A program made the translations under genes and the position numbers. A stretch of 64,000 nt of DNA, from contig OZ244732.1 of NCBI GenBank assembly GCA_965219345.1, forward strand, positions 704,001-768,000, in the 5' to 3' direction. The notes under the pieces are model-generated. The model was not told the DNA's origin, did not search any database, and saw nothing but the letters and a program-made list of their open reading frames with translations. Numbering within the stretch: the stretch's first letter is position 1; each line of letters opens with the position of its first letter. Origin of the DNA: Nitrosopumilus sp. (GTDB lineage Archaea; Thermoproteota; Nitrososphaeria; Nitrososphaerales; Nitrosopumilaceae). This document shows positions 1 through 64,000 of the stretch, piece after piece.

Positions 1-116
1 AATGCCTTATGATCTCCTACGATGATCAGTGTTTTGTATTTTTTCTTGATTGATTTCTCGTTTTCCTTTCCCCACCCACGAATATCATAATCGATTATTA
101 CTTTGGTATTTTTCAT
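1..116 (-). CDS. hypothetical protein, N-terminal part only (possibly PIN/DUF5615-like); runs off window
   Basis: Manual translation from ATG at 116: MKNTKVIIDYDIRGWGKENEKSIKKKYKTLIIVGDHKA; starts 5 nt after the stop of the exonuclease gene. Confidence 0.45.
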   Translation of the reverse strand, partial: MKNTKVIIDYDIRGWGKENEKSIKKKYKTLIIVGDHKA

Positions 117-121
117 AGTTT

Positions 122-784
122 TCATATCAGTTCATAGAACTGATTAAGACGCTGAGTTAGCAGTTCCTTGTATTCGTCTGTATTTTTCACAAACTCCATT
201 CTTGTATTTTTCTCGCTACTGACTAGAATTACAACTTGTTTTACTTCAATGCCGGTTAATTCTTTGAACATTTGTGAATATGCCGTACCTTGAATAAAAT
301 GATCAGTCATCCATTCTTCTTGCTGATTGCTTCGTTTTGTCTTGTAATCTATAATGGATAATTCCCCATCATATTTTGCAATGCAGTCAGATGTTCCTGC
401 CAATTTCATTTCATTGCTGTACAGCCTTAACTCGGCTCCATGAATGTCATTGATTTTTTGTAAGAAAGGAATCAGATTGTTAAAATGTGCAACGGACAAA
501 AGCCTGACTTCCTCAGTTTGTGTTATTCCGTTCAGATAATTTTCAATCAATTTGTGAGTTTGAGTTCCTATCATTGTGGATTCTTGTGTAATGTGCTCAG
601 CAGCTGTTTCTTGCTCCTTCCAATTTTGTAGATCTTGTTGTTTTTCAGCAGGCATTGTTTTTTGCAGTATTGTCGTAATTGATGGAAAGACATCACCTTT
701 TGGAGTCTGATAATAGTGTGCGTCGTCCTTTTCAATTAATTCCGCCTGTTGAAAATTAATTGGGATGTGATTGAACAAAGACAT
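122..784 (-). CDS. PD-(D/E)XK exonuclease (phage-type/MGME1-like)
   Basis: YYQTPKG..PSITTIL, GTQTHKLIE, E-LRL, AGTSD..IIDYKT, Q..AY motifs; lacks the four Cys of Cas4. Confidence 0.75.
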   Translation of the reverse strand: MSLFNHIPINFQQAELIEKDDAHYYQTPKGDVFPSITTILQKTMPAEKQQDLQNWKEQETAAEHITQESTMIGTQTHKLIENYLNGITQTEEVRLLSVAHFNNLIPFLQKINDIHGAELRLYSNEMKLAGTSDCIAKYDGELSIIDYKTKRSNQQEEWMTDHFIQGTAYSQMFKELTGIEVKQVVILVSSEKNTRMEFVKNTDEYKELLTQRLNQFYELI

Positions 785-935
785 TTTCTTATGGATTTTA
801 TTATTTCATACATCATAAAAAATCTTTTTCATATTTTGAACATTCATCAGAAAATTCATTGTTAAAAATACACGATCTATCTTTTATAGTAATCTAGACA
901 AATTTAAGATAAGATGATTCTCATATTTTTAGGAA

Positions 936-1379
936 ATGTTAGATGACGTGTCATCTGTAAATCCAAATTCAATAAGAGAAAGGCAGTTTGTAGCACTTAG
1001 AGAGGAACTAGTATGGGTCATGTCAAGAATCAGAGGAACAAACACAAAGATTGACGTCAAAATGAAGAAGATGCTTGCAGATGAGAGATACAAGTTTGAG
1101 ATGTATCCCAAGATGTTTGGAAATCCTGACTTTGTTTACAAAAGAAAGAAAATAATCGTATTCTGTGATGGGGATTTCTGGCATGGATACAGGTATCATG
1201 AAAAAAAGAGGCCTGCAAAAAAGTTCTGGCGGGACAAGATTGAAGACAACATGAGACGTGATCAGAGATACACAAGAAAGCTAAGACGAGAAGGATGGTC
1301 AGTTCTAAGATTCTGGGAGCATGACATTAAAAAGAATCCAGAAAAGTGCATGAGAAGAATCAAAAGAAAACTCAGTTAG
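936..1379 (+). CDS. vsr: very-short-patch repair endonuclease (Vsr family); true start may be nearer MSRIRGTNT (1020)
   Basis: MSRIRGTNTK, GNPDF, FCDGDFWHG, FWRDKIEDNMRRD, GWSVLRFWEH. Confidence 0.85.
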   Translation: MLDDVSSVNPNSIRERQFVALREELVWVMSRIRGTNTKIDVKMKKMLADERYKFEMYPKMFGNPDFVYKRKKIIVFCDGDFWHGYRYHEKKRPAKKFWRDKIEDNMRRDQRYTRKLRREGWSVLRFWEHDIKKNPEKCMRRIKRKLS

Positions 1380-1819
1380 AGATAACTCCTGTAATAATTT
1401 TTCTTCAGCTTGTTGACAGGTATTATCCTTCAACAAAGTTTCTGGGAGTTTGGATTCAAAAATTCTGTCGCAGTTTCTTGCTTTGAGAAGTTCAAGGCTT
1501 TTCTGAGTATCTGCTCTTGTGATGAACTTTTTCCATAGAGTTTGAGTCTGCGGCGGGCCATTAGGCTAAGCCTCGAAAAATTTTAGAATAATATGAAATG
1601 ATAAAAGTTGTAACTTCTAGAAAAATGATCACAAATTAACTGGACAATGGTAACTATTTTAAAAAAGAGTTGGCTGGACAAAAACCCTTCAGTCTAGGGT
1701 TACATACACATTATGGCCGGCCTGTTATTGTTAGAACAAATTTACATAATAACAAAATGGTACATTTCGTGGTTGTACCAATAGTTTATCCTTTTATTGT
1801 CATTTGATTAATTAATCAC

Positions 1820-2626
1820 ATGAAAGCTGCAATAGTTCAATTCAAAGCATCAACTAACAAAGAAAACAATCTAAAAAAAGTTATCTCATACATTTCAAAA
1901 GCTGCTTCAAAAAACGCAACATTGTGTGCATTTCCGGAATTTATGATGTTTTACACGAGTTCTTCCCAAACTCCAAAACAACTTGCAAACTTGGCTGAAA
2001 CCATTAATGGAAATTTTGTTAAAACCGTCGCAAAAACTGCAAAAGATAATCGTATTCAAGTTATAGGCTCATTTTATGAAAAGAGTAGAAAAAAAGATCG
2101 CGTATATGATACTTCTTTTGTAATTGACAAGTCAGGCAAAGTAATCTCAACTTATAGGAAAATTCACCTCTATGATGCGTTAGGATTTCGAGAATCAGAT
2201 AAAATGACTTCAGGCTCTAAGATTGCAAAGCCTGTAAAGACATCATTAGGAAAAGTTGGCATGATGATCTGTTATGACTTGAGATTCCCAGAAATGTCAC
2301 GTTCTCTTGCAGCTGCAGGCTCTGAAGTTCTAGTTGCGCCATCCGCTTGGGTTAAAGGTAACATGAAAGAAGAACATTGGATTACTATTAACAAAACACG
2401 AGCAATTGAAAATGGATGTTATGTAATTGCACCTGATCAAGTTGGGAATATTTACTGTGGAAGAAGTTTAGTAGTTGATCCATATGGAAAAATTTTGCTT
2501 GACATGAAAAAGAAACAAGGTATAGGTTTTGTTAACATTGATCTAAATAAAGTAAAACAAACACGCAAAGTTTTACCCTTACTAAAAAACAGAAGAACTG
2601 ATGTCTATCCTACTTTGAAGGCTTAG
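1820..2626 (+). CDS. carbon-nitrogen hydrolase (nitrilase superfamily, Nit1-like)
   Basis: FPE, YRKIHLYD, ICYDLRFPE, RAIENG catalytic E-K-C motifs. Confidence 0.9.
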   Translation: MKAAIVQFKASTNKENNLKKVISYISKAASKNATLCAFPEFMMFYTSSSQTPKQLANLAETINGNFVKTVAKTAKDNRIQVIGSFYEKSRKKDRVYDTSFVIDKSGKVISTYRKIHLYDALGFRESDKMTSGSKIAKPVKTSLGKVGMMICYDLRFPEMSRSLAAAGSEVLVAPSAWVKGNMKEEHWITINKTRAIENGCYVIAPDQVGNIYCGRSLVVDPYGKILLDMKKKQGIGFVNIDLNKVKQTRKVLPLLKNRRTDVYPTLKA

Positions 2627-3077
2627 GCTTTCGGCTTTTACAATTAAAGTTTGAACATTGATGAGTCCATTTTTGATTTCGTGAATAACGAAAAATTATC
2701 ATCGGCCATTTACATGTATTACAAGGTTTTTTTGTTGCTCTAAGTCTTGCTTTTTGTAATAATGGTGATGATGCTTTACATCCACCATAATAGTTAGAAC
2801 AACCCATGAATCGTTTCCTCGTTGTTCGTGATCTAATAACCATTAATTCTCCAAGTTTGCAATGAGGGCATTGCACTAGCCCTTTTTTTGGAGAATTAGT
2901 ACCAAGAATTATGTATTTTTTCTCTTTTGCAGACCAAGATATGTATCCATTACTATCCAAATACTGAATGATCTCTTTTTTGAAGACGTTAGTTTTTGAC
3001 TTTGTAGTTTTTACTACATGTCTTGTTGTGATCTTTTTAATCTGAACAGTTTGAAGACTTGTTTTCACTGATGGCAT
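2610..3077 (-). CDS. topoisomerase I C4 zinc-finger domain protein
   Basis: CPHCKLGEL..RFMGCSNY..C and CNTC..CSNFNC zinc ribbons. Confidence 0.75.
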   Translation of the reverse strand: MPSVKTSLQTVQIKKITTRHVVKTTKSKTNVFKKEIIQYLDSNGYISWSAKEKKYIILGTNSPKKGLVQCPHCKLGELMVIRSRTTRKRFMGCSNYYGGCKASSPLLQKARLRATKKPCNTCKWPMIIFRYSRNQKWTHQCSNFNCKSRKPKPSK

Positions 3078-3121
3078 CTATGATGAACTTACTAAAACAA
3101 TTTTTATAGGGAATTGGGTCA

Positions 3122-4285
3122 GTGACATTAGTGGAAAAGGTTTGTGTTCTTGGTGCTGGTAGTACCAAATATGGTAAATTGTCTGATAGTATAGCAGATA
3201 TCACTACTCAGGCATCAGTTTCAGCAATAGAAAACGCAGGAATTGATCCAAAAGAGATCAAGGCATCTTACATTTCAAACGTCTTTGGGGTTGCAGACAG
3301 GCAGGTACATCTTGGTCCTGTCTTAATGAGCAGATTGGGAATTCCAGATAAACCATCATTGACAATAGAATCTGCGTGTGGAAGTGGCTCTGTATCTTTT
3401 AGAGAGGCTTATGCAAATGTTGCAGCCGGATTTTATGATTGTCTTGTTGTAACTGGTGTTGAAAAAGTAACTCACACAGGAACTGAATGGACAACAACTT
3501 ACTTTGCATATTGTTCAGACTTTTTCTATGAAGGTCAAGCTGGTGCATCATTTCCAGGATTGTTTGCATCAATAGCAAGAGCTTACTTGACAGAGTTTGA
3601 TGCAACTGAAGAAGACTTTGCAAAAGTTGCAGTAAAGAATCATGATAATGGTGTACTTAATCCAAAAGCTCACATGCAGAAGAAAATTACAATTGATGAT
3701 GTAATGAATTCTCCTGTAGTTGCAAGTCCTCTCAAACTTTATGACTGCTGTCCGTTCTCTGACGGTGCAAGCTCTGTAATACTTTGTTCTGAAAAGTTTG
3801 CAAAGGAACATGGTGGTAATTATGTTGAAGTAATTGGTTCAGGTAGAGGTGGTTCACCTGCTGCATTACAAGGACGTGAAAAATTAACAACAATTCCAAG
3901 TACAAAAATTGCAGCAGAAGCTGCATACAAAATGGCAGGCATCTCCGCAAAAGATGTAGACTTTGCAGAAGTACACGATTGCTTTACAATTGCTGAAATA
4001 GTTGATACTGAAGACTTGGGATTCTTTGAAAAGGGAAAAGGTGTTGAAGCTGTTCGTGAAGGTAGAACAAAATTAAATTCTGATATTTCAATTAATCCTT
4101 CGGGTGGTCTCAAATCAAAAGGACACCCAATTGGAGCTACTGGAGTTGGACAAGTAGTAGAAGTATTTGATCAACTAACTGGAAATGCAGGTGAAAGAAC
4201 TGTTAAAGATGCAAAGATTGGTTTAACTCATAACTTTGGTGCAACTGGCGCAAGCTGTGCCGTTCATGTATTCCAGAGTGTGTAA
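3122..4285 (+). CDS. acetyl-CoA acetyltransferase (archaeal thiolase)
   Basis: ESACGSG, EVHDCF, NPSGGLKSKGHPIGATG. Confidence 0.92.
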   Translation: MTLVEKVCVLGAGSTKYGKLSDSIADITTQASVSAIENAGIDPKEIKASYISNVFGVADRQVHLGPVLMSRLGIPDKPSLTIESACGSGSVSFREAYANVAAGFYDCLVVTGVEKVTHTGTEWTTTYFAYCSDFFYEGQAGASFPGLFASIARAYLTEFDATEEDFAKVAVKNHDNGVLNPKAHMQKKITIDDVMNSPVVASPLKLYDCCPFSDGASSVILCSEKFAKEHGGNYVEVIGSGRGGSPAALQGREKLTTIPSTKIAAEAAYKMAGISAKDVDFAEVHDCFTIAEIVDTEDLGFFEKGKGVEAVREGRTKLNSDISINPSGGLKSKGHPIGATGVGQVVEVFDQLTGNAGERTVKDAKIGLTHNFGATGASCAVHVFQSV

Positions 4286-4286
4286 A

Positions 4287-4652
4287 ATGTCTGTTGAAGA
4301 ACAACTTATTGAAAATGCTAAACAAGGTAAACTCCTAACTCACAAATGTACTGACTGTGGTTATCTTCACCTATCTACAGCCTATTATTGCCTAAAATGT
4401 GGCAGCAAGGGATTTGAGGATGTCCTTTTAGAGGGAATGGGCGCAATTGCTACTTATACCATAATTACTGTCGCTCCTGCTGGCTTTGAAAAATATACAC
4501 CATATGCCTTTGTCGTACTTCAACTAGACAACACACATTTGAGAATTTCTGGATTTATGGCAGGAATTGCCACTCCTGCAGATCTACCTGTTGGAACAAG
4601 AGCCAAAATAACTGGTTTTGATGAACGTGGAATCATCATTGAAAAGCAGTAA
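4287..4652 (+). CDS. DUF35 Zn-ribbon/OB-fold thiolase partner
   Basis: CTDCG..YCLKCG plus OB fold; ATG at 4287 just after thiolase stop. Confidence 0.85.
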   Translation: MSVEEQLIENAKQGKLLTHKCTDCGYLHLSTAYYCLKCGSKGFEDVLLEGMGAIATYTIITVAPAGFEKYTPYAFVVLQLDNTHLRISGFMAGIATPADLPVGTRAKITGFDERGIIIEKQ

Positions 4653-4722
4653 AATAATTTGTTTGAATAATTAAAAAAAATCACAACCGATTCTTAATAA
4701 TTTTGCATAGGTGATCACTTTC

Positions 4723-4875
4723 ATGTCAGTAGAAATTACATGTGGTAAATGTGGAGAAAAGATCACAAACATGAAGATGTTAAAATCACTGAAAGATGTA
4801 ATGAACCCTTATAATGGTAAGTGTCCATCATGTGGACAGAAACTTTCTACATCAGAATTTTCACTTGATGTTTAA
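4723..4875 (+). CDS. small zinc-ribbon protein (50 aa; not in ORF track)
   Basis: MSVEITCGKCG...GKCPSCGQKLSTSEFSLDV; AGGTGA SD-like motif upstream. Confidence 0.7.
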   Translation: MSVEITCGKCGEKITNMKMLKSLKDVMNPYNGKCPSCGQKLSTSEFSLDV

Positions 4876-5039
4876 GAAAACTGATCCAAAAGATCTCTAG
4901 AAAAGATCATTTTTATATTTTTAAAAAAATTAGATCGTTGATATTAGAAATCTTTGCATCTTAACAACAGATCTGATCTAAAAATGTCTGAAATAACATA
5001 GTCATAAGTCTTATTACCTCCTAATTTTTAGAAAAGTGC

Positions 5040-7133
5040 ATGGAATTGACTGAAGAGATACCTGAACTAAAGAGAAGTGGAATCCTACAATCTACATCAA
5101 AACGTGTCAGAATGATCTTTTCTGTCATGGCAAGTCCGAATAGAATTGATATCCTCAGAATCCTAAATTCTAAGGGTCCTTTGACCTATTCTGAATTGAA
5201 ATCTTTGGCTGGATTCAAGTCAAAAAAAGAAAGTGGTAAATTTGCATACCACTTGAGAAAATTACTTAGACAATCTCTTGTTGCACTTAATAAATCTGAA
5301 AGACGTTATACCATAACAAATCTTGGAAAACTAGTTTTGAGTTTGGCAAGACAAATTGAAGAAAGATCAATTATTGAAAGTGGAAAAATGTATGTTAGGA
5401 CATCACATGCATCCATTGAGGAATTTAATTCTCATAAAATTATTCAATCACTAGTCCGTGAAGGAAGTCTTCCATTAGAACTAGCACAAAAAATTACTGA
5501 AGAAGTTGAAAATAGAATTTACAAATACCAAACTACCTATCTCACAGGCTCACTAATCAGAGAACTGGTAAATTCTGTTCTCTTAGAACATGGTCATGAG
5601 GAATATCGAAACAAACTTGCACGCCTAGGCCTACCTGTTTATGACGTTCAGGAGATGATTTCCAACTTAGATAATGTGAATAATGGTGCTGAAGGTCTTC
5701 TGTTTAACACTGGACAGACAGTGTTTGCTGAACACTTACTAACTAATCTTTTACCAAAAGATGTTGCAGACTCGCATCTTTCCGGAGACTTGCACATTTC
5801 TAATCCTGGAATTTGGTCAATGATTCCTGACACAATATTTGTTAATGTTAAAGAACTGATTGAAGATGGAATTGATCTTGGTGGAAAATATCTTGATGTA
5901 TCACGAATTCCTGCATCAAAACAACTTAATGAGATTGCAAGTTCATTGTCTATCGTAATTTCTCTTCTTTCAAAAGAAGCTTCCCAAGAAATCGTACTTG
6001 ATGGATTAGTTCAATTGTTTTCAAAACATTCAAAGTCTCTTCCGGAACTTGAACAAAAACTAACTGATGCTTTTGCAACTGCATCTACAACTTCTAAATA
6101 CAATAATACAAGCACCGATGTCTCAATTCGAATACAATTGGGATCTGATACAAAAATAGTCAATTCCATTATTAACGCATACAAAAATTATACAAAGATA
6201 ACCCCAATCCCAAAAATTGGTTTGATAATAGATCTTGACAAGAGAAAGATAACCGATATCTCGAAGTCAGTATCTCAGATAATTTCACTTGGTGGAAAAG
6301 TAATGTTTGCTCAGGGTCAAACATCAAGTTATGGTATAACAAATGGATCTACAAAGACTACAGACTCACTTTCAATAATATTGCAATCTGTTTCCATAAA
6401 CCTTCCGAGACTTGCTTTTGAATCAAATAAAGATGAAACCTACTTTAGAGCAAGACTTGCATTACTAATGAAACCAGCACTATCCTCTATGGCACTAAGA
6501 AAAAAAGACATCTCAGATCTTACTAGAAGAGGACTTAACCCAATTCTTGCAAAGAATACCCAATATATGCAAAGAAGTTCCGTTTCTCTTGTTGTAAATT
6601 TGGTAGGACTCAAAGAAGCAGTATTCAACATACTTGGAGTCCAAGACAACAAGGAGGGACGTGGAATTCTTCATAAAGTCATTGAAACTGCAATTGATGT
6701 TGGAGCCAAAAAAGGTAAAGAATTAGGCACTTCTGTGGCTATTTGCATGACCGAAACCGAAGGCTCACATCGTTTTGCTAGTCTAGATGGTGAGAAATAC
6801 GGCAAGAACTCTGCCCTTAATTCATTGGAAAATGATTCTTATTCTGAAGGAGTGGTGATTGATGCCTCTAAAATTGATGATTATACCAATAAAAGTGAGC
6901 CTATCTCTGAGTGTAACAAATTCTCAAAATTGCTTAACGGAGGATTACTTGTAACATTAAAAATTGATCAAAATGCAAAGGTTGATGAAATTAAAAAATC
7001 AATTGAGAAAGCATCTGCACTTACATCTTCTTTCAAACCTGTTAAGAAAATTTCAATATGTGGTGAATGTGGTTTCAAAGATGAACCGTTTGAAGACAAG
7101 TGTCCAAAGTGCAAGTCACCATATGTTGTCTGA
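5040..7133 (+). CDS. ArsR-type wHTH + ATP-cone + degenerate class III RNR (NrdD)-like barrel + Zn ribbon; probable regulator
   Basis: N-terminal SPNRIDILRIL..YHLRKL HTH; VRTS..EEFNSHKI cone; HLSGDLHI, SINLPRLA, LVGLKE NrdD-like motifs; CGECG..CPKC; no C-terminal RxxGY glycyl-radical motif. Confidence 0.75.
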   Translation: MELTEEIPELKRSGILQSTSKRVRMIFSVMASPNRIDILRILNSKGPLTYSELKSLAGFKSKKESGKFAYHLRKLLRQSLVALNKSERRYTITNLGKLVLSLARQIEERSIIESGKMYVRTSHASIEEFNSHKIIQSLVREGSLPLELAQKITEEVENRIYKYQTTYLTGSLIRELVNSVLLEHGHEEYRNKLARLGLPVYDVQEMISNLDNVNNGAEGLLFNTGQTVFAEHLLTNLLPKDVADSHLSGDLHISNPGIWSMIPDTIFVNVKELIEDGIDLGGKYLDVSRIPASKQLNEIASSLSIVISLLSKEASQEIVLDGLVQLFSKHSKSLPELEQKLTDAFATASTTSKYNNTSTDVSIRIQLGSDTKIVNSIINAYKNYTKITPIPKIGLIIDLDKRKITDISKSVSQIISLGGKVMFAQGQTSSYGITNGSTKTTDSLSIILQSVSINLPRLAFESNKDETYFRARLALLMKPALSSMALRKKDISDLTRRGLNPILAKNTQYMQRSSVSLVVNLVGLKEAVFNILGVQDNKEGRGILHKVIETAIDVGAKKGKELGTSVAICMTETEGSHRFASLDGEKYGKNSALNSLENDSYSEGVVIDASKIDDYTNKSEPISECNKFSKLLNGGLLVTLKIDQNAKVDEIKKSIEKASALTSSFKPVKKISICGECGFKDEPFEDKCPKCKSPYVV

Positions 7134-7338
7134 AATTCGTAAATGAAAAACTGTTTCCGATCATTTTTCAAAATTTTCTGATCAGTTTCTGATGTGGCGA
7201 TCATCGTTGTTTACTATCAAAATTATGGTAGTATGAACTTCATAGTAATGGTGTCAATATTATTGAACTGAGATTTAAGAAAAAATTGCAGAATCATTTA
7301 TACCCATATGCATCTTAACCTCTACGGAGAGATTATAA

Positions 7339-9990
7339 TTGGACAATTCGCAAATTGAAAGTACTATAAATGAGATCCGAAAGCGTAACGGCACTGTAAC
7401 CATCTTTAATAAAGATAAAATTTCAAATGCTATATTCAAAGCATTGGCAGCCACCTCTAAAGCTGATCGTGGCCTAGCCGAACAACTTACAGATAGTGTA
7501 GTTGACAAACTAGTAGAACAAGGATTTACTAGCACTAAAGCACCTACGGTTGAAGATATTCAAGATATTGTAGAGTCAACTTTAATCGATAGCGGTAATA
7601 GCGATATAGCCAAAGCATACATCGTTTACAGACACGAGAGAAGAAAGCTAAGAGATGAAAAAATGAAAATTTTGAATCTAAAGTCTCTTGATCCAGTTTC
7701 CAAAAAGTTTGATTTGAATTGTTTACGAGTCTTAGCGTCAAGATATCTTTTCAGAAATGGAAAAAGTGAGATCATCGAATCTCCAACTCAAATGTTTGAA
7801 AGAGTTGCAATTCTAGTCGTAATTGGTGATATTCTATATGATTCACAAGTCTTTGACAAAGCAGGAAATATCAACCAAGATACAGATGAAGCAGAATCTT
7901 ATCTTGAAAAACTAGATGCCTTTGACTATAAATTCAAAGTCGGAGACTATTATCTAAATAAATGGCATTTTAGGTCCTTAATCAGTCACTATGTAACACT
8001 TGCAAACAAAGGTCAGATGAAGATTAGCTTCAAAGGACTTTTGACATTACTTGCAGCAAAGAAGCTTGATAGTTATGCAGACAAAATAACCGAATACTTT
8101 GAGCTGATGACCTCACAGGACTTTCTACCAAATTCCCCAACAATGATGAATGCAGGTGGAAGATTAGGACAACTCTCAGCATGCTTTGTACTTAGTATGG
8201 AAGATGGCATGGAACAAATCATGAAATCAACCTCTGATGCAGCATTAATCTTCAAATCTGGCGGTGGCGTTGGAATCAACTACTCTGATCTTCGTGAGGA
8301 AGGCGATATTGTAGCATCAACGTCTGGTGTTGCATCAGGTCCAGTGTCCTTCATGAATATCATCAACACTGTAACTGAAGTTGTCAAACAAGGAGGAAAA
8401 AGACGTGGTGCAAACATGGGAATCATTGAGGCATGGCATCCTGATGTTGAAAAGTTCATCACAAACAAAACAGAACCAGGTGTTTTAGAAAATTTCAACG
8501 TTAGTGTTGGTATCTGGGAAGACTTCTGGCATGCGCTTGTTAACACTAAAGATGGCAACTATGTCTTACGTAGCCCACGTGACAATAAACCAGTTAAAGA
8601 AATTAATGCACATCAACTAATTGATCTGATTGCACTATCTGCATGGAAAAGTGCAGAACCTGGATTGATCTTCTTTGATCAAATTAACAAATACAATGTA
8701 TTTGCCAAAGCCAGACAAGCACCAATAAGAGCAACAAATCCGTGTGGTGAGCAAAGCCTCTATCCATACGAATCATGTAATCTTGGTTCTATCAACTTGG
8801 TAAATCTTGTCAAGAGACAGGCAGATGGAACTTATGAATTTGATTGGCAAAGATATGAAGAAACAATCAGAAAGACAACAAAATTCCTGGATAATATTAT
8901 TGATGTAAATAACTATCCAGTTGAAGAAATCAACGTAGCATCAAAAGAGTCTAGAAGAATTGGACTTGGAGTGATGGGAGTTGCTGATCTCTTATACAAA
9001 CTAAGAATTCCATACAACTCCAAAGAAGGATATGAGCTACAGTCCAAACTATCTGAAGCTCTGACATACTATTCAATGGAAGAAAGTGTTGCACTTGCTA
9101 AATCTCGTGGTGAGTTCCTACTTTGTTCGAAAACAGAATATCCTGAAGGAAAGATTCCAGTATCAGGATATTATGAGAAACCAAAAGAATCTCATTCTTA
9201 TGAATGGGATGCACTAATTGAGAAAATTAAAAAGTATGGTATTAGAAATGTGTTAGCTACTACAGTTGCTCCAACTGGCACACTATCTATGATTGCGGAT
9301 TGTTCAAACGGAATGGAACCTGCATTTGCTCTTGTGTTTGAAAAGAGAGTTACTGTTGGAAGATTCTTCTATACAAACAAAATTGTTGAAGAAGTCTTGA
9401 AAGAAAATGGTCTTTACAGCGATGAACTTCTTGCAAAGATTGCAGACAACTATGGTTCACTGAAAGGAATTGATGAAATTCCACAATGGATGCAAGATGT
9501 CTTTGTAACAGCAATGGATATCCATTGGGCTGATCATCTTATGGCTCAGGGAGTATGGCAAGACTGGATTGGAAATGCAATTGCAAAAACAATCAACATG
9601 CCATATGATGTAACAGCCGAAGATGTGAAATCTGCATATCTGTTAGCACATGAATTAGGACTAAAAGGAATTACAGTTTATCGTGATGGTTCTAGGCACA
9701 AGCAGGTACTTCACATGACAAGTAATAACGCACAAAAGACATTTGAGGTTACACCAAGCGAGCATATTACTGGCTTTGTAACGACTAATATCACAAACCC
9801 ATACATTAAAACTCAAGTCAATGCTGCACTTGCAATTAAAGTTCATGACGAAGAAATTATAACTGAGCCTCTGAAACAAGAAGAGATTTCAGAAGATCGT
9901 CTATGTCCTACATGCAAAAACAATCTTGTCTTTGTAGAAGGTTGTAGTATGTGCATTGAATGTGGCTATAGTGGTTGCACTTCTGGATAA
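7339..9990 (+). CDS. nrdJ: adenosylcobalamin-dependent (class II) ribonucleotide reductase with N-terminal ATP cone
   Basis: PNSPTMMNAG, LSACFV, TNPCGEQ, CNLGSINL, APTGT, KGITVYRDGS, C-terminal CPTC..CIECG. Confidence 0.93.
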   Translation: MDNSQIESTINEIRKRNGTVTIFNKDKISNAIFKALAATSKADRGLAEQLTDSVVDKLVEQGFTSTKAPTVEDIQDIVESTLIDSGNSDIAKAYIVYRHERRKLRDEKMKILNLKSLDPVSKKFDLNCLRVLASRYLFRNGKSEIIESPTQMFERVAILVVIGDILYDSQVFDKAGNINQDTDEAESYLEKLDAFDYKFKVGDYYLNKWHFRSLISHYVTLANKGQMKISFKGLLTLLAAKKLDSYADKITEYFELMTSQDFLPNSPTMMNAGGRLGQLSACFVLSMEDGMEQIMKSTSDAALIFKSGGGVGINYSDLREEGDIVASTSGVASGPVSFMNIINTVTEVVKQGGKRRGANMGIIEAWHPDVEKFITNKTEPGVLENFNVSVGIWEDFWHALVNTKDGNYVLRSPRDNKPVKEINAHQLIDLIALSAWKSAEPGLIFFDQINKYNVFAKARQAPIRATNPCGEQSLYPYESCNLGSINLVNLVKRQADGTYEFDWQRYEETIRKTTKFLDNIIDVNNYPVEEINVASKESRRIGLGVMGVADLLYKLRIPYNSKEGYELQSKLSEALTYYSMEESVALAKSRGEFLLCSKTEYPEGKIPVSGYYEKPKESHSYEWDALIEKIKKYGIRNVLATTVAPTGTLSMIADCSNGMEPAFALVFEKRVTVGRFFYTNKIVEEVLKENGLYSDELLAKIADNYGSLKGIDEIPQWMQDVFVTAMDIHWADHLMAQGVWQDWIGNAIAKTINMPYDVTAEDVKSAYLLAHELGLKGITVYRDGSRHKQVLHMTSNNAQKTFEVTPSEHITGFVTTNITNPYIKTQVNAALAIKVHDEEIITEPLKQEEISEDRLCPTCKNNLVFVEGCSMCIECGYSGCTSG

Positions 9991-10036
9991 ATAACAGAAT
10001 CACAACTTTTTTACTTTCTATTATTTCCTGTTCCAT

Positions 10037-11158
10037 ATGGACAAAAAAATCCTAGGCACAATTGCAGGCATAGTAGTAATTATTGCCGTAACAGCTGTTG
10101 TTTTGAGTTTACCAACCCAAGAAATTATCACCACTCCTCTAAAAGCTAATGAAAAAATTGGTCTTGTAATTAATTCCCCAAATCAATCTGTAACATTACA
10201 AGAATTAGATCAGGTTTACTCTAAAGCCTCGAGTACTGGAATTGGAAGAAGTAATGTCTATCTTTTTTGGAATCTAGTTGAACCTGTACGAGGAGAATAT
10301 GATTGGCAACAATCAGACACATTGATGAGCTTTAACAAAAAAAATAACCTCAAAGTCACACTATACTTTTCTATAATTAATGGAGAAACACTTGGGCCTT
10401 TTCCAAGTTGGATTGGCAAACCACCTCTTAACTTCCTAGGAGAAGATAGAGTTGCTAGTATCATTGATGCTATCTTGTCTAGATATGATATTATAGATAC
10501 TCTAATTCTTTCAGGAGAAACAGAGTCTCAATTTAGATTTCATGAGCAAAACATTCCTGTTTACAAAGATCTTTTCAATGTAGTTTATGATAAAATAAAA
10601 GAGAAGCACCCAGACGTAAAAATAGGAAATGCATTTGCATTACATAATGTTTTAAATAAAAACTTGAAACATATTGTATCTGATTTAGCTATTGGTGACT
10701 TTATTGGCTTCTCTTATTCCCCAGTTGATTCCCTAAATGAAATTGTTAAAACCCCGCAACAGGCAAAACAAGACCTACAACAAGCATTTGATCTTGTAGG
10801 AGATAAAAAACTTGGAATTTTTGAGATTAGTTGGAGTACCTCAGATTTTGTTAGGGGAAGTGATTCTGCACAAACAGAATTTTTACAAAAATCCTTTGAA
10901 TTTTACACTGAAAATGAATCTGAATTGGAATTTTTTACCTGGTATAGACAGTATGACAGGCCTGAAGGAACATGTGTGATTGCTGAACAAGAAATTGGTG
11001 AAGATAAACTAACTGTTGGGGGTTCTGGTTTTGGAAGCAGTGAGCATGTAATTGAAAGATTAAGTAACTACATCTGTAGTGCTGGTTTGATCAATAATGA
11101 CGGGACTTCAAAATCAAGCTGGAATGAATTTAAAAAACAAATTGAAATGATTAACTAA
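10037..11158 (+). CDS. membrane-anchored glycoside-hydrolase-like (TIM barrel) protein
   Basis: N-terminal TM helix; WNLVEPVRGEYDW motif typical of clan GH-A folds. Confidence 0.5.
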   Translation: MDKKILGTIAGIVVIIAVTAVVLSLPTQEIITTPLKANEKIGLVINSPNQSVTLQELDQVYSKASSTGIGRSNVYLFWNLVEPVRGEYDWQQSDTLMSFNKKNNLKVTLYFSIINGETLGPFPSWIGKPPLNFLGEDRVASIIDAILSRYDIIDTLILSGETESQFRFHEQNIPVYKDLFNVVYDKIKEKHPDVKIGNAFALHNVLNKNLKHIVSDLAIGDFIGFSYSPVDSLNEIVKTPQQAKQDLQQAFDLVGDKKLGIFEISWSTSDFVRGSDSAQTEFLQKSFEFYTENESELEFFTWYRQYDRPEGTCVIAEQEIGEDKLTVGGSGFGSSEHVIERLSNYICSAGLINNDGTSKSSWNEFKKQIEMIN

Positions 11159-11159
11159 A

Positions 11160-11828
11160 ATGATTTCCTTAATTTTATCTGAATCGGCATTAGAGCTTGT
11201 TCCATCTGAATTAAAACATCATCCATCAGTTATCTCGCATGCAAGAAAACTTGGAAAACACACATCAGAAATCTTACTAGATAATTCTTGGCATTTTGCA
11301 GCTATGAAAGGAATCAAAAATGAAATGAAAAGAGGACGACCAGATCTAGTGCACTTTTCAGTACTTGAAGCTACTACAATTCCATTATATCTCCAAAATA
11401 AAATGAAACTTTTTGTTCATACAATTGATGATAAAGTGATATACTTTGGTCAAAATGTTCATGTACCTAAATCATATCACAGATTTGAAGGTCTAATTGA
11501 AAAATTGTATCAAGAAAAAAAAATTACAACCAATAATGATATGTTACTTGATATCAAAGAAAAAACATTTTCAGAGTTGTTAGATGAAATCAGTCCATCA
11601 AAAATAATCGGACTTTCAACTAAAGGTATACTAAACTCATATGAAAAAATTGCAGTAGAGATATCAGATGATACATGTATTGTGATTGGAGGATTCCAAA
11701 AAGGAAATTTTTCTGATTCAATTGAAAACAAACTAAGTACTTTGTATTCTATTGGCAGTGAATCGTTTGAAGGTCATGTTGTGGTTGCTAGGATGCTTTA
11801 TGAGTACGAAAAAACCATTTTTATGTAG
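11160..11828 (+). CDS. nep1: 16S rRNA pseudouridine N1-methyltransferase Nep1/Emg1
   Basis: GRPDLVH, PKSYHRFEGL, IGGFQKG. Confidence 0.88.
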   Translation: MISLILSESALELVPSELKHHPSVISHARKLGKHTSEILLDNSWHFAAMKGIKNEMKRGRPDLVHFSVLEATTIPLYLQNKMKLFVHTIDDKVIYFGQNVHVPKSYHRFEGLIEKLYQEKKITTNNDMLLDIKEKTFSELLDEISPSKIIGLSTKGILNSYEKIAVEISDDTCIVIGGFQKGNFSDSIENKLSTLYSIGSESFEGHVVVARMLYEYEKTIFM

Positions 11829-11850
11829 GAAATAAAATTTGCATTCTGTT

Positions 11851-11924
11851 GCAGTCATAGTATAGCCTGGTTAGTATTCGGGGTTTCCAACCCTGTGACG
11901 CGGGTTCGAATCCCGCTGACTGCA
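11851..11924 (+). tRNA. tRNA-Gly (anticodon TCC)
   Basis: GCAGTCA/TGACTGC acceptor stem, CGGGG-TTTCCAA-CCCTG anticodon arm, GGTTCGAATCC T arm, followed by T-run. Confidence 0.93.
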
Positions 11925-11975
11925 TTTTTTCATAATAATAAGAACTAATTTTTAGGTGTACTTTCAGAAACTATT

Positions 11976-12278
11976 GTGAAACCTGCAGTTAGAAAAATCG
12001 CGATGGAGAGAATGCAAATTCTTATTGAAAATGCAATTACTAACGCCAAAACAAATCCTGAACTTTCTCAGCGTCAAGCTTTACTTGCTCGTCGAATTAG
12101 TAGTAGACATAAAATTCGAATGCCTTATGGTCTTAGAATGGTTTTTTGTAAAAAATGCAAGTCCTTTATTGCACCTGGAGTTAATTCTAGAATTCGTCTA
12201 GGAAGAGCATCTATCAAATCGATCAGAATTTCTTGTCACTTGTGTGGGCATACTTATCGGAAAATAATATCTCAATGA
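11976..12278 (+). CDS. rnp4: ribonuclease P protein component 4 (Rpp21)
   Basis: IAMERMQIL, FCKKC..RIRL..CHLCG. Confidence 0.88.
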   Translation: MKPAVRKIAMERMQILIENAITNAKTNPELSQRQALLARRISSRHKIRMPYGLRMVFCKKCKSFIAPGVNSRIRLGRASIKSIRISCHLCGHTYRKIISQ

Positions 12279-12309
12279 TTTATAAGACGATTCTCAATTT
12301 TTTCACTTC

Positions 12310-12762
12310 ATGGCAAAGGTATTCGATGTACCACCGGATGTATTGATAGAAAGACTTGCAGCTATTCTGAAGAATGAAGATATCCCTGCACCTTCATGGA
12401 TTCCATTTGTCAAAACTGGAGCTCATGCTGATAAACCACCACAAGACAGAGAATGGTGGCATACTAGATGTGCATCCTTAATGAGAAAAATTTACCTTAA
12501 TGGTCCTATTGGAATTAATGAATTAAGAAATGAATATGGTGGCGGTAGGCCATCTGGATATGGAGCTGCTCATCACAAAGATGCTGGTGGTGCAATTATA
12601 CGCAATGCCATTCATGGATTAGAAAAACTTGGCTATGTAGAAAAAGTTGAGAAGAAAGGTCGTGTTATTTCCAAACAAGGAATGCAAAAACTCGATAGAC
12701 TAGCAACAGAAATTCTTAAAGAACTAATTGTAGAAAATCCTCAATTGAAAGTATACACTTAG
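12310..12762 (+). CDS. rps19e: 30S ribosomal protein S19e
   Basis: VKTG..PPQ..WWHTRCASLMRKIY..GPIG. Confidence 0.95.
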   Translation: MAKVFDVPPDVLIERLAAILKNEDIPAPSWIPFVKTGAHADKPPQDREWWHTRCASLMRKIYLNGPIGINELRNEYGGGRPSGYGAAHHKDAGGAIIRNAIHGLEKLGYVEKVEKKGRVISKQGMQKLDRLATEILKELIVENPQLKVYT

Positions 12763-12769
12763 ATTTAAA

Positions 12770-13117
12770 ATGAGTTCTCCAAATTCTGATGAACCAGAAT
12801 ATCACGGACATTCCCATAATGATGGAACAGAACCTCATTCCCATGATGGTTCAGAACCTCATGAACACTCACATAGTGAAGCAGAAATTTCAGCACAAAA
12901 GGAACAGATTCTAAAACAAATTCTTACATCCGAAGCTAGAATGAGATTAAACAATATCAAAATGGTAAAACCAGAATTATCTAATCTTGTAGAACAATAT
13001 CTCATTGGAATGGCAACTCAAAGAAAAATTCCAGGTCAGATAACTGATGATCAACTAAAGCAAATATTGATCTCTATTCAGCAACCAAAACGCGATTTTA
13101 AGATAAATCGAATATAA
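12770..13117 (+). CDS. PDCD5-family DNA-binding protein with His-rich N-terminus
   Basis: ILTSEARMRLNNIKMVKPE..ITDDQLKQIL; typical position after rps19e. Confidence 0.85.
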   Translation: MSSPNSDEPEYHGHSHNDGTEPHSHDGSEPHEHSHSEAEISAQKEQILKQILTSEARMRLNNIKMVKPELSNLVEQYLIGMATQRKIPGQITDDQLKQILISIQQPKRDFKINRI

Positions 13118-13158
13118 TTCTAATAAAATATAATTATGGGTCTAAGATTGGGTTAGTC

Positions 13159-14238
13159 ATGAAAGCCGTTGTATACACTGAATATGCCCCAGATGATAAT
13201 TTTGCTAAAATCCTCAAAGTCCAGGATATAGATGAACCAAAACCAAAAGCAGATGAAGTTATTTTCACCAACAAAGCATCCGCATTAAATTATAATGACA
13301 TTTGGGGAATGAGAGGAGTACCTGTTGCAGTTCCACTCCCACATGTTTCTGGATCCGATGTTGCAGGCGATGTCACCGCAGTTGGTGATGATGTAAAAAA
13401 TTTCAAGGTAGGCGACAAAGTTGTTTCTCATTCAAACTTGGCATGTAGAGTTTGTAAAGCATGCACTGATGGAAGAGAATTTGATTGTCTTCAGAGACAG
13501 GTTTGGGGTTTCCAAACAGGCCCAAACTGGGGAGCATTTTCTGAACAGATTCATTTACCAGAAGTTAATGTCTCAAAAATTCCAGAAGGGGTTTCTTATG
13601 ATGAAGCAGCTGCTGCATCAATGACATTACTGACATCATGGCACATGTTGGTTGGAAGAGCAAAAATTACACCAGGACAAACTGTTTTGATTATGGGTGG
13701 TGGTTCTGGAGTAGGTAGCTTTGGTATTCAAATTGCAAAACTATACAATTGTGATGTTATTGCAACTGCAAGCCCAGACAAACTAGACAAATGTCTAGAA
13801 CTTGGTGCAGATTTTGCAGTAGATCATAGAAAAGAAGATTGGCATAAAGAAATTAGAGCAATTACAAAAGAGATTGCTAAGAAGAAAGGTGAAGCACCTG
13901 GAATTGATCTTTCCTTTGATCACATTGGTGAAACACATTGGAACAAACAACTAACATTACTCAAATATGGTGCAACTCTTGTTTCATGTGGTGCCACAAC
14001 AGGTTATGATGCAAAAACTGATCTAAGACATGTCTTCTTTAAAGGAATTAACATCTTAGGTTCAACACAAGGAACTAAAGCTGAACTAGATCAAGGTCTT
14101 TACTGGATGGGTCAAGGTAAAATAAAAGCTGCAATTGACTCCACATATAGATTTGAACAAGCAGCAGAAGCCCACACAAAGATGGTAACTGGAAAAGGTC
14201 TCTTTGGCAAAATCTTAATGAAGCCAGAGGGCGCTTAA
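13159..14238 (+). CDS. zinc-binding medium-chain dehydrogenase/reductase
   Basis: CRVCKAC..C structural Zn site, GGGSGVG nucleotide-binding motif. Confidence 0.85.
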   Translation: MKAVVYTEYAPDDNFAKILKVQDIDEPKPKADEVIFTNKASALNYNDIWGMRGVPVAVPLPHVSGSDVAGDVTAVGDDVKNFKVGDKVVSHSNLACRVCKACTDGREFDCLQRQVWGFQTGPNWGAFSEQIHLPEVNVSKIPEGVSYDEAAAASMTLLTSWHMLVGRAKITPGQTVLIMGGGSGVGSFGIQIAKLYNCDVIATASPDKLDKCLELGADFAVDHRKEDWHKEIRAITKEIAKKKGEAPGIDLSFDHIGETHWNKQLTLLKYGATLVSCGATTGYDAKTDLRHVFFKGINILGSTQGTKAELDQGLYWMGQGKIKAAIDSTYRFEQAAEAHTKMVTGKGLFGKILMKPEGA

Positions 14239-14245
14239 TCGTTTA

Positions 14246-15103
14246 ATGACGCATCTTTTCCGTAGTCTTATTTTTGTTCCTGGAAATAACCCAAGATTTC
14301 TTGAAAAAGCAAAAAAACTACAAGCTGACATTGTTTGCTTTGATCTAGAAGATTCTGTTCCTGATAATGAAAAAACAAATGCAAGGAAGCTAATCAAATC
14401 CGCATTAAAATCTCGTAAATTCTATAAATCTTCAATTTTTGTTCGTACAAACTCTCCAACATCTGGGAAGATTCCTTCTGATCTTAAAGAAGTAGTTCAA
14501 AAAGGCATTGATGGAATTGTAATTCCTAAAGTAAACAATGTCAAAGACATGAAAAAAATTGAAAAAATCTTATCTGGATTAGAAAAGACACGAAAATTAA
14601 AACCAATTCAAATAATTCCTTCTATTGAATCTGCAGAAGGTGTGATAAACACCTTTAGTATTGCATCTTTTGGAAAAAGAATATCTGCAGTAGTCTTTGG
14701 TGTTTTTGATCTACTAAATGACCTAGGAATTGAATATTCAAAAGAATCAATAGGTGCCTTGTATTCAAGAGCAAAAATTCCTGTTGATATACATGCAGCT
14801 GGAGTTGTAGCAATAGATGCAATTTGGCAGGATCTTAAAGATTCTAAAGGATTAGTAAAAGATTGTAAAATCGGCAAAAGCCTTGGATATTCTGGAAAAA
14901 GTATCATACATCCAGATCAAATTCCCGTTGTACACAAATTATTTCATCCAAACAAAAGTGAAATTTCTTGGGCAGAAAAAGTATGCAAAATCTATCTTAA
15001 ATCTACAAAGAAAGGAACGGGTGCTACAACAGTTGATGGAAAAATGATTGATGAAGTACATTTCAAGCAAGCAAAAGCACTACTTGACCTTGTAAAGCAA
15101 TGA
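14246..15103 (+). CDS. CitE/HpcH family CoA-ester lyase
   Basis: RSLIFVPG, DLEDSV, IPKV, IESAEG, GKSIIHPDQI, DGKMID. Confidence 0.85.
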   Translation: MTHLFRSLIFVPGNNPRFLEKAKKLQADIVCFDLEDSVPDNEKTNARKLIKSALKSRKFYKSSIFVRTNSPTSGKIPSDLKEVVQKGIDGIVIPKVNNVKDMKKIEKILSGLEKTRKLKPIQIIPSIESAEGVINTFSIASFGKRISAVVFGVFDLLNDLGIEYSKESIGALYSRAKIPVDIHAAGVVAIDAIWQDLKDSKGLVKDCKIGKSLGYSGKSIIHPDQIPVVHKLFHPNKSEISWAEKVCKIYLKSTKKGTGATTVDGKMIDEVHFKQAKALLDLVKQ

Positions 15104-15804
15104 TTGATCTTCTTGATCCAACAAATGTAATTACTAGAATGTTTAATTCTGGAAAATATGATGAAATGTACAATTATTGTAAAAATTTGCTTGAAAAAAT
15201 TCCTAATGACATGGTTGCTCTCCAAAATATTTCATTGTCCCTGATTTACTTGAAAAAATATGAAGAAGCTATTATTTATTGTGACAAAGTTCTAGAAATA
15301 AAAAATTCAGATACTTATGCACTAAAAAATAAGATCTATGCTCTTGAAAATTTGAAACAATATGAACAAGTTTTGAAATTGTGCAAACAAATTCTTTCTA
15401 TAAATTCTAGAGATATCTGGGCTCTAAACAGTATGGGACTATCCCTAAATGAACTTGATCGACATCAAGAGGCACTTGAATATTATGATAAATCTCTTGA
15501 AATAGATATAGATGATGTTACTGCTTTGATGAATAAAGCTATTTCTCTTAGTCATTTGGGTAACTACAAAGATGCAATAGACTATTATGATAAAGCTCAA
15601 ACTATTGATTCAAGTCTAAAAGAAGCACCAATTGTCAAATCACGATTATTTGAAAAATTAGGTATGGAAGATGACGCATTTTTAGCAGCACAAGGCGTAC
15701 TTAACAAAGAAATGGAAAAAATCAAGATGGATGCCAAAAAAAACAAATGTTCTGTTTTTCATCAATTTTGTGAAGATGAATTTGAAAAGTCTGATTCTAA
15801 ATAA
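15100..15804 (+). CDS. tetratricopeptide repeat protein
   Basis: repeated A(L/I)xYYDKxLxI TPR units. Confidence 0.85.
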   Translation: MIDLLDPTNVITRMFNSGKYDEMYNYCKNLLEKIPNDMVALQNISLSLIYLKKYEEAIIYCDKVLEIKNSDTYALKNKIYALENLKQYEQVLKLCKQILSINSRDIWALNSMGLSLNELDRHQEALEYYDKSLEIDIDDVTALMNKAISLSHLGNYKDAIDYYDKAQTIDSSLKEAPIVKSRLFEKLGMEDDAFLAAQGVLNKEMEKIKMDAKKNKCSVFHQFCEDEFEKSDSK

Positions 15805-15831
15805 TTTTATACAGAGAATTCTTAGTGGTTT

Positions 15832-16419
15832 TTGATGTTTACAGGAATAGTAGAAGGAATTGGTAAAGTAGAAAAGATTTCCAAAAATACAAAAAATAGA
15901 AGTGCTATTCAAATGACTGTAAATTTAGGGAAACATGCTAAGGGACTAAAAATTGGGCAAAGCATTGCTCTTAATGGAGTTTGTCTTACTGTAACAAAGC
16001 TATCAAAATCTAGTTGCATTTTTGAAATGATTGAAGAAACCACAAAAAAAACTGACCTTGGAAATCTAAAGGTTGGTGGGATTGTAAACATTGAACGAAG
16101 TTTAAAAGCAGGTGATAGATTAGAAGGACACTTTGTTTTAGGTCACGTTGATGGAGTGGGAATAATTAAAAAAATTCTAAAAAAACCTAAAGAAATTCAA
16201 GTTTGGTTTGAAGTTCCAAAAAAACTATCAAAATATGTAGTGAAAAAAGGTTCCATTGCTATAGATGGAATTAGTTTTACTGTTGTTGATATCAAAAATA
16301 CTCTTGCATCAGTGTCAGTAATTCCTCACACCATTGAAGTCACAAATCTTGGCACCAAAAAAGTGGGCGATAAAGTTAATATTGAAACTGATATTCTTGG
16401 TAAATACATTCTAAAATAA
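15832..16419 (+). CDS. ribC: riboflavin synthase (bacterial alpha type)
   Basis: MFTGIVE N-terminus, SIALNGVCLT, GHFVLGHVD, VNIETD. Confidence 0.92.
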   Translation: MMFTGIVEGIGKVEKISKNTKNRSAIQMTVNLGKHAKGLKIGQSIALNGVCLTVTKLSKSSCIFEMIEETTKKTDLGNLKVGGIVNIERSLKAGDRLEGHFVLGHVDGVGIIKKILKKPKEIQVWFEVPKKLSKYVVKKGSIAIDGISFTVVDIKNTLASVSVIPHTIEVTNLGTKKVGDKVNIETDILGKYILK

Positions 16420-16447
16420 AGCCAATTATCTACAATTTTAGTGGTAA

Positions 16448-16465
16448 TTACTACTTTTTTAGTAA
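16448..16465. promoter_or_regulatory. 18-bp palindrome upstream of ribB operon; candidate riboflavin-regulator (RbkR-type) operator
   Basis: TTACTA-CTTTTT-TAGTAA adjacent to TTTATAA box ~30 nt before ribB. Confidence 0.4.
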
Positions 16466-16497
16466 ACTTTATAATTACTTTGTAACAATTTTTGTAC

Positions 16498-17163
16498 ATG
16501 TCACTTGAATCTGGATTAGAATCTCTAAAACGTGGAGAATTTATTTTGTTGTTTGATTCTGCTGGACGAGAAAATGAAATTGATATGGTTGTAGCTGCAG
16601 AGTTTGTTACACCAGAACATGTTGCAAGAATGCGTCAACATGCTGGTGGATTATTATGTATTGCAATAGATCATAATTTTGCAACATCACTTGAATTAAG
16701 ATACATGCATGAAATTCTTGCTGATTCTCCAATTTCAAATAAGGAGATGATTATGGGTTTGGCCCCTTATGGTGATTATCCAACTTTTTCATTGTCTGTA
16801 AATCATTATCAAACTTATACTGGAATTACTGACAAAGATAGAGCATTGACAATTAACGAAATGGCAAATATCTATGATGTTGAAAATAAACAGAAAAAAT
16901 TTGCTTCATCTTTCAAAACTCCAGGTCATGTTCCTTTATTGATAGCATCAAAAGGAATGTTAGCTGCACGTCAAGGGCATACTGAAATGTCTGTTTACTT
17001 AGCTCAAATTGCAGGATTAACTCCAATTACTGCAATTTGTGAAATGATGGATGCCGAAACATATGCTGCATTATCTGTAGATAAGGCAGAAAAATTTGCA
17101 AAACAAAATGGAATCCCCTTAATTGATGGAAAAGAACTTTTAGAATACGCTAAGGTGTATTAG
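16498..17163 (+). CDS. ribB: 3,4-dihydroxy-2-butanone 4-phosphate synthase
   Basis: RENEIDM, TGITDKDRA, FKTPGHV, RQGHTE, ICEMM. Confidence 0.92.
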   Translation: MSLESGLESLKRGEFILLFDSAGRENEIDMVVAAEFVTPEHVARMRQHAGGLLCIAIDHNFATSLELRYMHEILADSPISNKEMIMGLAPYGDYPTFSLSVNHYQTYTGITDKDRALTINEMANIYDVENKQKKFASSFKTPGHVPLLIASKGMLAARQGHTEMSVYLAQIAGLTPITAICEMMDAETYAALSVDKAEKFAKQNGIPLIDGKELLEYAKVY

Positions 17164-17165
17164 TT

Positions 17166-17582
17166 TTGAATATTGCAGTAGTGGTTTCGGAATTCAATAA
17201 AGAAGTGACATCTAGGATGCTTTCTGTAGCTCAAGAAAAAGCAAACTTGATGAAATTAAAAATTACGTATACATGTAATGTTCCTGGTGCATTTGACATG
17301 CCTATTATTGTAGATGCATTATTGAAGAAAAAAAATGTTGATGGTGTAGTAACATTAGGCGCGATAATTAAGGGTCAAACAAAACATGATGAGGTGATCT
17401 CTCATTCTACTGCAAAATCACTTACTGATTTATCCATAAAATATCAAAAACCTGTTTCTTTTGGAATATCTGGTCCTGGAATGCAAGAAAGACATGCTTA
17501 TGCTCGAATACGACCTGTTGCTGAACATGCGGTTGAAGCTGTTGTAAAAATCTCTAAAGAACTACAGAGGATCCAAAAATGA
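17166..17582 (+). CDS. ribH: 6,7-dimethyl-8-ribityllumazine synthase
   Basis: VSEFN, VPGAFDMP, LGAIIKGQTKH. Confidence 0.92.
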   Translation: MNIAVVVSEFNKEVTSRMLSVAQEKANLMKLKITYTCNVPGAFDMPIIVDALLKKKNVDGVVTLGAIIKGQTKHDEVISHSTAKSLTDLSIKYQKPVSFGISGPGMQERHAYARIRPVAEHAVEAVVKISKELQRIQK

Positions 17583-18331
17583 TTCAACTTAGTATCTTGA
17601 AAATTAGCGGATATGGTCCTTGGACATTGACATTAGGAAGTGACAGAGAACATGAACTCCAAATGCTTCAAGCATCACTTTACAAAGAAGTACAGAAACT
17701 GTTTTCTAAAAAAAATTGCCTTGTTTTTCTTAATCGAGCAGATGAATTTTTTGTAGTTTCAAATGGACTTGAATTAGATGATCATATTCAAATTCAAAAA
17801 GTACTCAAAAAATTATTTGATATACGTTTAACTGTTTCAATTGGTTACGGTAAATCTCCATTTGAAGCCAACTTGAATGCATACGAAGGAAAGAAAAATG
17901 AAACCATATTAAACAAAGAACATAATATTTTTGGTTTTGTTAATGGTAAATCTGACTCAAAAGTTTCAATTATGCATTTAGATGTAGACGATCTTACTTC
18001 AAAAGGAACAACTAATTCCCCTTATGAGATTTCATCAATAATTTTTGAATTATATTCAAAAATGTCAAAATATTTTCTGGAAAAAAATTCTCTCACCTTT
18101 TTTATGGGTGGTGACAACTTTATGGTAATTGCAAGTGATGATGCAAAAAATTCTGTCCAGAACTTCATTGACATAATTAAAAGTGATGACAAAATTTCTT
18201 TGAATTGTGGAATAGGTAATGGACATACTGCTAGAGAAGCAGTAAAACTAGCCACAAAATCTCTTGATACTATACGAGAAATTCGAGATTCAGGTAAAGA
18301 AAAACCTGAAATTTATGAATTGTCATGTTAA
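17579..18331 (+). CDS. gch3: GTP cyclohydrolase III
   Basis: YGPWTLTLGSDREHELQMLQ, FMGGDNF; within riboflavin cluster. Confidence 0.85.
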   Translation: MIQLSILKISGYGPWTLTLGSDREHELQMLQASLYKEVQKLFSKKNCLVFLNRADEFFVVSNGLELDDHIQIQKVLKKLFDIRLTVSIGYGKSPFEANLNAYEGKKNETILNKEHNIFGFVNGKSDSKVSIMHLDVDDLTSKGTTNSPYEISSIIFELYSKMSKYFLEKNSLTFFMGGDNFMVIASDDAKNSVQNFIDIIKSDDKISLNCGIGNGHTAREAVKLATKSLDTIREIRDSGKEKPEIYELSC

Positions 18332-19515
18332 TCAAAAATCTAAGTATTTTATCAGGCCAAGAATTGGATTTTGTTTCAAATACTAATATTAAAATTCAGA
18401 ATAAAATATTTAAAAAAATTCAACCAAAAATTAGACCAAGTGTTAAAGAAGAATCTATAGATTGTGAAGGTCTTCTATTGATTCCTGGATTCATCAATGC
18501 TCATACACACATAGGTGATTCCATTGGAAAAGATATTACACTAAACAGTTCTGTTGATAAACGAATTCATCCTGTATTTGGGGCTAAATCCAAAATTCTA
18601 AAAAACACTTCACAAGAAAATTTAGCTAATTTCATGAAAAATACATGTCATACAATGATTCGAAAAGGGATCACCACATTTGTTGATTTTAGAGAAGGTG
18701 GATTAGATGGTGTTGCTTTACTCAAAAAAGTATTATCTGATGTTCCTTTACGTTCAATCATTCTAGGTAGAGTGGAATTTTATCAAGGATCCGCCGAAAT
18801 CAGAAAAAACTTGCCTTTCCCTAGAGAAAAAATTGAAGATCTTGCTGGACTCCTCAAAAAATGTGATGGAATTGGTATAAGTGGTGCAAATGAAAATAGC
18901 ACATCAGTACTAAATTACTATTCAAAAATAACAAAACTCAGAGCCATGCATTCTTCTGAAACAAAACTAAGTGTTTCTACATCAAAGAAAATTACCGGAA
19001 AATCTGAAACAGTTCGGGCTTTATCTCTAAAACCTCATTTTTTGGTTCACATGACTTATGCTTCAAAAGGTGATCTCAGTGCTGTGGCAAAGAGAACTAG
19101 AGGAATTGTAATCTGCCCAAGGGCCAATTCGTCTCTAGCTGAGGGAATTCCAGACATAGAATTGATGCAAAAGGCAGGATGTACATTAGCTTTAGGTACG
19201 GATAATGTGATGATAAATTCTCCCGATATGTTTAGAGAAATGGATTTTCTTTGGAAGGCAACTATGGGAATTCACAAAAAAAGAATCAATCCAAAAGAAA
19301 TTCTTAAAATGGCTACAGTTAATGGGGGAAAAATTTTGAAAAAAGATATTGGAGTAATCGAAATTGGAAAAATTGCTGACTGTATTTTTCTTGATAAGCA
19401 TGCATTAGATTTAGAACCAATGCATAACCCATATGCATCAATTGTTCATCGAGCATCAGAATCTGCAATTAAAGCAGTAATGATTGGAGGTAAAATTGTA
19501 CATGGAAAAATCTAA
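18325..19515 (+). CDS. metal-dependent amidohydrolase
   Basis: PGFINAHTH, LGTDN, GKIAD; within riboflavin cluster. Confidence 0.85.
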   Translation: MLIKNLSILSGQELDFVSNTNIKIQNKIFKKIQPKIRPSVKEESIDCEGLLLIPGFINAHTHIGDSIGKDITLNSSVDKRIHPVFGAKSKILKNTSQENLANFMKNTCHTMIRKGITTFVDFREGGLDGVALLKKVLSDVPLRSIILGRVEFYQGSAEIRKNLPFPREKIEDLAGLLKKCDGIGISGANENSTSVLNYYSKITKLRAMHSSETKLSVSTSKKITGKSETVRALSLKPHFLVHMTYASKGDLSAVAKRTRGIVICPRANSSLAEGIPDIELMQKAGCTLALGTDNVMINSPDMFREMDFLWKATMGIHKKRINPKEILKMATVNGGKILKKDIGVIEIGKIADCIFLDKHALDLEPMHNPYASIVHRASESAIKAVMIGGKIVHGKI

Positions 19516-20158
19516 ACCTTATGTAATTCTAAGTGCAGCAACATCAGTTGATGGAAAGATTGCTACTAGAACTGGTGATTCAAATCTATCTTCAAAACAA
19601 GATAGAGTAAGACTTCATAAGCTAAGATCTAAAGTAGATGCAATTCTTGTTGGAAAAAATACAGTTTTACTAGATAATCCTTTGCTAACTGTACGATATA
19701 CCAAAGGAAAAAATCCAATTAGAATAATTTTAGATTCTAAAGGTACTATATCTAGAAAATCAAAAATCCTAAAAACAAGTAACGAAATTCCAACAATCAT
19801 AGCTGTATCAAAAAAAATTAGTAAATCAAATTTTGATAAACTACGCAAATTTCCTGTGGAAGTAATTATTGCTGGCAAAAATTCTGTGGATATTAAATTA
19901 TTATTGAAAAAACTTTCCAATAAAAAAATAAATACAATACTTGTTGAAGGTGGTGGAACTGTTAATTGGGAATTTATTAAACATAATATTTTTGACGAAT
20001 TGATTATTACTCTATCTCCATTTTTAATTGGAGGGAACGATGCAATTTCTTTTGTTCAGGGACTAGGTTTTAAAAAAATTTCAAACTCTCCTAATCTTCG
20101 TCTTAAGTCAATCGAGAGGCTCAAAAATCACCTTGTTTTGAATTATGTTAAGGTGTAA
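19502..20158 (+). CDS. 2,5-diamino-6-ribosylamino-4(3H)-pyrimidinone 5'-phosphate reductase (RibD C-terminal/Rib7)
   Basis: SVDGKIA, DAILVG, DNPLLT, VEGGG. Confidence 0.88.
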   Translation: MEKSKPYVILSAATSVDGKIATRTGDSNLSSKQDRVRLHKLRSKVDAILVGKNTVLLDNPLLTVRYTKGKNPIRIILDSKGTISRKSKILKTSNEIPTIIAVSKKISKSNFDKLRKFPVEVIIAGKNSVDIKLLLKKLSNKKINTILVEGGGTVNWEFIKHNIFDELIITLSPFLIGGNDAISFVQGLGFKKISNSPNLRLKSIERLKNHLVLNYVKV

Positions 20159-20193
20159 GTTATATACCTAATTTAAAATAAAATTACAAGAAA

Positions 20194-20412
20194 TTGGCAG
20201 TAAAAAAGAAAGCTACAGCAAAAAGAAAAACTACAAAAAAGAAGGCTTCTAAATCAAAAACAAAAAAATTACCATTTGGTGGATATGCAATCAATTTTGC
20301 AGGTCGTAAAGAAACTGTAGAACAGGTATTTGGAAATAAACCAATTGCGCCAAGTGAAATGACCAAAAAGATTTGGAAATTTGTAAAATCAAATAGCCTC
20401 TCTAATCGTTAA
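20194..20412 (+). CDS. small basic protein with Lys-rich tail and SWIB/MDM2-like C-terminus
   Basis: KKKATAKRKTTKKK tail; PSEMTKKIWKFVKSNSL resembles SWIB core. Confidence 0.6.
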   Translation: MAVKKKATAKRKTTKKKASKSKTKKLPFGGYAINFAGRKETVEQVFGNKPIAPSEMTKKIWKFVKSNSLSNR

Positions 20413-20501
20413 ACCTACTGGTTAACGAAAAACCGTTAACTAATTTCATCTTTTAATTATTTTTCTTAAAATGAATTAGACAATTCTTACTTGTAAAAAT
20501 T

Positions 20502-21893
20502 CTATTCTACGTAGTGATGATGTGTAAGATTATCATAAAATCTGACTGATTTAATGTTTAAAAATTCTAACATTCCATATCTTGATAATTCTCTTCCAAA
20601 TCCACTGTGCTTTATACCTCCAAATGGAATTCTTGGATCCGAAATTACTACATTGTTGACACTGACAATTCCTGATTCAATTCGTCTCGACATTTTGTCT
20701 GCTTTTGCAAGATCTTTTGTCCAAATACTTGCACCCAAACCAAATTCAATGTCATTAGCTAATTTTATTGCCTCGCTTTCATTCTCTACGATTGTAATTG
20801 GTGCTACTGGACCAAATGTTTCTTCTCGTGCAATTCTCATATCTGGTTTAACATTTGTAAGAATTGTTGGTTTGTAGAAGAATCCTTTACCTTCAATCTC
20901 AGAGCCTCCCAAAAGAATTTCAGCATCTTTTTCTTTTGCATCTTCTACAATTCCTGAAATTGTTTCTAGTCCTTCTTTGCTTGAAATTGGTCCGATATCT
21001 GTTTCCACAGATGTAGGATCTCCAATTTTGAGTTGAGAAGCTTTTTTGATAAATAATTCAATGAATTCTTTTGCAATATTTTTTCCAACAAAGAATCTTT
21101 TTGAGGCTACACAACTTTGACCACAATTGATGAATCTACCCTTCACTGCTCCTTCTGCAGCTTTTTCAATAATTGCGTCATCTAAAACTATGAAAGGATC
21201 ACTTCCACCTAATTCTAAAACACATTTTTTCAAATGCATTGCAGCTCTTTCACCTACTTTTGCTCCTGCATTTGTACTTCCAGTAAAGGTAACAGCATTG
21301 ACATCAGAGTCAATTAGGTGGTTTGCAGCATCTACGCTTCCTACCACTGTCTGAAAAATTCCATCTGGTACGCCTGATTCAGTAAATGCTTTTTCAATTT
21401 CAATTCCTGATTGTAGTGTTATTCTGGATGGTTTCATTACAATCACATTTCCTCCCATTAAACATGGAGCTGCAAATCTTAATGCTTGCCAATAAGGAAA
21501 ATTCCAAGGCATGATTGAACCGATTACCCCCAATGGTTCAAAAGTCAGAAAACTCTTTCTTGCATCTGTATTTAGTACTTCATCCGAAAGAAAACTGTCA
21601 CCATGATCAGCGTAAAATTCTAATGCCCAAGCACATTTTTCAACTTCTCCAATTGATTCTTTGAGTGGTTTGCCCATTTCAGCAGTTGCAACTTTTGCAA
21701 GTTTTATTTTATTTTTCTTTAGGTATTCTACTAAATTGTAAATGTAACTTCTACGTTTTTCATAATCTTTCTTCCATTCTGGAAATGCTCTTTTTGCTTT
21801 TCCTACTAAATCAAGCACTTGATTTTTATCCATTGAAGAAAATGTTGTAATTTCTTCTTCAGTAGCTGGATTTACTGTAGTTATCTGAGTCAA
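20502..21893 (-). CDS. NAD(P)-dependent aldehyde dehydrogenase (succinate-semialdehyde dehydrogenase-like)
   Basis: IMPWNFP, FTGS, LELGGSDP, GQSC, EETFGP, PFGGIKHSG. Confidence 0.9.
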   Translation of the reverse strand: MTQITTVNPATEEEITTFSSMDKNQVLDLVGKAKRAFPEWKKDYEKRRSYIYNLVEYLKKNKIKLAKVATAEMGKPLKESIGEVEKCAWALEFYADHGDSFLSDEVLNTDARKSFLTFEPLGVIGSIMPWNFPYWQALRFAAPCLMGGNVIVMKPSRITLQSGIEIEKAFTESGVPDGIFQTVVGSVDAANHLIDSDVNAVTFTGSTNAGAKVGERAAMHLKKCVLELGGSDPFIVLDDAIIEKAAEGAVKGRFINCGQSCVASKRFFVGKNIAKEFIELFIKKASQLKIGDPTSVETDIGPISSKEGLETISGIVEDAKEKDAEILLGGSEIEGKGFFYKPTILTNVKPDMRIAREETFGPVAPITIVENESEAIKLANDIEFGLGASIWTKDLAKADKMSRRIESGIVSVNNVVISDPRIPFGGIKHSGFGRELSRYGMLEFLNIKSVRFYDNLTHHHYVE

Positions 21894-21946
21894 GGATATT
21901 TTCCCTATTTCTCCTATATTTAATGTAGTCTTATTTCCAGATCTAA

Positions 21947-22468
21947 TTAGAAAATTTGTTGCATATCCTTTTTCATTTCATCAATTTTCTTTGAATACGC
22001 TTTTTTTGATTTATCATTCTTTTTTAGATTTAGAACATCTCCACATGTTGGGCACTTGAACATATCATCAAGTGCTGTTTCAAAGGTCACTCTTGGACAA
22101 TCTTCATTACCACAATGATAAAAATCAGAAGCATTTTCATAATCTAATCTTTGTTGTAACCTTTCCGTAATTTTCTTTTTTTGATTTTCTATAAAATGTT
22201 CAACTTCTTCTCTTCTAGTTCTCCATCTATAGACAAACCAACCTTTTCTTTCATCTTTCACTCTGATTCCAGTAATGAGAGACTTTCCAAATAGATCATA
22301 CAATACTTTCCTTACCATGTTGATTCTAAGACCTGTAGAACTTGCAATTTCTTCGTCTGTTGCATCTTCAGCTTTTAACAGAGATCTAGCTACTTTGAGA
22401 TATTCATCTCCTCCAATCATCGAAGCAATTCTAACAAAAGGATCTTCGTATTTGTCTATCAACTCCAA
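21947..22468 (-). CDS. tfe: transcription factor E (alpha)
   Basis: TDEEIA..VRKVLYDL..GWFVYRW wHTH, FKCPTCG Zn ribbon. Confidence 0.9.
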   Translation of the reverse strand: MELIDKYEDPFVRIASMIGGDEYLKVARSLLKAEDATDEEIASSTGLRINMVRKVLYDLFGKSLITGIRVKDERKGWFVYRWRTRREEVEHFIENQKKKITERLQQRLDYENASDFYHCGNEDCPRVTFETALDDMFKCPTCGDVLNLKKNDKSKKAYSKKIDEMKKDMQQIF

Positions 22469-22488
22469 TCACTCCAAATTTTCTACTA

Positions 22489-23022
22489 TTAATCCCTTGT
22501 TTCGTTTATTTCCACATTTTTGCCCTTTTTTGTGGGTATAATCTTCCTTAATGCATCTGGAAATACCTTCTCGAATTGTTCACCTTTTTGGATACGATCT
22601 AAAAGTATTGCCAGTGCACTGATCTCTGAGTGTGGTTGACTTCCAACTCCTACATTATAATCTGCTAATTCAAAAATTTCTCTTGGTACTTTTTCAGCAC
22701 CTACAACAACTAGCAGATTTTCTTCTTCACGAAGTTTTGCTTGTACATCATTAATGCTTTCTCCATACATTGTAAGATGTACAACTCTAAAGTTTTCCTC
22801 CTTTTTCTTTTTTACAATAGATTTCCATTTCTCAATAAATTCAACTACAAAGTTTCCTCCCCAAGTTTTATTGATCTTTTCTAGAGATTCTTTGATTTCA
22901 GGATTGATCTCAGTCATGAAAATTCTCTTTGCACCAAATGCCCTTGAAACTAGTGCGACGTGTGTTGTAACTCTGTCATCTCTTACAAGACGTTGTCCTA
23001 TTCTAACTACCTCAATTACCAA
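22489..23022 (-). CDS. trm56: tRNA (cytidine56-2'-O)-methyltransferase
   Basis: [36 protein letters not shown]; probable TTG start at 23022. Confidence 0.9.
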
Positions 23023-24133
23023 ATGATTTTTCAACCCCCTCCAAAACATTTCCCTCAAATTTAGGTGAATTCTGACTTTTCATAATATCTCCAATTAATT
23101 CTTTAAGCTGGTTAACATTTTTTCCTGTTTTTGCAGAAAGTGAAATACATTTTTTATTTTCAGTTAAGTTAAGTATGTCGATTTTCTGCTCAATATCTTC
23201 ACTTTTTAACAAATCTGCTTTATTCAAAGCATAAACCATCCTATCTTTTTCAATTTCTAACTCACTTAATGTTCTCATACAACTGGCAAATTTCTTTTTT
23301 AATTCAACTAATGAATCAGCAATATCAATTACAACAATTATGATATCTGTATGCTTCAATTCTTCTAATGTTGATTTGAATGCATCTATCATGTATGCTG
23401 GTAATTTACTGATAAAACCCACCGTATCTGAGATTAAGAACGGTTCTTGATTAATTGTCACCCTTCGTATAGTTGTAGAAAGTGTTGTAAACAGTTCTTT
23501 GCTCTCAGCTTTTGTTTCTCCCGTCATTTTGTTAAATAATGTTGTTTTTCCTGAAGAAGTATAACCTGCCAGTGAGATTATCTTGAATCCCATTCTCTTT
23601 CTTCCTTGTCTATGAAGCTCTCTTTGTTTACCCGCCTTTTCTAGTTTAGATCTAACTGTCTGCATTCTATGTTTGATATCGTTATAGTAAACGTCTACCT
23701 CAAATTTTCCTATTCCCATAAATCCTGGTTGCTCTCCCATGTTTGAAAGACGGACTTTTTCTTTTGCTCTGGACATCTCATATCTTAATTGCGCTAATTT
23801 TACTTGTAATTTTGATTCTGCACTTGATGCCCTACTTTCAAAAATTTCAAGAATTAATGCTTCTCTATCTAAAACTTCTCTATGTAAAACAGATGCAAGG
23901 TTATAATTTTGGCTCGGTTTTAAAATTTCATCAAATACAATTACATCTGGTCTGAGTTTCTCTGATAACTCTTCTAGTTCTTCTAAAACTCCACCACTCA
24001 TTCCATATTTCCGTTTTTGTAGAAATTTTGCAGTAATTGTATGAACTACTTGATATCCTGCAGCATCGCACAATCCTTTTGCCTCATTAATTGAGTCTTC
24101 TTTATCATATGTGATTAAAATTGTTGACTTCAT
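23012..24133 (-). CDS. hflX: GTPase HflX
   Basis: [38 protein letters not shown]. Confidence 0.92.
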
Positions 24134-24189
24134 TTTGATTCATTATTTTTAGTATAATTCAAGTTAAAGATTCTACCTGTTTTGATTGA

Positions 24190-25236
24190 TTATTCAGTTT
24201 TTTTTAATGTTTTTTCTATATTCATATTCAAGACAATTTCTGCTATGTCACTAGCATATTCAGAAACTCTCCTGATGCTTTCAGTCATTCTCCTAACTCT
24301 GTAAATTTCTTCTTCGTCTTTTAGTGATTTTGAAACATCTCTAACTTTTTTCTCATATTTGGCAATTTCATTTGTTTTTTTAATGGTTTTTTCTGCCTGC
24401 GTATAATCTTCTTTGAATAATGCTAGACATGAATCATCTAAAACCGATAGACAAAACTCATTCATATCTTGAAGTTTTTCTAAAATTTCTTTCTTGACTG
24501 ATTTTTTAAACTCAAGAAGATCTTTTGCAATAAATGCTGCATGATCTCCCGCTCTCTCTATATTTTTTACAACTAATCTATAACCAAGACAATTTCTAGC
24601 ATTTCTAAAACCCATCTCTTTTAACATGTGTTCGTTTTGAATTGCTATCTTTAACTGACGAATTATATAAAATCCAAATCTGTCTACTTCATCATCTGTA
24701 TTAATTACTTCTTGAGCTAGTTCTAAATTATTTTCCTTTACTGCTAAAATTGCATCACTAGACATTGATTTAGCTAAGTGAATCATTCTTTTGAATGCAC
24801 CATCAACCGATAATTCTAGTAAATTGACAAGAACTTGTACTGTAATTCCACTACTTGAATCAGAAATAATTTCAGAACCCATCAACATTCGCTTAACTGC
24901 TTCTTTTACAGTTTTTCTTTGATTGGGACTTAATCTACCATTTTTTGGTTTAACATTAATAGTTTTGAATCCCAAAAAATATAGAGAAATTAATTTTCTA
25001 ATAATTGAAGATGCTTCTTCTTCAATATCAATCTCTATTGTTGCATCTTCTTTTTTTTGGATACGGGATTCAAATTTTGGTGGATAAAGTTCTAATGTTG
25101 ATGATCCTTTTCTGACTATTCTAATTTGATCTCCTTGTTTTAGGTCTAAATCCATAATCCATTGTTTTGGTAATGAAACTATGTATGATGATTTTCCTGT
25201 AAATTGAATTTTTCTTGTTTCTCCTGTTTCTTCCAT
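24190..25236 (-). CDS. AbrB-PhoU phosphate uptake regulator
   Basis: RKIQFTGKSSYIVSLPKQW AbrB; DDEVDR, ERAGDHA PhoU repeats. Confidence 0.88.
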   Translation of the reverse strand: MEETGETRKIQFTGKSSYIVSLPKQWIMDLDLKQGDQIRIVRKGSSTLELYPPKFESRIQKKEDATIEIDIEEEASSIIRKLISLYFLGFKTINVKPKNGRLSPNQRKTVKEAVKRMLMGSEIISDSSSGITVQVLVNLLELSVDGAFKRMIHLAKSMSSDAILAVKENNLELAQEVINTDDEVDRFGFYIIRQLKIAIQNEHMLKEMGFRNARNCLGYRLVVKNIERAGDHAAFIAKDLLEFKKSVKKEILEKLQDMNEFCLSVLDDSCLALFKEDYTQAEKTIKKTNEIAKYEKKVRDVSKSLKDEEEIYRVRRMTESIRRVSEYASDIAEIVLNMNIEKTLKKTE

Positions 25237-25314
25237 AATCTAAAGAGAAAAGACTCTTCTATATAGTTTGAGATCTATGATATGGTTTTACATTGAACTA
25301 ATATTTCGAAAAAT

Positions 25315-25800
25315 TTGCCTACGAGCATGGATCATACTCTCAAGCTACGGCATTCACTTGATGCGTTATTTGGAAATGGTGTATCAAAATATTTGCCCAA
25401 AGATATTGAAATGGTCTTTTCACGAAAGACCGGAAGAATTAGAACTGTTTCGCATAAAGGAAAATTACTCTGCACTTTGAGAATTGATGGTGGTTTAGCA
25501 ATTAGTCCTTATTTTGCTCAAATTTTATTGAAAAGTAAAACGTTTCGCGAAAACTGTGTTGAGATAAATAAAGACGCTGCTCCATTTGTCAAGGAAGGAA
25601 GATCTGTATTTTGTAAACATGTAGTATGGTGTGGAAAAAAAGTACGTATTTCTGCTGATACTCCAGTATTATTCAAAAATAAAGTAATTGCAGTTGGCAA
25701 GGCTGTTCTTTCATGTGAGATGATTTTAGATTTTGATAGGGGTGTAGCAATAAAGGTCAGAGATAGTTTAAAAAGTCGTAAAGAGGAAATAGAATTATGA
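25315..25800 (+). CDS. PUA-domain protein (archaeosine TGT C-terminal-like)
   Basis: SRKTGRIR, GRSVFCKHV, AVGKA, GVAIKVR. Confidence 0.78.
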   Translation: MPTSMDHTLKLRHSLDALFGNGVSKYLPKDIEMVFSRKTGRIRTVSHKGKLLCTLRIDGGLAISPYFAQILLKSKTFRENCVEINKDAAPFVKEGRSVFCKHVVWCGKKVRISADTPVLFKNKVIAVGKAVLSCEMILDFDRGVAIKVRDSLKSRKEEIEL

Positions 25801-26138
25801 TGCGAGGAGGAAATCGCGAAATGCGAAGAATGATGGACAAGATGGGTCTTGATATGAGTGAGCTTCCAAATGTTCAAGAAGTAATAATTAAGACAGACAA
25901 AAAAGAGATTATTGTCACTAAACCCTCCGTTACTGAAATGAAAGCAAAAGATAGCTCTATTTTTACAGTAACTGCAGACAGTTATGAAGAAAGAGAATTA
26001 GAGGCTCCAATTTTTTCAGAAGAAGATATCCAGTTAGTCAGCCAACAAGCTGGAGTTGATGAAGAAAAAGCTAAAAACGCTTTAGAGGAAGCTAAAGGCA
26101 ATCTTGCAAGAGCAATACTACTTCTAACTACCGGATAA
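25797..26138 (+). CDS. nac: nascent polypeptide-associated complex protein
   Basis: MRRMMDKMG NAC domain; EEDIQLV..GNLARAIL UBA. Confidence 0.9.
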   Translation: MMRGGNREMRRMMDKMGLDMSELPNVQEVIIKTDKKEIIVTKPSVTEMKAKDSSIFTVTADSYEERELEAPIFSEEDIQLVSQQAGVDEEKAKNALEEAKGNLARAILLLTTG

Positions 26139-26222
26139 TATCTCGATTTTTGTCGTTTTTGTGCCTAAAAACCTGTTAAAAATGAATGATTTAAGTAATG
26201 GAATTGTTGAATTTTTGGTGTA

Positions 26223-26558
26223 ATGAGCAGCATTGCTGAATCTAAAGTTACTGGAATAATCAAATCTTTGAATGCCTTAGAAAATGATCTAGATTCACTA
26301 AACAATAAAGTATCTGATATGAAAAAACAACTTGCTGTGAAGGCACAGAACGAAATTGATTCCTTGTTAGAAAAAACTCGAGAAATGGCTACAAAAGAAG
26401 CTGAAGTTATCATTAATGCGTCAAAAGAAAAGGCAACGACAGAATCTGTAAAAATTACTAAAGAGGGTGAGACTAAATTATCTGAAATCCAATCAAATGT
26501 TGATGCTAATTTTGACAAAGCAGTGAAACATGTCGTGTCAACTGTTTTGAAGGCATAA
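26223..26558 (+). CDS. coiled-coil protein, A/V-ATPase subunit H/G-like
   Basis: charged helical sequence with EAEVIINASKEKA pattern. Confidence 0.5.
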   Translation: MSSIAESKVTGIIKSLNALENDLDSLNNKVSDMKKQLAVKAQNEIDSLLEKTREMATKEAEVIINASKEKATTESVKITKEGETKLSEIQSNVDANFDKAVKHVVSTVLKA

Positions 26559-26600
26559 ACCTAAATCGTATATTTCATTTTACCAAATATCGATCCCTTA

Positions 26601-27242
26601 CTGAATGCTCGTATTGGAATTGCAACTACTTACGGTAAACCATATTATAGATTCTCAACATATCTTAAAACCCTCAAATTATCTTTTGATTCTATACTTC
26701 CTGAAGAAATTCTAGATTATTCTGGACATCTAATTCTTACTACCCTTAAAGAGTCTCCAAAAAACTATGAAAAACCATTACTTCATGAAGATATCTTTGA
26801 ACATCATCCTACTGTAACTAGAGGTATGATGATGCAAAGACTCAATCCAGATTTTGAAGAAGAAGATCTAGTATTAGGGGTTGATCCAGGACAAAGAACT
26901 GGTTTGTCGGTATTTTACTATGAAAAAGAAATTGGGAGCTCATTTCATTCTTCAGTTGAAGAATTAGTTTTTCATATTATTCAAATTTTAGGCGGTCTTA
27001 GAGCAAAAAGAAAAATTGTAAAAATTGGAAATGGAAATATGACTATTGCAAAACAAATTGTGACCATGCTTAATCTAAAATTTTGTTCATCTTTTGAATT
27101 GGAATTTGTTGATGAACGGAAAACTAGTCTTAAAATTAAAAATTTCAATCAAAGAGGAAAACGTGACATGCTTTCTGCAAAGTATATCTCACAACGAGAT
27201 GGATTTAGACATTCTATTCTACCTCTATCTATGACAGGTTAA
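26601..27242 (+). CDS. hypothetical protein with RNase H-like (GVDPG) domain
   Basis: Frame is open upstream of the listed ATG (26826) to at least CTG 26601 (LNARIGIATTYGKPYY...); VLGVDPGQRTGL, FVDERKTS. Confidence 0.6.
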   Translation: MNARIGIATTYGKPYYRFSTYLKTLKLSFDSILPEEILDYSGHLILTTLKESPKNYEKPLLHEDIFEHHPTVTRGMMMQRLNPDFEEEDLVLGVDPGQRTGLSVFYYEKEIGSSFHSSVEELVFHIIQILGGLRAKRKIVKIGNGNMTIAKQIVTMLNLKFCSSFELEFVDERKTSLKIKNFNQRGKRDMLSAKYISQRDGFRHSILPLSMTG

Positions 27243-27589
27243 ACCAGAAATTTCATTGTAAAAATTTTTACAAATACCTGAATTAACTATTTTTTTCTTT
27301 TTGCTGTGCCTAGATAATGATGAAAGTATGAATATATCATAGATTTTCTGCGTTTTTTTTAAAAAAAATGAAATTTTTATTCAAACAACTATATAACTGA
27401 GTATCATTTTTTCAAAAAATACAATATTCAGATCAGCTATACATATTTATTGAAGATTATTTGTTTTTTTTGAAACTAATAACTTTGATCGCAAAATAAT
27501 TTAAAATATTTTCATATTTTTCTATTTTTTTATACATATTTCATCAATCTATTCTTATATAGTTGTGAATTCTATAATGAAATACCAAG

Positions 27590-28033
27590 ATGACTTGTAA
27601 AGGAATTTGTGTTAGATACAAGGCTCAAAAGCCTGTAGGAACCGGAAGATATGCCTCCGGACAGCGTCGATGCCAAATTTGTGAAATCTTCATCAAATGG
27701 GAAGGACTTTGGTGTCCATGTTGTGGATATAGATTAAGAACAAAACCACGTAATCTAAAATACAAAGCAAAATTACGTGCTAGAGTTGAAGCTGATTCTA
27801 TTGAAGCTAAAGCAGTTGCAAAAATTCAATCAGAAGAGATTGAAGTTGGTGTAGCAGTAAAAGCAAAATCAAAAGCTAAAACAACAAAATCCAAAGCAAC
27901 GAAAAAAGAAAAAACCCCTTGTACATACTGTGAAAAACTGTTTGTCTATGCTGACAAACATGAAAAGAACTGCAAGAAAAATCCAAATATCGTAATTTCC
28001 CAAGAAAGTGAATCAATAGCAATAAAAGCATAA
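27590..28033 (+). CDS. Cys-rich zinc-finger protein
   Basis: CKGIC, CQIC..CPCCG, CTYC..H..C. Confidence 0.65.
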   Translation: MTCKGICVRYKAQKPVGTGRYASGQRRCQICEIFIKWEGLWCPCCGYRLRTKPRNLKYKAKLRARVEADSIEAKAVAKIQSEEIEVGVAVKAKSKAKTTKSKATKKEKTPCTYCEKLFVYADKHEKNCKKNPNIVISQESESIAIKA

Positions 28034-28050
28034 GATTTGTTCATAGCTTA

Positions 28051-28392
28051 TTGAACCCTCCAAATGGATTTTCCCAAAAAGTGGTAAATTTGGAGAGCCG
28101 TACTTTTTTTTTACAGATTCAAAAATTTGAAAATGGATATTTTGTTTCTGTCACAGAAGGAACTAACAAAATAGGTTCTATGGTTGTTTCTTTAGCAACT
28201 GGACCTACACCAATTACAACAACTATTATCCCATCTAGAACTGAATCTATTTTTCTAAAACTCATTGCTGAACGAATTAGCACCAGGATGAGAGGTATTG
28301 CTTTAGTTTCTACCTTTACTCAAAAAGAATTAGAATCCAATACTGCAAAAGCCTTAATGTCTGAGATAATGGAGATGATAGATAATGACTGA
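28051..28392 (+). CDS. hypothetical protein (proteasome-assembly-chaperone-like)
   Basis: ORF coupled to ubiD-like gene; host-like composition. Confidence 0.5.
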   Translation: MNPPNGFSQKVVNLESRTFFLQIQKFENGYFVSVTEGTNKIGSMVVSLATGPTPITTTIIPSRTESIFLKLIAERISTRMRGIALVSTFTQKELESNTAKALMSEIMEMIDND

Positions 28393-29719
28393 TTTAAGAA
28401 ATTATATTTCTCAAATTAAAAAGAGTAAAGATCTTAAAATTGTAAAAACAAAAGTTTCTACAAAATTTGAAATTGCGGGAATCACAGCAAAAGTTGATGG
28501 TTCACATGCAGTTTTATTTGAAAATATCAATAAAAGTAACTTTCGTTTAGTTGCTAATTTAGTGGGAACTAGAAAAAGATTTGCTCTGGCGGTTGGAAGT
28601 ACAGAAGATAATATTCATGAAAAAGTAATTTCAGCAATCAAAAAGGCTAAACAGCCAAAAATTACCTCTTCCGGAAAATTCATGGAAAACAAGTCAAAAA
28701 ATCTCTTTTCCCTGCCTATTGTAACTCATTTTGAAAAGGAATCTGGTCCATTTATCACATCTTCCATTGTTTATGCAAAGAATCCTGAAACTGGAAAACA
28801 AAATTCCTCCTTTCATAGATTAATGCCAATTGATAAAACTCATTTTTCCATTAGAATGGTAGAAGGACGTCATCTCCACAGATGTTTTGTTCATGCAAAA
28901 GAACATGGCAAAGATTTGAAAATTGCAATTACTGTTGGTGTTCATCCCGCAATTTCTATCGCAGGTGCATATCAAGCTGAATGGGGAAAAGATGAAATAA
29001 ATATTGCAAACTCTCTTTTGGCCGGAAAATTAACTTTGACAAAACTTCCTTCTACAGGACTGAATGTACCCTCAGGTGCTGAAATTGTAATGGAAGGAAA
29101 AATTCTTCATGATAAAACTCATCGTGAATGGATGGTTGAAATGCTTCAAACATATGATCATAAAAGACCTCAACCAGTTTTTGAACTTGAAAATTTCTAT
29201 TTTAGAAACAATCCAATTTTTCATGATATCCTATCTGGCTATTCAGAACATAGGTTACTAATGGGAATGCCAATTGAATCCAAATTAAATGGAGAATTAA
29301 AAAAAGCTTATTCTCAAACACGACAAGTCTCAATGACTAATGGTGGGTGTAATTGGTTGCATGCGGTTGTACAAATTAAAAAGAAAAGCCAATCTGATCC
29401 TAAAAAAATAATTAAAAAAACATTTGAGTCTCATCGTTCCCTAAAACAAGTAACTATAGTTGATGAAGACATTGATCCCAATAGTGCAGAATCAGTAGAA
29501 TATGCCATGGCTACAAGATTTCAAGCAGATAAAGATCTGATTATTCTCAAAAACGTTCGTGGTTCTAGTCTTGATCCATCTAGTAATCAACAGAAATTAA
29601 AAACTGCGAAAATGGGCATTGATGCAACCAGATCTCTTTCAAAACGTCCTGATGGATTTAAAATAGCAAAAATTCCAAATATCGATAAAATCAACCTAGA
29701 GAAACTATTAAGAGATTAA
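28385..29719 (+). CDS. UbiD-family decarboxylase (likely anhydromevalonate phosphate decarboxylase)
   Basis: EIVMEG, VDEDID, RGSSLDPS, KMGIDAT. Confidence 0.85.
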   Translation: MTDLRNYISQIKKSKDLKIVKTKVSTKFEIAGITAKVDGSHAVLFENINKSNFRLVANLVGTRKRFALAVGSTEDNIHEKVISAIKKAKQPKITSSGKFMENKSKNLFSLPIVTHFEKESGPFITSSIVYAKNPETGKQNSSFHRLMPIDKTHFSIRMVEGRHLHRCFVHAKEHGKDLKIAITVGVHPAISIAGAYQAEWGKDEINIANSLLAGKLTLTKLPSTGLNVPSGAEIVMEGKILHDKTHREWMVEMLQTYDHKRPQPVFELENFYFRNNPIFHDILSGYSEHRLLMGMPIESKLNGELKKAYSQTRQVSMTNGGCNWLHAVVQIKKKSQSDPKKIIKKTFESHRSLKQVTIVDEDIDPNSAESVEYAMATRFQADKDLIILKNVRGSSLDPSSNQQKLKTAKMGIDATRSLSKRPDGFKIAKIPNIDKINLEKLLRD

Positions 29720-29721
29720 AA

Positions 29722-30210
29722 ATGTCATCAGAAAATTCCAATATTTGCGAAAAAAGTCCTTCTGAATCACACGCCGAAGTAATTGTTAGGATGTTTCCCA
29801 CAGATGCAAATCCAGCGGGAAACGTGTTTGGTGGTGAAATTTTAAAACATATTGATATGGTTGCAGGGATTGTAGCTCAACGACATTCTCAGTCAAATGC
29901 AGTCACCGTATCTATGGATAGTGTTAATTTTCTAAAACCTATTTTTGTCGGGAATGTTCTAAAACTAAATGCCAGAATAAATTATGTACATAACTCATCA
30001 ATGGAAATTGAAGTAAAAGCTGAAGCTGAAGATATTGTAACAGGAATAAGAACCACTACTGGAAATGCTTTTGTTACATTTGTAGCTCTCGATAAAAATA
30101 GAAAACCAATACATGTTCCTAGACTAGCTCTTAAGACAGATGAAGATAGAACCAAGTTTGAAGAAGGTAAAGTTAGAATGGAAAAACGATTGAAAAATCG
30201 TCAAAAATAG
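29722..30210 (+). CDS. acyl-CoA thioesterase (hotdog fold)
   Basis: DANPAGNVFGGEILKHID, FLKPI, FVTFVALD. Confidence 0.9.
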   Translation: MSSENSNICEKSPSESHAEVIVRMFPTDANPAGNVFGGEILKHIDMVAGIVAQRHSQSNAVTVSMDSVNFLKPIFVGNVLKLNARINYVHNSSMEIEVKAEAEDIVTGIRTTTGNAFVTFVALDKNRKPIHVPRLALKTDEDRTKFEEGKVRMEKRLKNRQK

Positions 30211-30263
30211 CCTCTCTAATTGTCATGGATCCATTTAAGAATAACAAAAATCATCTTTAGTTA

Positions 30264-30677
30264 ATGTCTGAACAAGAAAAAAATAACGAATGGGATTCAC
30301 TATGGCAAGAATATACAAAGTCTCTTGAAGGCTGGAAATCACTTTTTGAGCAAATTCAAAATGCAAGTAATGACATGCAATCTAAATTCAATCAAGTATG
30401 GGAAAAAGCATCTGCTGAATCCAGTGCCGAAACTATGAAATCATTTGGAGAAAATTGGCAAAAAGCAATGATTGATGCAGGAATGAAGTCTTTCAAAGAA
30501 TTTGGAGAAAATTGGCAAAAAGCTCTTAATGATTCTAATGCCGATGTTTTCAAACAATTTGCTGAAAATTGGCAGAAGACTCTAAGTTCATCTGGATTAG
30601 AACAAATGCAAGCTTTTGGTGAAATGATGAAAAAATTTGCTGATACTTGGAATTCTATGTGGCCCAGACCACAATAA
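30264..30677 (+). CDS. Trp-rich amphipathic repeat protein
   Basis: three F(G/A)ENWQK repeats. Confidence 0.65.
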   Translation: MSEQEKNNEWDSLWQEYTKSLEGWKSLFEQIQNASNDMQSKFNQVWEKASAESSAETMKSFGENWQKAMIDAGMKSFKEFGENWQKALNDSNADVFKQFAENWQKTLSSSGLEQMQAFGEMMKKFADTWNSMWPRPQ

Positions 30678-30716
30678 TTTCCGAACGAATAAAAACTTGA
30701 TTTATTCATTCTTTTT

Positions 30717-31385
30717 TTGATGACAATTACTCAAAGTGAATGCTTTGTTGAATTATCTAGTTTTCATGATTTGGCAAGATATGCTTGTGCATTTAGAGAA
30801 TATCCAAGAAGAGTATATTCTCAAGAATTTGATGGTTCAAGAATTATTTCAACTAGTTTAACTCTTGCAAATACTTTGTTGATTTTTTATGTCAAAATGC
30901 CAAAATCTGGTAGGTATATCTCATACCGAGTTAATGCAGGAAAAGAGACTTGTGAAATTGTAGAATCTACAAAAGATATTTCAAATTATGCACCAATTGT
31001 ACATATGGAATCAAAAATTTCCTCCTTAGCTGTAAAAACCGAAAAAATCTCTGATCAATTTCATCCAATTCAAGTTAAAGATTTGGGAAGTTTAGCACGA
31101 TTAACATATGATCCTGAGTTTCCAGATGAACAAGATCTTTCCCTATATGCGTTACCTCACAAAAATTCTTGGGTATTAGGATACATTACACCATTAGAAA
31201 TGGATGAAGTGATCTATAATTTCAATTATGTTGAACTAGATTCTGAACCTACCAGACATTTTATCAAATATCAGGGAAATCAAGGACGAGATCCAGAATT
31301 TTCAGATAATTTTGATCATGGATATTCATATTTACCAGTCATCAAAATTAAAAATAAACATTCAATCTTTGGATTTTCAGATTAA
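30717..31385 (+). CDS. hypothetical protein
   Basis: 222-aa ORF, host-like composition. Confidence 0.6.
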   Translation: MMTITQSECFVELSSFHDLARYACAFREYPRRVYSQEFDGSRIISTSLTLANTLLIFYVKMPKSGRYISYRVNAGKETCEIVESTKDISNYAPIVHMESKISSLAVKTEKISDQFHPIQVKDLGSLARLTYDPEFPDEQDLSLYALPHKNSWVLGYITPLEMDEVIYNFNYVELDSEPTRHFIKYQGNQGRDPEFSDNFDHGYSYLPVIKIKNKHSIFGFSD

Positions 31386-31400
31386 ATTTTAAACCTATTT

Positions 31401-32078
31401 CTACACTGTTAATTCTTTAATTTTCTTTCTTGATTCTTCAACTAATCGTTTTATAACGGGAATGTAAATTTCTGCCGCATAAACAATTTCAATGTCTTTG
31501 CATTCTTCAATTTCTAGAAATGCAGAAGCTCTTACCTGATTTTCTCCAACTTTAGGCTCGTCATTTTTACTTCTTTTACGATTTATGATTTCTAAAAAAA
31601 TTGGTACTTGTCTTTTTATTTCAATTTCTAATTCTTCTTTTGAACGTAATTTTTCATGACTCAAATTAACTTTGATCTGTTGATTAATGTCATCTTTGCA
31701 TCTATCTGACGCTCTAATCATGATTTTAATTTTAGGCAGTTTTTCAAATTTGTTCTTAAATTGACAGATTTTTTTAATGAAATTCGGATATGGACTTTCA
31801 TGTTCCTGATTGTATCTGATTGAATACCATTCTGAAAATTTCATCGCATTCTGTTCACTTTTCATTTTTGCTTTTTTATCAAATTTTTTTTGTGAAATCT
31901 TTTCTGAAATAAATAATCCAAAATCTCTGCTTCCTTCCTCAAAAATTCCATTAAATATATCATTTACAGAATTTATGTATTCATTAAAAAAATAATTTAC
32001 ATAATAAGGATCAGGATCATATTGTTTAATCTGTTTTAGATATATTTCACAATCTTTTATCATTTTTTCTATATTCAT
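31401..32078 (-). CDS. hypothetical protein
   Basis: 225-aa ORF, translationally coupled to upstream gene. Confidence 0.6.
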   Translation of the reverse strand: MNIEKMIKDCEIYLKQIKQYDPDPYYVNYFFNEYINSVNDIFNGIFEEGSRDFGLFISEKISQKKFDKKAKMKSEQNAMKFSEWYSIRYNQEHESPYPNFIKKICQFKNKFEKLPKIKIMIRASDRCKDDINQQIKVNLSHEKLRSKEELEIEIKRQVPIFLEIINRKRSKNDEPKVGENQVRASAFLEIEECKDIEIVYAAEIYIPVIKRLVEESRKKIKELTV

Positions 32079-32458
32079 TAGTCTTTGTCAGATTCAAAAG
32101 TTGTATATTTTGATCGTGCTTTCAAACTTGTTGCTAATTCTTTGAAAATTTCATTTACACTAACATCAACTAAATTAATTGTTGCATTTTCCTTTACTAT
32201 TTGTTTTTCAAATTTTTCTTTAATTGCAAAAGATACTGATGACCAATGTAGGGTTCCTTTCAATTGTTCTTCAACTGTGATATTTGTTGTTGGAAAATTT
32301 GCTGGTGAGAATACAATTCCATTTGTCCATTGCATTGTGGGAATTCCTCCACCTGATGATCTTGTACTAAATGCTATTTGTTTAACCCAATCATCAAATC
32401 TGTATTCAATTACTTCATGAATAATCAATTTTTTCCATGGTTCTACTGAGATTTCCAT
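32078..32458 (-). CDS. hypothetical protein
   Basis: 126-aa ORF with TATA-like box upstream. Confidence 0.6.
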   Translation of the reverse strand: MEISVEPWKKLIIHEVIEYRFDDWVKQIAFSTRSSGGGIPTMQWTNGIVFSPANFPTTNITVEEQLKGTLHWSSVSFAIKEKFEKQIVKENATINLVDVSVNEIFKELATSLKARSKYTTFESDKD

Positions 32459-32568
32459 TTGATCATACTATTCTCAAACCAATTATAATCTTATTTTTTT
32501 GAGCCTAATTCGTTGAGTCTGAAAAACAAAAATAATCAAGCCTTTTCTTAATTTGCAATTTCACAGGA

Positions 32569-33090
32569 TTACATCTGTCCTGACTGCCATGCCTGATTAA
32601 ATTTTTTGATGGCTTCTTGATATGCCATAATTGAATCATCACCTGATGTTTTAAGAAATTTTTCCCACTGTTCATTGAATTTTTTAATTGATTCAATATT
32701 GGTTTCTTTGAAAATACTTTCAATCATCATTGACTGTTGTTTAATAAATTCAGGACCAATTTCTTCCCATGTATTTTCCCAACTTGAAGTTACTTTTTTT
32801 AATAATTCTGCATCTGTTTCTAATGCTTTTTGACATGCATCGTTATATGTTATTAGAGTTTCATTTGTAGCTTTTTGCCATTGTGCAAGAGACTCTTTCC
32901 AACCAGTTAATGCAGCATTGTAATTTGTCCATACTTTTTCAAATTCTAGTTTTTTTGATGAAGGTTTTGCTTGTTTTTTTGGTTTGGCAGTTGTTTTTTT
33001 GACTGACTTCTTTTTACGAGTGCTTTTTTTCTCGGCAGTTGTTTTTTTGACTGACTTCTTTTTACGAGTACGTTTTTTCTTGGTAGCCAT
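32569..33090 (-). CDS. Lys-rich N-terminus fused to Trp-rich amphipathic helical domain
   Basis: RKKKSVKKTTA x2, then W-periodic helices. Confidence 0.65.
   Translation of the reverse strand: MATKKKRTRKKKSVKKTTAEKKSTRKKKSVKKTTAKPKKQAKPSSKKLEFEKVWTNYNAALTGWKESLAQWQKATNETLITYNDACQKALETDAELLKKVTSSWENTWEEIGPEFIKQQSMMIESIFKETNIESIKKFNEQWEKFLKTSGDDSIMAYQEAIKKFNQAWQSGQM
32986..33069. repeat. 36-bp direct repeat (period 48) inside Lys-rich tail
   Basis: GGCAGTTGTTTTTTTGACTGACTTCTTTTTACGAGT at 32986-33021 and 33034-33069. Confidence 0.9.
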
Positions 33091-33161
33091 ACAATAGTTT
33101 GAAAATAGTAGGTGTTAAATCTTTCAATAATTTTAAAATTTAAAAAAAATCTAATGAATTT

Positions 33162-33320
33162 TTATTGAAATCCTGATGCTTTGGTAAAGTTTGTAAGATG
33201 CTTTTTGTCCTTATTTTTGAATAATTTGTAGTGCTCTTTGCATAGATTTCTGCTTTCTCTAAAACCAATTTTTACTGTATCTGTTGCTTTTAACTTGCAT
33301 TCGGAGATACTACATTGCAA
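33162..33320 (-). CDS. small CxxxxC...CxxH zinc-binding protein (52 aa; not in ORF track)
   Basis: TTG start: MQCSISECKLKATDTVKIGFRESRNLCKEHYKLF... Confidence 0.55.
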   Translation of the reverse strand: MQCSISECKLKATDTVKIGFRESRNLCKEHYKLFKNKDKKHLTNFTKASGFQ

Positions 33321-33387
33321 TATGGCAAATAATCCACATTTACTAATAAAACTTTGAAATTATGTTATTACCTTCTACTAACTTTTT

Positions 33388-33621
33388 ATGATTGCATTAT
33401 GTCGAAAAACTATGAATGATGATGAGAAAGGTAAGAGATTTTTAGAATCAATTGATGAGCAAAACAATCTTCAATGGAGTATTGTTGCAAAATTATCTTC
33501 TTTAATTACCTTAAAATGGAATTCTATTGAATTACAAAACGAGCTTGAAACATTAGTAGAAAAATATTCTAAAATTACTAAAGAGCTTAACAGTCTTGAT
33601 GAGAATAGCAGTATTTTATAG
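33388..33621 (+). CDS. hypothetical protein
   Basis: 77-aa ORF (start may be 33412). Confidence 0.5.
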   Translation: MIALCRKTMNDDEKGKRFLESIDEQNNLQWSIVAKLSSLITLKWNSIELQNELETLVEKYSKITKELNSLDENSSIL

Positions 33622-34545
33622 TGCAGAGTCTACCATTAATGCAATAAACAATACTGCCAAATAGGGACTAGAAAATTTAAACAAAGTCCATGAGGCTTTT
33701 TCCATAGGCTTAACTATCACCCATATTGATAATGCTAACATTAATGCGCCTGATGCAACCGCAGTCCATAGATATATTCCACCTACCATCTCTTCACCAT
33801 TTTCTGTTGTTATGAAGAATGGGGCAATTGAAAACAATACCATTACAACAGTTGAACCTGCAATTACTCTTGCCGATGTTTTTTCAGATTGTACCGCAGT
33901 TAACATTGGAACATTAACTTTGTTGTAATCATCTTTGAAATGTAAGGTCAGAGCCCAAATATGCATTGGAATCCAAATAAACACCAAACCTGCCATTGCA
34001 AGACCCATAGTCCATAAATCTGACATGCTTACAGCTACCCATCCAATCAAAGGTGGTGAACCTCCACATAAACCCCCTAAAATTATGTTTGTCCTTGATC
34101 TTCGTTTTAATGCATACGAGTAAACAAGAATGTTGTTCAGCAGTCCAAATGCAATGAATGTAGTTGCCCACGCACCTTGTTCTAATGTTGTAGTGAACGA
34201 AATTCCAAATGCTAAAGCTAACGATATTCCAGCTAATACCAATCCAAAATTCCTTGCTTTTTCTGCTGGATAGATTCTCTTTGATGGAAGAGGTCTGTCC
34301 TTCGTTCTTTCCATTATTGCATCAATATCTCTGTCATGATAGTTTGTCAAAGTGTTAGCGGCAGCTGAACCTGCTGCAACTGAAAATAACATTAACATCC
34401 ATGTTGCTGGAGAAATTTCAATATCATAAATATTGGATGCTGTTAATGCAGCACCAAATGCAGTAAACACCAGTAAATACCAAATCTTTGGCTTTGTTAA
34501 TTCATAGTATACAGCAACACGAGATTCTGACTTTTGTTTTTGCAA
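33616..34545 (-). CDS. cyoE: protoheme IX farnesyltransferase (heme o synthase)
   Basis: LTKPKI, DRDIDAIMERTKDRPLP, WIPMHIWAL, DDY..VPML. Confidence 0.92.
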   Translation of the reverse strand: MQKQKSESRVAVYYELTKPKIWYLLVFTAFGAALTASNIYDIEISPATWMLMLFSVAAGSAAANTLTNYHDRDIDAIMERTKDRPLPSKRIYPAEKARNFGLVLAGISLALAFGISFTTTLEQGAWATTFIAFGLLNNILVYSYALKRRSRTNIILGGLCGGSPPLIGWVAVSMSDLWTMGLAMAGLVFIWIPMHIWALTLHFKDDYNKVNVPMLTAVQSEKTSARVIAGSTVVMVLFSIAPFFITTENGEEMVGGIYLWTAVASGALMLALSIWVIVKPMEKASWTLFKFSSPYLAVLFIALMVDSAL

Positions 34546-34547
34546 TG

Positions 34548-35015
34548 CTAGTCGCTATCCTTTGACGACATATATGGCATTGCCTTAGTTCGTGATTTCA
34601 TCTCAATAAACGATTCTGAAGACTGAATTCCTTCAATTCTGCCAATTTGTTCAGAGACTATTTTATGCATCTGATCTAATGATTTTGAATACATAGTTAC
34701 CAGTATGTCAAATCTACCTGTAACTTCTGCAACCTCTCTGACACCATCAATCTTGAATAATTCCTCAATTATATGATCGCGTTTTTTTGAATTCATATTA
34801 ATTCCAGTTAATGCCTTTACGATGTAACCAAGCTCATTATCGTTTACAACAATTGTAAAACGTTCAATTAATTTTCTTTTAACTAGTCTTTTGATTCTTG
34901 AATAAATTACTGATGAGTTAACATCAATCTTTTTTGATAAACGGGGAACCGAAATTGATGCATCATTAGATAACTCGGATAAAATTTGTAAATCTAAATT
35001 ATCTACTTTTACCGT
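34548..35015 (-). CDS. Lrp/AsnC family transcriptional regulator
   Basis: Frame open upstream of listed ORF to ACG at 35015: VKVDNLDLQILSELSNDASISVPRLSKKI HTH; EVTGRFDI RAM domain. Confidence 0.82.
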   Translation of the reverse strand, partial: TVKVDNLDLQILSELSNDASISVPRLSKKIDVNSSVIYSRIKRLVKRKLIERFTIVVNDNELGYIVKALTGINMNSKKRDHIIEELFKIDGVREVAEVTGRFDILVTMYSKSLDQMHKIVSEQIGRIEGIQSSESFIEMKSRTKAMPYMSSKDSD

Positions 35016-35086
35016 TCAAAACACCTGAGTCGATCTAGATTTCTTGTTCTTATAAAGTTATTATTGTAAAAATTGCAAAAAATAGT

Positions 35087-36163
35087 CTAAATCTTGCCTT
35101 TTTTGTATAGCATTTCTGCTAGCAAAACTGCACCTTTTGCTGAACCCATTTTCTTGTTGTGTGAGAACAACATGTATTTGAGTCCATGATCAAACAGTTC
35201 CTCTTTTTCTACTCTTCCAATTGTTGTGGTCATTCCACCACCGACAGATCTTTCCATTCTTGGTTGAGGTCTTGTTGGATCTTCATGAAATGCATAGTAT
35301 TTTTCTGGAGCTGAAGGCAATCCTTCAACTGAAATATTCTGATTGTAAGAATTGTAAAGTTCTTTGGCTTTTGTAGGATCAATCTCATCTAAAGTCTCCA
35401 CAAAGACAGATTCAGTATGTCCGTCAATTACAGGAACTCTAGTACATGTACAGCTAACCTTAATGTCTGCATCCTCAATTTTACCATCCTTGAGTTTTCC
35501 TAAGATCTTTCTTGTCTCAGTTCTAACTTTTTCTTCCTCTTTTGGAATGTATGGTAGGATATTATCTGTTATTCCCATTGCAGATACTCCTGACTTCCCA
35601 CCTCCAGAGATTGCCTGCATTGAGGTCATCATAACTTTTTTTGCTCCATATTTATCAAGTAAGGGTTTTAGTGTAATTGCTAAACCCGTGGTAGTACAGT
35701 TTGGCAGAGGTGCTACCCAGCCTTTCCAGTTACGGTTTTTCTTTTGAGTTTCAAGTAATTCAGCTTGCTCATCATTAATTCCTGGAATGAGAATTGGGAC
35801 GTCTTCTTCATATCTATATGCAGAACTAGTTGAAATTACTGGCAAGTCTGCTGCCATTTTAGTTTCAATATCTCTTGCAGCTACAGATTCTACTGCTGAA
35901 AATACTAAATCTAATTGTGATACGTCAATATCATCAATTTTTTTTACAGTCATTGACTTGATGTATTCAGGTATTTCTCCACCAACATCCCATGCTACGA
36001 TTCCACTTGCATCTTTGATCGCATCCAAATAGTTCTTATCTGCTGAACGCTCAGAAGCTGCAATTTGAGTTACCTCAAACCATGGGTGGCTCTCTAAACA
36101 TTGGACAAATTCTTGCCCTACAGCACCTGTTACTCCGATAATTACAACTCTTTTTTTATCCAT
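35087..36163 (-). CDS. asd: aspartate-semialdehyde dehydrogenase
   Basis: GVTGAVGQ, PNCTT, MQAISGGG, CTRVPVIDGH. Confidence 0.92.
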   Translation of the reverse strand: MDKKRVVIIGVTGAVGQEFVQCLESHPWFEVTQIAASERSADKNYLDAIKDASGIVAWDVGGEIPEYIKSMTVKKIDDIDVSQLDLVFSAVESVAARDIETKMAADLPVISTSSAYRYEEDVPILIPGINDEQAELLETQKKNRNWKGWVAPLPNCTTTGLAITLKPLLDKYGAKKVMMTSMQAISGGGKSGVSAMGITDNILPYIPKEEEKVRTETRKILGKLKDGKIEDADIKVSCTCTRVPVIDGHTESVFVETLDEIDPTKAKELYNSYNQNISVEGLPSAPEKYYAFHEDPTRPQPRMERSVGGGMTTTIGRVEKEELFDHGLKYMLFSHNKKMGSAKGAVLLAEMLYKKGKI

Positions 36164-36246
36164 AATTGGATAGTTGATCGCTTTCAATTAATAATCGTTT
36201 TTCAGACTACCAAAAGATACTATATTGCCTGTATCTATCTTCAACT

Positions 36247-37326
36247 GTGAAAATAAGCATAAAACGCAATATTGCAACACATAATCCTGTAGCTCATGGA
36301 GGTAGATACTCTGTAGATAATAGAGATCCTGGTATTGTAGATTTCAGCTCAAACATAACTCCTGCTGGAATGCCAATTTCTGTTAAATCAATCTTGAAAA
36401 GAAGACTGGGTCAAATGGAATACTATCCGGATTCAAATTCCAGTGATTTGATATCCAGCCTCAAAAGATATACTAGGTTACCAAAATCAAACCTAATTGT
36501 TGGAAATGGCTCAATTGAGATAATCTATAATTTCTGTAGTGCAGTTTTATCAAAAAAACGTATTTTGATACCCACACCCACATTTGGAGAATATGAAGCT
36601 GCAGCAAAACTTGCTGATTGTAAAATTACTTTTTTTAAAACAATGAATCTTGCTGAAAATCTTGATTCATTTATTTCTCAAATTCCTGCAAATGGATGTA
36701 TCTTTATTTGCAACCCAAATAATCCCACTGGAACTATTTTATCTAAAAAACAATTGATAAAAATTCTGTTATCTGCTAAACACAAATCTTGTCTTGTATT
36801 TGTTGATGAATGCTTTATTGAACTAGTTCCACAATCAAACCAATCTATCCTAAATTTAGTAAAAACACATGATAATCTCTTTGTATTAAGATCACTTACC
36901 AAATCGTTCGGTTTAGCTGGTATTAGAATTGGATATGCTGGAGCTTCAAAACAAATTATAGATATTCTACAAAAGATGAAAATTCCTTGGAGTGTTAATG
37001 CTTTAGCTCAAGAAGCAGGCATAATTGCAATCAAAAACGAATCACATCTTATAGAATCAAAATCTATCATAAAAAAAGAATCAGGATTTCTTAAAAACAA
37101 AATTGCTGATATCCAAGGTTTTGAGTGTCATGATTCTTCAACCAACTTTATTCTAATTAAAACAAAACAAGACTCTACGAAACTCCAAAGAAAATTACTA
37201 AAACACAAAGTTTTGATTCGAGATTGTAAAAACTTTCGTGGTCTAAATAATCATTACATTAGAATTGCAGTAAAGTCTCACAAAGATAATCTAAAACTAG
37301 TACGAGCATTGGAGGCAGTAACATGA
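36247..37326 (+). CDS. cobD: L-threonine-O-3-phosphate decarboxylase (CobD, HisC-like PLP enzyme)
   Basis: HGG, DFSSN, CNPNNPTG, RSLTKSFGLAGIRIGY; heads cobalamin cluster. Confidence 0.8.
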   Translation: MKISIKRNIATHNPVAHGGRYSVDNRDPGIVDFSSNITPAGMPISVKSILKRRLGQMEYYPDSNSSDLISSLKRYTRLPKSNLIVGNGSIEIIYNFCSAVLSKKRILIPTPTFGEYEAAAKLADCKITFFKTMNLAENLDSFISQIPANGCIFICNPNNPTGTILSKKQLIKILLSAKHKSCLVFVDECFIELVPQSNQSILNLVKTHDNLFVLRSLTKSFGLAGIRIGYAGASKQIIDILQKMKIPWSVNALAQEAGIIAIKNESHLIESKSIIKKESGFLKNKIADIQGFECHDSSTNFILIKTKQDSTKLQRKLLKHKVLIRDCKNFRGLNNHYIRIAVKSHKDNLKLVRALEAVT

Positions 37327-38162
37327 AATCTTTGATGGTTCAGGGAACCACTTCTGGTGCTGGTAAGACTATACTAGTTGCGGCATTATGTAGAATATTT
37401 TCTGATAATGGCTACAGCGTAGCACCATTCAAATCACAAAATATGTCAAATTTTGGTTATGCCACGCCTGATTTTGAGATATCCCGTGCTCAGGCAATCC
37501 AGGCGATAGCTGCTAGATGCCAAATAGAGTCAGATCTTAATCCTATAATGCTAAAGCCATTAGGAAATTACTATAGTACAGTCTATCTCAATGGTAAGCG
37601 TTACAAGAAAATGCATGCAAAGGATTACTATGCAAAATTTGTAAAATCAAAAGGAATCAAAGCCGCAACTGATTCTTTATCTAGACTCAAGAAAAACCAT
37701 GATTTGGTAATTTTAGAAGGAGCAGGTTCCCCGGCTGAAATCAATTTACAAAATTATGATATTGCCAATATGCAGATTGCTCAGCAAGCAAATGCGTCTG
37801 TTTTGTTGATATCAGATATTGACAAGGGAGGTTCTTTTGCAAGTTTAGTTGGAACTATGACATTAATTGAGAAAAAATATCAAAAACTAGTCAAGGGATT
37901 TGTATTCAACAAGTTTCGTGGAGATATTGATGTACTAAAGCCAGGATTTAGAAAACTAAAACAAATTACCAAGATTCCAGTTTTAGGAACTATTCCTATG
38001 ATAAAGATGAACATCCCTGAAGAGGACTCACTTAATGCAAAACCAAAAGAGATTGCTTGGACCAAAAATAATATTACTAAAATAGATAAAGAACTAGACA
38101 AGTTAGCAAAAACTGTAAAAAATAACCTAGATATAAAAACAATTGAGAGGATGATAAAATGA
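37323..38162 (+). CDS. cobQ: cobyric acid synthase, synthetase domain only
   Basis: QGTTSGAGKT, PFKSQNMS, EGAGSPAEINL, NKFRGD; ends before any glutaminase domain. Confidence 0.85.
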   Translation: MKSLMVQGTTSGAGKTILVAALCRIFSDNGYSVAPFKSQNMSNFGYATPDFEISRAQAIQAIAARCQIESDLNPIMLKPLGNYYSTVYLNGKRYKKMHAKDYYAKFVKSKGIKAATDSLSRLKKNHDLVILEGAGSPAEINLQNYDIANMQIAQQANASVLLISDIDKGGSFASLVGTMTLIEKKYQKLVKGFVFNKFRGDIDVLKPGFRKLKQITKIPVLGTIPMIKMNIPEEDSLNAKPKEIAWTKNNITKIDKELDKLAKTVKNNLDIKTIERMIK

Positions 38163-39130
38163 TTCTGGAGTCTATTGTAACTGTTGCATTTGCGTTAGGA
38201 TTAGACTTTGCATTTGGAGATCCTAAGAGTAAATACCATCCAACTGCATGGATTGGAACATTAATTGCAAAGCTAACACCACTAGCAAAAAATCCAAGTG
38301 CATTTGTTGAAAAACTTGGAGGAATTCTTATAGTTACAATAACTGTTGGAGTTGTAGTTGCATTACTTTTAATTTTAGACACTGGAATTTCATTATTTAC
38401 AACTGATTTGGTAACCCTAGTTATCTCGGTTGTAGTTGGAGTGATGCTCCTTAAGACTACTATTGCTATTCGAGGCATGGAACGCTACGCTCGTGCTGTG
38501 GTAGATTCTCTAGAGCAAGATAATTTAGATTCTGCACGAGCAAATCTATCCATGATTGTTAAAAGAAATACCAAGAATTTGGACAAAAATCACATAATTT
38601 CAGGCGTACTTGAGAGCATAAGTGAAAATACTGTTGATGGTATTACTGGACCACTATTCTATTATGCTCTATTTGGTTTACCTGGAGCATTTGTATATAG
38701 AGTAATCAACACTGCAGATTCAATGATTGGATACAAGACTGATATTTTCAAAAATGTAGGATGGTTTGGTGCAACTTGTGACACAATTTTAAATTATATT
38801 CCATCTAGACTAACGGGATTAGTAATGATCATTTCAGCTGCAATATTACAAAATAATTGGAAGGAATCATACAAAATAATGATTAGAGATGGCAAAAAAA
38901 CAGAAAGTCCTAATGCAGGGTATCCAATGGCTGCATTGGCAGGAGCTCTTGGAACAAAGTTTGAAAAGGTAAATCACTACAAGTTAGGCAATGGTGAAAT
39001 TTCTCTAACAAAAGAACATGTAGACTCTGCACTTACAATGATGAAAGTTACTTCAATTCTTTTCTTTGGAATAGTAATAATTCCAATAATTTCTATTTTA
39101 TCACTCGTTGGATGGTGGGTTCATGCTTAA
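38159..39130 (+). CDS. cbiB: adenosylcobinamide-phosphate synthase CbiB
   Basis: GDP..HP, ESISENTVDG, YRVINTADSMIGY, SPNAGYP. Confidence 0.9.
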   Translation: MILESIVTVAFALGLDFAFGDPKSKYHPTAWIGTLIAKLTPLAKNPSAFVEKLGGILIVTITVGVVVALLLILDTGISLFTTDLVTLVISVVVGVMLLKTTIAIRGMERYARAVVDSLEQDNLDSARANLSMIVKRNTKNLDKNHIISGVLESISENTVDGITGPLFYYALFGLPGAFVYRVINTADSMIGYKTDIFKNVGWFGATCDTILNYIPSRLTGLVMIISAAILQNNWKESYKIMIRDGKKTESPNAGYPMAALAGALGTKFEKVNHYKLGNGEISLTKEHVDSALTMMKVTSILFFGIVIIPIISILSLVGWWVHA

Positions 39131-39848
39131 AGAAATTGGCTCTGTTTTTTCATTTCTGACAATCTTTCCATCATCAAATGCAACTTTAGAAAGTACTGCA
39201 AAATACATGTATGTTTTTCCTATTGTTGGAATTGCAATTGGACTTTTAGTTGGTTCATTTGGTTTTGGATTATCTTTCTTTTTAGATCCTTTGTTAGTTA
39301 GCTTGTTAGTGGTTGCTTCCATTGCAATTGTTACTGGAATTCATCATGCAGATGGCTTGGCTGATTTTGCTGATGGGCTTATGGTGAAAGGAAGTAAAGA
39401 TAGGAAGCTAAAAGCAATGAAAGATCTTTCTACGGGCTCCGCAGGAATTGTTGGAATTGTTTTGTATCTTATTGGGTTGGTAATAACTATCTCTCTTACA
39501 AATGGATTTGATTTGTTTAGGGCAATTTTGATCAGCGAAATTCTGGCAAAATTCTCAATGGTATTAATGGCAAGTTTGGGAAACTCAGCTGCACTAGGCT
39601 CAAATTCTCCTTTTGTAGCTATTATGAAAGACAAGAAAAAACTTGCAGCTGCATTCATCATTATGTTAATTCCAGTAGCTGTAATTGGTGAGACTACTGG
39701 ACTAGCAATGCTTGGTGTAACAATTGCCCTGACAATCTTTCTTTTAGCTATTTCTACTCGTAGTTTTGGTGGAATTACTGGTGATGTTCTTGGTGCCACA
39801 AACGAACTTACAAGATTGGCGTCTCTGATGGTATTTGTATCGATATGA
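39123..39848 (+). CDS. cobS: adenosylcobinamide-GDP ribazoletransferase
   Basis: FLTIFP, GIHHADGLADFADG, MKD, GGITGDVLGA. Confidence 0.9.
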   Translation: MLKEIGSVFSFLTIFPSSNATLESTAKYMYVFPIVGIAIGLLVGSFGFGLSFFLDPLLVSLLVVASIAIVTGIHHADGLADFADGLMVKGSKDRKLKAMKDLSTGSAGIVGIVLYLIGLVITISLTNGFDLFRAILISEILAKFSMVLMASLGNSAALGSNSPFVAIMKDKKKLAAAFIIMLIPVAVIGETTGLAMLGVTIALTIFLLAISTRSFGGITGDVLGATNELTRLASLMVFVSI

Positions 39849-40429
39849 TTGGTCTTGTAATGGCGGGTGGCAAAGGTAATCGTATGGAGTTAGATCATGA
39901 AAAACTATTACTCAAATACAAAAAACCTATAATCCTTCATGTAATTGACTCATTAAAAAATTCAAATTGTTTTTCAAAAATTTTAACTGCTACTAGTTCC
40001 AATTCCCCTAAAACAAAAAAGTTTCTGCAGGAAAATAATGTTGAAACTTTTGACACTCCTGGAATTGGTTATGTAAAAGATCTAAATTTAGCACTTAAAA
40101 CTGTCAACGACGTGGTTTTAGTTACTTCTGGTGATTTGCCTTTATTAGATAAAGAAGTTATACAAAAAATTGTAACAAACTATGATTCTCAAAATATTTG
40201 GACTAGCATTCTTGTCACAAACAAATTTTTAACTACTCTTGGAATTGAATCTGATTATTCTATAAATTTTGATAATCAAGCATGTCATTATACGGGAATT
40301 TCTTTAGTTAATTCAGAAAAAATCTCTTCGCTTGAAAATTTAGAAGAAAATTATATCATAATTGATGATAAGAGAATCGCATTTAATATAAATACAAAAC
40401 AAGACTATAATTTACTCAGCACTGCCTAA
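39845..40429 (+). CDS. cobY: adenosylcobinamide-phosphate guanylyltransferase
   Basis: MAGGKGNRM..EK, GYVKDL, GDLP, NINT; cobalamin cluster. Confidence 0.82.
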   Translation: MIGLVMAGGKGNRMELDHEKLLLKYKKPIILHVIDSLKNSNCFSKILTATSSNSPKTKKFLQENNVETFDTPGIGYVKDLNLALKTVNDVVLVTSGDLPLLDKEVIQKIVTNYDSQNIWTSILVTNKFLTTLGIESDYSINFDNQACHYTGISLVNSEKISSLENLEENYIIIDDKRIAFNINTKQDYNLLSTA

Positions 40430-40609
40430 GATTTTTCCATTTATCTTGGCTTTTGATCCTGTTGGTTCTGCAATGGTGTTACCACAGGAATTGCATGCAA
40501 CTAATGTTGACGCATGAGAATAAACTACTTGAGGTTCACCACATTCATCGCAGTTAACTTTTTGAAATTTGCTAGATGGTTCTGGAATTTCAATATGATC
40601 TCTTTTCAT
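40412..40609 (-). CDS. rps27e: 30S ribosomal protein S27e
   Basis: PSSKFQKVNCDECG..CNSCG..PTGSKA. Confidence 0.93.
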   Translation of the reverse strand: MKRDHIEIPEPSSKFQKVNCDECGEPQVVYSHASTLVACNSCGNTIAEPTGSKAKINGKILGSAE

Positions 40610-40887
40610 GCTGCCACCAACTCAAATTTCTTAATTCTAATGCCTGGTTTATTGTATTTCTTTTTACATACAGTACATGTCATAATAGGAGTAACTTTTT
40701 TTGTAACTTTGGCTGGTTTTGCTAGTTTTGGGAATTTCTGTCCACCATATCCATGTTTACGTTCTGCATGTCGGCGTTCACCTCTAGCAGAACCACGTCT
40801 TTTTCCAGCTTTGTAAATGGAGACCTTTTGTTCAGTATGTGTTTTACATTTAGGACAATACTTTCTGATCACCTTGGGAATGTTCAT
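40606..40887 (-). CDS. rpl44e: 50S ribosomal protein L44e
   Basis: YCPKCKTHT, GYGGQ, KVTKK, CTVC. Confidence 0.95.
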   Translation of the reverse strand: MNIPKVIRKYCPKCKTHTEQKVSIYKAGKRRGSARGERRHAERKHGYGGQKFPKLAKPAKVTKKVTPIMTCTVCKKKYNKPGIRIKKFELVAA

Positions 40888-40917
40888 ATCAACAAAACCT
40901 CTTCAACCGTAATTTAA

Positions 40918-40927
40918 GCATTGAATC
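40918..40927 (+). repeat. 10-bp direct repeat at left island boundary (second copy 53341-53350)
   Basis: GCATTGAATC at both junctions with core genome. Confidence 0.55.
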
Positions 40928-41055
40928 GGTTCTGGTAAAAAATAGTGATCAAGATCACCAAATTTTAACAGCAGGGTTCATAATGTGATATTTTCAATTA
41001 ATTCAGGCATAAAATAATCCCATATTTCATCAGATCATCAGAATCTTCCAGAACC
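40928..41055 (+). mobile_element. 128-bp IS6-type MITE, copy 1
   Basis: GGTTCTGG...CCAGAACC ends; exact reverse complement of 53181-53308. Confidence 0.9.
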
Positions 41056-41299
41056 GGCATTATTTATAGAATAGTATCGATCAGAATAAAATTTCAAGGT
41101 AAAGGATCATGTCCTCTCTTGTACCCTGAGAATTTCCTATACTCATAATCAGTTAGCGGAGTTTGGCATTTACACTTACAAAAGGTTTTCATGCGGTTCT
41201 GCTAAGTTATGGGGATATAGAATGAAATATGAATTTTCTCCAGATTGAACATGCGATCAATGCTTACTGTTATAATCTGGATATTTTCGATTATTTTGT

Positions 41300-42459
41300 A
41301 TGATGACTTTGAAGAGTAGGAATATGCTCATTTTACAGAATAAAAAAAATCTAACAGAATCAGAGATTAATCTGTATAACGGATATGAAAACATCCTACA
41401 CAACATCTTCGATCGTGCATGTGACCCTAATTCCAGTATGGATCCTTTCACTTCTGAATATGTTGGCAAAAATTCTATAAAATATAACTCAAATTATTAT
41501 AGTTCATTATTGGAGATCACATCTTATTTTTGGGCATCAAAAGGAGGTCGAGGCACATTATTGGAAAAAACCCTCCAAATCCTTGCAGGAGATAGTGCAA
41601 CACAAGGGACATACCTATCCTCATTTTTAAATAAATTAATCGAATCCCATGAAACATTATCGGGAAAAGTATCTTCCAAACTAAAGAAAAAATTTGATTT
41701 GATGAACATGCTGGAGGATTCTTTGATCATACTTGAACTAAAAAACAGAGTAGATAGTGGAGGAACAGCAGCTAGAAAAGAAGCATTAAAGAAATTTTTT
41801 GAATTACTTGATCATATCAGGAACAATACTGTAATATTTGAAGATATGAAAACTAAAGAAAAATACACACTTCAAAAACTGTTTAAGCTATTTGGAATTA
41901 AAAATTTTGAAATGTTGATGGGGTTTCTCTATAATGTAAAAGGCACAAATGCAAAAATACTTGATGATCAGACAAATGGATTTTATAGTGAAAGTAAAAA
42001 ACTTGTTACTGAATATGGATCAAAAAATCCTGATATGGTGTTGGATATATCTAATCTAAAGATCAATTTTGATACAGATCAAATTAAAAATATAATACAG
42101 ACTATTTATGGAAACGATGTATCTGAAAAATTTACTAAATCAAATAAGTCACTGCATGAATTATTCCAAAAAGTTTTTCTTAAATCTTGGGATGATGTTT
42201 GGTTGGCATTGAATGTAGGTATTGCAGAAAGAAACTTGTTATTGAAAACTAAGACAAATAATCTTTTACACATACAGCACTTGAATAATATTGATTTAGA
42301 TTTTAAATCAGAATTGCATAAATTCATAACAGATTCAGATAATTTGAGATTGATTAGCAATATTTTAAAGAAAATACGAAATAGTGAGGGGGGGGGGGTT
42401 CTAGTGAATCTGACCAACATCTTACAGATTGCCTGTACGTTTGTTCGAGGTTTATTTGA
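41300..42459 (+). CDS. putative type II restriction endonuclease, frameshifted near C-terminus at G11 tract
   Basis: RGTLLEK and FDL..ILELKNR PD-(D/E)XK-like motifs; directly upstream of MTase; alternative frame ends in TGA(42457-59) overlapping MTase ATG. Confidence 0.65.
42388..42398 (+). repeat. poly-G (G11) tract
   Basis: GAGGGGGGGGGGGTT; far longer than other G runs seen in this AT-rich window. Confidence 0.9.
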
Positions 42460-43535
42460 TGGCCATTCAACCATTCAATATATTGCATGGCAATTCAGAC
42501 AAAATACTCAAAAAACTGGCTCAAAATTCCAAAGAACAAAACAAATACAAACTAATCGTTACATCTCCTCCATACTACAAACATAGGAAATATGGAGAAA
42601 AGAATGATGAAATTGGACAGGAAAAATCATCCGAAGATTATCTAAACAAACTTGTATCTGTTTTTAAATCCTGTAAAAAATTACTTGCCGAGGATGGCAG
42701 TATGTTTATTGTTATTGGAGATACCCGAAGAAATCATGCAAAATTGATGATTCCGCATAGATTGGCAATCAAACTAATTGAAATTGGATATTGTTTTCAG
42801 GAAGATATTATTTGGCATAAGAAAAATGCAATATCTACAAATTCAAAAACAAGCCTTGCACAATCTTATGAATTTATATTGTTTTTTTCTAAAAATAGAA
42901 TTCCATATCTAAATATGGATTCTATCAGAGTACAAGGAAATGAAGTAACATCGGGTTCAACTCCAACTCCTGCAAACCACGAAATACAGTTAAAATCAAT
43001 AGAGAAAAACATGAGGGCAATAAAAAAGATTACAGATACTATTCATAATGCAAAACCAGATACTCCCTTTGAAGATTTGCCATCAACTGATGAAATATCA
43101 TGGGCATATGGCTATGATCCAGACAAGCGATGTCCTACCTGTTACAGAAAATTCAAACGTCATGCGACACGCAAAAGAATAGGTGGTCATAAACATTATC
43201 CAATATTTGCAGTATGTAATCCCAAAGGCAAGAATCCTGGAAATGTGTGGGATATATCCACAAAGGCTCATCATGGTAACGAGCATTTTGCAATATTTCC
43301 TGAAGATTTAATATCAAAAATAGTAAAATTTGCAACTAAAAAAAGAGATCATGTCTTGGACCCATTTGCAGGCAGGGGGACCGCTGGGATTGTTTCTGTA
43401 TGTCTTAAGAGAAATTTTACAGGTATTGATCTATATGCGACAAATGTAAAAAATACAAGGTGTAATATACAAGAGGTGTTAGATTCAAAACTACCAAATA
43501 AAATCTTAAATCAAATTCTCAATACTCATCAATGA
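42459..43535 (+). CDS. site-specific DNA methyltransferase, beta class (N4-C/N6-A)
   Basis: IVTSPPYY motif IV before HFAIFPE and VLDPFAGRGT motif I. Confidence 0.9.
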   Translation: MAIQPFNILHGNSDKILKKLAQNSKEQNKYKLIVTSPPYYKHRKYGEKNDEIGQEKSSEDYLNKLVSVFKSCKKLLAEDGSMFIVIGDTRRNHAKLMIPHRLAIKLIEIGYCFQEDIIWHKKNAISTNSKTSLAQSYEFILFFSKNRIPYLNMDSIRVQGNEVTSGSTPTPANHEIQLKSIEKNMRAIKKITDTIHNAKPDTPFEDLPSTDEISWAYGYDPDKRCPTCYRKFKRHATRKRIGGHKHYPIFAVCNPKGKNPGNVWDISTKAHHGNEHFAIFPEDLISKIVKFATKKRDHVLDPFAGRGTAGIVSVCLKRNFTGIDLYATNVKNTRCNIQEVLDSKLPNKILNQILNTHQ

Positions 43536-43546
43536 CAGACTTTTTT

Positions 43547-43756
43547 TTAATTTAGTCCATTTTCTATTTCAGCAATTTTCTCTGAAATATTTTTTTTCTG
43601 GTTCTTTAGATGCTCTAACTTAAACTGCAATGCCTTCTTTTCAGATAATACGCTAGAAGCTATGCCGCAGTATCTCTCACATTTTTTGCCGTTGTCATAA
43701 TATGAGTAGTACAAGTATTTTTTGGCTCTTATTGTCTTGATTACGGTTGTAGCCAT
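43547..43756 (-). CDS. small mobile-element protein (beta-sheet DNA-binding-like N-terminus + coiled coil)
   Basis: VIKTIRAKKYLYYSYYDNGK..RYCG pattern; inside TIRs, divergent from transposase. Confidence 0.55.
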   Translation of the reverse strand: MATTVIKTIRAKKYLYYSYYDNGKKCERYCGIASSVLSEKKALQFKLEHLKNQKKNISEKIAEIENGLN

Positions 43757-43981
43757 GTATTTTTTACCCCATGCTCTTAATTTAATGTTATCTATTTTTT
43801 AGAGACACATATATATTATATCTATAATAGATATAACAATGAAACAGCAAAGAGCAAGACAAACAATGAAGAAGACAAAAAGTTCAGAGGGAATTACGCT
43901 CCCAATGATGAATCTGGCGTTATCAGAGTTCTTGAGTCTCTTTGTTTTTTCCACCTTATTAATTTTCAAGGGGTCTTGCGC

Positions 43982-45109
43982 ATGAATGCAAGAGCACAAC
44001 ATGCAAGGCAGATTGTGGAACTGCCCGATTATGCAAAGTTCATAGGAAACAACAAAATCAAGATTAGATCACAGACGGACTTGACAAAATCCTACATTAT
44101 TTCAAAAAGTGACAGGGGTTTGGTTTGTGAGTGTCCAGATCATCAGAATAGAAAATCAGACTGCAAGCACATCAAGATAGCATTGGAGCTAATCAGAAAG
44201 AACGAGGGCCAGAAACAGACATTCCGTATAATTGAGAGGTCACTGATCAGGGTCTGCAAGTTCTGTGATTCAGGAAATATCGTAAAGGCAGGTCTAAAGA
44301 AAAACAAGAGCAAGACAATGCAGAGATTCAAGTGCCAGGATTGTAAAAAGAGATTTACTGCAAACTTTGGATTTGAAAAGATGAGATATGATGAAAATGC
44401 CATTACAGGGGCATTACAAATGTCCTATTCGGGAATGTCAACTAGAGATATTTCCAATCACTATGAGATGATGGGAATTGAAGTATCTGATGTTACTATC
44501 TATAATTGGATTGACAAATATTCCAAGATGACCTCCAACTATCTCAAGGGAATAGTACCAAGAGTTTCAGAAACATGGAGAACCGATGAAATCTTTATAA
44601 AAATTAGTGGCAATCAGAAACTACAATATTCCATGCTTGACCATGAGACCAGGTTTATGATTACCCAATATGTGGCAAACACAAAAGGTACTGAAAATGT
44701 AGACCCAATGTTCAGGGAAGCCATGATGATTGCAGACAAAATACCAACTACATTAATTTCAGATGGAGCTCATAATTTCCATGAGGCATGGAAAAATAAC
44801 TACAAGGCAAAGAATCCACTTTGGAAAGACACCGAACACATCAGACACATTCACATGAAAGGTGACAAAAACAACAACAGAATGGAGAGACTGAATGGTA
44901 CTATCAGGGATCGTGAAGCTGCATACAGAGGAATAAAAAAGATGGACAGTCCTTTGTTTGACGGATTCCAGACATTTTACAATTTCTCAAAGAAGCATGG
45001 TGGAATTAATAACAAAACACCAGCAGAAAAAGCAGGTATTTTGGTTGATGGAGACAACAAATGGAAGACCATAATCCAAAATGCCAGTCTAAACAAAAAT
45101 TCTCAATAG
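43982..45109 (+). CDS. IS6/IS1-related DDE transposase with SWIM and Zn-ribbon domains
   Basis: CECPD..CKH SWIM; CKFC..QRFKCQDC; TIYNWI HTH; WRTDE, ISDG, NNRMERLNG DDE; KTPAE. Confidence 0.88.
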   Translation: MNARAQHARQIVELPDYAKFIGNNKIKIRSQTDLTKSYIISKSDRGLVCECPDHQNRKSDCKHIKIALELIRKNEGQKQTFRIIERSLIRVCKFCDSGNIVKAGLKKNKSKTMQRFKCQDCKKRFTANFGFEKMRYDENAITGALQMSYSGMSTRDISNHYEMMGIEVSDVTIYNWIDKYSKMTSNYLKGIVPRVSETWRTDEIFIKISGNQKLQYSMLDHETRFMITQYVANTKGTENVDPMFREAMMIADKIPTTLISDGAHNFHEAWKNNYKAKNPLWKDTEHIRHIHMKGDKNNNRMERLNGTIRDREAAYRGIKKMDSPLFDGFQTFYNFSKKHGGINNKTPAEKAGILVDGDNKWKTIIQNASLNKNSQ

Positions 45110-45538
45110 GCATGAAATTCAATCTGGAGAAGATCCATATCTCATTCTATATCCCCATAACTTAGCAGAACCCACCTGATACACTCAAAGCTTGCCCGAA
45201 TCTATCTGAACGCTTTGGATTGTCTTGGATTAGTTTTATGCTTTGACTCCATGTGGTGCCGTCACTCTCAAATACATATACGGTACCTGGACCGTTTCCC
45301 CCCTCAAGTACAGACCCTACTACCATAGTATTGCCATCAATGTCAGCAGAGCGCCCAAAGCTGTCATATGGTAATCCATCAGATGCTGAAATCTTTTGTG
45401 TAATTGATTGTGGTACCACTATACCCTCTTCTACTGTAACAGTTAGAGACTCTGAATCCGATAGTGCAAATGTGGTACTATCAGAGGAGACTGCATCTCC
45501 ATCATCGGATACCATAACATCAAAAGTGTGATCCCCTA

Positions 45539-46632
45539 TACTGACGAGCAAAAGTTCATGAGATCAAACATGTTAGACGGCAACACATTTTGATCACGTC
45601 CCACTACGCATTACAATGCCCGCAGTAAAATCCGAAGACCTGAAGAAGGCGTACAAGAAGGAAAGGGATCCCAGGGTCAAGATCAGGATGGCCGCAGTAA
45701 ACATGGTGTGCATGAACAATGAGAGCATCCAGCATGCGGCAGACTCACTCATGCAGTGTCCCAACTGGGTCTCCTTCTGGGTAGAACGCTTCCGGGAGGG
45801 CGGCATCGACACCCTCCGGGATCTTCCCAGGAGCGGCAGGCCACCGAAGGTCAGGCTCGAAGACATTGAAGAGACAATATCCGGGGCAGGCAGCATCATT
45901 ACTCCCCCGCAGCTGAGGGAACGTGTCCGCAAGATGCACGGCATAACATACCACATTACAAGCGCCAGGAGGATAATGCACAGGCTGGGCATGTCTGCCA
46001 AGACGGCAAGACGGGTCCACATAAACAGGGCAGGGACAGACGAGATCAAAAGGTGGCAGCGCAACGCAAAGAGGCGCATATCGCGCCTGGAATCGAGGGG
46101 TTTTGCCGTCGTAGTCTTTGACGAGTCCATATTCATAGACGACCCGGCATCGGGGACAAAGTACTGGTCGCCAAAAGGCCAGCCCATAGTCACCACATAC
46201 AAGGGCCGGCACGGCAGGGTCGTGGCGTACGGTTCCATCGCGACTGACGGCAGGCAGTTCATCAGGACGTACGAAAAATTTGACAAGGAGATGGTACTGC
46301 GGTACCTAAAGGAGCTTGCGGGACATTTCGGAAAGGTTGCCATAATAATGGACAACGCGCCGCAGCACAAGGCGAAGACGGTGAGCGAGTTCCTAAAGGG
46401 CAACAAGAACGTCAAGGCAGTATGGCTTCCAACCGCAACACCGGAGCTCAGCGTCATGGAGGAGTACTGGCACCAGTCAAAGCGCGACGTGCTGGTGTCA
46501 GAATATTATGGAACAATAGGGCAGATGCACCGCGCAATGTCAGAGCATTTCAGGACGGCGCGGCCGTGGCTTGACGCAATGAAGTTCATCTGCAGAAAGT
46601 CATTTGATCTCAAGAACTTTTGATCGACAGTG
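45539..46632 (+). mobile_element. IS630-family insertion sequence
   Basis: ~30-bp imperfect TIRs (TACTGACGAGCAAAAGTTCATGAGATCAAA / CACTGTCGATCAAAAGTTCTTGAGATCAAA), TA duplication at 45537-38 and 46633-34; visibly GC-rich. Confidence 0.92.
45616..46623 (+). CDS. IS630 family transposase
   Basis: PRSGRPP HTH, FDES, MDNAPQH, PELSVMEEYW DDE. Confidence 0.92.
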   Translation: MPAVKSEDLKKAYKKERDPRVKIRMAAVNMVCMNNESIQHAADSLMQCPNWVSFWVERFREGGIDTLRDLPRSGRPPKVRLEDIEETISGAGSIITPPQLRERVRKMHGITYHITSARRIMHRLGMSAKTARRVHINRAGTDEIKRWQRNAKRRISRLESRGFAVVVFDESIFIDDPASGTKYWSPKGQPIVTTYKGRHGRVVAYGSIATDGRQFIRTYEKFDKEMVLRYLKELAGHFGKVAIIMDNAPQHKAKTVSEFLKGNKNVKAVWLPTATPELSVMEEYWHQSKRDVLVSEYYGTIGQMHRAMSEHFRTARPWLDAMKFICRKSFDLKNF

Positions 46633-47801
46633 TACATGAGAATTATCAGGAGTCCAGAAGAATGCTCCAGTAGTACCATCAATGGTACTACCTGTAGGTG
46701 CTGCTCCAGACAGTGAAAATCTCAAAGTATCTGATATGTCTGCATCAACTGCTACTGCAGTAAAGGACAATGTATCCCCCGAGTTTATTGTGTAATCAAT
46801 TATTGGCGTTACAAATGGCGCATCATTTACAGATGTCACATCAAGTGATACAGTTGCAGTGTCAGTTAATCCAGAGTTGTCAATTATACCATACTCAAAT
46901 GAATCCATTCCATGATAGTTTGGATTTGGGGTGTATGTGATTTCTATACCATCAAAGATTATCTGCACTGTTCCATGTGTGGGTTGTGTAACAATTGACT
47001 GGATAGATATGAAATCAGCACCTACAGTAACTATTGGTGGCTCTCCATCACCGCCACCATCTGTATTACCATTACCATCACCATTACCATTTTCTGTACC
47101 GTTTCCGTTGTTACCGTTTCCATTACCAGTATTGTTTCCATTTGTATTTGGATTAACTGAAATGTTTTGCAGTGACAGAATTCCTGCACCACAAAGTGTA
47201 CCATCAGATGGAATAGATGATGAGAGTATTGTGTTAGTTATTTGTTGTATAGAATTATCAGGATATGCTTGTAACAGTAACGCTGCAGCTCCTGTCACAT
47301 GTGGCGCAGCAGATGATGTTCCCAAAAATGGACTAAATGACCCTTGAGTGGTAGATATACCATCAAATCCACAGATTTCTGGCTTGTCTCGTCCATCATC
47401 AGTTGGACCTGCAGAGCTAAATGGTTCTGGAATACCATCGATATAGTTTACAGCACCCACAGTTATTGCACCTGCAGCATCAGCAGGAGTTGATATACTT
47501 GATGATACCATGGATAATCCATCATTAACAGAGCCTCTAACTATATTGATGTGAAGCAGACTGTTATTATCCTGAGGGGTAGAATTATTGTCACTATCAT
47601 CGTTGCTATCCTCAGATAGTGCAACTACAAGACATGTATCAGAGATAGGGGAGCCATAAATTACCTCGATTGGTTCACCTGCCACTTCAGACTGTGCAGA
47701 TGTAGAATGGTATAGTATATCAGACATGTTACTATCATAGATGAATACATCATAGTCTAGACTAGTATACTCCCAAGAGTCCCAGGATAGTACGGTCCAT
47801 C

Positions 47802-48377
47802 ATGCTAACAGATGAGTTCAAGAAGATACGTTATGAACTCAATAAAGAGGGTATTGCTTCTGCAAAACAATATGAAGACAATGCAGATTATTGGCGTTCA
47901 TTAAGTCATCCTGAATTCCCAGATGTAGCAACACATGGAGTTCACAATACTTCTTATGACTCTCAAACCATTCCAACTTCACACTCATGTTCTAGTTGTT
48001 CCCAAAAAGGATATTTTATATCCGGTTTTGACTGGTGGGTAATTCCATCTATTTGGAAAACATCTGAATCTGCTGATTATTGGACAAGAGTAACAACTAC
48101 AACACAATCATACGTTTCTGAGGTGGAAACTGATCAACACTATGCGGAAATAAAACCTTGGTCTCATTATTCTTTAAAGAGAAGTGGGTCCATTGAGTGG
48201 GTTTCTGGCCATATTGTTGTTAACAATTTTGACAATGAGCTTCAATACTCAAGTCCTTTTGTATTCACTTCGACTTATGTAACACTATCATATGCCACGT
48301 TAGAATATTCGTGGATTGATGACGTTCCTAGCCATTCTAGACACATAACACAAGCTAGCGCAAACACAATTAACTAG
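47802..48377 (+). CDS. hypothetical protein, possibly 5'-truncated
   Basis: 191-aa ORF abutting the truncated S8 gene head-to-head with no room for promoters. Confidence 0.45.
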   Translation: MLTDEFKKIRYELNKEGIASAKQYEDNADYWRSLSHPEFPDVATHGVHNTSYDSQTIPTSHSCSSCSQKGYFISGFDWWVIPSIWKTSESADYWTRVTTTTQSYVSEVETDQHYAEIKPWSHYSLKRSGSIEWVSGHIVVNNFDNELQYSSPFVFTSTYVTLSYATLEYSWIDDVPSHSRHITQASANTIN

Positions 48378-48399
48378 CCTACCACTTCCTTTTTTTATC

Positions 48400-48546
48400 A
48401 TGGACAAAGATAAGAAAACAGATCTTGAACTATTAATAATAATACGACAAACTTTGTTACTTGCATTGAATAAACAATTCCTAAGCATTGATAGTTATAG
48501 AAATGCAGTTAGAGATATCGATGACAAGATTAAAGCCATACAATAA
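48400..48546 (+). CDS. small hypothetical protein (48 aa)
   Basis: MDKDKKTDLELLIIIRQTLL...KIKAIQ. Confidence 0.35.
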   Translation: MDKDKKTDLELLIIIRQTLLLALNKQFLSIDSYRNAVRDIDDKIKAIQ

Positions 48547-48623
48547 CGGAATATGTACAAGACTAATATTATTCATTTTTAAAAGTCAGTTGAAGGAATT
48601 AAACTAAGTCAGCACAAACCTAA

Positions 48624-48929
48624 TACAACGGTTCTGGAGCTTCTGTAAGCTATGTTTCTAATGAAAAATGTTTAAAAAATGGTTTAAAATTCAAAGGTTC
48701 AGGAAGCGGAATTATTTGTATACATGGAAAACTACATCAAGATAGGAAAGTCCCATTATATGAGAGGAATATAACTGTCGGAAATATCACAAATAAAGTA
48801 AAAATCACTGCATTAGGAAAAGATGTGGTCATAGGTTCAAAGAAAATAGAGGCTGTACTTGGAAGAAACGTTCTAAAATTTTTTACTGTAAATCTAGACT
48901 GGAAAAATTCTACTGGAAAATTAACCTAA
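48624..48929 (+). pseudogene. retropepsin-like (clan AA) aspartyl protease remnant
   Basis: GSGASVSYV (degenerate DSGA) and AVLGRNVL..VNLDW motifs; no start codon. Confidence 0.5.
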
Positions 48930-49093
48930 TTTTAAAATAAATTCATTTCTTCCCACGTCTCCTCTACCTGAATCAATCAAATCTTGTACTTTTTGTATTT
49001 TATATGAATCCATTTTGTATAATGATGTTTGGTGTAATTTAGAAATTTCTAATTGTTACATGGTAATAGATTTTGGAATTTCATTTTTCGAGC

Positions 49094-49267
49094 CTAACGG
49101 TATGTTGATTCCCAACATTTTTTGTGATATGATTTTTTCGAACGCTTTGTTCTTTGAGAGTGAATGGAGTCACCAATAGAAAACGATTCTCCACACTTTG
49201 CACATATCTGTTTTCTATATTTTCTCATGTGAGAATAATCCAAAATTACAAAATTACGGCTGACCAT
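49094..49267 (-). CDS. small CxxC...HxxC zinc-finger protein
   Basis: CAKCGESFSIGD...YHKKCWE. Confidence 0.55.
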   Translation of the reverse strand: MVSRNFVILDYSHMRKYRKQICAKCGESFSIGDSIHSQRTKRSKKSYHKKCWESTYR

Positions 49268-49501
49268 TGGAGAATAATCAGATATAGGGATTATATGAAA
49301 TATTTCTTTATGTAATATAGCCAACTAATCATTAAAGTTAATCGTTAGTGAAATTAGGGTAAATCATTCATGTTAAAATCAAATTTTTTAGAATTGCATA
49401 AAAAATCATTTGAAATTACGTCTTGTTGTCAAAATAACAACTCTCCAAGTTAACAGTAAACACATTCAATCTTTTTATCTCATATATCATATTTTGAAAC
49501 T

Positions 49502-50245
49502 GTGTATTACTTGTATATTGATGAGGGTGGGGATACAGGAGATTATTTAGATAAATACAATAAAGTCATAGATGGAAGTTCCAAATTTTTCACTCTAGCT
49601 GGAATCATAGTAGATGATGCACTAAAAACAAAACTCAATGACGAAATTAATTCCATAAGTGACAGATATTTTTCAAAGACAACACTACCTGAAAATTTCA
49701 AGATTCATTATCATCCATTAAGAAACAAACGTCCTCCATATGATAAATTATCAGATGCCCAGAGATTTCAGCTAGCCAATGACATGTTTGAGCTTATCAA
49801 AAAATCAGACTGTCATCTTTTGTCAGTTACAATAAATCTAGACCGTCACTGTAGAAAATATGGCATACCAGCAGACCCAAAAGCATATGCTATCTTGATA
49901 CTAATGGAGAGATTTCAGGATTTTCTTGAAGAACATAGTGCTGAAGGCAGAGCAATTTATGAGAAATTCAACAAAAAGGCTAGAAAAAAGGCAGAGCGAA
50001 CCATTAGAGGATTAAAAGAAATTTTGCGGTTTAGACACTACAAGGAACTTGATAATATCAGAGGTCATGTGGAAAATGGTGATCCCAAAACATCACCAAT
50101 ACTGCAACTTGCAGATTTTTTTGCATATGCTGTATGGATAAAACGAACCACTTCTGATTCATCCAAAACTCGATGGTTATCAATCAAAGACAAGTATTAT
50201 CGATTAGACTATGGGTGGTACAAAGCAGGGAATGTTGAAATTTAA
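49502..50245 (+). CDS. DUF3800 family protein (RNase H-like)
   Basis: YLYIDEGGDTG N-terminus, FTLAGII, LQLADFFAY (QxxD) motif. Confidence 0.85.
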   Translation: MYYLYIDEGGDTGDYLDKYNKVIDGSSKFFTLAGIIVDDALKTKLNDEINSISDRYFSKTTLPENFKIHYHPLRNKRPPYDKLSDAQRFQLANDMFELIKKSDCHLLSVTINLDRHCRKYGIPADPKAYAILILMERFQDFLEEHSAEGRAIYEKFNKKARKKAERTIRGLKEILRFRHYKELDNIRGHVENGDPKTSPILQLADFFAYAVWIKRTTSDSSKTRWLSIKDKYYRLDYGWYKAGNVEI

Positions 50246-50246
50246 A

Positions 50247-50305
50247 GGCGATTCCTGAGCTCTTGCTTCCAAGTCTCATAGTTAGCATTACACCAACGGA
50301 ACCGT
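50247..50305 (+). ncRNA. candidate DUF3800-associated structured RNA (three-way junction)
   Basis: P1 GCGATTCC/GGAACCGT, P2 TGAG-CTTG[CTTC]CAAG-CTCA, P3 GTT/AAC, starting 2 nt after DUF3800 stop. Confidence 0.5.
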
Positions 50306-50651
50306 AATGATAATACCAATTTCTATTTTTTAAAGGTTAGGTATTGTAAAATCGTTTTAGAAAAGATCAATTTTGTTTACGCATAAAAGCTAAACCCCCA
50401 TCAAATCTGTGAAAAAAGGAAAAATTTACGCATACATATTCAACCCCTTAATTATTCCAGTTACATCAGGCATGATATGATTTTTTCATATTTGCCAAAA
50501 ATGGGGGCGGGTTTAGCTTTTATTCCTGAATATGTCAATCAAATGTCATTTCAGCCCGATGATATAATATGATGTTGTCACAAAATTTGTTCAGGCATGA
50601 AAACTCAATACTAAAATAATTTTTAAAATTATGCCTAAAAGCTAAACTCCT

Positions 50652-50975
50652 CTAAAATTTTTGGAAAATAGAACTTTTTAGTGATTTGGAACTTTTTCCT
50701 GTACTAGTAAATAGAGGTAAATTTTTTGGAGTTAGTTTATCAAGTTCAACAAGAATTTTTGTTTGTAGTTGCTTCAAATCTTCATCAGAAAGTTTGAACC
50801 AATCTGAAAATGCATTATTTTCAATTTCTTTAAAGATTTCATCAGAAATTTCAGAACCATCTAAAAATTCTTGTAAATCAAAATCTTCATCAAGTTTATG
50901 AAATTTATGATTTACAACATGTTTTAGTTTTTGAATGATTGTAAACATTGTAAGATCTTTTACGTCAATTTCCAT
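50652..50975 (-). CDS. hypothetical protein
   Basis: acidic ORF starting MEIDVKDL downstream of OLD-family gene. Confidence 0.45.
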   Translation of the reverse strand: MEIDVKDLTMFTIIQKLKHVVNHKFHKLDEDFDLQEFLDGSEISDEIFKEIENNAFSDWFKLSDEDLKQLQTKILVELDKLTPKNLPLFTSTGKSSKSLKSSIFQKF

Positions 50976-51984
50976 ACTTTTGATGTATATTTTCAGATAA
51001 AAGGCTAGGAAATAACTAAGAAATACACAAGATTTGATGCAAATCTCCCTCCATTTCAGAGTTAAAACATACAAAGTATCATAGAATTATACTGAAAATT
51101 CTATGAAATAATCATGTGAAAAATAAGAAAATTATTTTTCTAACACTGTATTAATTTGTTTGAATAATTCTTCAAATTTTTTACAGGTATTATCAGAAAT
51201 TTTCTTTTCCGAGGATTGTTTAGCAATCCAATCAATTATGACATTACCTACTTTCCATTTTTCTAGATTATCATATCCTTGTCGTTTAAACAAGGCCTCA
51301 ACTCTATTTACAATGGGAATAATTTTTTCTTCATCACTATTGAATTCAATTTTGTATTTGGGATATGCACTTTTTACGGCCTCTATGTAAAGTGAATCTT
51401 CAAAAAAATCTTCAATCTCAGATTTTTCTTTTCCAGTAAAATTATCAACAATTAGACTATTTACCAATAGTTTTTCTTTTAGTGTTTTCTCTTTTTGTAA
51501 TCCTGGTTGATCTCCATCCAACAAAACAGTAATTTTGATATCATTTCCAACAAGCATACTTGCCAAAGGCATCAAATGACTAGTACCACCAGCAGGAGAA
51601 ATTACAATATCTTCATGTATAGTTGACATTTTTTGTCGGGAAAGTAATTCATTTATTGCTTTGAGAAATAAATAATCAGTTAGTCCCTCAACCACAAGCT
51701 GAAATTTTGAATAGAATAATGTTTGTGCAAGAGAATATCCTAATCCAGCCTGTAATGGAAATAAAGAGTCTCGGTCTTTAGACCAAACATCGTCAGAAAC
51801 TTTGATAACTCCAAAATTAGATTCATCCTCATATACAATTTTGACATTTTCTAGATGATCCCCATCAATCATGAATGGAGAATGAGTTGTGTAAAGAAGT
51901 TGATTTTCATTGGATATTCTATTTAGAAACTCAACTGTTTTCTGTTGTGCAGTTCCATGAAACTGCATACCAGGTTCATCCAAT

Positions 51985-53028
51985 TGTAATATACCGAAAT
52001 CATTTCGCCTGGTCATTTATGTCCTCCCCCATCCATTTCGGGTGGGTTTTCCTGATCGCGTCAGTGGCCTTTTTGTCCGAGAACGCCCTCAGCGGCGTCT
52101 GGTGGTTGTGGATGTCAAGGGAGAAGTGCAGCCTTCTCTCGTTGTAGTATTCCATGTACGCAGACAGGCTCTCGTAGTGAAATATCTCGTCCTCTATGCT
52201 GCGGTGGAACCTCTCAAGCTTCCCGTTTGTCTGGGGATGGTACGGCCTGGAGTTTATCAGCTCGATGCCGCAGTCGAGCAGCTCTGCCTCAAAGGCAGTG
52301 GCCTTCCACGTCTTCTTTGGCGTCTTTCTGCCTCCGCGTCCCACAAAGCACGAGCCGTTATCAGATAGTATGGCCGCAGGCGTGCCAAATCTCCTGATTG
52401 CCTTTCTGAGTACCGTTACTGCGTTCTCGGATGTGGCCTGCGTGAAGACCTGCGAGGCCACGACGCACCTTGAGGCGTCATCAAGATACGTGACTAGCTG
52501 GAGCCCCCTGAATCGGGGATCCTTCATCTCGTGCCAGTCCACATGCCACATGGCGTTGGAATACCTGCGCTCGTAGCGCACCCACTTTCGCCTCCGTGAC
52601 CCTGCATCGGAGTGGACCACCATGCCGTTCTCCTTCATTATCCGGTATACGCGCCTGTAGCTTATATTGTGACTTGCCTGCAGGTCGAGGGTCGTGCGTA
52701 CGACCCCTACTTTCTGTCCGGCGTATGCGTCCAGAACCGCCCGTGTCTCGCCTGGCGTAGGCAGTACCTGCCTTCTTCCCGGACTGCGCTGTACGTGGTG
52801 CACGCCAGTCCTGCGAAACTCCGCCCACAGCTGCTGGATGCGCCTCTGCGTCACCTTGAGCTCAGCTGCAATGTCTGCAGTGGGCCTCCCCTTCTGGCAC
52901 CGGGATATGGCGTACCGGATCTGCCTTTCCGTAAGCTTGATCTTCATCCGTTTTGCTGATCGGTACAGCCTAAGGTAATCCTTTGCAAGCCTCCTAAAAG
53001 TGAGGCGAAATGATTTCGGTACAATACA
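51985..53028 (-). mobile_element. IS481-family insertion sequence
   Basis: TGT...ACA ends, 26-bp TIRs (24/26), 15-bp TSD CCAGGTTCATCCAAT at 51970-51984 and 53029-53043; visibly GC-rich. Confidence 0.92.
52000..52947 (-). CDS. IS481 family transposase (rve integrase core)
   Basis: MWHVDW, LDDASR, LSDNGSCF, PQTNGKLERFH, YNERRLH. Confidence 0.92.
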   Translation of the reverse strand: MKIKLTERQIRYAISRCQKGRPTADIAAELKVTQRRIQQLWAEFRRTGVHHVQRSPGRRQVLPTPGETRAVLDAYAGQKVGVVRTTLDLQASHNISYRRVYRIMKENGMVVHSDAGSRRRKWVRYERRYSNAMWHVDWHEMKDPRFRGLQLVTYLDDASRCVVASQVFTQATSENAVTVLRKAIRRFGTPAAILSDNGSCFVGRGGRKTPKKTWKATAFEAELLDCGIELINSRPYHPQTNGKLERFHRSIEDEIFHYESLSAYMEYYNERRLHFSLDIHNHQTPLRAFSDKKATDAIRKTHPKWMGEDINDQAK

Positions 53029-53180
53029 CCAGGTTCATCCAATAACAAAATAGAATTTGCATGTTCTCCTTTGGCTTCAACCAAGAATATCAAATAAAAC
53101 GAAAAGAAATATTGCATACCTGCACTTCGTTGATCGAGCTCAATTTCACTCGGATCTAAATCATCAGAAACCCATACTCT

Positions 53181-53308
53181 GGTTCTGGAAGATTCTGATG
53201 ATCTGATGAAATATGGGATTATTTTATGCCTGAATTAATTGAAAATATCACATTATGAACCCTGCTGTTAAAATTTGGTGATCTTGATCACTATTTTTTA
53301 CCAGAACC
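53181..53308 (-). mobile_element. 128-bp IS6-type MITE, copy 2 (inverted)
   Basis: exact reverse complement of 40928-41055. Confidence 0.9.
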
Positions 53309-53380
53309 ATAATGCCTAATATTTTATGCATAAAACCAATGCATTGAATCTATAATAGATGCAAAACCCAATTAATAACC

Positions 53381-55144
53381 GTGAATTCAAGCCTAGAAAA
53401 TTCCATCTATTCTTTGAATTCTGTAGCAATGGGAGACAAAAAAGCCGATCTTGTTTTAAAAAATTGTAATTTGTTGTCAGTCTATACCAAAGAAATCATT
53501 CCAAAAACTCAGATTGCAATAATTAATGATAGGATTGCATATGTTGGTCCAAATGCAGCACATACACTAGGTCCAAAAACAATAGTCATTGATGTAGAGA
53601 ACAAATACGCAAGTCCAGGCTTTGCAGATCCTCATTTACATATTGACCAATTTGTATTGCCGTCTGAATTTGGAAAAAAGGCACTTCTATGCGGCGTAAC
53701 TTCTCTTTTTTCTGATCCAATTGATATTGTTAGTGTTACAGGTTACAAAGGTTTTCAAGAGTTTCTCAAACTTGGAGAAGACTTACCAATAAGAATTTTC
53801 CAAGTAGTTCCTGGAGGCCTTCCTGTTGATGAAAAATTTAGTAACAGTAAAACTCTCTCATTATCGCAAGAAAAATCTGCGGTAAAACATCCTCATGTTC
53901 TTGGCTTGGGAGAAGTTTTTTCATGGACTAAAGTTACTCAGCGTGAACCTAAAACAATGAAATCACTTTCAACAATGTTGGAGTGCGATTGCATAATTAA
54001 CGGACATACTGCAGGCATAAGTGAAAAAAAACTCAACGCTTACGTTTCATCGGGGATACTCTCTTGCCACGAACCAATTAATTTTGATCAAGTATTGGAT
54101 AGATTGCGTCTTGGAATGTGGGTAATGATTAGAGAGGGTTCTATAAGACGTGATTTGAAGGAAATCATCCCTCATATTTTGTCTCACGGAACATACCTCA
54201 ATCGTTTAATGTTTTGTTCTGATGGCCTTGATCCATTAGATGTTACAAAATTTGGTCACATTGATCACTGCATCAGAGAATCAATCAAACTTGGTCTGCA
54301 ACCATTGGATGCAATTACTATGGCGTCCAAGAATAATTTTGACTATTACAATATGGGAAAAGATCTTGGTGGGATTGCACCTGGAAAATTAGCAGATATT
54401 CTTATTTTCAATGATTTGAAATCATTCAAACCAACTAAAGTCTTTGTGGGAGGAAAACTTGTAGTCTCACACGGAAGTGTCGTGTCTCATTTCAAGAAAA
54501 AAGTAATACCACCTTGGATTAAAAAAACTGTTAAACTAAAAAAGTTCTCAGAAAATGATTTTCTTGTAAAATCAAAAAAGAAAGATGTTCTTGCAAACAC
54601 CATCTATATGCAAACTGAAATCATTACCAAGATTGGTTCGACTGAACTACGTGCAAAAGATGGCCATGTCTCTGCCTCGTTTGATGCTGATATATGGAAA
54701 GTTGCAGCATTTGATAGAACTCATGGAACAAATCGACATTCCATTGGGTTTCTCGAAAACTTTGGGGCTGATATTGGCGCCTTTGCTTCTACTTGGAGTT
54801 TTCATGAAAATGATCTGATAGTACTAGGTTCTGATGATTCTGATATGGCAATTGCTTCTAATCATATTATCAAGAATCAGGGAGGACTTGTTGTAGTCAA
54901 GTCTGGCAAAATTTTAGCTTCTTTACCTTTACAATTTGGAGGAATTGTTTCAACAGATTCTTTTGAAAAGGTTTCATCAAATTTTCAAGACATCATTAGC
55001 TCTGTTGTAGATTCAGGATGTAAATTTACTAGACCTCATCTTATTCCTTTGTTCCTACCTTTCTTGGCTTTACCATCTGTTAGAATTCTCTCAGGTGGAA
55101 TTGTTGATGTGAAAAAACGAAGTTATATCGAGCCGATCAACTAA
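53381..55144 (+). CDS. ade: adenine deaminase
   Basis: PGFADPHLH, GLGEV, NGH, CHE, REGS, FCSDG, IAPGKLAD. Confidence 0.88.
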   Translation: MNSSLENSIYSLNSVAMGDKKADLVLKNCNLLSVYTKEIIPKTQIAIINDRIAYVGPNAAHTLGPKTIVIDVENKYASPGFADPHLHIDQFVLPSEFGKKALLCGVTSLFSDPIDIVSVTGYKGFQEFLKLGEDLPIRIFQVVPGGLPVDEKFSNSKTLSLSQEKSAVKHPHVLGLGEVFSWTKVTQREPKTMKSLSTMLECDCIINGHTAGISEKKLNAYVSSGILSCHEPINFDQVLDRLRLGMWVMIREGSIRRDLKEIIPHILSHGTYLNRLMFCSDGLDPLDVTKFGHIDHCIRESIKLGLQPLDAITMASKNNFDYYNMGKDLGGIAPGKLADILIFNDLKSFKPTKVFVGGKLVVSHGSVVSHFKKKVIPPWIKKTVKLKKFSENDFLVKSKKKDVLANTIYMQTEIITKIGSTELRAKDGHVSASFDADIWKVAAFDRTHGTNRHSIGFLENFGADIGAFASTWSFHENDLIVLGSDDSDMAIASNHIIKNQGGLVVVKSGKILASLPLQFGGIVSTDSFEKVSSNFQDIISSVVDSGCKFTRPHLIPLFLPFLALPSVRILSGGIVDVKKRSYIEPIN

Positions 55145-55187
55145 GTAATGTTAAAAAGGGGGATTCATGGGACTGATGCTGAATCCA

Positions 55188-56816
55188 ATGGCATCAATTC
55201 AACAAGGACCAAATGGACCTGTTTTAGTTCTCAAAGAGAGCGCATTACAGCAAAAAGGTAAAGATGCTCAACAAAATAATATTGCTGCAGCAAAACTAGT
55301 TGCAGAGTTAGTCAGAAGCAGTCTTGGACCGCGAGGTCTTGATAAGATGCTAGTTGATTCTTTAGGTGATGTGACTATCACGAATGATGGCGCTACAATT
55401 CTAAAAGAAATTGACGTTCAGCACCCAGCAGCCAAAATGATGGTTGAAATCGCCAAAACAGTAGATAACGAAGTGGGTGACGGTACAACTTCTTCTGTTA
55501 TTTTTGGAGGAGCGTTATTAGCAAAAGCAGAGGAATTGCTCAAAAAAGAGGTCCATTCTTCAACCATTGTTGAGGGTTATCAGACAGCTGCTGAAAAAAC
55601 TCTTGAAATTTACTCACAATTGTCAAAAAAAGTTCAACCTGGTGATAAAGAATCTCTTCTCAAAATTGCGACAACTAGTATGCAATCGAAATTAATTTCT
55701 GAAGACAGTGGAATTCTATCAAAAATTGTGGTTGATGCAATTCTTAGTATTGCGACCAAAAAAGGTGATAACCATACTGTTGATCTTGAAAATATTAAAG
55801 TTGAAAAGAAAGCAGGAAGTTCAATTCAAGACACGCAAATTGTGAAGGGTATTGTTTTAGATAAAGAAATTGTTCATAGTGGAATGCCTACAAGAATTGA
55901 AAAAGCAAGAATTGCATTAATAAATTCAGCACTAGAAATTGAAAAAACTGAAATGAGTTCTGAAATTAGAATTACTGATCCAACTCAAATGCAAATGTTC
56001 TTGGAAGAAGAGAATCGAATGCTAAAGACTATGGTTGACAAATTACATGACGTTGGTGTTAATGTCTTGATTTGTCAAAAAGGAATAGATGATATCTCAC
56101 AACACTATCTTGCAAAACATGGTATTATGGCAGTTCGTCGTGTCAAAGAAAGTGATATGACTAAACTTTCTAAAGCTACAGGTGGACGTGTAATCAATAA
56201 TCTAGATGATCTTTCAGAGAAAGACCTTGGTTCTGCTAATCTGGTTCATCAAAAGAAAGTTGAATCTGACAAATGGGTGTTCATTGAGGGATGCAAACAT
56301 CCACAATCAGTCACTTTGCTAATCCGTGGTGGTTCTCAAAGAGTGATTGATGAAGTCGATCGTTCAATTCATGATGCTCTAATGGTAGTAAAAGACGTAA
56401 TTGAAAAGCCTGAAATTGTTGCAGGTGGAGGTGCACCTGAGTCATTTGCAGCCTCACAACTCAAGGATTGGGCTGACAATTTTGATGGAAGAGAACAACT
56501 TGCAATCAAAAAATATGCTGAAGCATTAGAAACAATTCCGTTAACTATTGCTGAAAATGCAGGAATGGATCCAATTGACACAATGGCTAATCTCAGAGCA
56601 AAACAAAACCAAGGTCGTAAATGGACTGGTATTGATGCTAGAAACACAAAGATCGCTGATATGTTAGCGATTGATGTTGTAGAACCAATTGCAGTAAAAG
56701 AACAGATTATCAAATCTGCAACAGAAGCAGCATGTATGATTCTCAGAATAGATGATGTAATTGCTATTTCTGGAGGTCCGGGTGGCGGCGGTGGCGGTAT
56801 GCCCCCAATGGGATAA
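55188..56816 (+). CDS. ths: thermosome subunit (group II chaperonin)
   Basis: [33 protein letters not shown] tail. Confidence 0.95.
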
Positions 56817-56856
56817 GTTTTAGTTAAAACTTAAGCCTCATAATTTTCATAAATTA

Positions 56857-57726
56857 TTGTTGTACAAAATTGGTGTTGATTTAGGTGGCACTAAAACAGA
56901 GGCTATCCTACTTGATGAAAATCTAAATGTTTTAGAGAGAAAAAGGATTTCAACTGCACAAAATGATTATAAAGAAATTATCAATGATATCTCATCCTTG
57001 GTCTTAGAAATATCTGTAAATATTTCTGATTTTTCTTTGGGTGTTTGTACACCCGGTGCAATTTCTAAACAAACTGGATTAATTAAAAATAGTAACACAC
57101 AATGTTTGATTGGAAAATCACTCAAAGAAGATTTAGCAAATAAACTAGGAAAAAAAATATCGATAGAAAACGATGCTAATTGCTTTGCAATGGCCGAAGC
57201 TAAAATGGGTGTTGCAAATGGATTTGGTGTAGTCTTTGGAGTGATTATGGGAACTGGTGTTGGTGGCGGGATTGTAATTGATGGAAAACTTCATCCTGGC
57301 AGAACTAATATTGGAGGAGAATGGGGACATCATGCCTTACACCGCAATGGAAATTCTTGTTATTGTGGTAAAAATGGATGCGTAGAGACCTACATCAGTG
57401 GCCCTTCATTGGAAAAACAATGGACACAACTAACTGGAAAAACCCAGACTCTTCCTGAAATCCTTTCTAACATTGATAGTGAGATTGGTCAAAAATGGAA
57501 AGATGAATTTTTAGAAAACTTTGGATATGGTCTTGCAAATGTCATAGACATCTTAGATCCTGATGTAATAGTTTTGGGTGGTGGTTTGTCGAATATTGAT
57601 TTTTTGTATACTGAAGGAAAAAAATCAGTTTACAACAAAGTCTTTTCAGATTCAGTTGATACTCCAATCCTGAAAAACAAATTGGGTGATTCTGCAGGAG
57701 TATTTGGTGCAGCACTTCTTACTTAG
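56857..57726 (+). CDS. ROK family sugar kinase
   Basis: GVDLGGTK, ENDANC, GTGVGGG, GEWGH, CYCGKNGCVE. Confidence 0.9.
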   Translation: MLYKIGVDLGGTKTEAILLDENLNVLERKRISTAQNDYKEIINDISSLVLEISVNISDFSLGVCTPGAISKQTGLIKNSNTQCLIGKSLKEDLANKLGKKISIENDANCFAMAEAKMGVANGFGVVFGVIMGTGVGGGIVIDGKLHPGRTNIGGEWGHHALHRNGNSCYCGKNGCVETYISGPSLEKQWTQLTGKTQTLPEILSNIDSEIGQKWKDEFLENFGYGLANVIDILDPDVIVLGGGLSNIDFLYTEGKKSVYNKVFSDSVDTPILKNKLGDSAGVFGAALLT

Positions 57727-57758
57727 TTATTCAGAATATTCTTACTGATCAAAACTAA

Positions 57759-58121
57759 TCAATAGTATTCATTTTTGATTTTCAAAATCTTATCAACGAT
57801 TTCAATTACGTCTGAATCTAATTCTGTGCTAATCAAAATCAATCCAGCTCCTCCAATAGGTACAGTAACCCGATAAATTTTTTCATATTTTGCTAATGCA
57901 AAAATAGGTCTTCCAATTTTTTCTACTGTTTTTTTACGTGTAGACCATCGATAAATTGCTTGAGATAATGACAATTCAGTTTCTTCTTTTGATAAATGAC
58001 TCTTTAATCCAGGTCTCATCTTGTCATAAAGTTCCCCATAATCATATACCCCTACATATCTGATTTTTTTATCACATTCAAGAATTTTATCACAAATTTT
58101 TTTGTATTCCAAATTTATCAC
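57759..58121 (-). CDS. thaumarchaeal conserved hypothetical protein (roadblock/profilin-like)
   Basis: CDKILECDKKIRYVGV..ILISTE pattern. Confidence 0.55.
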   Translation of the reverse strand: MINLEYKKICDKILECDKKIRYVGVYDYGELYDKMRPGLKSHLSKEETELSLSQAIYRWSTRKKTVEKIGRPIFALAKYEKIYRVTVPIGGAGLILISTELDSDVIEIVDKILKIKNEYY

Positions 58122-59644
58122 TACTGTGGCTCAATTGTTGCAGGAGGTTTACTTGAAATGGTATAAGTCACCCATGTGACATCTTCAATTTCATTTGTTA
58201 TTTTATTACTCATTTTTTCTAAAAGACCTTGCGGGAGTCTTGTCCAGTCTGCAGTCATCGCATCTATCGAATCTACGACTCTAATCATTACTATATTTCC
58301 ATATCTTCGTTCATCACCAACAATACCTACTGCTTTGTCATCTCCAACTGCAGCATAAGCTTGCCACACTTTATCATACAAATCCGCCTCCATCAATTCA
58401 TCTTCAACAATTTTACTTGCTACCTTGGCAATATGTAATTTTTTTGGAGTAACCTCCCCAATTATCCTAACAGCTAGTCCCGGACCAGGAAATGGATGTC
58501 TCATGAAAAGTTTCTCTGGAACGTTTAGAATTTTCGCAATCTTTCTTACTTCATCTTTATACAAGTCTCTTAACGGTTCCAAAATTTCCAAATTGAGCCA
58601 ATCTGGTAACCCTCCTACATTGTGATGAGATTTAATTACAGATGCCGGTCCCTTCGAAACTCCGCTTTCAATCACATCAGGATAAAGTGTACCTTGAGCT
58701 AACCATTTGAAAGGACCATCTTTTTCAGAAAATTCAGTAAAAACACGAATAAATTCCTCTCCTACAATCTTTCTTTTTTCCTCAGGATCTTCTATTCCTT
58801 TGAGTTTTCCCAGAAATTCATCAGCTGCATTAACCGCTGTAAAGTTTAACTTGAAATTATCTTTGAACATCTCCTCGATTTCTGTTTCTTCGTTTAGTCG
58901 TAGCAAACCGTTATTTACAAAAACACATTTGAGCTTATCTCCAATTGCTTTGTGAATTAGTAGTGCAGCTACGGTAGAATCTATGCCTCCGCTGACTCCA
59001 CAAAGTACATTTCCTTCTATTTTTGAAATCTTTTCCACAATTGTATCTATGAATCCCTCCATAGTCCAATCTTGTTTGGCACCGCATACTTTCAAAACAA
59101 AATTCTTAAGAATTTCAGTACCTTGTTCTGTATGCACCACTTCCGGATGAAATTGAATTCCATAGATTGATTTTTCCTCTGATGCAATTGCAGCAGCTTT
59201 TGCGCTTTCTGTATGTCCTATCACTTGAAATCCAGGTGGAATTTCTTCTGCCTCATCACCATGACTCATCCATGCTCTGACTGACTCTCCTACATTACTT
59301 AGAAGATCTTTATCGTTATCAATTGTAAGCAAAGACGAACCATATTCTTTGTTTGCTCTTTTTATTTTACCACCATATTTGTTTACGATTAATTGATGTC
59401 CATAACAAATTCCAAGTAGAGGTAAATTCATATCAAAAATTTTATTTTCTGGAACTGGAGCATCTGAATTATAAACACTTGATGGACCACCAGAAAAAAT
59501 TATTCCCTTTGGATTATGTTTTTGTAATTCTTCATAACTGATATCAAAAGGAACAAGTTCTGCATAAACCGAAAATTCTCTAATTCTTCTACAGATCAAA
59601 TGACTGTACTGCGACCCAAAATCTAAAACTACAATTTTGTCCAT
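58121..59644 (-). CDS. guaA: GMP synthase (glutamine-hydrolysing)
   Basis: LDFGSQY, GICYG, QFHPEV, SGGIDS, IKSHHNV, HPFPGPG, KPPATIE. Confidence 0.95.
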   Translation of the reverse strand: MDKIVVLDFGSQYSHLICRRIREFSVYAELVPFDISYEELQKHNPKGIIFSGGPSSVYNSDAPVPENKIFDMNLPLLGICYGHQLIVNKYGGKIKRANKEYGSSLLTIDNDKDLLSNVGESVRAWMSHGDEAEEIPPGFQVIGHTESAKAAAIASEEKSIYGIQFHPEVVHTEQGTEILKNFVLKVCGAKQDWTMEGFIDTIVEKISKIEGNVLCGVSGGIDSTVAALLIHKAIGDKLKCVFVNNGLLRLNEETEIEEMFKDNFKLNFTAVNAADEFLGKLKGIEDPEEKRKIVGEEFIRVFTEFSEKDGPFKWLAQGTLYPDVIESGVSKGPASVIKSHHNVGGLPDWLNLEILEPLRDLYKDEVRKIAKILNVPEKLFMRHPFPGPGLAVRIIGEVTPKKLHIAKVASKIVEDELMEADLYDKVWQAYAAVGDDKAVGIVGDERRYGNIVMIRVVDSIDAMTADWTRLPQGLLEKMSNKITNEIEDVTWVTYTISSKPPATIEPQ

Positions 59645-59648
59645 GTTA

Positions 59649-60224
59649 TCACTTGTTGGTATTTTCAAGCATTCGCGTTAATGACCATCCTGCTGTATTG
59701 ATTAGCTTATTTACTCTTTCTTTTTGTCTGTAGTTTTTGATAATAATTTCTCTTATCTCTGTTCCATTTTTGTTTATAATGTAATTAATAATTGATTCTT
59801 TTTGGATTTTTCCATTTTCTGCTTCCACAACATCCTTCTTTTTCATTTCTCCAATAATTCTATCTAAAAAGAATGATTTGAAGGGTGGGGTATCATCACT
59901 AATCTCAATCTCATCATCTAAAACTATGGAAACTTGTTCTGGTGTGACGAATGCATTGGCAATTACTTTACCATCACTTGCTCTTTTAATTGGAATTGAA
60001 TTATCTGCAGGTTTTTCTCTAATCTCTATTTTGTTTTGAATTTCCACTTTTTTTGTGGTTTCTAACTCTGAGGCTTTTGTAAAACTAGAATCCTTTAAGA
60101 ATAAATCCAAAATCATGATATTTTTTTCTAACATTTCTATGGATTCTTGGTGTTTGTCAATTTGCTCGATCAAACTTTCCTTCAAAGTAACAATGTCTTT
60201 CACTTGCTCCTCTGAGAATCTCAT
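59649..60224 (-). CDS. conserved hypothetical protein
   Basis: 191-aa ORF in operon with guaA. Confidence 0.6.
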   Translation of the reverse strand: MRFSEEQVKDIVTLKESLIEQIDKHQESIEMLEKNIMILDLFLKDSSFTKASELETTKKVEIQNKIEIREKPADNSIPIKRASDGKVIANAFVTPEQVSIVLDDEIEISDDTPPFKSFFLDRIIGEMKKKDVVEAENGKIQKESIINYIINKNGTEIREIIIKNYRQKERVNKLINTAGWSLTRMLENTNK

Positions 60225-60259
60225 AATTTGATAAATGTGGGATGGGTATTAAATGCATT

Positions 60260-61006
60260 CTAGGTGATTATAACATCTACATCTTTGTATGATATTTTTT
60301 TAAACCCATTAATTGGCTTTGATGTGGTAAACAATTCTGATTTTGTAATAGTTGACAGCCATTCTAAAAGTGATTTTCCTTTATTTAATTTCATTAATTT
60401 TATTTTTCTTTCTGATTTTTTTGTATTTGAAAATTTTCCAATCTGATCTCCAAAATCCATTCCAAATAAAATAATTTTTTTTGCACCATAATGATTAGCC
60501 AGAAAAACTCCTCTGTCTCCGTCTGTAAATCCCCCAAAATTTTGTATTTTACTAAAAGGTTTTGATTGAGTCGTTCCGATACAATTTTTGAATTTTTTTG
60601 AAAACTCTAGTTTTTCTATGTTATCTCCATGTGCATGTACTACAAAAATCGATTTTGTTTTTGCAATTTTTTTTAACGTATTTTTATCTCCATCTAAATC
60701 AGTTATGACAATATCTGGAATAATTCCATTCCCTACTAATGGTTTAACTGAACTATCTGCAGCAATTTTTACCGATTTTTTAAAATTTTTTAATTTTGGA
60801 ATAGCAGTTGATAGCGAAGGTCCAGAACCTATCACAAAAACGGTTTTTCCTTTAACTAAATTGAAAATTTTTTCATCAATATCTGATTTTTTTAAAATTG
60901 AATTTAAAAGAATAGCAGACTCGTTATCCTTTTTTTCACTATAGTTGAATTCTTTCAAAATATCTGAATATCTCTTTTTCCAACCTGAAATTATCATATA
61001 ACTCAA
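60260..61006 (-). CDS. mptE: 6-hydroxymethyl-7,8-dihydropterin pyrophosphokinase (MptE/DUF115)
   Basis: GSGPSL, AAD, TDLDG, HAHGDN, GGFTDGDR; divergent from folP. Confidence 0.85.
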   Translation of the reverse strand: MSYMIISGWKKRYSDILKEFNYSEKKDNESAILLNSILKKSDIDEKIFNLVKGKTVFVIGSGPSLSTAIPKLKNFKKSVKIAADSSVKPLVGNGIIPDIVITDLDGDKNTLKKIAKTKSIFVVHAHGDNIEKLEFSKKFKNCIGTTQSKPFSKIQNFGGFTDGDRGVFLANHYGAKKIILFGMDFGDQIGKFSNTKKSERKIKLMKLNKGKSLLEWLSTITKSELFTTSKPINGFKKISYKDVDVIIT

Positions 61007-61019
61007 ATTGCCTTAGTTT

Positions 61020-61883
61020 TTGATAAACCATGTGGCTGGAATCGGAAATGTACGAGTAGGAGGAAAAAATCCTGTACGTATAATGGCCATTATAAACACT
61101 AGTCCTGAATCATTTTACAAAAAGTCTGTCAAGACAACAAAAACTCACATAAAAAATACTGTGAAACAGATGGAAGATGATGGTGTAGATTTTATCGATG
61201 TTGGAGGTATGTCTACTACACCTTATTTATCTACAGCAGTCTCAGAAAAAGTTGAATCAAAAAGAATTCTTAATGCAATAAAAATAATTCAAAATGTCTC
61301 CAATCTACCAATTTCTGTTGATACATGTAGGGCCAAAGTTGCTAGAGATGCTTTAGAATGTGGTGTTGAGATAATCAATGATATTTCTGGATTAAAGTAT
61401 GATCGAAAAATGCAGGAGGTTGTCTCAGAATTTGTTCCATCTCTAATTTTATGTGCATATAATTCCAAAACTGTTTTTGGAAATACCATAACTGTAACAA
61501 AAAAACTTCTTAGAGAAAGCTTGAAAATTGCAAAAAAATCAAATATTCCATCAGAAAAAATTGTATTAGATCCCGCTATTGGATTTTTTAGAAAAACTGG
61601 ACAAGGCCCATTTTTTACAAAAATTAAATCAGATTGGGTGGAAAGAGATCTATCAATAATCAAAAACTTGAATTCTATAAAGCAGAACCATCCAATTTTA
61701 ATCTCAATTTCAAACAAATCCTTCCTAGGAAATCTTTTAGGAAAAGAAAATCCTACTGATCGATTGTTTGGCTCGGTAGCTGCAGAAGCTATATCTGTCA
61801 TAAATGGTGCTGATATTATTCGCACTCATAATGTTGAGGCTACTAAAGAAGCAATAACAATAGCTTCGAGACTCTCAAGATGA
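61020..61883 (+). CDS. folP: dihydropteroate synthase
   Basis: IINTSPESF, IDVGGMST, SVDT, INDISG, LDPAIGF, SNKSF, IRTHNV. Confidence 0.9.
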   Translation: MINHVAGIGNVRVGGKNPVRIMAIINTSPESFYKKSVKTTKTHIKNTVKQMEDDGVDFIDVGGMSTTPYLSTAVSEKVESKRILNAIKIIQNVSNLPISVDTCRAKVARDALECGVEIINDISGLKYDRKMQEVVSEFVPSLILCAYNSKTVFGNTITVTKKLLRESLKIAKKSNIPSEKIVLDPAIGFFRKTGQGPFFTKIKSDWVERDLSIIKNLNSIKQNHPILISISNKSFLGNLLGKENPTDRLFGSVAAEAISVINGADIIRTHNVEATKEAITIASRLSR

Positions 61884-61928
61884 CACAAAGGCTTATAATC
61901 AATATTTTACTTCGTTAACAAGGTTTCA

Positions 61929-63359
61929 TTGGAATTCAAAGAGGGATTAACTTTTGACGACGTTCTTCTTGTACCTAAATATTCAGATATTACAAGTAGA
62001 AGTCAAACCGATCTAAGTACTAAATTATCTCGAAATATCTCAATTAACATTCCTTTTGTAAGTGCAAATATGGATACTGTCACTGAATCCTTAATGGCTA
62101 TGGCAATGGCTCGTGCCGGGGGTATAGGAATCATTCACAGATTTTTATCCATTCAAGAACAAACCAACGAAGTTCTCAAAGTGAAACGTTCAGGTAGCGT
62201 GATGATAGAAAATCCTTATTCTATCTCTCCTGACAAATCAATCCAAGATGCTCTAGACTATGCAGAAGACAAAGATATCTCTGGTCTTTTGGTAGTTGAT
62301 TCTAATTCTAAATTGGCAGGAATAATAACTGAGAGAGATTTACTGTTTGCTAATCGCAATGATCATATTCATGATGTTATGACAAAAGATGTTGTAACCG
62401 CAAAACCTGGAGTTACATTAGATGAAGCAAAAGAAATTTTACACAAACATAGAATTGAAAAATTACCAATAACTGACGATTCAGGAATTATCAAAGGATT
62501 GATTACAAGTAAGGATATTACAAATAATGAAGATTATCCAAATGCATCCAAAGATAAGAAAGGACGACCATTAGTTGGAGCAGCGGTTGGTGTAAAAGGT
62601 GACTTTTTAGAAAGAAGCGAATCTCTTTTAGAAGCCGGAGCTGATGTTCTTGTTGTTGATATTGCACATGGTCATAGTGAAAATGCATTAAACACAGTTC
62701 GTAATATCAAAAAAGCGTTTCCAGATTGTGAATTAATTGCAGGAAATGTAGCAACTGCCCAAGGTACAGAAGATTTGATAAAAGCAGGAGTTGATGCGGT
62801 AAAGGTTGGTGTGGGATCCGGCTCAATTTGTATTACTAGAGTAATAACTGGTTCTGGTGTACCGCAATTGACTGCAGTATTGGATTGTGCAAAAACAGGC
62901 AAGGATCATGACATTCCAATAATTTCTGATGGTGGTACAAGAACTTCTGGTGATGCAACAAAGGGATTGGCTGCTGGTGCTTCATCTGTAATGGTAGGTA
63001 GTATGCTTGGAGGCACTGATGAATCACCTGGTACAGTTTTGACTAAGAACGGAAAACGTTTCAAAGTTTATCGTGGAATGGCTTCTCTTGCCGCTTCAAT
63101 TGGCAGAAAATCAAAACTAACAGGTACAATTTCACTTGATGACGATCTTAATGACTATGTTGCAGAAGGAGTTGAGGCTATGGTACCTTACAAAGGAACT
63201 GTAACTGATATACTGAAACAACTTACAGGCGGTGTCCGCTCGGGCTTAAGCTATTGCGGTGCACATACAATTACTCAAATGCAAAATAATGCAGAGTTTA
63301 TCAAAATGTCAAGAGCTGGATTTGCAGAAAGTCAGCCTCATGATGTTTCTTTGATGTAG
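61929..63359 (+). CDS. guaB: inosine-5'-monophosphate dehydrogenase
   Basis: [11 protein letters not shown] pair, [18 protein letters not shown]. Confidence 0.95.
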
Positions 63360-63394
63360 TTAATTTTTTAAACAGTATGTAGAATCATTGAATT

Positions 63395-63865
63395 ATGTTA
63401 TCAAAAAGAACTGTCATTGGACTAATAGTTGGAAGTGCAATTATTGCAATTGGTGGCGCTTCTTTAATTCTACATATTGGAACAATTACTGTTAATGAAA
63501 ATTATGTTGTAGAAGTTGGTGATTCAGCATTCTATACAATTCCTGCTCCTATTCACACCCCACAATCTATGACTATTACTGGTAATACTTTTGATCTCAA
63601 ACTTGAAAGTCCAGCTAATGGATTACAGATTCTAAACACTACTTCATACAAAGACGAATTGACCTTGGATTGGATTCATGAAGCAGATGGTGAAACAAAA
63701 ATCCAGATCCAAAATACCGGTAATGCTGAATTAGAAATAACTGGGGTCTTAATTAGAAGCTCTGATCCAATCTGGTTTACCTATGATCTTATGGTGATTA
63801 TATCTGGAATGGTGATTATCGGATTTAGTATGGGATTTACCTTAAGAAAGCCCAAAGGCTTTTAG
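63395..63865 (+). CDS. membrane protein (N- and C-terminal TM helices)
   Basis: hydrophobic termini flanking soluble beta-rich domain. Confidence 0.6.
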   Translation: MLSKRTVIGLIVGSAIIAIGGASLILHIGTITVNENYVVEVGDSAFYTIPAPIHTPQSMTITGNTFDLKLESPANGLQILNTTSYKDELTLDWIHEADGETKIQIQNTGNAELEITGVLIRSSDPIWFTYDLMVIISGMVIIGFSMGFTLRKPKGF

Positions 63866-63999
63866 CTTAGTTTTGCAGAAGTATACGAGCCTAAAACTTT
63901 CATGAAGATAGTCTCTTGTTTTATTTTATCTAGCATTTCCGAAATCTGCAGATTTTTTTCATGCCCTTCAAAATCTACATAAAAATTGTATTCCCACGT
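63862..63999 (-). CDS. pheA: prephenate dehydratase, C-terminal ACT domain (partial)
   Basis: WEYNFYVDFEGH..KVLGSY. Confidence 0.8.
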   Translation of the reverse strand, partial: TWEYNFYVDFEGHEKNLQISEMLDKIKQETIFMKVLGSYTSAKLS

Positions 64000-64000
64000 A

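What the first reader, a model, noticed from the sequence alone, without database searches (positions are those of the whole stretch)
40928..53316. A 128-bp non-autonomous IS6-type MITE appears to have inverted a 12-kb island by replicative transposition
Seen: two identical 128-bp copies (40928-41055, 53181-53308) in opposite orientation, each with GGTTCTGG/CCAGAACC ends and no ORF. The 8 bp right of copy 1 (GGCATTAT, 41056-63) are the exact reverse complement of the 8 bp right of copy 2 (ATAATGCC, 53309-16). Established: IS6-family elements such as IS26 move by copy-in transposition with 8-bp target duplications, and an intramolecular event gives two inverted copies with one TSD flipped. Inference: this MITE duplicated and inverted 41056-53180. 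An earlier adjacent deletion would explain why copy 2 abuts a 5'-truncated OLD gene. Identical copies suggest a recent event, and the pair now forms a potential MITE-bounded composite element in an archaeon.
Basis: partly seen in the sequence, partly recalled or inferred. Interest (0 to 1): 0.8.

Follow-up and report, generated by a model that had tools for sequence, protein, structure and literature searches.

The report
IS6-type MITE pair flipping an archaeal island
Two identical copies of a tiny non-coding jumping element in a Nitrosopumilus genome carry the textbook scar of a copy-and-flip transposition that inverted about 12 kb, inside a strain-specific island whose own arrival is still unexplained.

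Summary
Two 128-nt copies (40928-41055, 53181-53308) are 100% identical and inverted. The 8 nt right of each are exact reverse complements; chance is about 4e-5 per comparison.

The element has IS6-type tips, no ORF, and sits in a Nitrosopumilus genome with about 25 IS6 transposase loci. Four IS6-type elements there have exact 8-bp direct duplications, and a fifth has 7 to 8 bp. The pattern is the canonical product of IS26-like intramolecular copy-in transposition. A simple insertion followed by recombination between the inverted copies gives the same sequence and cannot be excluded.

The island boundaries needed correcting:
- Every congener for which both flank matches were listed has rpl44e next to ade.
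- The inserted block is 40928-53340 (12,413 bp), flanked by a 10-bp direct repeat.
- The transposition target ATAATGCC was therefore island DNA, not core.
- A 23,977-nt public contig bridges the empty site in a run that also holds the island.

The left island edge is exactly a MITE tip and the right edge is not. No canonical IS6 route explains that. Verdict: a new member of a known kind, of moderate interest.

The parts
40918..40927 (.). Left copy of the 10-bp direct repeat GCATTGAATC flanking the whole island; core DNA between the rpl44e and ade promoters
   Evidence: left- and right-flank homology overlap by exactly 10 bp in every relative for which both flank matches were listed; empty-site letters read in 3 loci (L014, L022, L023).
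40928..41055 (+). MITE copy 1 (A end at left, B end at right). Under the copy-in model this is the original copy; its A tip is exactly the left edge of the island
41056..41063 (.). Inverted copy (GGCATTAT) of the 8-bp target duplication, inside, next to the B end of copy 1
41064..53180 (.). Segment inferred to have been inverted (together with 41056-63)
   Evidence: Inference from the IS6 'trans' model (review passages) applied.
41092..41190 (-). Small 32-codon Cys-rich ORF, conserved and multi-copy in the genus; an IS6-type element sits 4 nt upstream of its ATG
   Evidence: matches in 43 of 150 other genus genomes.
41195..45172 (+). 3,978-bp IS6-type transposon with 55-nt inverted repeats. 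It carries a 428-aa ORF of no known family, an N6/N4 DNA methyltransferase and a 377-aa IS6-type transposase. No target duplication.
   Evidence: pair I2, 95%; PF01555, PF13610; NF033587, full model length, 94 bits, below the cut-off of 125; type II MTase; flanks.
45536..46634 (+). IS630-type insertion sequence; a 100% identical copy lies at C1:465931-467029
45162..47727 (-). Fragments of a subtilase / Ig-like / FG-GAP surface-protein gene, split by the IS630-type element and cut off by the IS6-type transposon
49502..50245 (+). DUF3800 gene; with neighbouring unassigned ORFs (47802-48377, 50652-51074) this is the non-IS cargo of the island
51132..51984 (-). C-terminal part of the OLD-family nuclease gene (TOPRIM)
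51985..53029 (-). IS481-like (rve) insertion sequence inside OLD, with a 14-bp direct duplication (51971-51984 and 53030-53043); a 99.6% copy lies at C1:49549-50593 with its own 14-bp duplication
53030..53180 (-). Middle part of OLD (Walker B region), frame open up to the MITE; the 5' half of the gene (about 350 codons) is missing
53181..53308 (-). MITE copy 2 (B end at left, A end at right), the new copy under the copy-in model
53309..53316 (.). Outer copy (ATAATGCC) of the 8-bp target duplication
53317..53340 (.). Last 24 nt of the island; not core, not MITE-like; ends in CAAT, which with the repeat forms the palindrome CAATGCATTG
   Evidence: no significant likeness to the MITE family; no exact match elsewhere.
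53341..53350 (.). Right copy of the 10-bp direct repeat GCATTGAATC
   Evidence: joint 40917 to 53341 with 10 shared letters.

Best explanation
A 128-nt non-autonomous IS6-type element (MITE) sat at the left edge of a 12.4-kb strain-specific island in a Nitrosopumilus chromosome. Its B end abutted a truncated OLD gene. An IS6-family transposase supplied in trans joined its two ends to the target ATAATGCC, 12.1 kb away in the same island. The genome has at least 8 full-length candidate genes, one only 139 bp away.

Because IS6-type elements move by copy-in (replicative) transposition, an attack on the opposite strand of the same molecule has three effects. It duplicates the element, inverts everything between the element and the target (now 41056-53180), and leaves the 8-bp target duplication as two reverse-complement copies. 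One copy lies inside next to the old element and one lies outside next to the new one.

What is shown: the identical inverted copies, the exact 8-bp relation, the IS6-type tips, the 8-bp duplications of co-resident IS6-type elements, and the truncation of OLD.

What is inferred: that the inversion was simultaneous with the copying, which transposase acted, and that an earlier MITE-mediated adjacent deletion removed the 5' half of OLD.

The island as a whole (40928-53340) is a separate, earlier insertion between the divergent rpl44e and ade promoters, flanked by a 10-bp direct repeat. How it arrived is not settled.
For: - Inverted pair: 128 of 128 identical.
- 8-bp flanks: exact reverse complements in the positions the model predicts, right of both copies, and for exactly 8 nt. 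P is about 4e-5 per comparison.
- In a scan of all 537 GGTTCTG termini in contig C1, 5 pairs have reverse-complement flanks. Four are the two ends of one IS6-type element with a direct 8-bp duplication, and the fifth is this pair.
- Tips GGTTCTGG/CCAGAACC, with 16 of the first 24 nt shared between the two ends.
- The same GGTTCTG tip bounds elements that encode DDE_Tnp_IS240 / NCBIfam IS6 transposases.
- About 25 IS6 transposase loci in the genome, at least 8 of them full length.
- Related MITEs in the genome: 6 copies, five of 171-172 nt and one of 238 nt. Related MITEs also occur in 9 of 120 other genus genomes.
- The IS6 review describes exactly this outcome for the 'trans' intramolecular reaction, and an 8-bp duplication for the family (passages read).
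- OLD: frame open to base 53180, and homology to the intact G167 gene stops there.
Against: - A simple insertion of copy 2 with a direct 8-bp duplication, followed by homologous recombination between the inverted 128-nt copies, gives a letter-for-letter identical result. Four IS6-type elements here do have exact direct 8-bp duplications, and a fifth has 7 to 8 bp.
- No autonomous element with matching ends was found. The closest transposase-carrying ends differ at 7-8 of the first 24 nt.
- None of the other family copies examined has a direct 8-bp duplication: 0 of 6 in G000, 0 of 1 in G093 and 0 of 1 complete copy (read on both strands) in G007. This pair is therefore the only duplication evidence for the family.
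- In the control, flanks displaced by 10-100 nt gave 2-12 such pairs among all termini. The total count of 5 is therefore not above background. Only the identity of the partners is informative.
- No un-inverted or MITE-less allele was seen, though contigs built from 31-nt words cannot span the element.
- Orientation rests on one assembly.
Confidence: 0.7

Rival explanations
1. Two steps. Copy 2 arrived as an ordinary insertion with a direct 8-bp duplication of ATAATGCC. Homologous recombination between the two inverted 128-nt copies later flipped the segment, and may still flip it back and forth in the population.
For: The product is identical in sequence to the one-step product (logic applied). 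Four IS6-type elements in the genome carry exact direct 8-bp duplications and a fifth has 7 to 8 bp, so simple insertions do arise here. 128 nt of perfect identity is a plausible substrate for recombination.
Against: For a copy-in element moving within one chromosome, the inverted state is the immediate product and the direct-duplication state needs an extra recombination. This route therefore needs at least one more step. No flipped allele was seen (weak evidence).
Confidence: 0.2
2. Assembly artefact. The assembler placed the segment between two inverted repeats in the wrong orientation, or chose one of two coexisting orientations.
For: The genome is a 2-contig assembly and related records are metagenome-assembled genomes. 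The same population holds at least two alleles of this locus, with and without the island.
Against: Flipping the segment only turns the structure into a MITE with a direct 8-bp duplication. The transposition event and both copies would stay real. A 128-nt repeat is trivial for long reads.
Confidence: 0.05
3. Coincidence. Two independent insertions of the same MITE whose flanks happen to be reverse complements.
For: None beyond the AT-rich composition.
Against: P is about 4e-5 per comparison from the genome's own 8-mer spectrum. The copies are 128 of 128 identical while every other family member differs by 8% or more. The match has exactly the family's duplication length.
Confidence: 0.01
4. 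About the island, not the pair. The 12.4-kb block is a decayed integrase-type integrated element whose attachment core is the 10-bp repeat. The MITE later landed in or next to the left attachment site and deleted the element's left part, including the integrase and the 5' half of OLD.
For: 10-bp direct repeat with P about 4e-6 by chance. The site is empty in every relative for which both flank matches were listed and in a bridging public contig. Thaumarchaeal attachment sites are 8-26 bp in most cases, median 17, and 15 of 68 integrations are intergenic (Krupovic 2019, passage read). Seven tyrosine-recombinase matches elsewhere in the genome could act in trans. The cargo looks like defence genes (OLD, DUF3800).
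Against: No integrase or remnant in the island. The MITE tip coincides with the repeat boundary to the base, which needs a lucky hit of roughly 1 in 10^3 to 10^4, unless the original core was longer. No related intact element was found: only single genes are shared with other genomes.
Confidence: 0.35

Closest known systems
IS26 / IS6-family intramolecular replicative transposition 'in trans' (He et al. 2015 mBio, seen in a search listing only; Varani et al. 2021 Mobile DNA, passages read)
   Same: Two copies in opposite orientation bracket an inverted segment. The 8-bp target duplication is present as reverse-complement copies, one inside next to the old copy and one outside next to the new one. 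The tips start with GG.
   Different: The moving unit is a 128-nt element with no transposase, so the enzyme acts in trans. The host is a marine ammonia-oxidising archaeon, not a resistance plasmid. The co-resident transposases are about 370 aa with an N-terminal zinc-binding extension, and the one scored (the 377-aa protein in the window) falls below NCBIfam's IS6 cut-off (94 versus 125 bits).
IS6-family MITEs in ISfinder (two examples, 227 and 336 bp, per Varani et al. 2021, passage read)
   Same: Both IS ends and no ORF.
   Different: Shorter (128 nt; relatives about 160-172 nt). Ends only 16 of 24 alike. No cognate autonomous element identified. No direct duplication on any copy.
ISEcp1-type and Tn3-family one-ended transposition (recalled from my own knowledge, no paper read here)
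   Same: A block of adjacent DNA bounded by a proper transposon end on one side only and flanked by a short direct repeat, as the island is.
   Different: Different transposase families. The repeat here is 10 bp, not the family's 8 bp. No surrogate end is recognisable at the right edge. Nothing of the kind is reported in the IS6 review ('one-ended' occurs 0 times in its text).
Cryptic integrated elements of Thaumarchaeota (Krupovic et al. 2019, passages read)
   Same: Strain-specific block in an intergenic site, short direct repeat within the reported range, defence-type cargo.
   Different: No integrase, and a transposon tip exactly at one boundary.

Membership tests
IS6-family-derived MITE | Terminal inverted repeats of IS6 type (GG at the tips, related to the ends of IS6 elements) | tested here: met
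   Tips GGTTCTGG/CCAGAACC, 16 of the first 24 nt shared between ends. The same GGTTCTG tip bounds elements encoding DDE_Tnp_IS240 transposases in this genome. The review names the GG tip and a cTGTt motif; the MITE has GG and CTGGT.
IS6-family-derived MITE | Small, no transposase ORF | tested here: met
   128 nt; longest stop-free stretch 22 codons.
IS6-family-derived MITE | 8-bp target duplication | tested here: met
   Exactly 8 nt, in the inverted configuration. No direct duplication on any of the other family copies checked: 0 of 6 in G000, 0 of 1 in G093 and 0 of 1 complete copy in G007.
IS6-family-derived MITE | A cognate autonomous IS with matching ends | tested here: not met
   The closest ends of transposase-carrying elements differ at 7-8 of 24 nt. 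Only degenerate transposase fragments lie near family copies. Trans-mobilisation by a less similar IS6 transposase remains possible.
IS6-family-derived MITE | Several copies, related copies in relatives | tested here: met
   2 identical copies plus 6 related copies (five of 171-172 nt, one of 238 nt) in G000. Matches in 9 of 120 other genus genomes.
Product of intramolecular copy-in transposition (trans) | Old and new copy inverted, target duplication inverted, one copy inside and one outside | tested here: met
   geometry as in the review passage.
Product of intramolecular copy-in transposition (trans) | The ancestral un-inverted, single-copy allele exists or existed | tested here: inconclusive
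   No such joint in 4 runs of contigs, but the contigs break at the 128-nt repeat. No relative holds the island. The 24-nt right end has 0 exact matches in two collections.
IS6 pseudo-compound transposon | Flanking copies in direct orientation and one 8-bp duplication around the whole | tested here: not met
   The copies are inverted. The outer flanks ATTGAATC and ATAATGCC differ. The review says inverted copies stall at the cointegrate stage.
Integrase-type integrated element of Thaumarchaeota | Direct repeat at both ends and an empty site in relatives | tested here: met
   10-bp repeat; 10-bp overlap of flank homology in every relative for which both flank matches were listed; letters read in 3 loci; bridging contig in run X4.
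Integrase-type integrated element of Thaumarchaeota | Encodes an integrase | tested here: not met
   No Pfam integrase among the 12 island ORFs scanned (19 ORFs in the call). None of the 7 genomic PF00589 matches lies in C1:744928-757340.

The most novel reading that the evidence does not exclude
The MITE tip itself drove the island into the chromosome. A single IS6-type end was joined to the rpl44e-ade spacer, replication ran through the MITE into about 6-12 kb of neighbouring donor DNA and ended at an arbitrary point. This left a one-ended insertion with a non-canonical 10-bp duplication and a small palindrome at the illegitimate right junction. On this reading a 128-nt MITE acts as a portable origin of transposition that can move any adjacent DNA in archaea. 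The coexistence of filled and empty sites in one population would then reflect current activity.
Probability: 0.12. Interest if true: 0.75.

Novelty: new member of a known kind. Interest (0 to 1): 0.45.

Why it matters
It gives sequence-level evidence that IS6-type elements, including a non-autonomous one, are currently active in Nitrosopumilus and rearrange its chromosome in the way IS26 rearranges resistance plasmids. Nitrosopumilus is an abundant marine ammonia oxidiser usually thought to carry few mobile elements.

It also marks a locus where one natural population holds alleles with and without a 12-kb block. That makes questions of rate and mechanism testable with long reads.

The unexplained edge of the island, and the restriction-modification cargo of the co-resident IS6-type transposons, are leads that go beyond what the IS6 review lists for the family.

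Tried and rejected
- Exact search for the first 32 nt of the MITE in genome contigs: 0 hits.
- Exact search for the island's last 24 nt in genome contigs and metagenome contigs: 0 hits each. No donor or un-inverted allele was found.
- Right end as a relic of another MITE copy: rejected. The local alignment score was reached by 112 of 500 and 204 of 500 shuffles.
- Right end as the end of a paralogous element near C1:1763310: only a small conserved ORF is shared. Downstream sequences are not conserved.
- Related islands: DNA of 47700-51984 matched only single-gene fragments in 8 of 120 other genus genomes. The intact OLD homologues in G167 and G280 share no neighbouring genes with the island.
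- Target preference of the MITE: the A-end flanks of both copies share TTA[A/G]GCATT, but none of 7 other family copies does. I treat this as post hoc, about 1% by my own rough estimate.
- Canonical IS6 routes for the island (cointegrate, translocatable unit, inversion plus re-inversion), worked through on paper: each leaves a MITE end next to the right repeat copy. That is not what is seen.
- Public runs: only contigs were available. No opposite-strand joint near 41063/53309 was listed in 4 runs, and contigs cannot span the repeat, so this says nothing about an un-inverted allele. The joints across the empty site in X1 and X2 have only 20 letters on the shorter side and are not counted as bridges. 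Contig depths are not shares of cells. In X2 the figures were flanks 188, empty-site joint 117 and island-only part 71.
- One element from the scan (C1:1823546-1826530) turned out to be two inverted serpin genes, not a transposon, and was dropped.
- The search of earlier findings returned nothing for this genome.
- Supplementary tables of Krupovic 2019 (IS coordinates, attachment sites) were not seen and might list IS6 elements of Nitrosopumilus.

Full report
**1. The observation**

The repeat finder on 38000-56000 returns one perfect inverted pair: 40928-41055 and 53181-53308, 128 nt, 100% complementary. Direct reading shows the following.
- Both copies start GGTTCTGG and end CCAGAACC.
- Copy 1 is followed by GGCATTAT (41056-63).
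- Copy 2 is followed by ATAATGCC (53309-16).
- These two 8-mers are exact reverse complements. The relation holds for 8 nt and fails at 9.

From the genome's own 8-mer spectrum, two random 8-mers are reverse complements with P = 4e-5. The element has no stop-free stretch above 22 codons. Its two ends share 16 of their first 24 nt. I call the end at 40928 'A' and the other end 'B'.

**2. Where it lies**

The window is G000:C1:704001-768000, in an assembly of 1.87 Mb plus a 41.6-kb contig, 36% G+C. Related loci carry record titles of Nitrosopumilus and Nitrosopumilaceae genomes.

Pfam, NCBIfam and PADLOC scans give this map:

| Coordinates | Strand | Feature |
|---|---|---|
| 40606-40887 | - | rpl44e |
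| 40928-41055 | + | MITE copy 1 |
| 41092-41190 | - | 32-codon Cys-rich ORF |
| 41195-45172 | + | 3,978-bp IS6-type transposon with 55-nt inverted repeats: unassigned 428-aa ORF, N6/N4 methyltransferase, 377-aa transposase |
| 45162-47727 | - | subtilase / FG-GAP gene fragments, split by an IS630-type element at 45536-46634 |
| 47802-51074 | | DUF3800 and two unassigned ORFs |
| 51132-53180 | - | OLD-family gene, split by an IS481-like element (51985-53029) with a 14-bp duplication |
| 53181-53308 | - | MITE copy 2 |
| 53381-55144 | + | adenine deaminase (ade) |

The 377-aa transposase matches PF13610. It also matches NCBIfam IS6 over the full model, at 94 bits against a cut-off of 125.

**3. 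OLD is truncated at the MITE**

The OLD frame is open right up to base 53180. An intact 679-aa homologue in another genus (G167, 75% identical) loses DNA homology exactly there. About 350 codons are missing. OLD abuts the B end of copy 2.

**4. IS6-type context**

- The tip GGTTCTG occurs 541 times in the assembly, against about 130 expected by my composition estimate.
- tblastn with the 377-aa transposase finds about 25 loci, at least 8 of them full length.
- Pairing termini by inverted-repeat similarity gave 21 candidate pairs, several overlapping or nested.
- In four of these elements the flanks are an exact direct 8-bp duplication (C1:401802-404769, 1007879-1010720, 1448345-1451300, 1729074-1732317). 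In a fifth (1033406-1036785) the match is 7 to 8 bp.
- One candidate (1823546-1826530) was later dropped, because it is two inverted serpin genes.

So enzymes of this family are active here and make 8-bp duplications. That agrees with the IS6 review (passages read).

**5. The MITE family**

- Only two copies of the 128-nt form exist in the genome.
- Six related copies share the first 51 nt (88-92%) and the last 25 nt. Five are 171-172 nt and one is 238 nt.
- Matches occur in 9 of 120 other genus genomes, including a 159-nt relative in G093.
- None of these other copies has a direct 8-bp duplication.
- No transposase-carrying element has matching ends. The closest differ at 7-8 of 24 nt.

The mobilising enzyme is therefore not identified. 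Lack of direct duplications is what a copy-in element moving within one chromosome should show, but it also means this pair is the only duplication evidence for the family.

**6. Mechanism of the pair**

The review states that in the intramolecular 'trans' reaction the DNA between the IS and the target is inverted and bracketed by the original copy and a new inverted copy. The target duplication ends up in inverted orientation.

Applied here, the reading is as follows.
- Copy 1 is the original and copy 2 is the new copy.
- The target was ATAATGCC.
- Before the event, the B end of copy 1 abutted the truncated OLD.
- The stretch now at 41064 was joined, on the other strand, to 53309.

In a scan of all 537 termini in contig C1 for reverse-complement flanks, 5 pairs appear. 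Four are the two ends of single elements, and the fifth is this pair. As a control, flanks displaced by 10-100 nt gave 2-12 pairs. The count itself is therefore not above background; what matters is who the partners are.

The alternative is an ordinary insertion of copy 2 followed by recombination between the inverted copies. It gives the same letters and cannot be excluded. I weigh it at about 0.2, against 0.7 for the one-step route.

**7. The island is larger, and is itself an insertion**

Searching the left flank (39845-40927) and the right flank (53309-55144) in 40 relatives shows the two flanks adjacent in the same contig. Right-flank homology starts at query base 33, and the two matches overlap by exactly 10 bp. 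This holds in every relative for which both matches were listed: G003, G005, G006, G007, G008, G009, G011, G012, G014, G015, G017, G019, G020, G021, G023 and G024.

I read the letters in three loci (L014, L022, L023). There the site is ...GCATTGAATC followed directly by the ade promoter region.

The inserted block is therefore 40928-53340 (12,413 bp), flanked by GCATTGAATC at 40918-27 and 53341-50. The chance of a 10-mer identity is 4.4e-6. The 32 nt right of copy 2, including the transposition target, belong to the island.

**8. Population evidence**

Four public runs from one study hold 87-97% of the sampled words of 47700-53400. They may include the sample the window was assembled from, so they are not independent evidence.

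- In run X4, one 23,977-nt contig lies on 40400-40917 and continues at 53341-53900. It bridges the empty site with 10 shared letters.
- Other contigs of the same run cover island DNA with 0-3 differences.
- X1 and X2 show the same joint, but with only 20 letters on the shorter side, so I do not count them as bridges.
- Three differences in the methyltransferase region are carried by the single contig laid there in each of X1, X2 and X4, at its full depth. The run strains are therefore close to the window but not identical to it.

Alleles with and without the island thus coexist among near-identical genomes. All runs were contigs built from 31-nt words, which break at the 128-nt repeat. The orientation question could not be addressed.

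**9. How did the island get in?**

This is unresolved. The left edge is the MITE's A tip to the base. The right edge (24 nt ending in CAAT) resembles neither the MITE family nor anything else searched.

I worked through cointegrate formation, translocatable-unit insertion, and inversion followed by re-inversion. Each leaves a MITE end next to the right repeat copy, which is not what is seen. Two readings remain.

(a) A decayed integrase-type element.
- For: its 10-bp attachment core fits the thaumarchaeal range (8-26 bp in most cases, median 17; 15 of 68 integrations intergenic; Krupovic 2019).
- For: a later MITE hit and adjacent deletion could have removed the integrase and the 5' half of OLD.
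- For: there are seven tyrosine-recombinase matches elsewhere in the genome.
- Against: it needs the MITE to have landed in the left attachment copy.

(b) A non-canonical one-ended event primed at the MITE tip.
- For: it explains the edge exactly.
- Against: it has no precedent in the IS6 review ('one-ended' occurs 0 times).

Two further details are post hoc and each roughly 1% by chance on my own estimate. The right junction forms the palindrome CAATGCATTG. The flanks upstream of both A ends share TTA[A/G]GCATT.

**10.

The MITE, its IS6 nature, the 8-bp scar, the inversion and the OLD truncation stand. The island limits and the idea that the target was core DNA do not. The 'composite element' suggestion conflicts with the review's statement that functional IS6 compound structures need direct repeats.

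**11. Verdict**

This is a clean new example of a known mechanism, carried out by a MITE in a thaumarchaeon. It sits inside a strain-variable junkyard island with very recently active IS copies (100% and 99.6% identical copies elsewhere in the genome).

Interest is moderate. The island edge and the restriction-modification cargo of the neighbouring IS6-type transposons are the parts most worth following up.

Noticed in passing
window 41195-45172; L077 (G000:C1:1007879-1010720); L078 (1033406-1036785); L080 (1218898-1223066): IS6-type elements here are 2.8-4.2 kb, and four of them carry restriction-modification-like cargo next to a 364-380-aa transposase. The cargoes are: N6/N4 MTase plus an unassigned 428-aa ORF; N6/N4 MTase plus an endonuclease VII-like protein; a BglII-type nuclease plus N6/N4 MTase; and an EcoRI-type MTase plus a GmrSD/HNH nuclease. 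L077 has an exact 8-bp duplication and L078 a 7 to 8-bp one. The IS6 review lists a single family member with a passenger gene.
   Followed up: partly
window 40917/53341; runs X1, X2, X4: A 23,977-nt contig in run X4 bridges the empty site, while the same run also holds island DNA. The island is therefore polymorphic among near-identical genomes. X1 and X2 show the same joint with only 20 letters on the shorter side.
   Followed up: partly
window 41212-44179 in runs X1, X2, X4: The contigs covering the IS6-type methyltransferase transposon have higher word depth than those covering the rest of the island (for example 162 versus 71 in X2). They also carry three differences from the window (42841, 42875, 42881), each on the single contig laid there at its full depth. 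This suggests a further copy elsewhere in the population. G000 itself has only one copy.
   Followed up: no
window 51985-53029 and G000:C1:49549-50593: An IS481-like (rve) element makes 14-bp target duplications at both of its copies, which are 99.6% identical. One copy splits the OLD gene.
   Followed up: yes
window 45536-46634 and G000:C1:465931-467029: An IS630-type element with a 100% identical second copy and several 94-98% copies. It was active very recently.
   Followed up: no
window 41092-41190 (-): A 32-codon Cys-rich ORF is conserved at 69-88% DNA identity in 43 of 150 other genus genomes, with up to 5 copies per genome, often behind a conserved upstream motif. Function unknown.
   Followed up: partly
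G000:C1:401802-404769 and 1448345-1451300: Two copies of a 2.96-kb unit. Each is made of a 983-bp IS6-type element with perfect ends, plus about 2 kb with a 495-aa unassigned ORF, plus a third solo end. Each copy has its own 8-bp duplication, so the transposase can use a distant solo end.
   Followed up: partly
G000:C1:913413-914498 versus 1501210-1502319: A 1.1-kb paralogous segment (91%) at the end of giant repeat-rich surface-protein genes stops exactly at the B end of a 172-nt MITE copy. The MITE marks a duplication boundary.
   Followed up: no
window 53337-53346 and 40914-40922 / 53310-53319: The right island junction forms the perfect palindrome CAATGCATTG. The flanks upstream of the A ends of both MITE copies share TTA[A/G]GCATT. 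Both observations are post hoc and unexplained.
   Followed up: partly
G000:C1:45801-45979; 404797-404843; 1444790-1444836; 1521355-1521401: Other miniature IS6-type elements: a 179-nt one with different ends, and 47-nt mini-palindromes made of two tips. None has an 8-bp direct duplication.
   Followed up: no
L037 (G007:C1:588491-590265): In the closest relative, two 170-nt MITE copies in inverted orientation bracket 1.4 kb with two unassigned ORFs. One tip is fused to the tip of a further element, giving a nested, rearranged structure.
   Followed up: no
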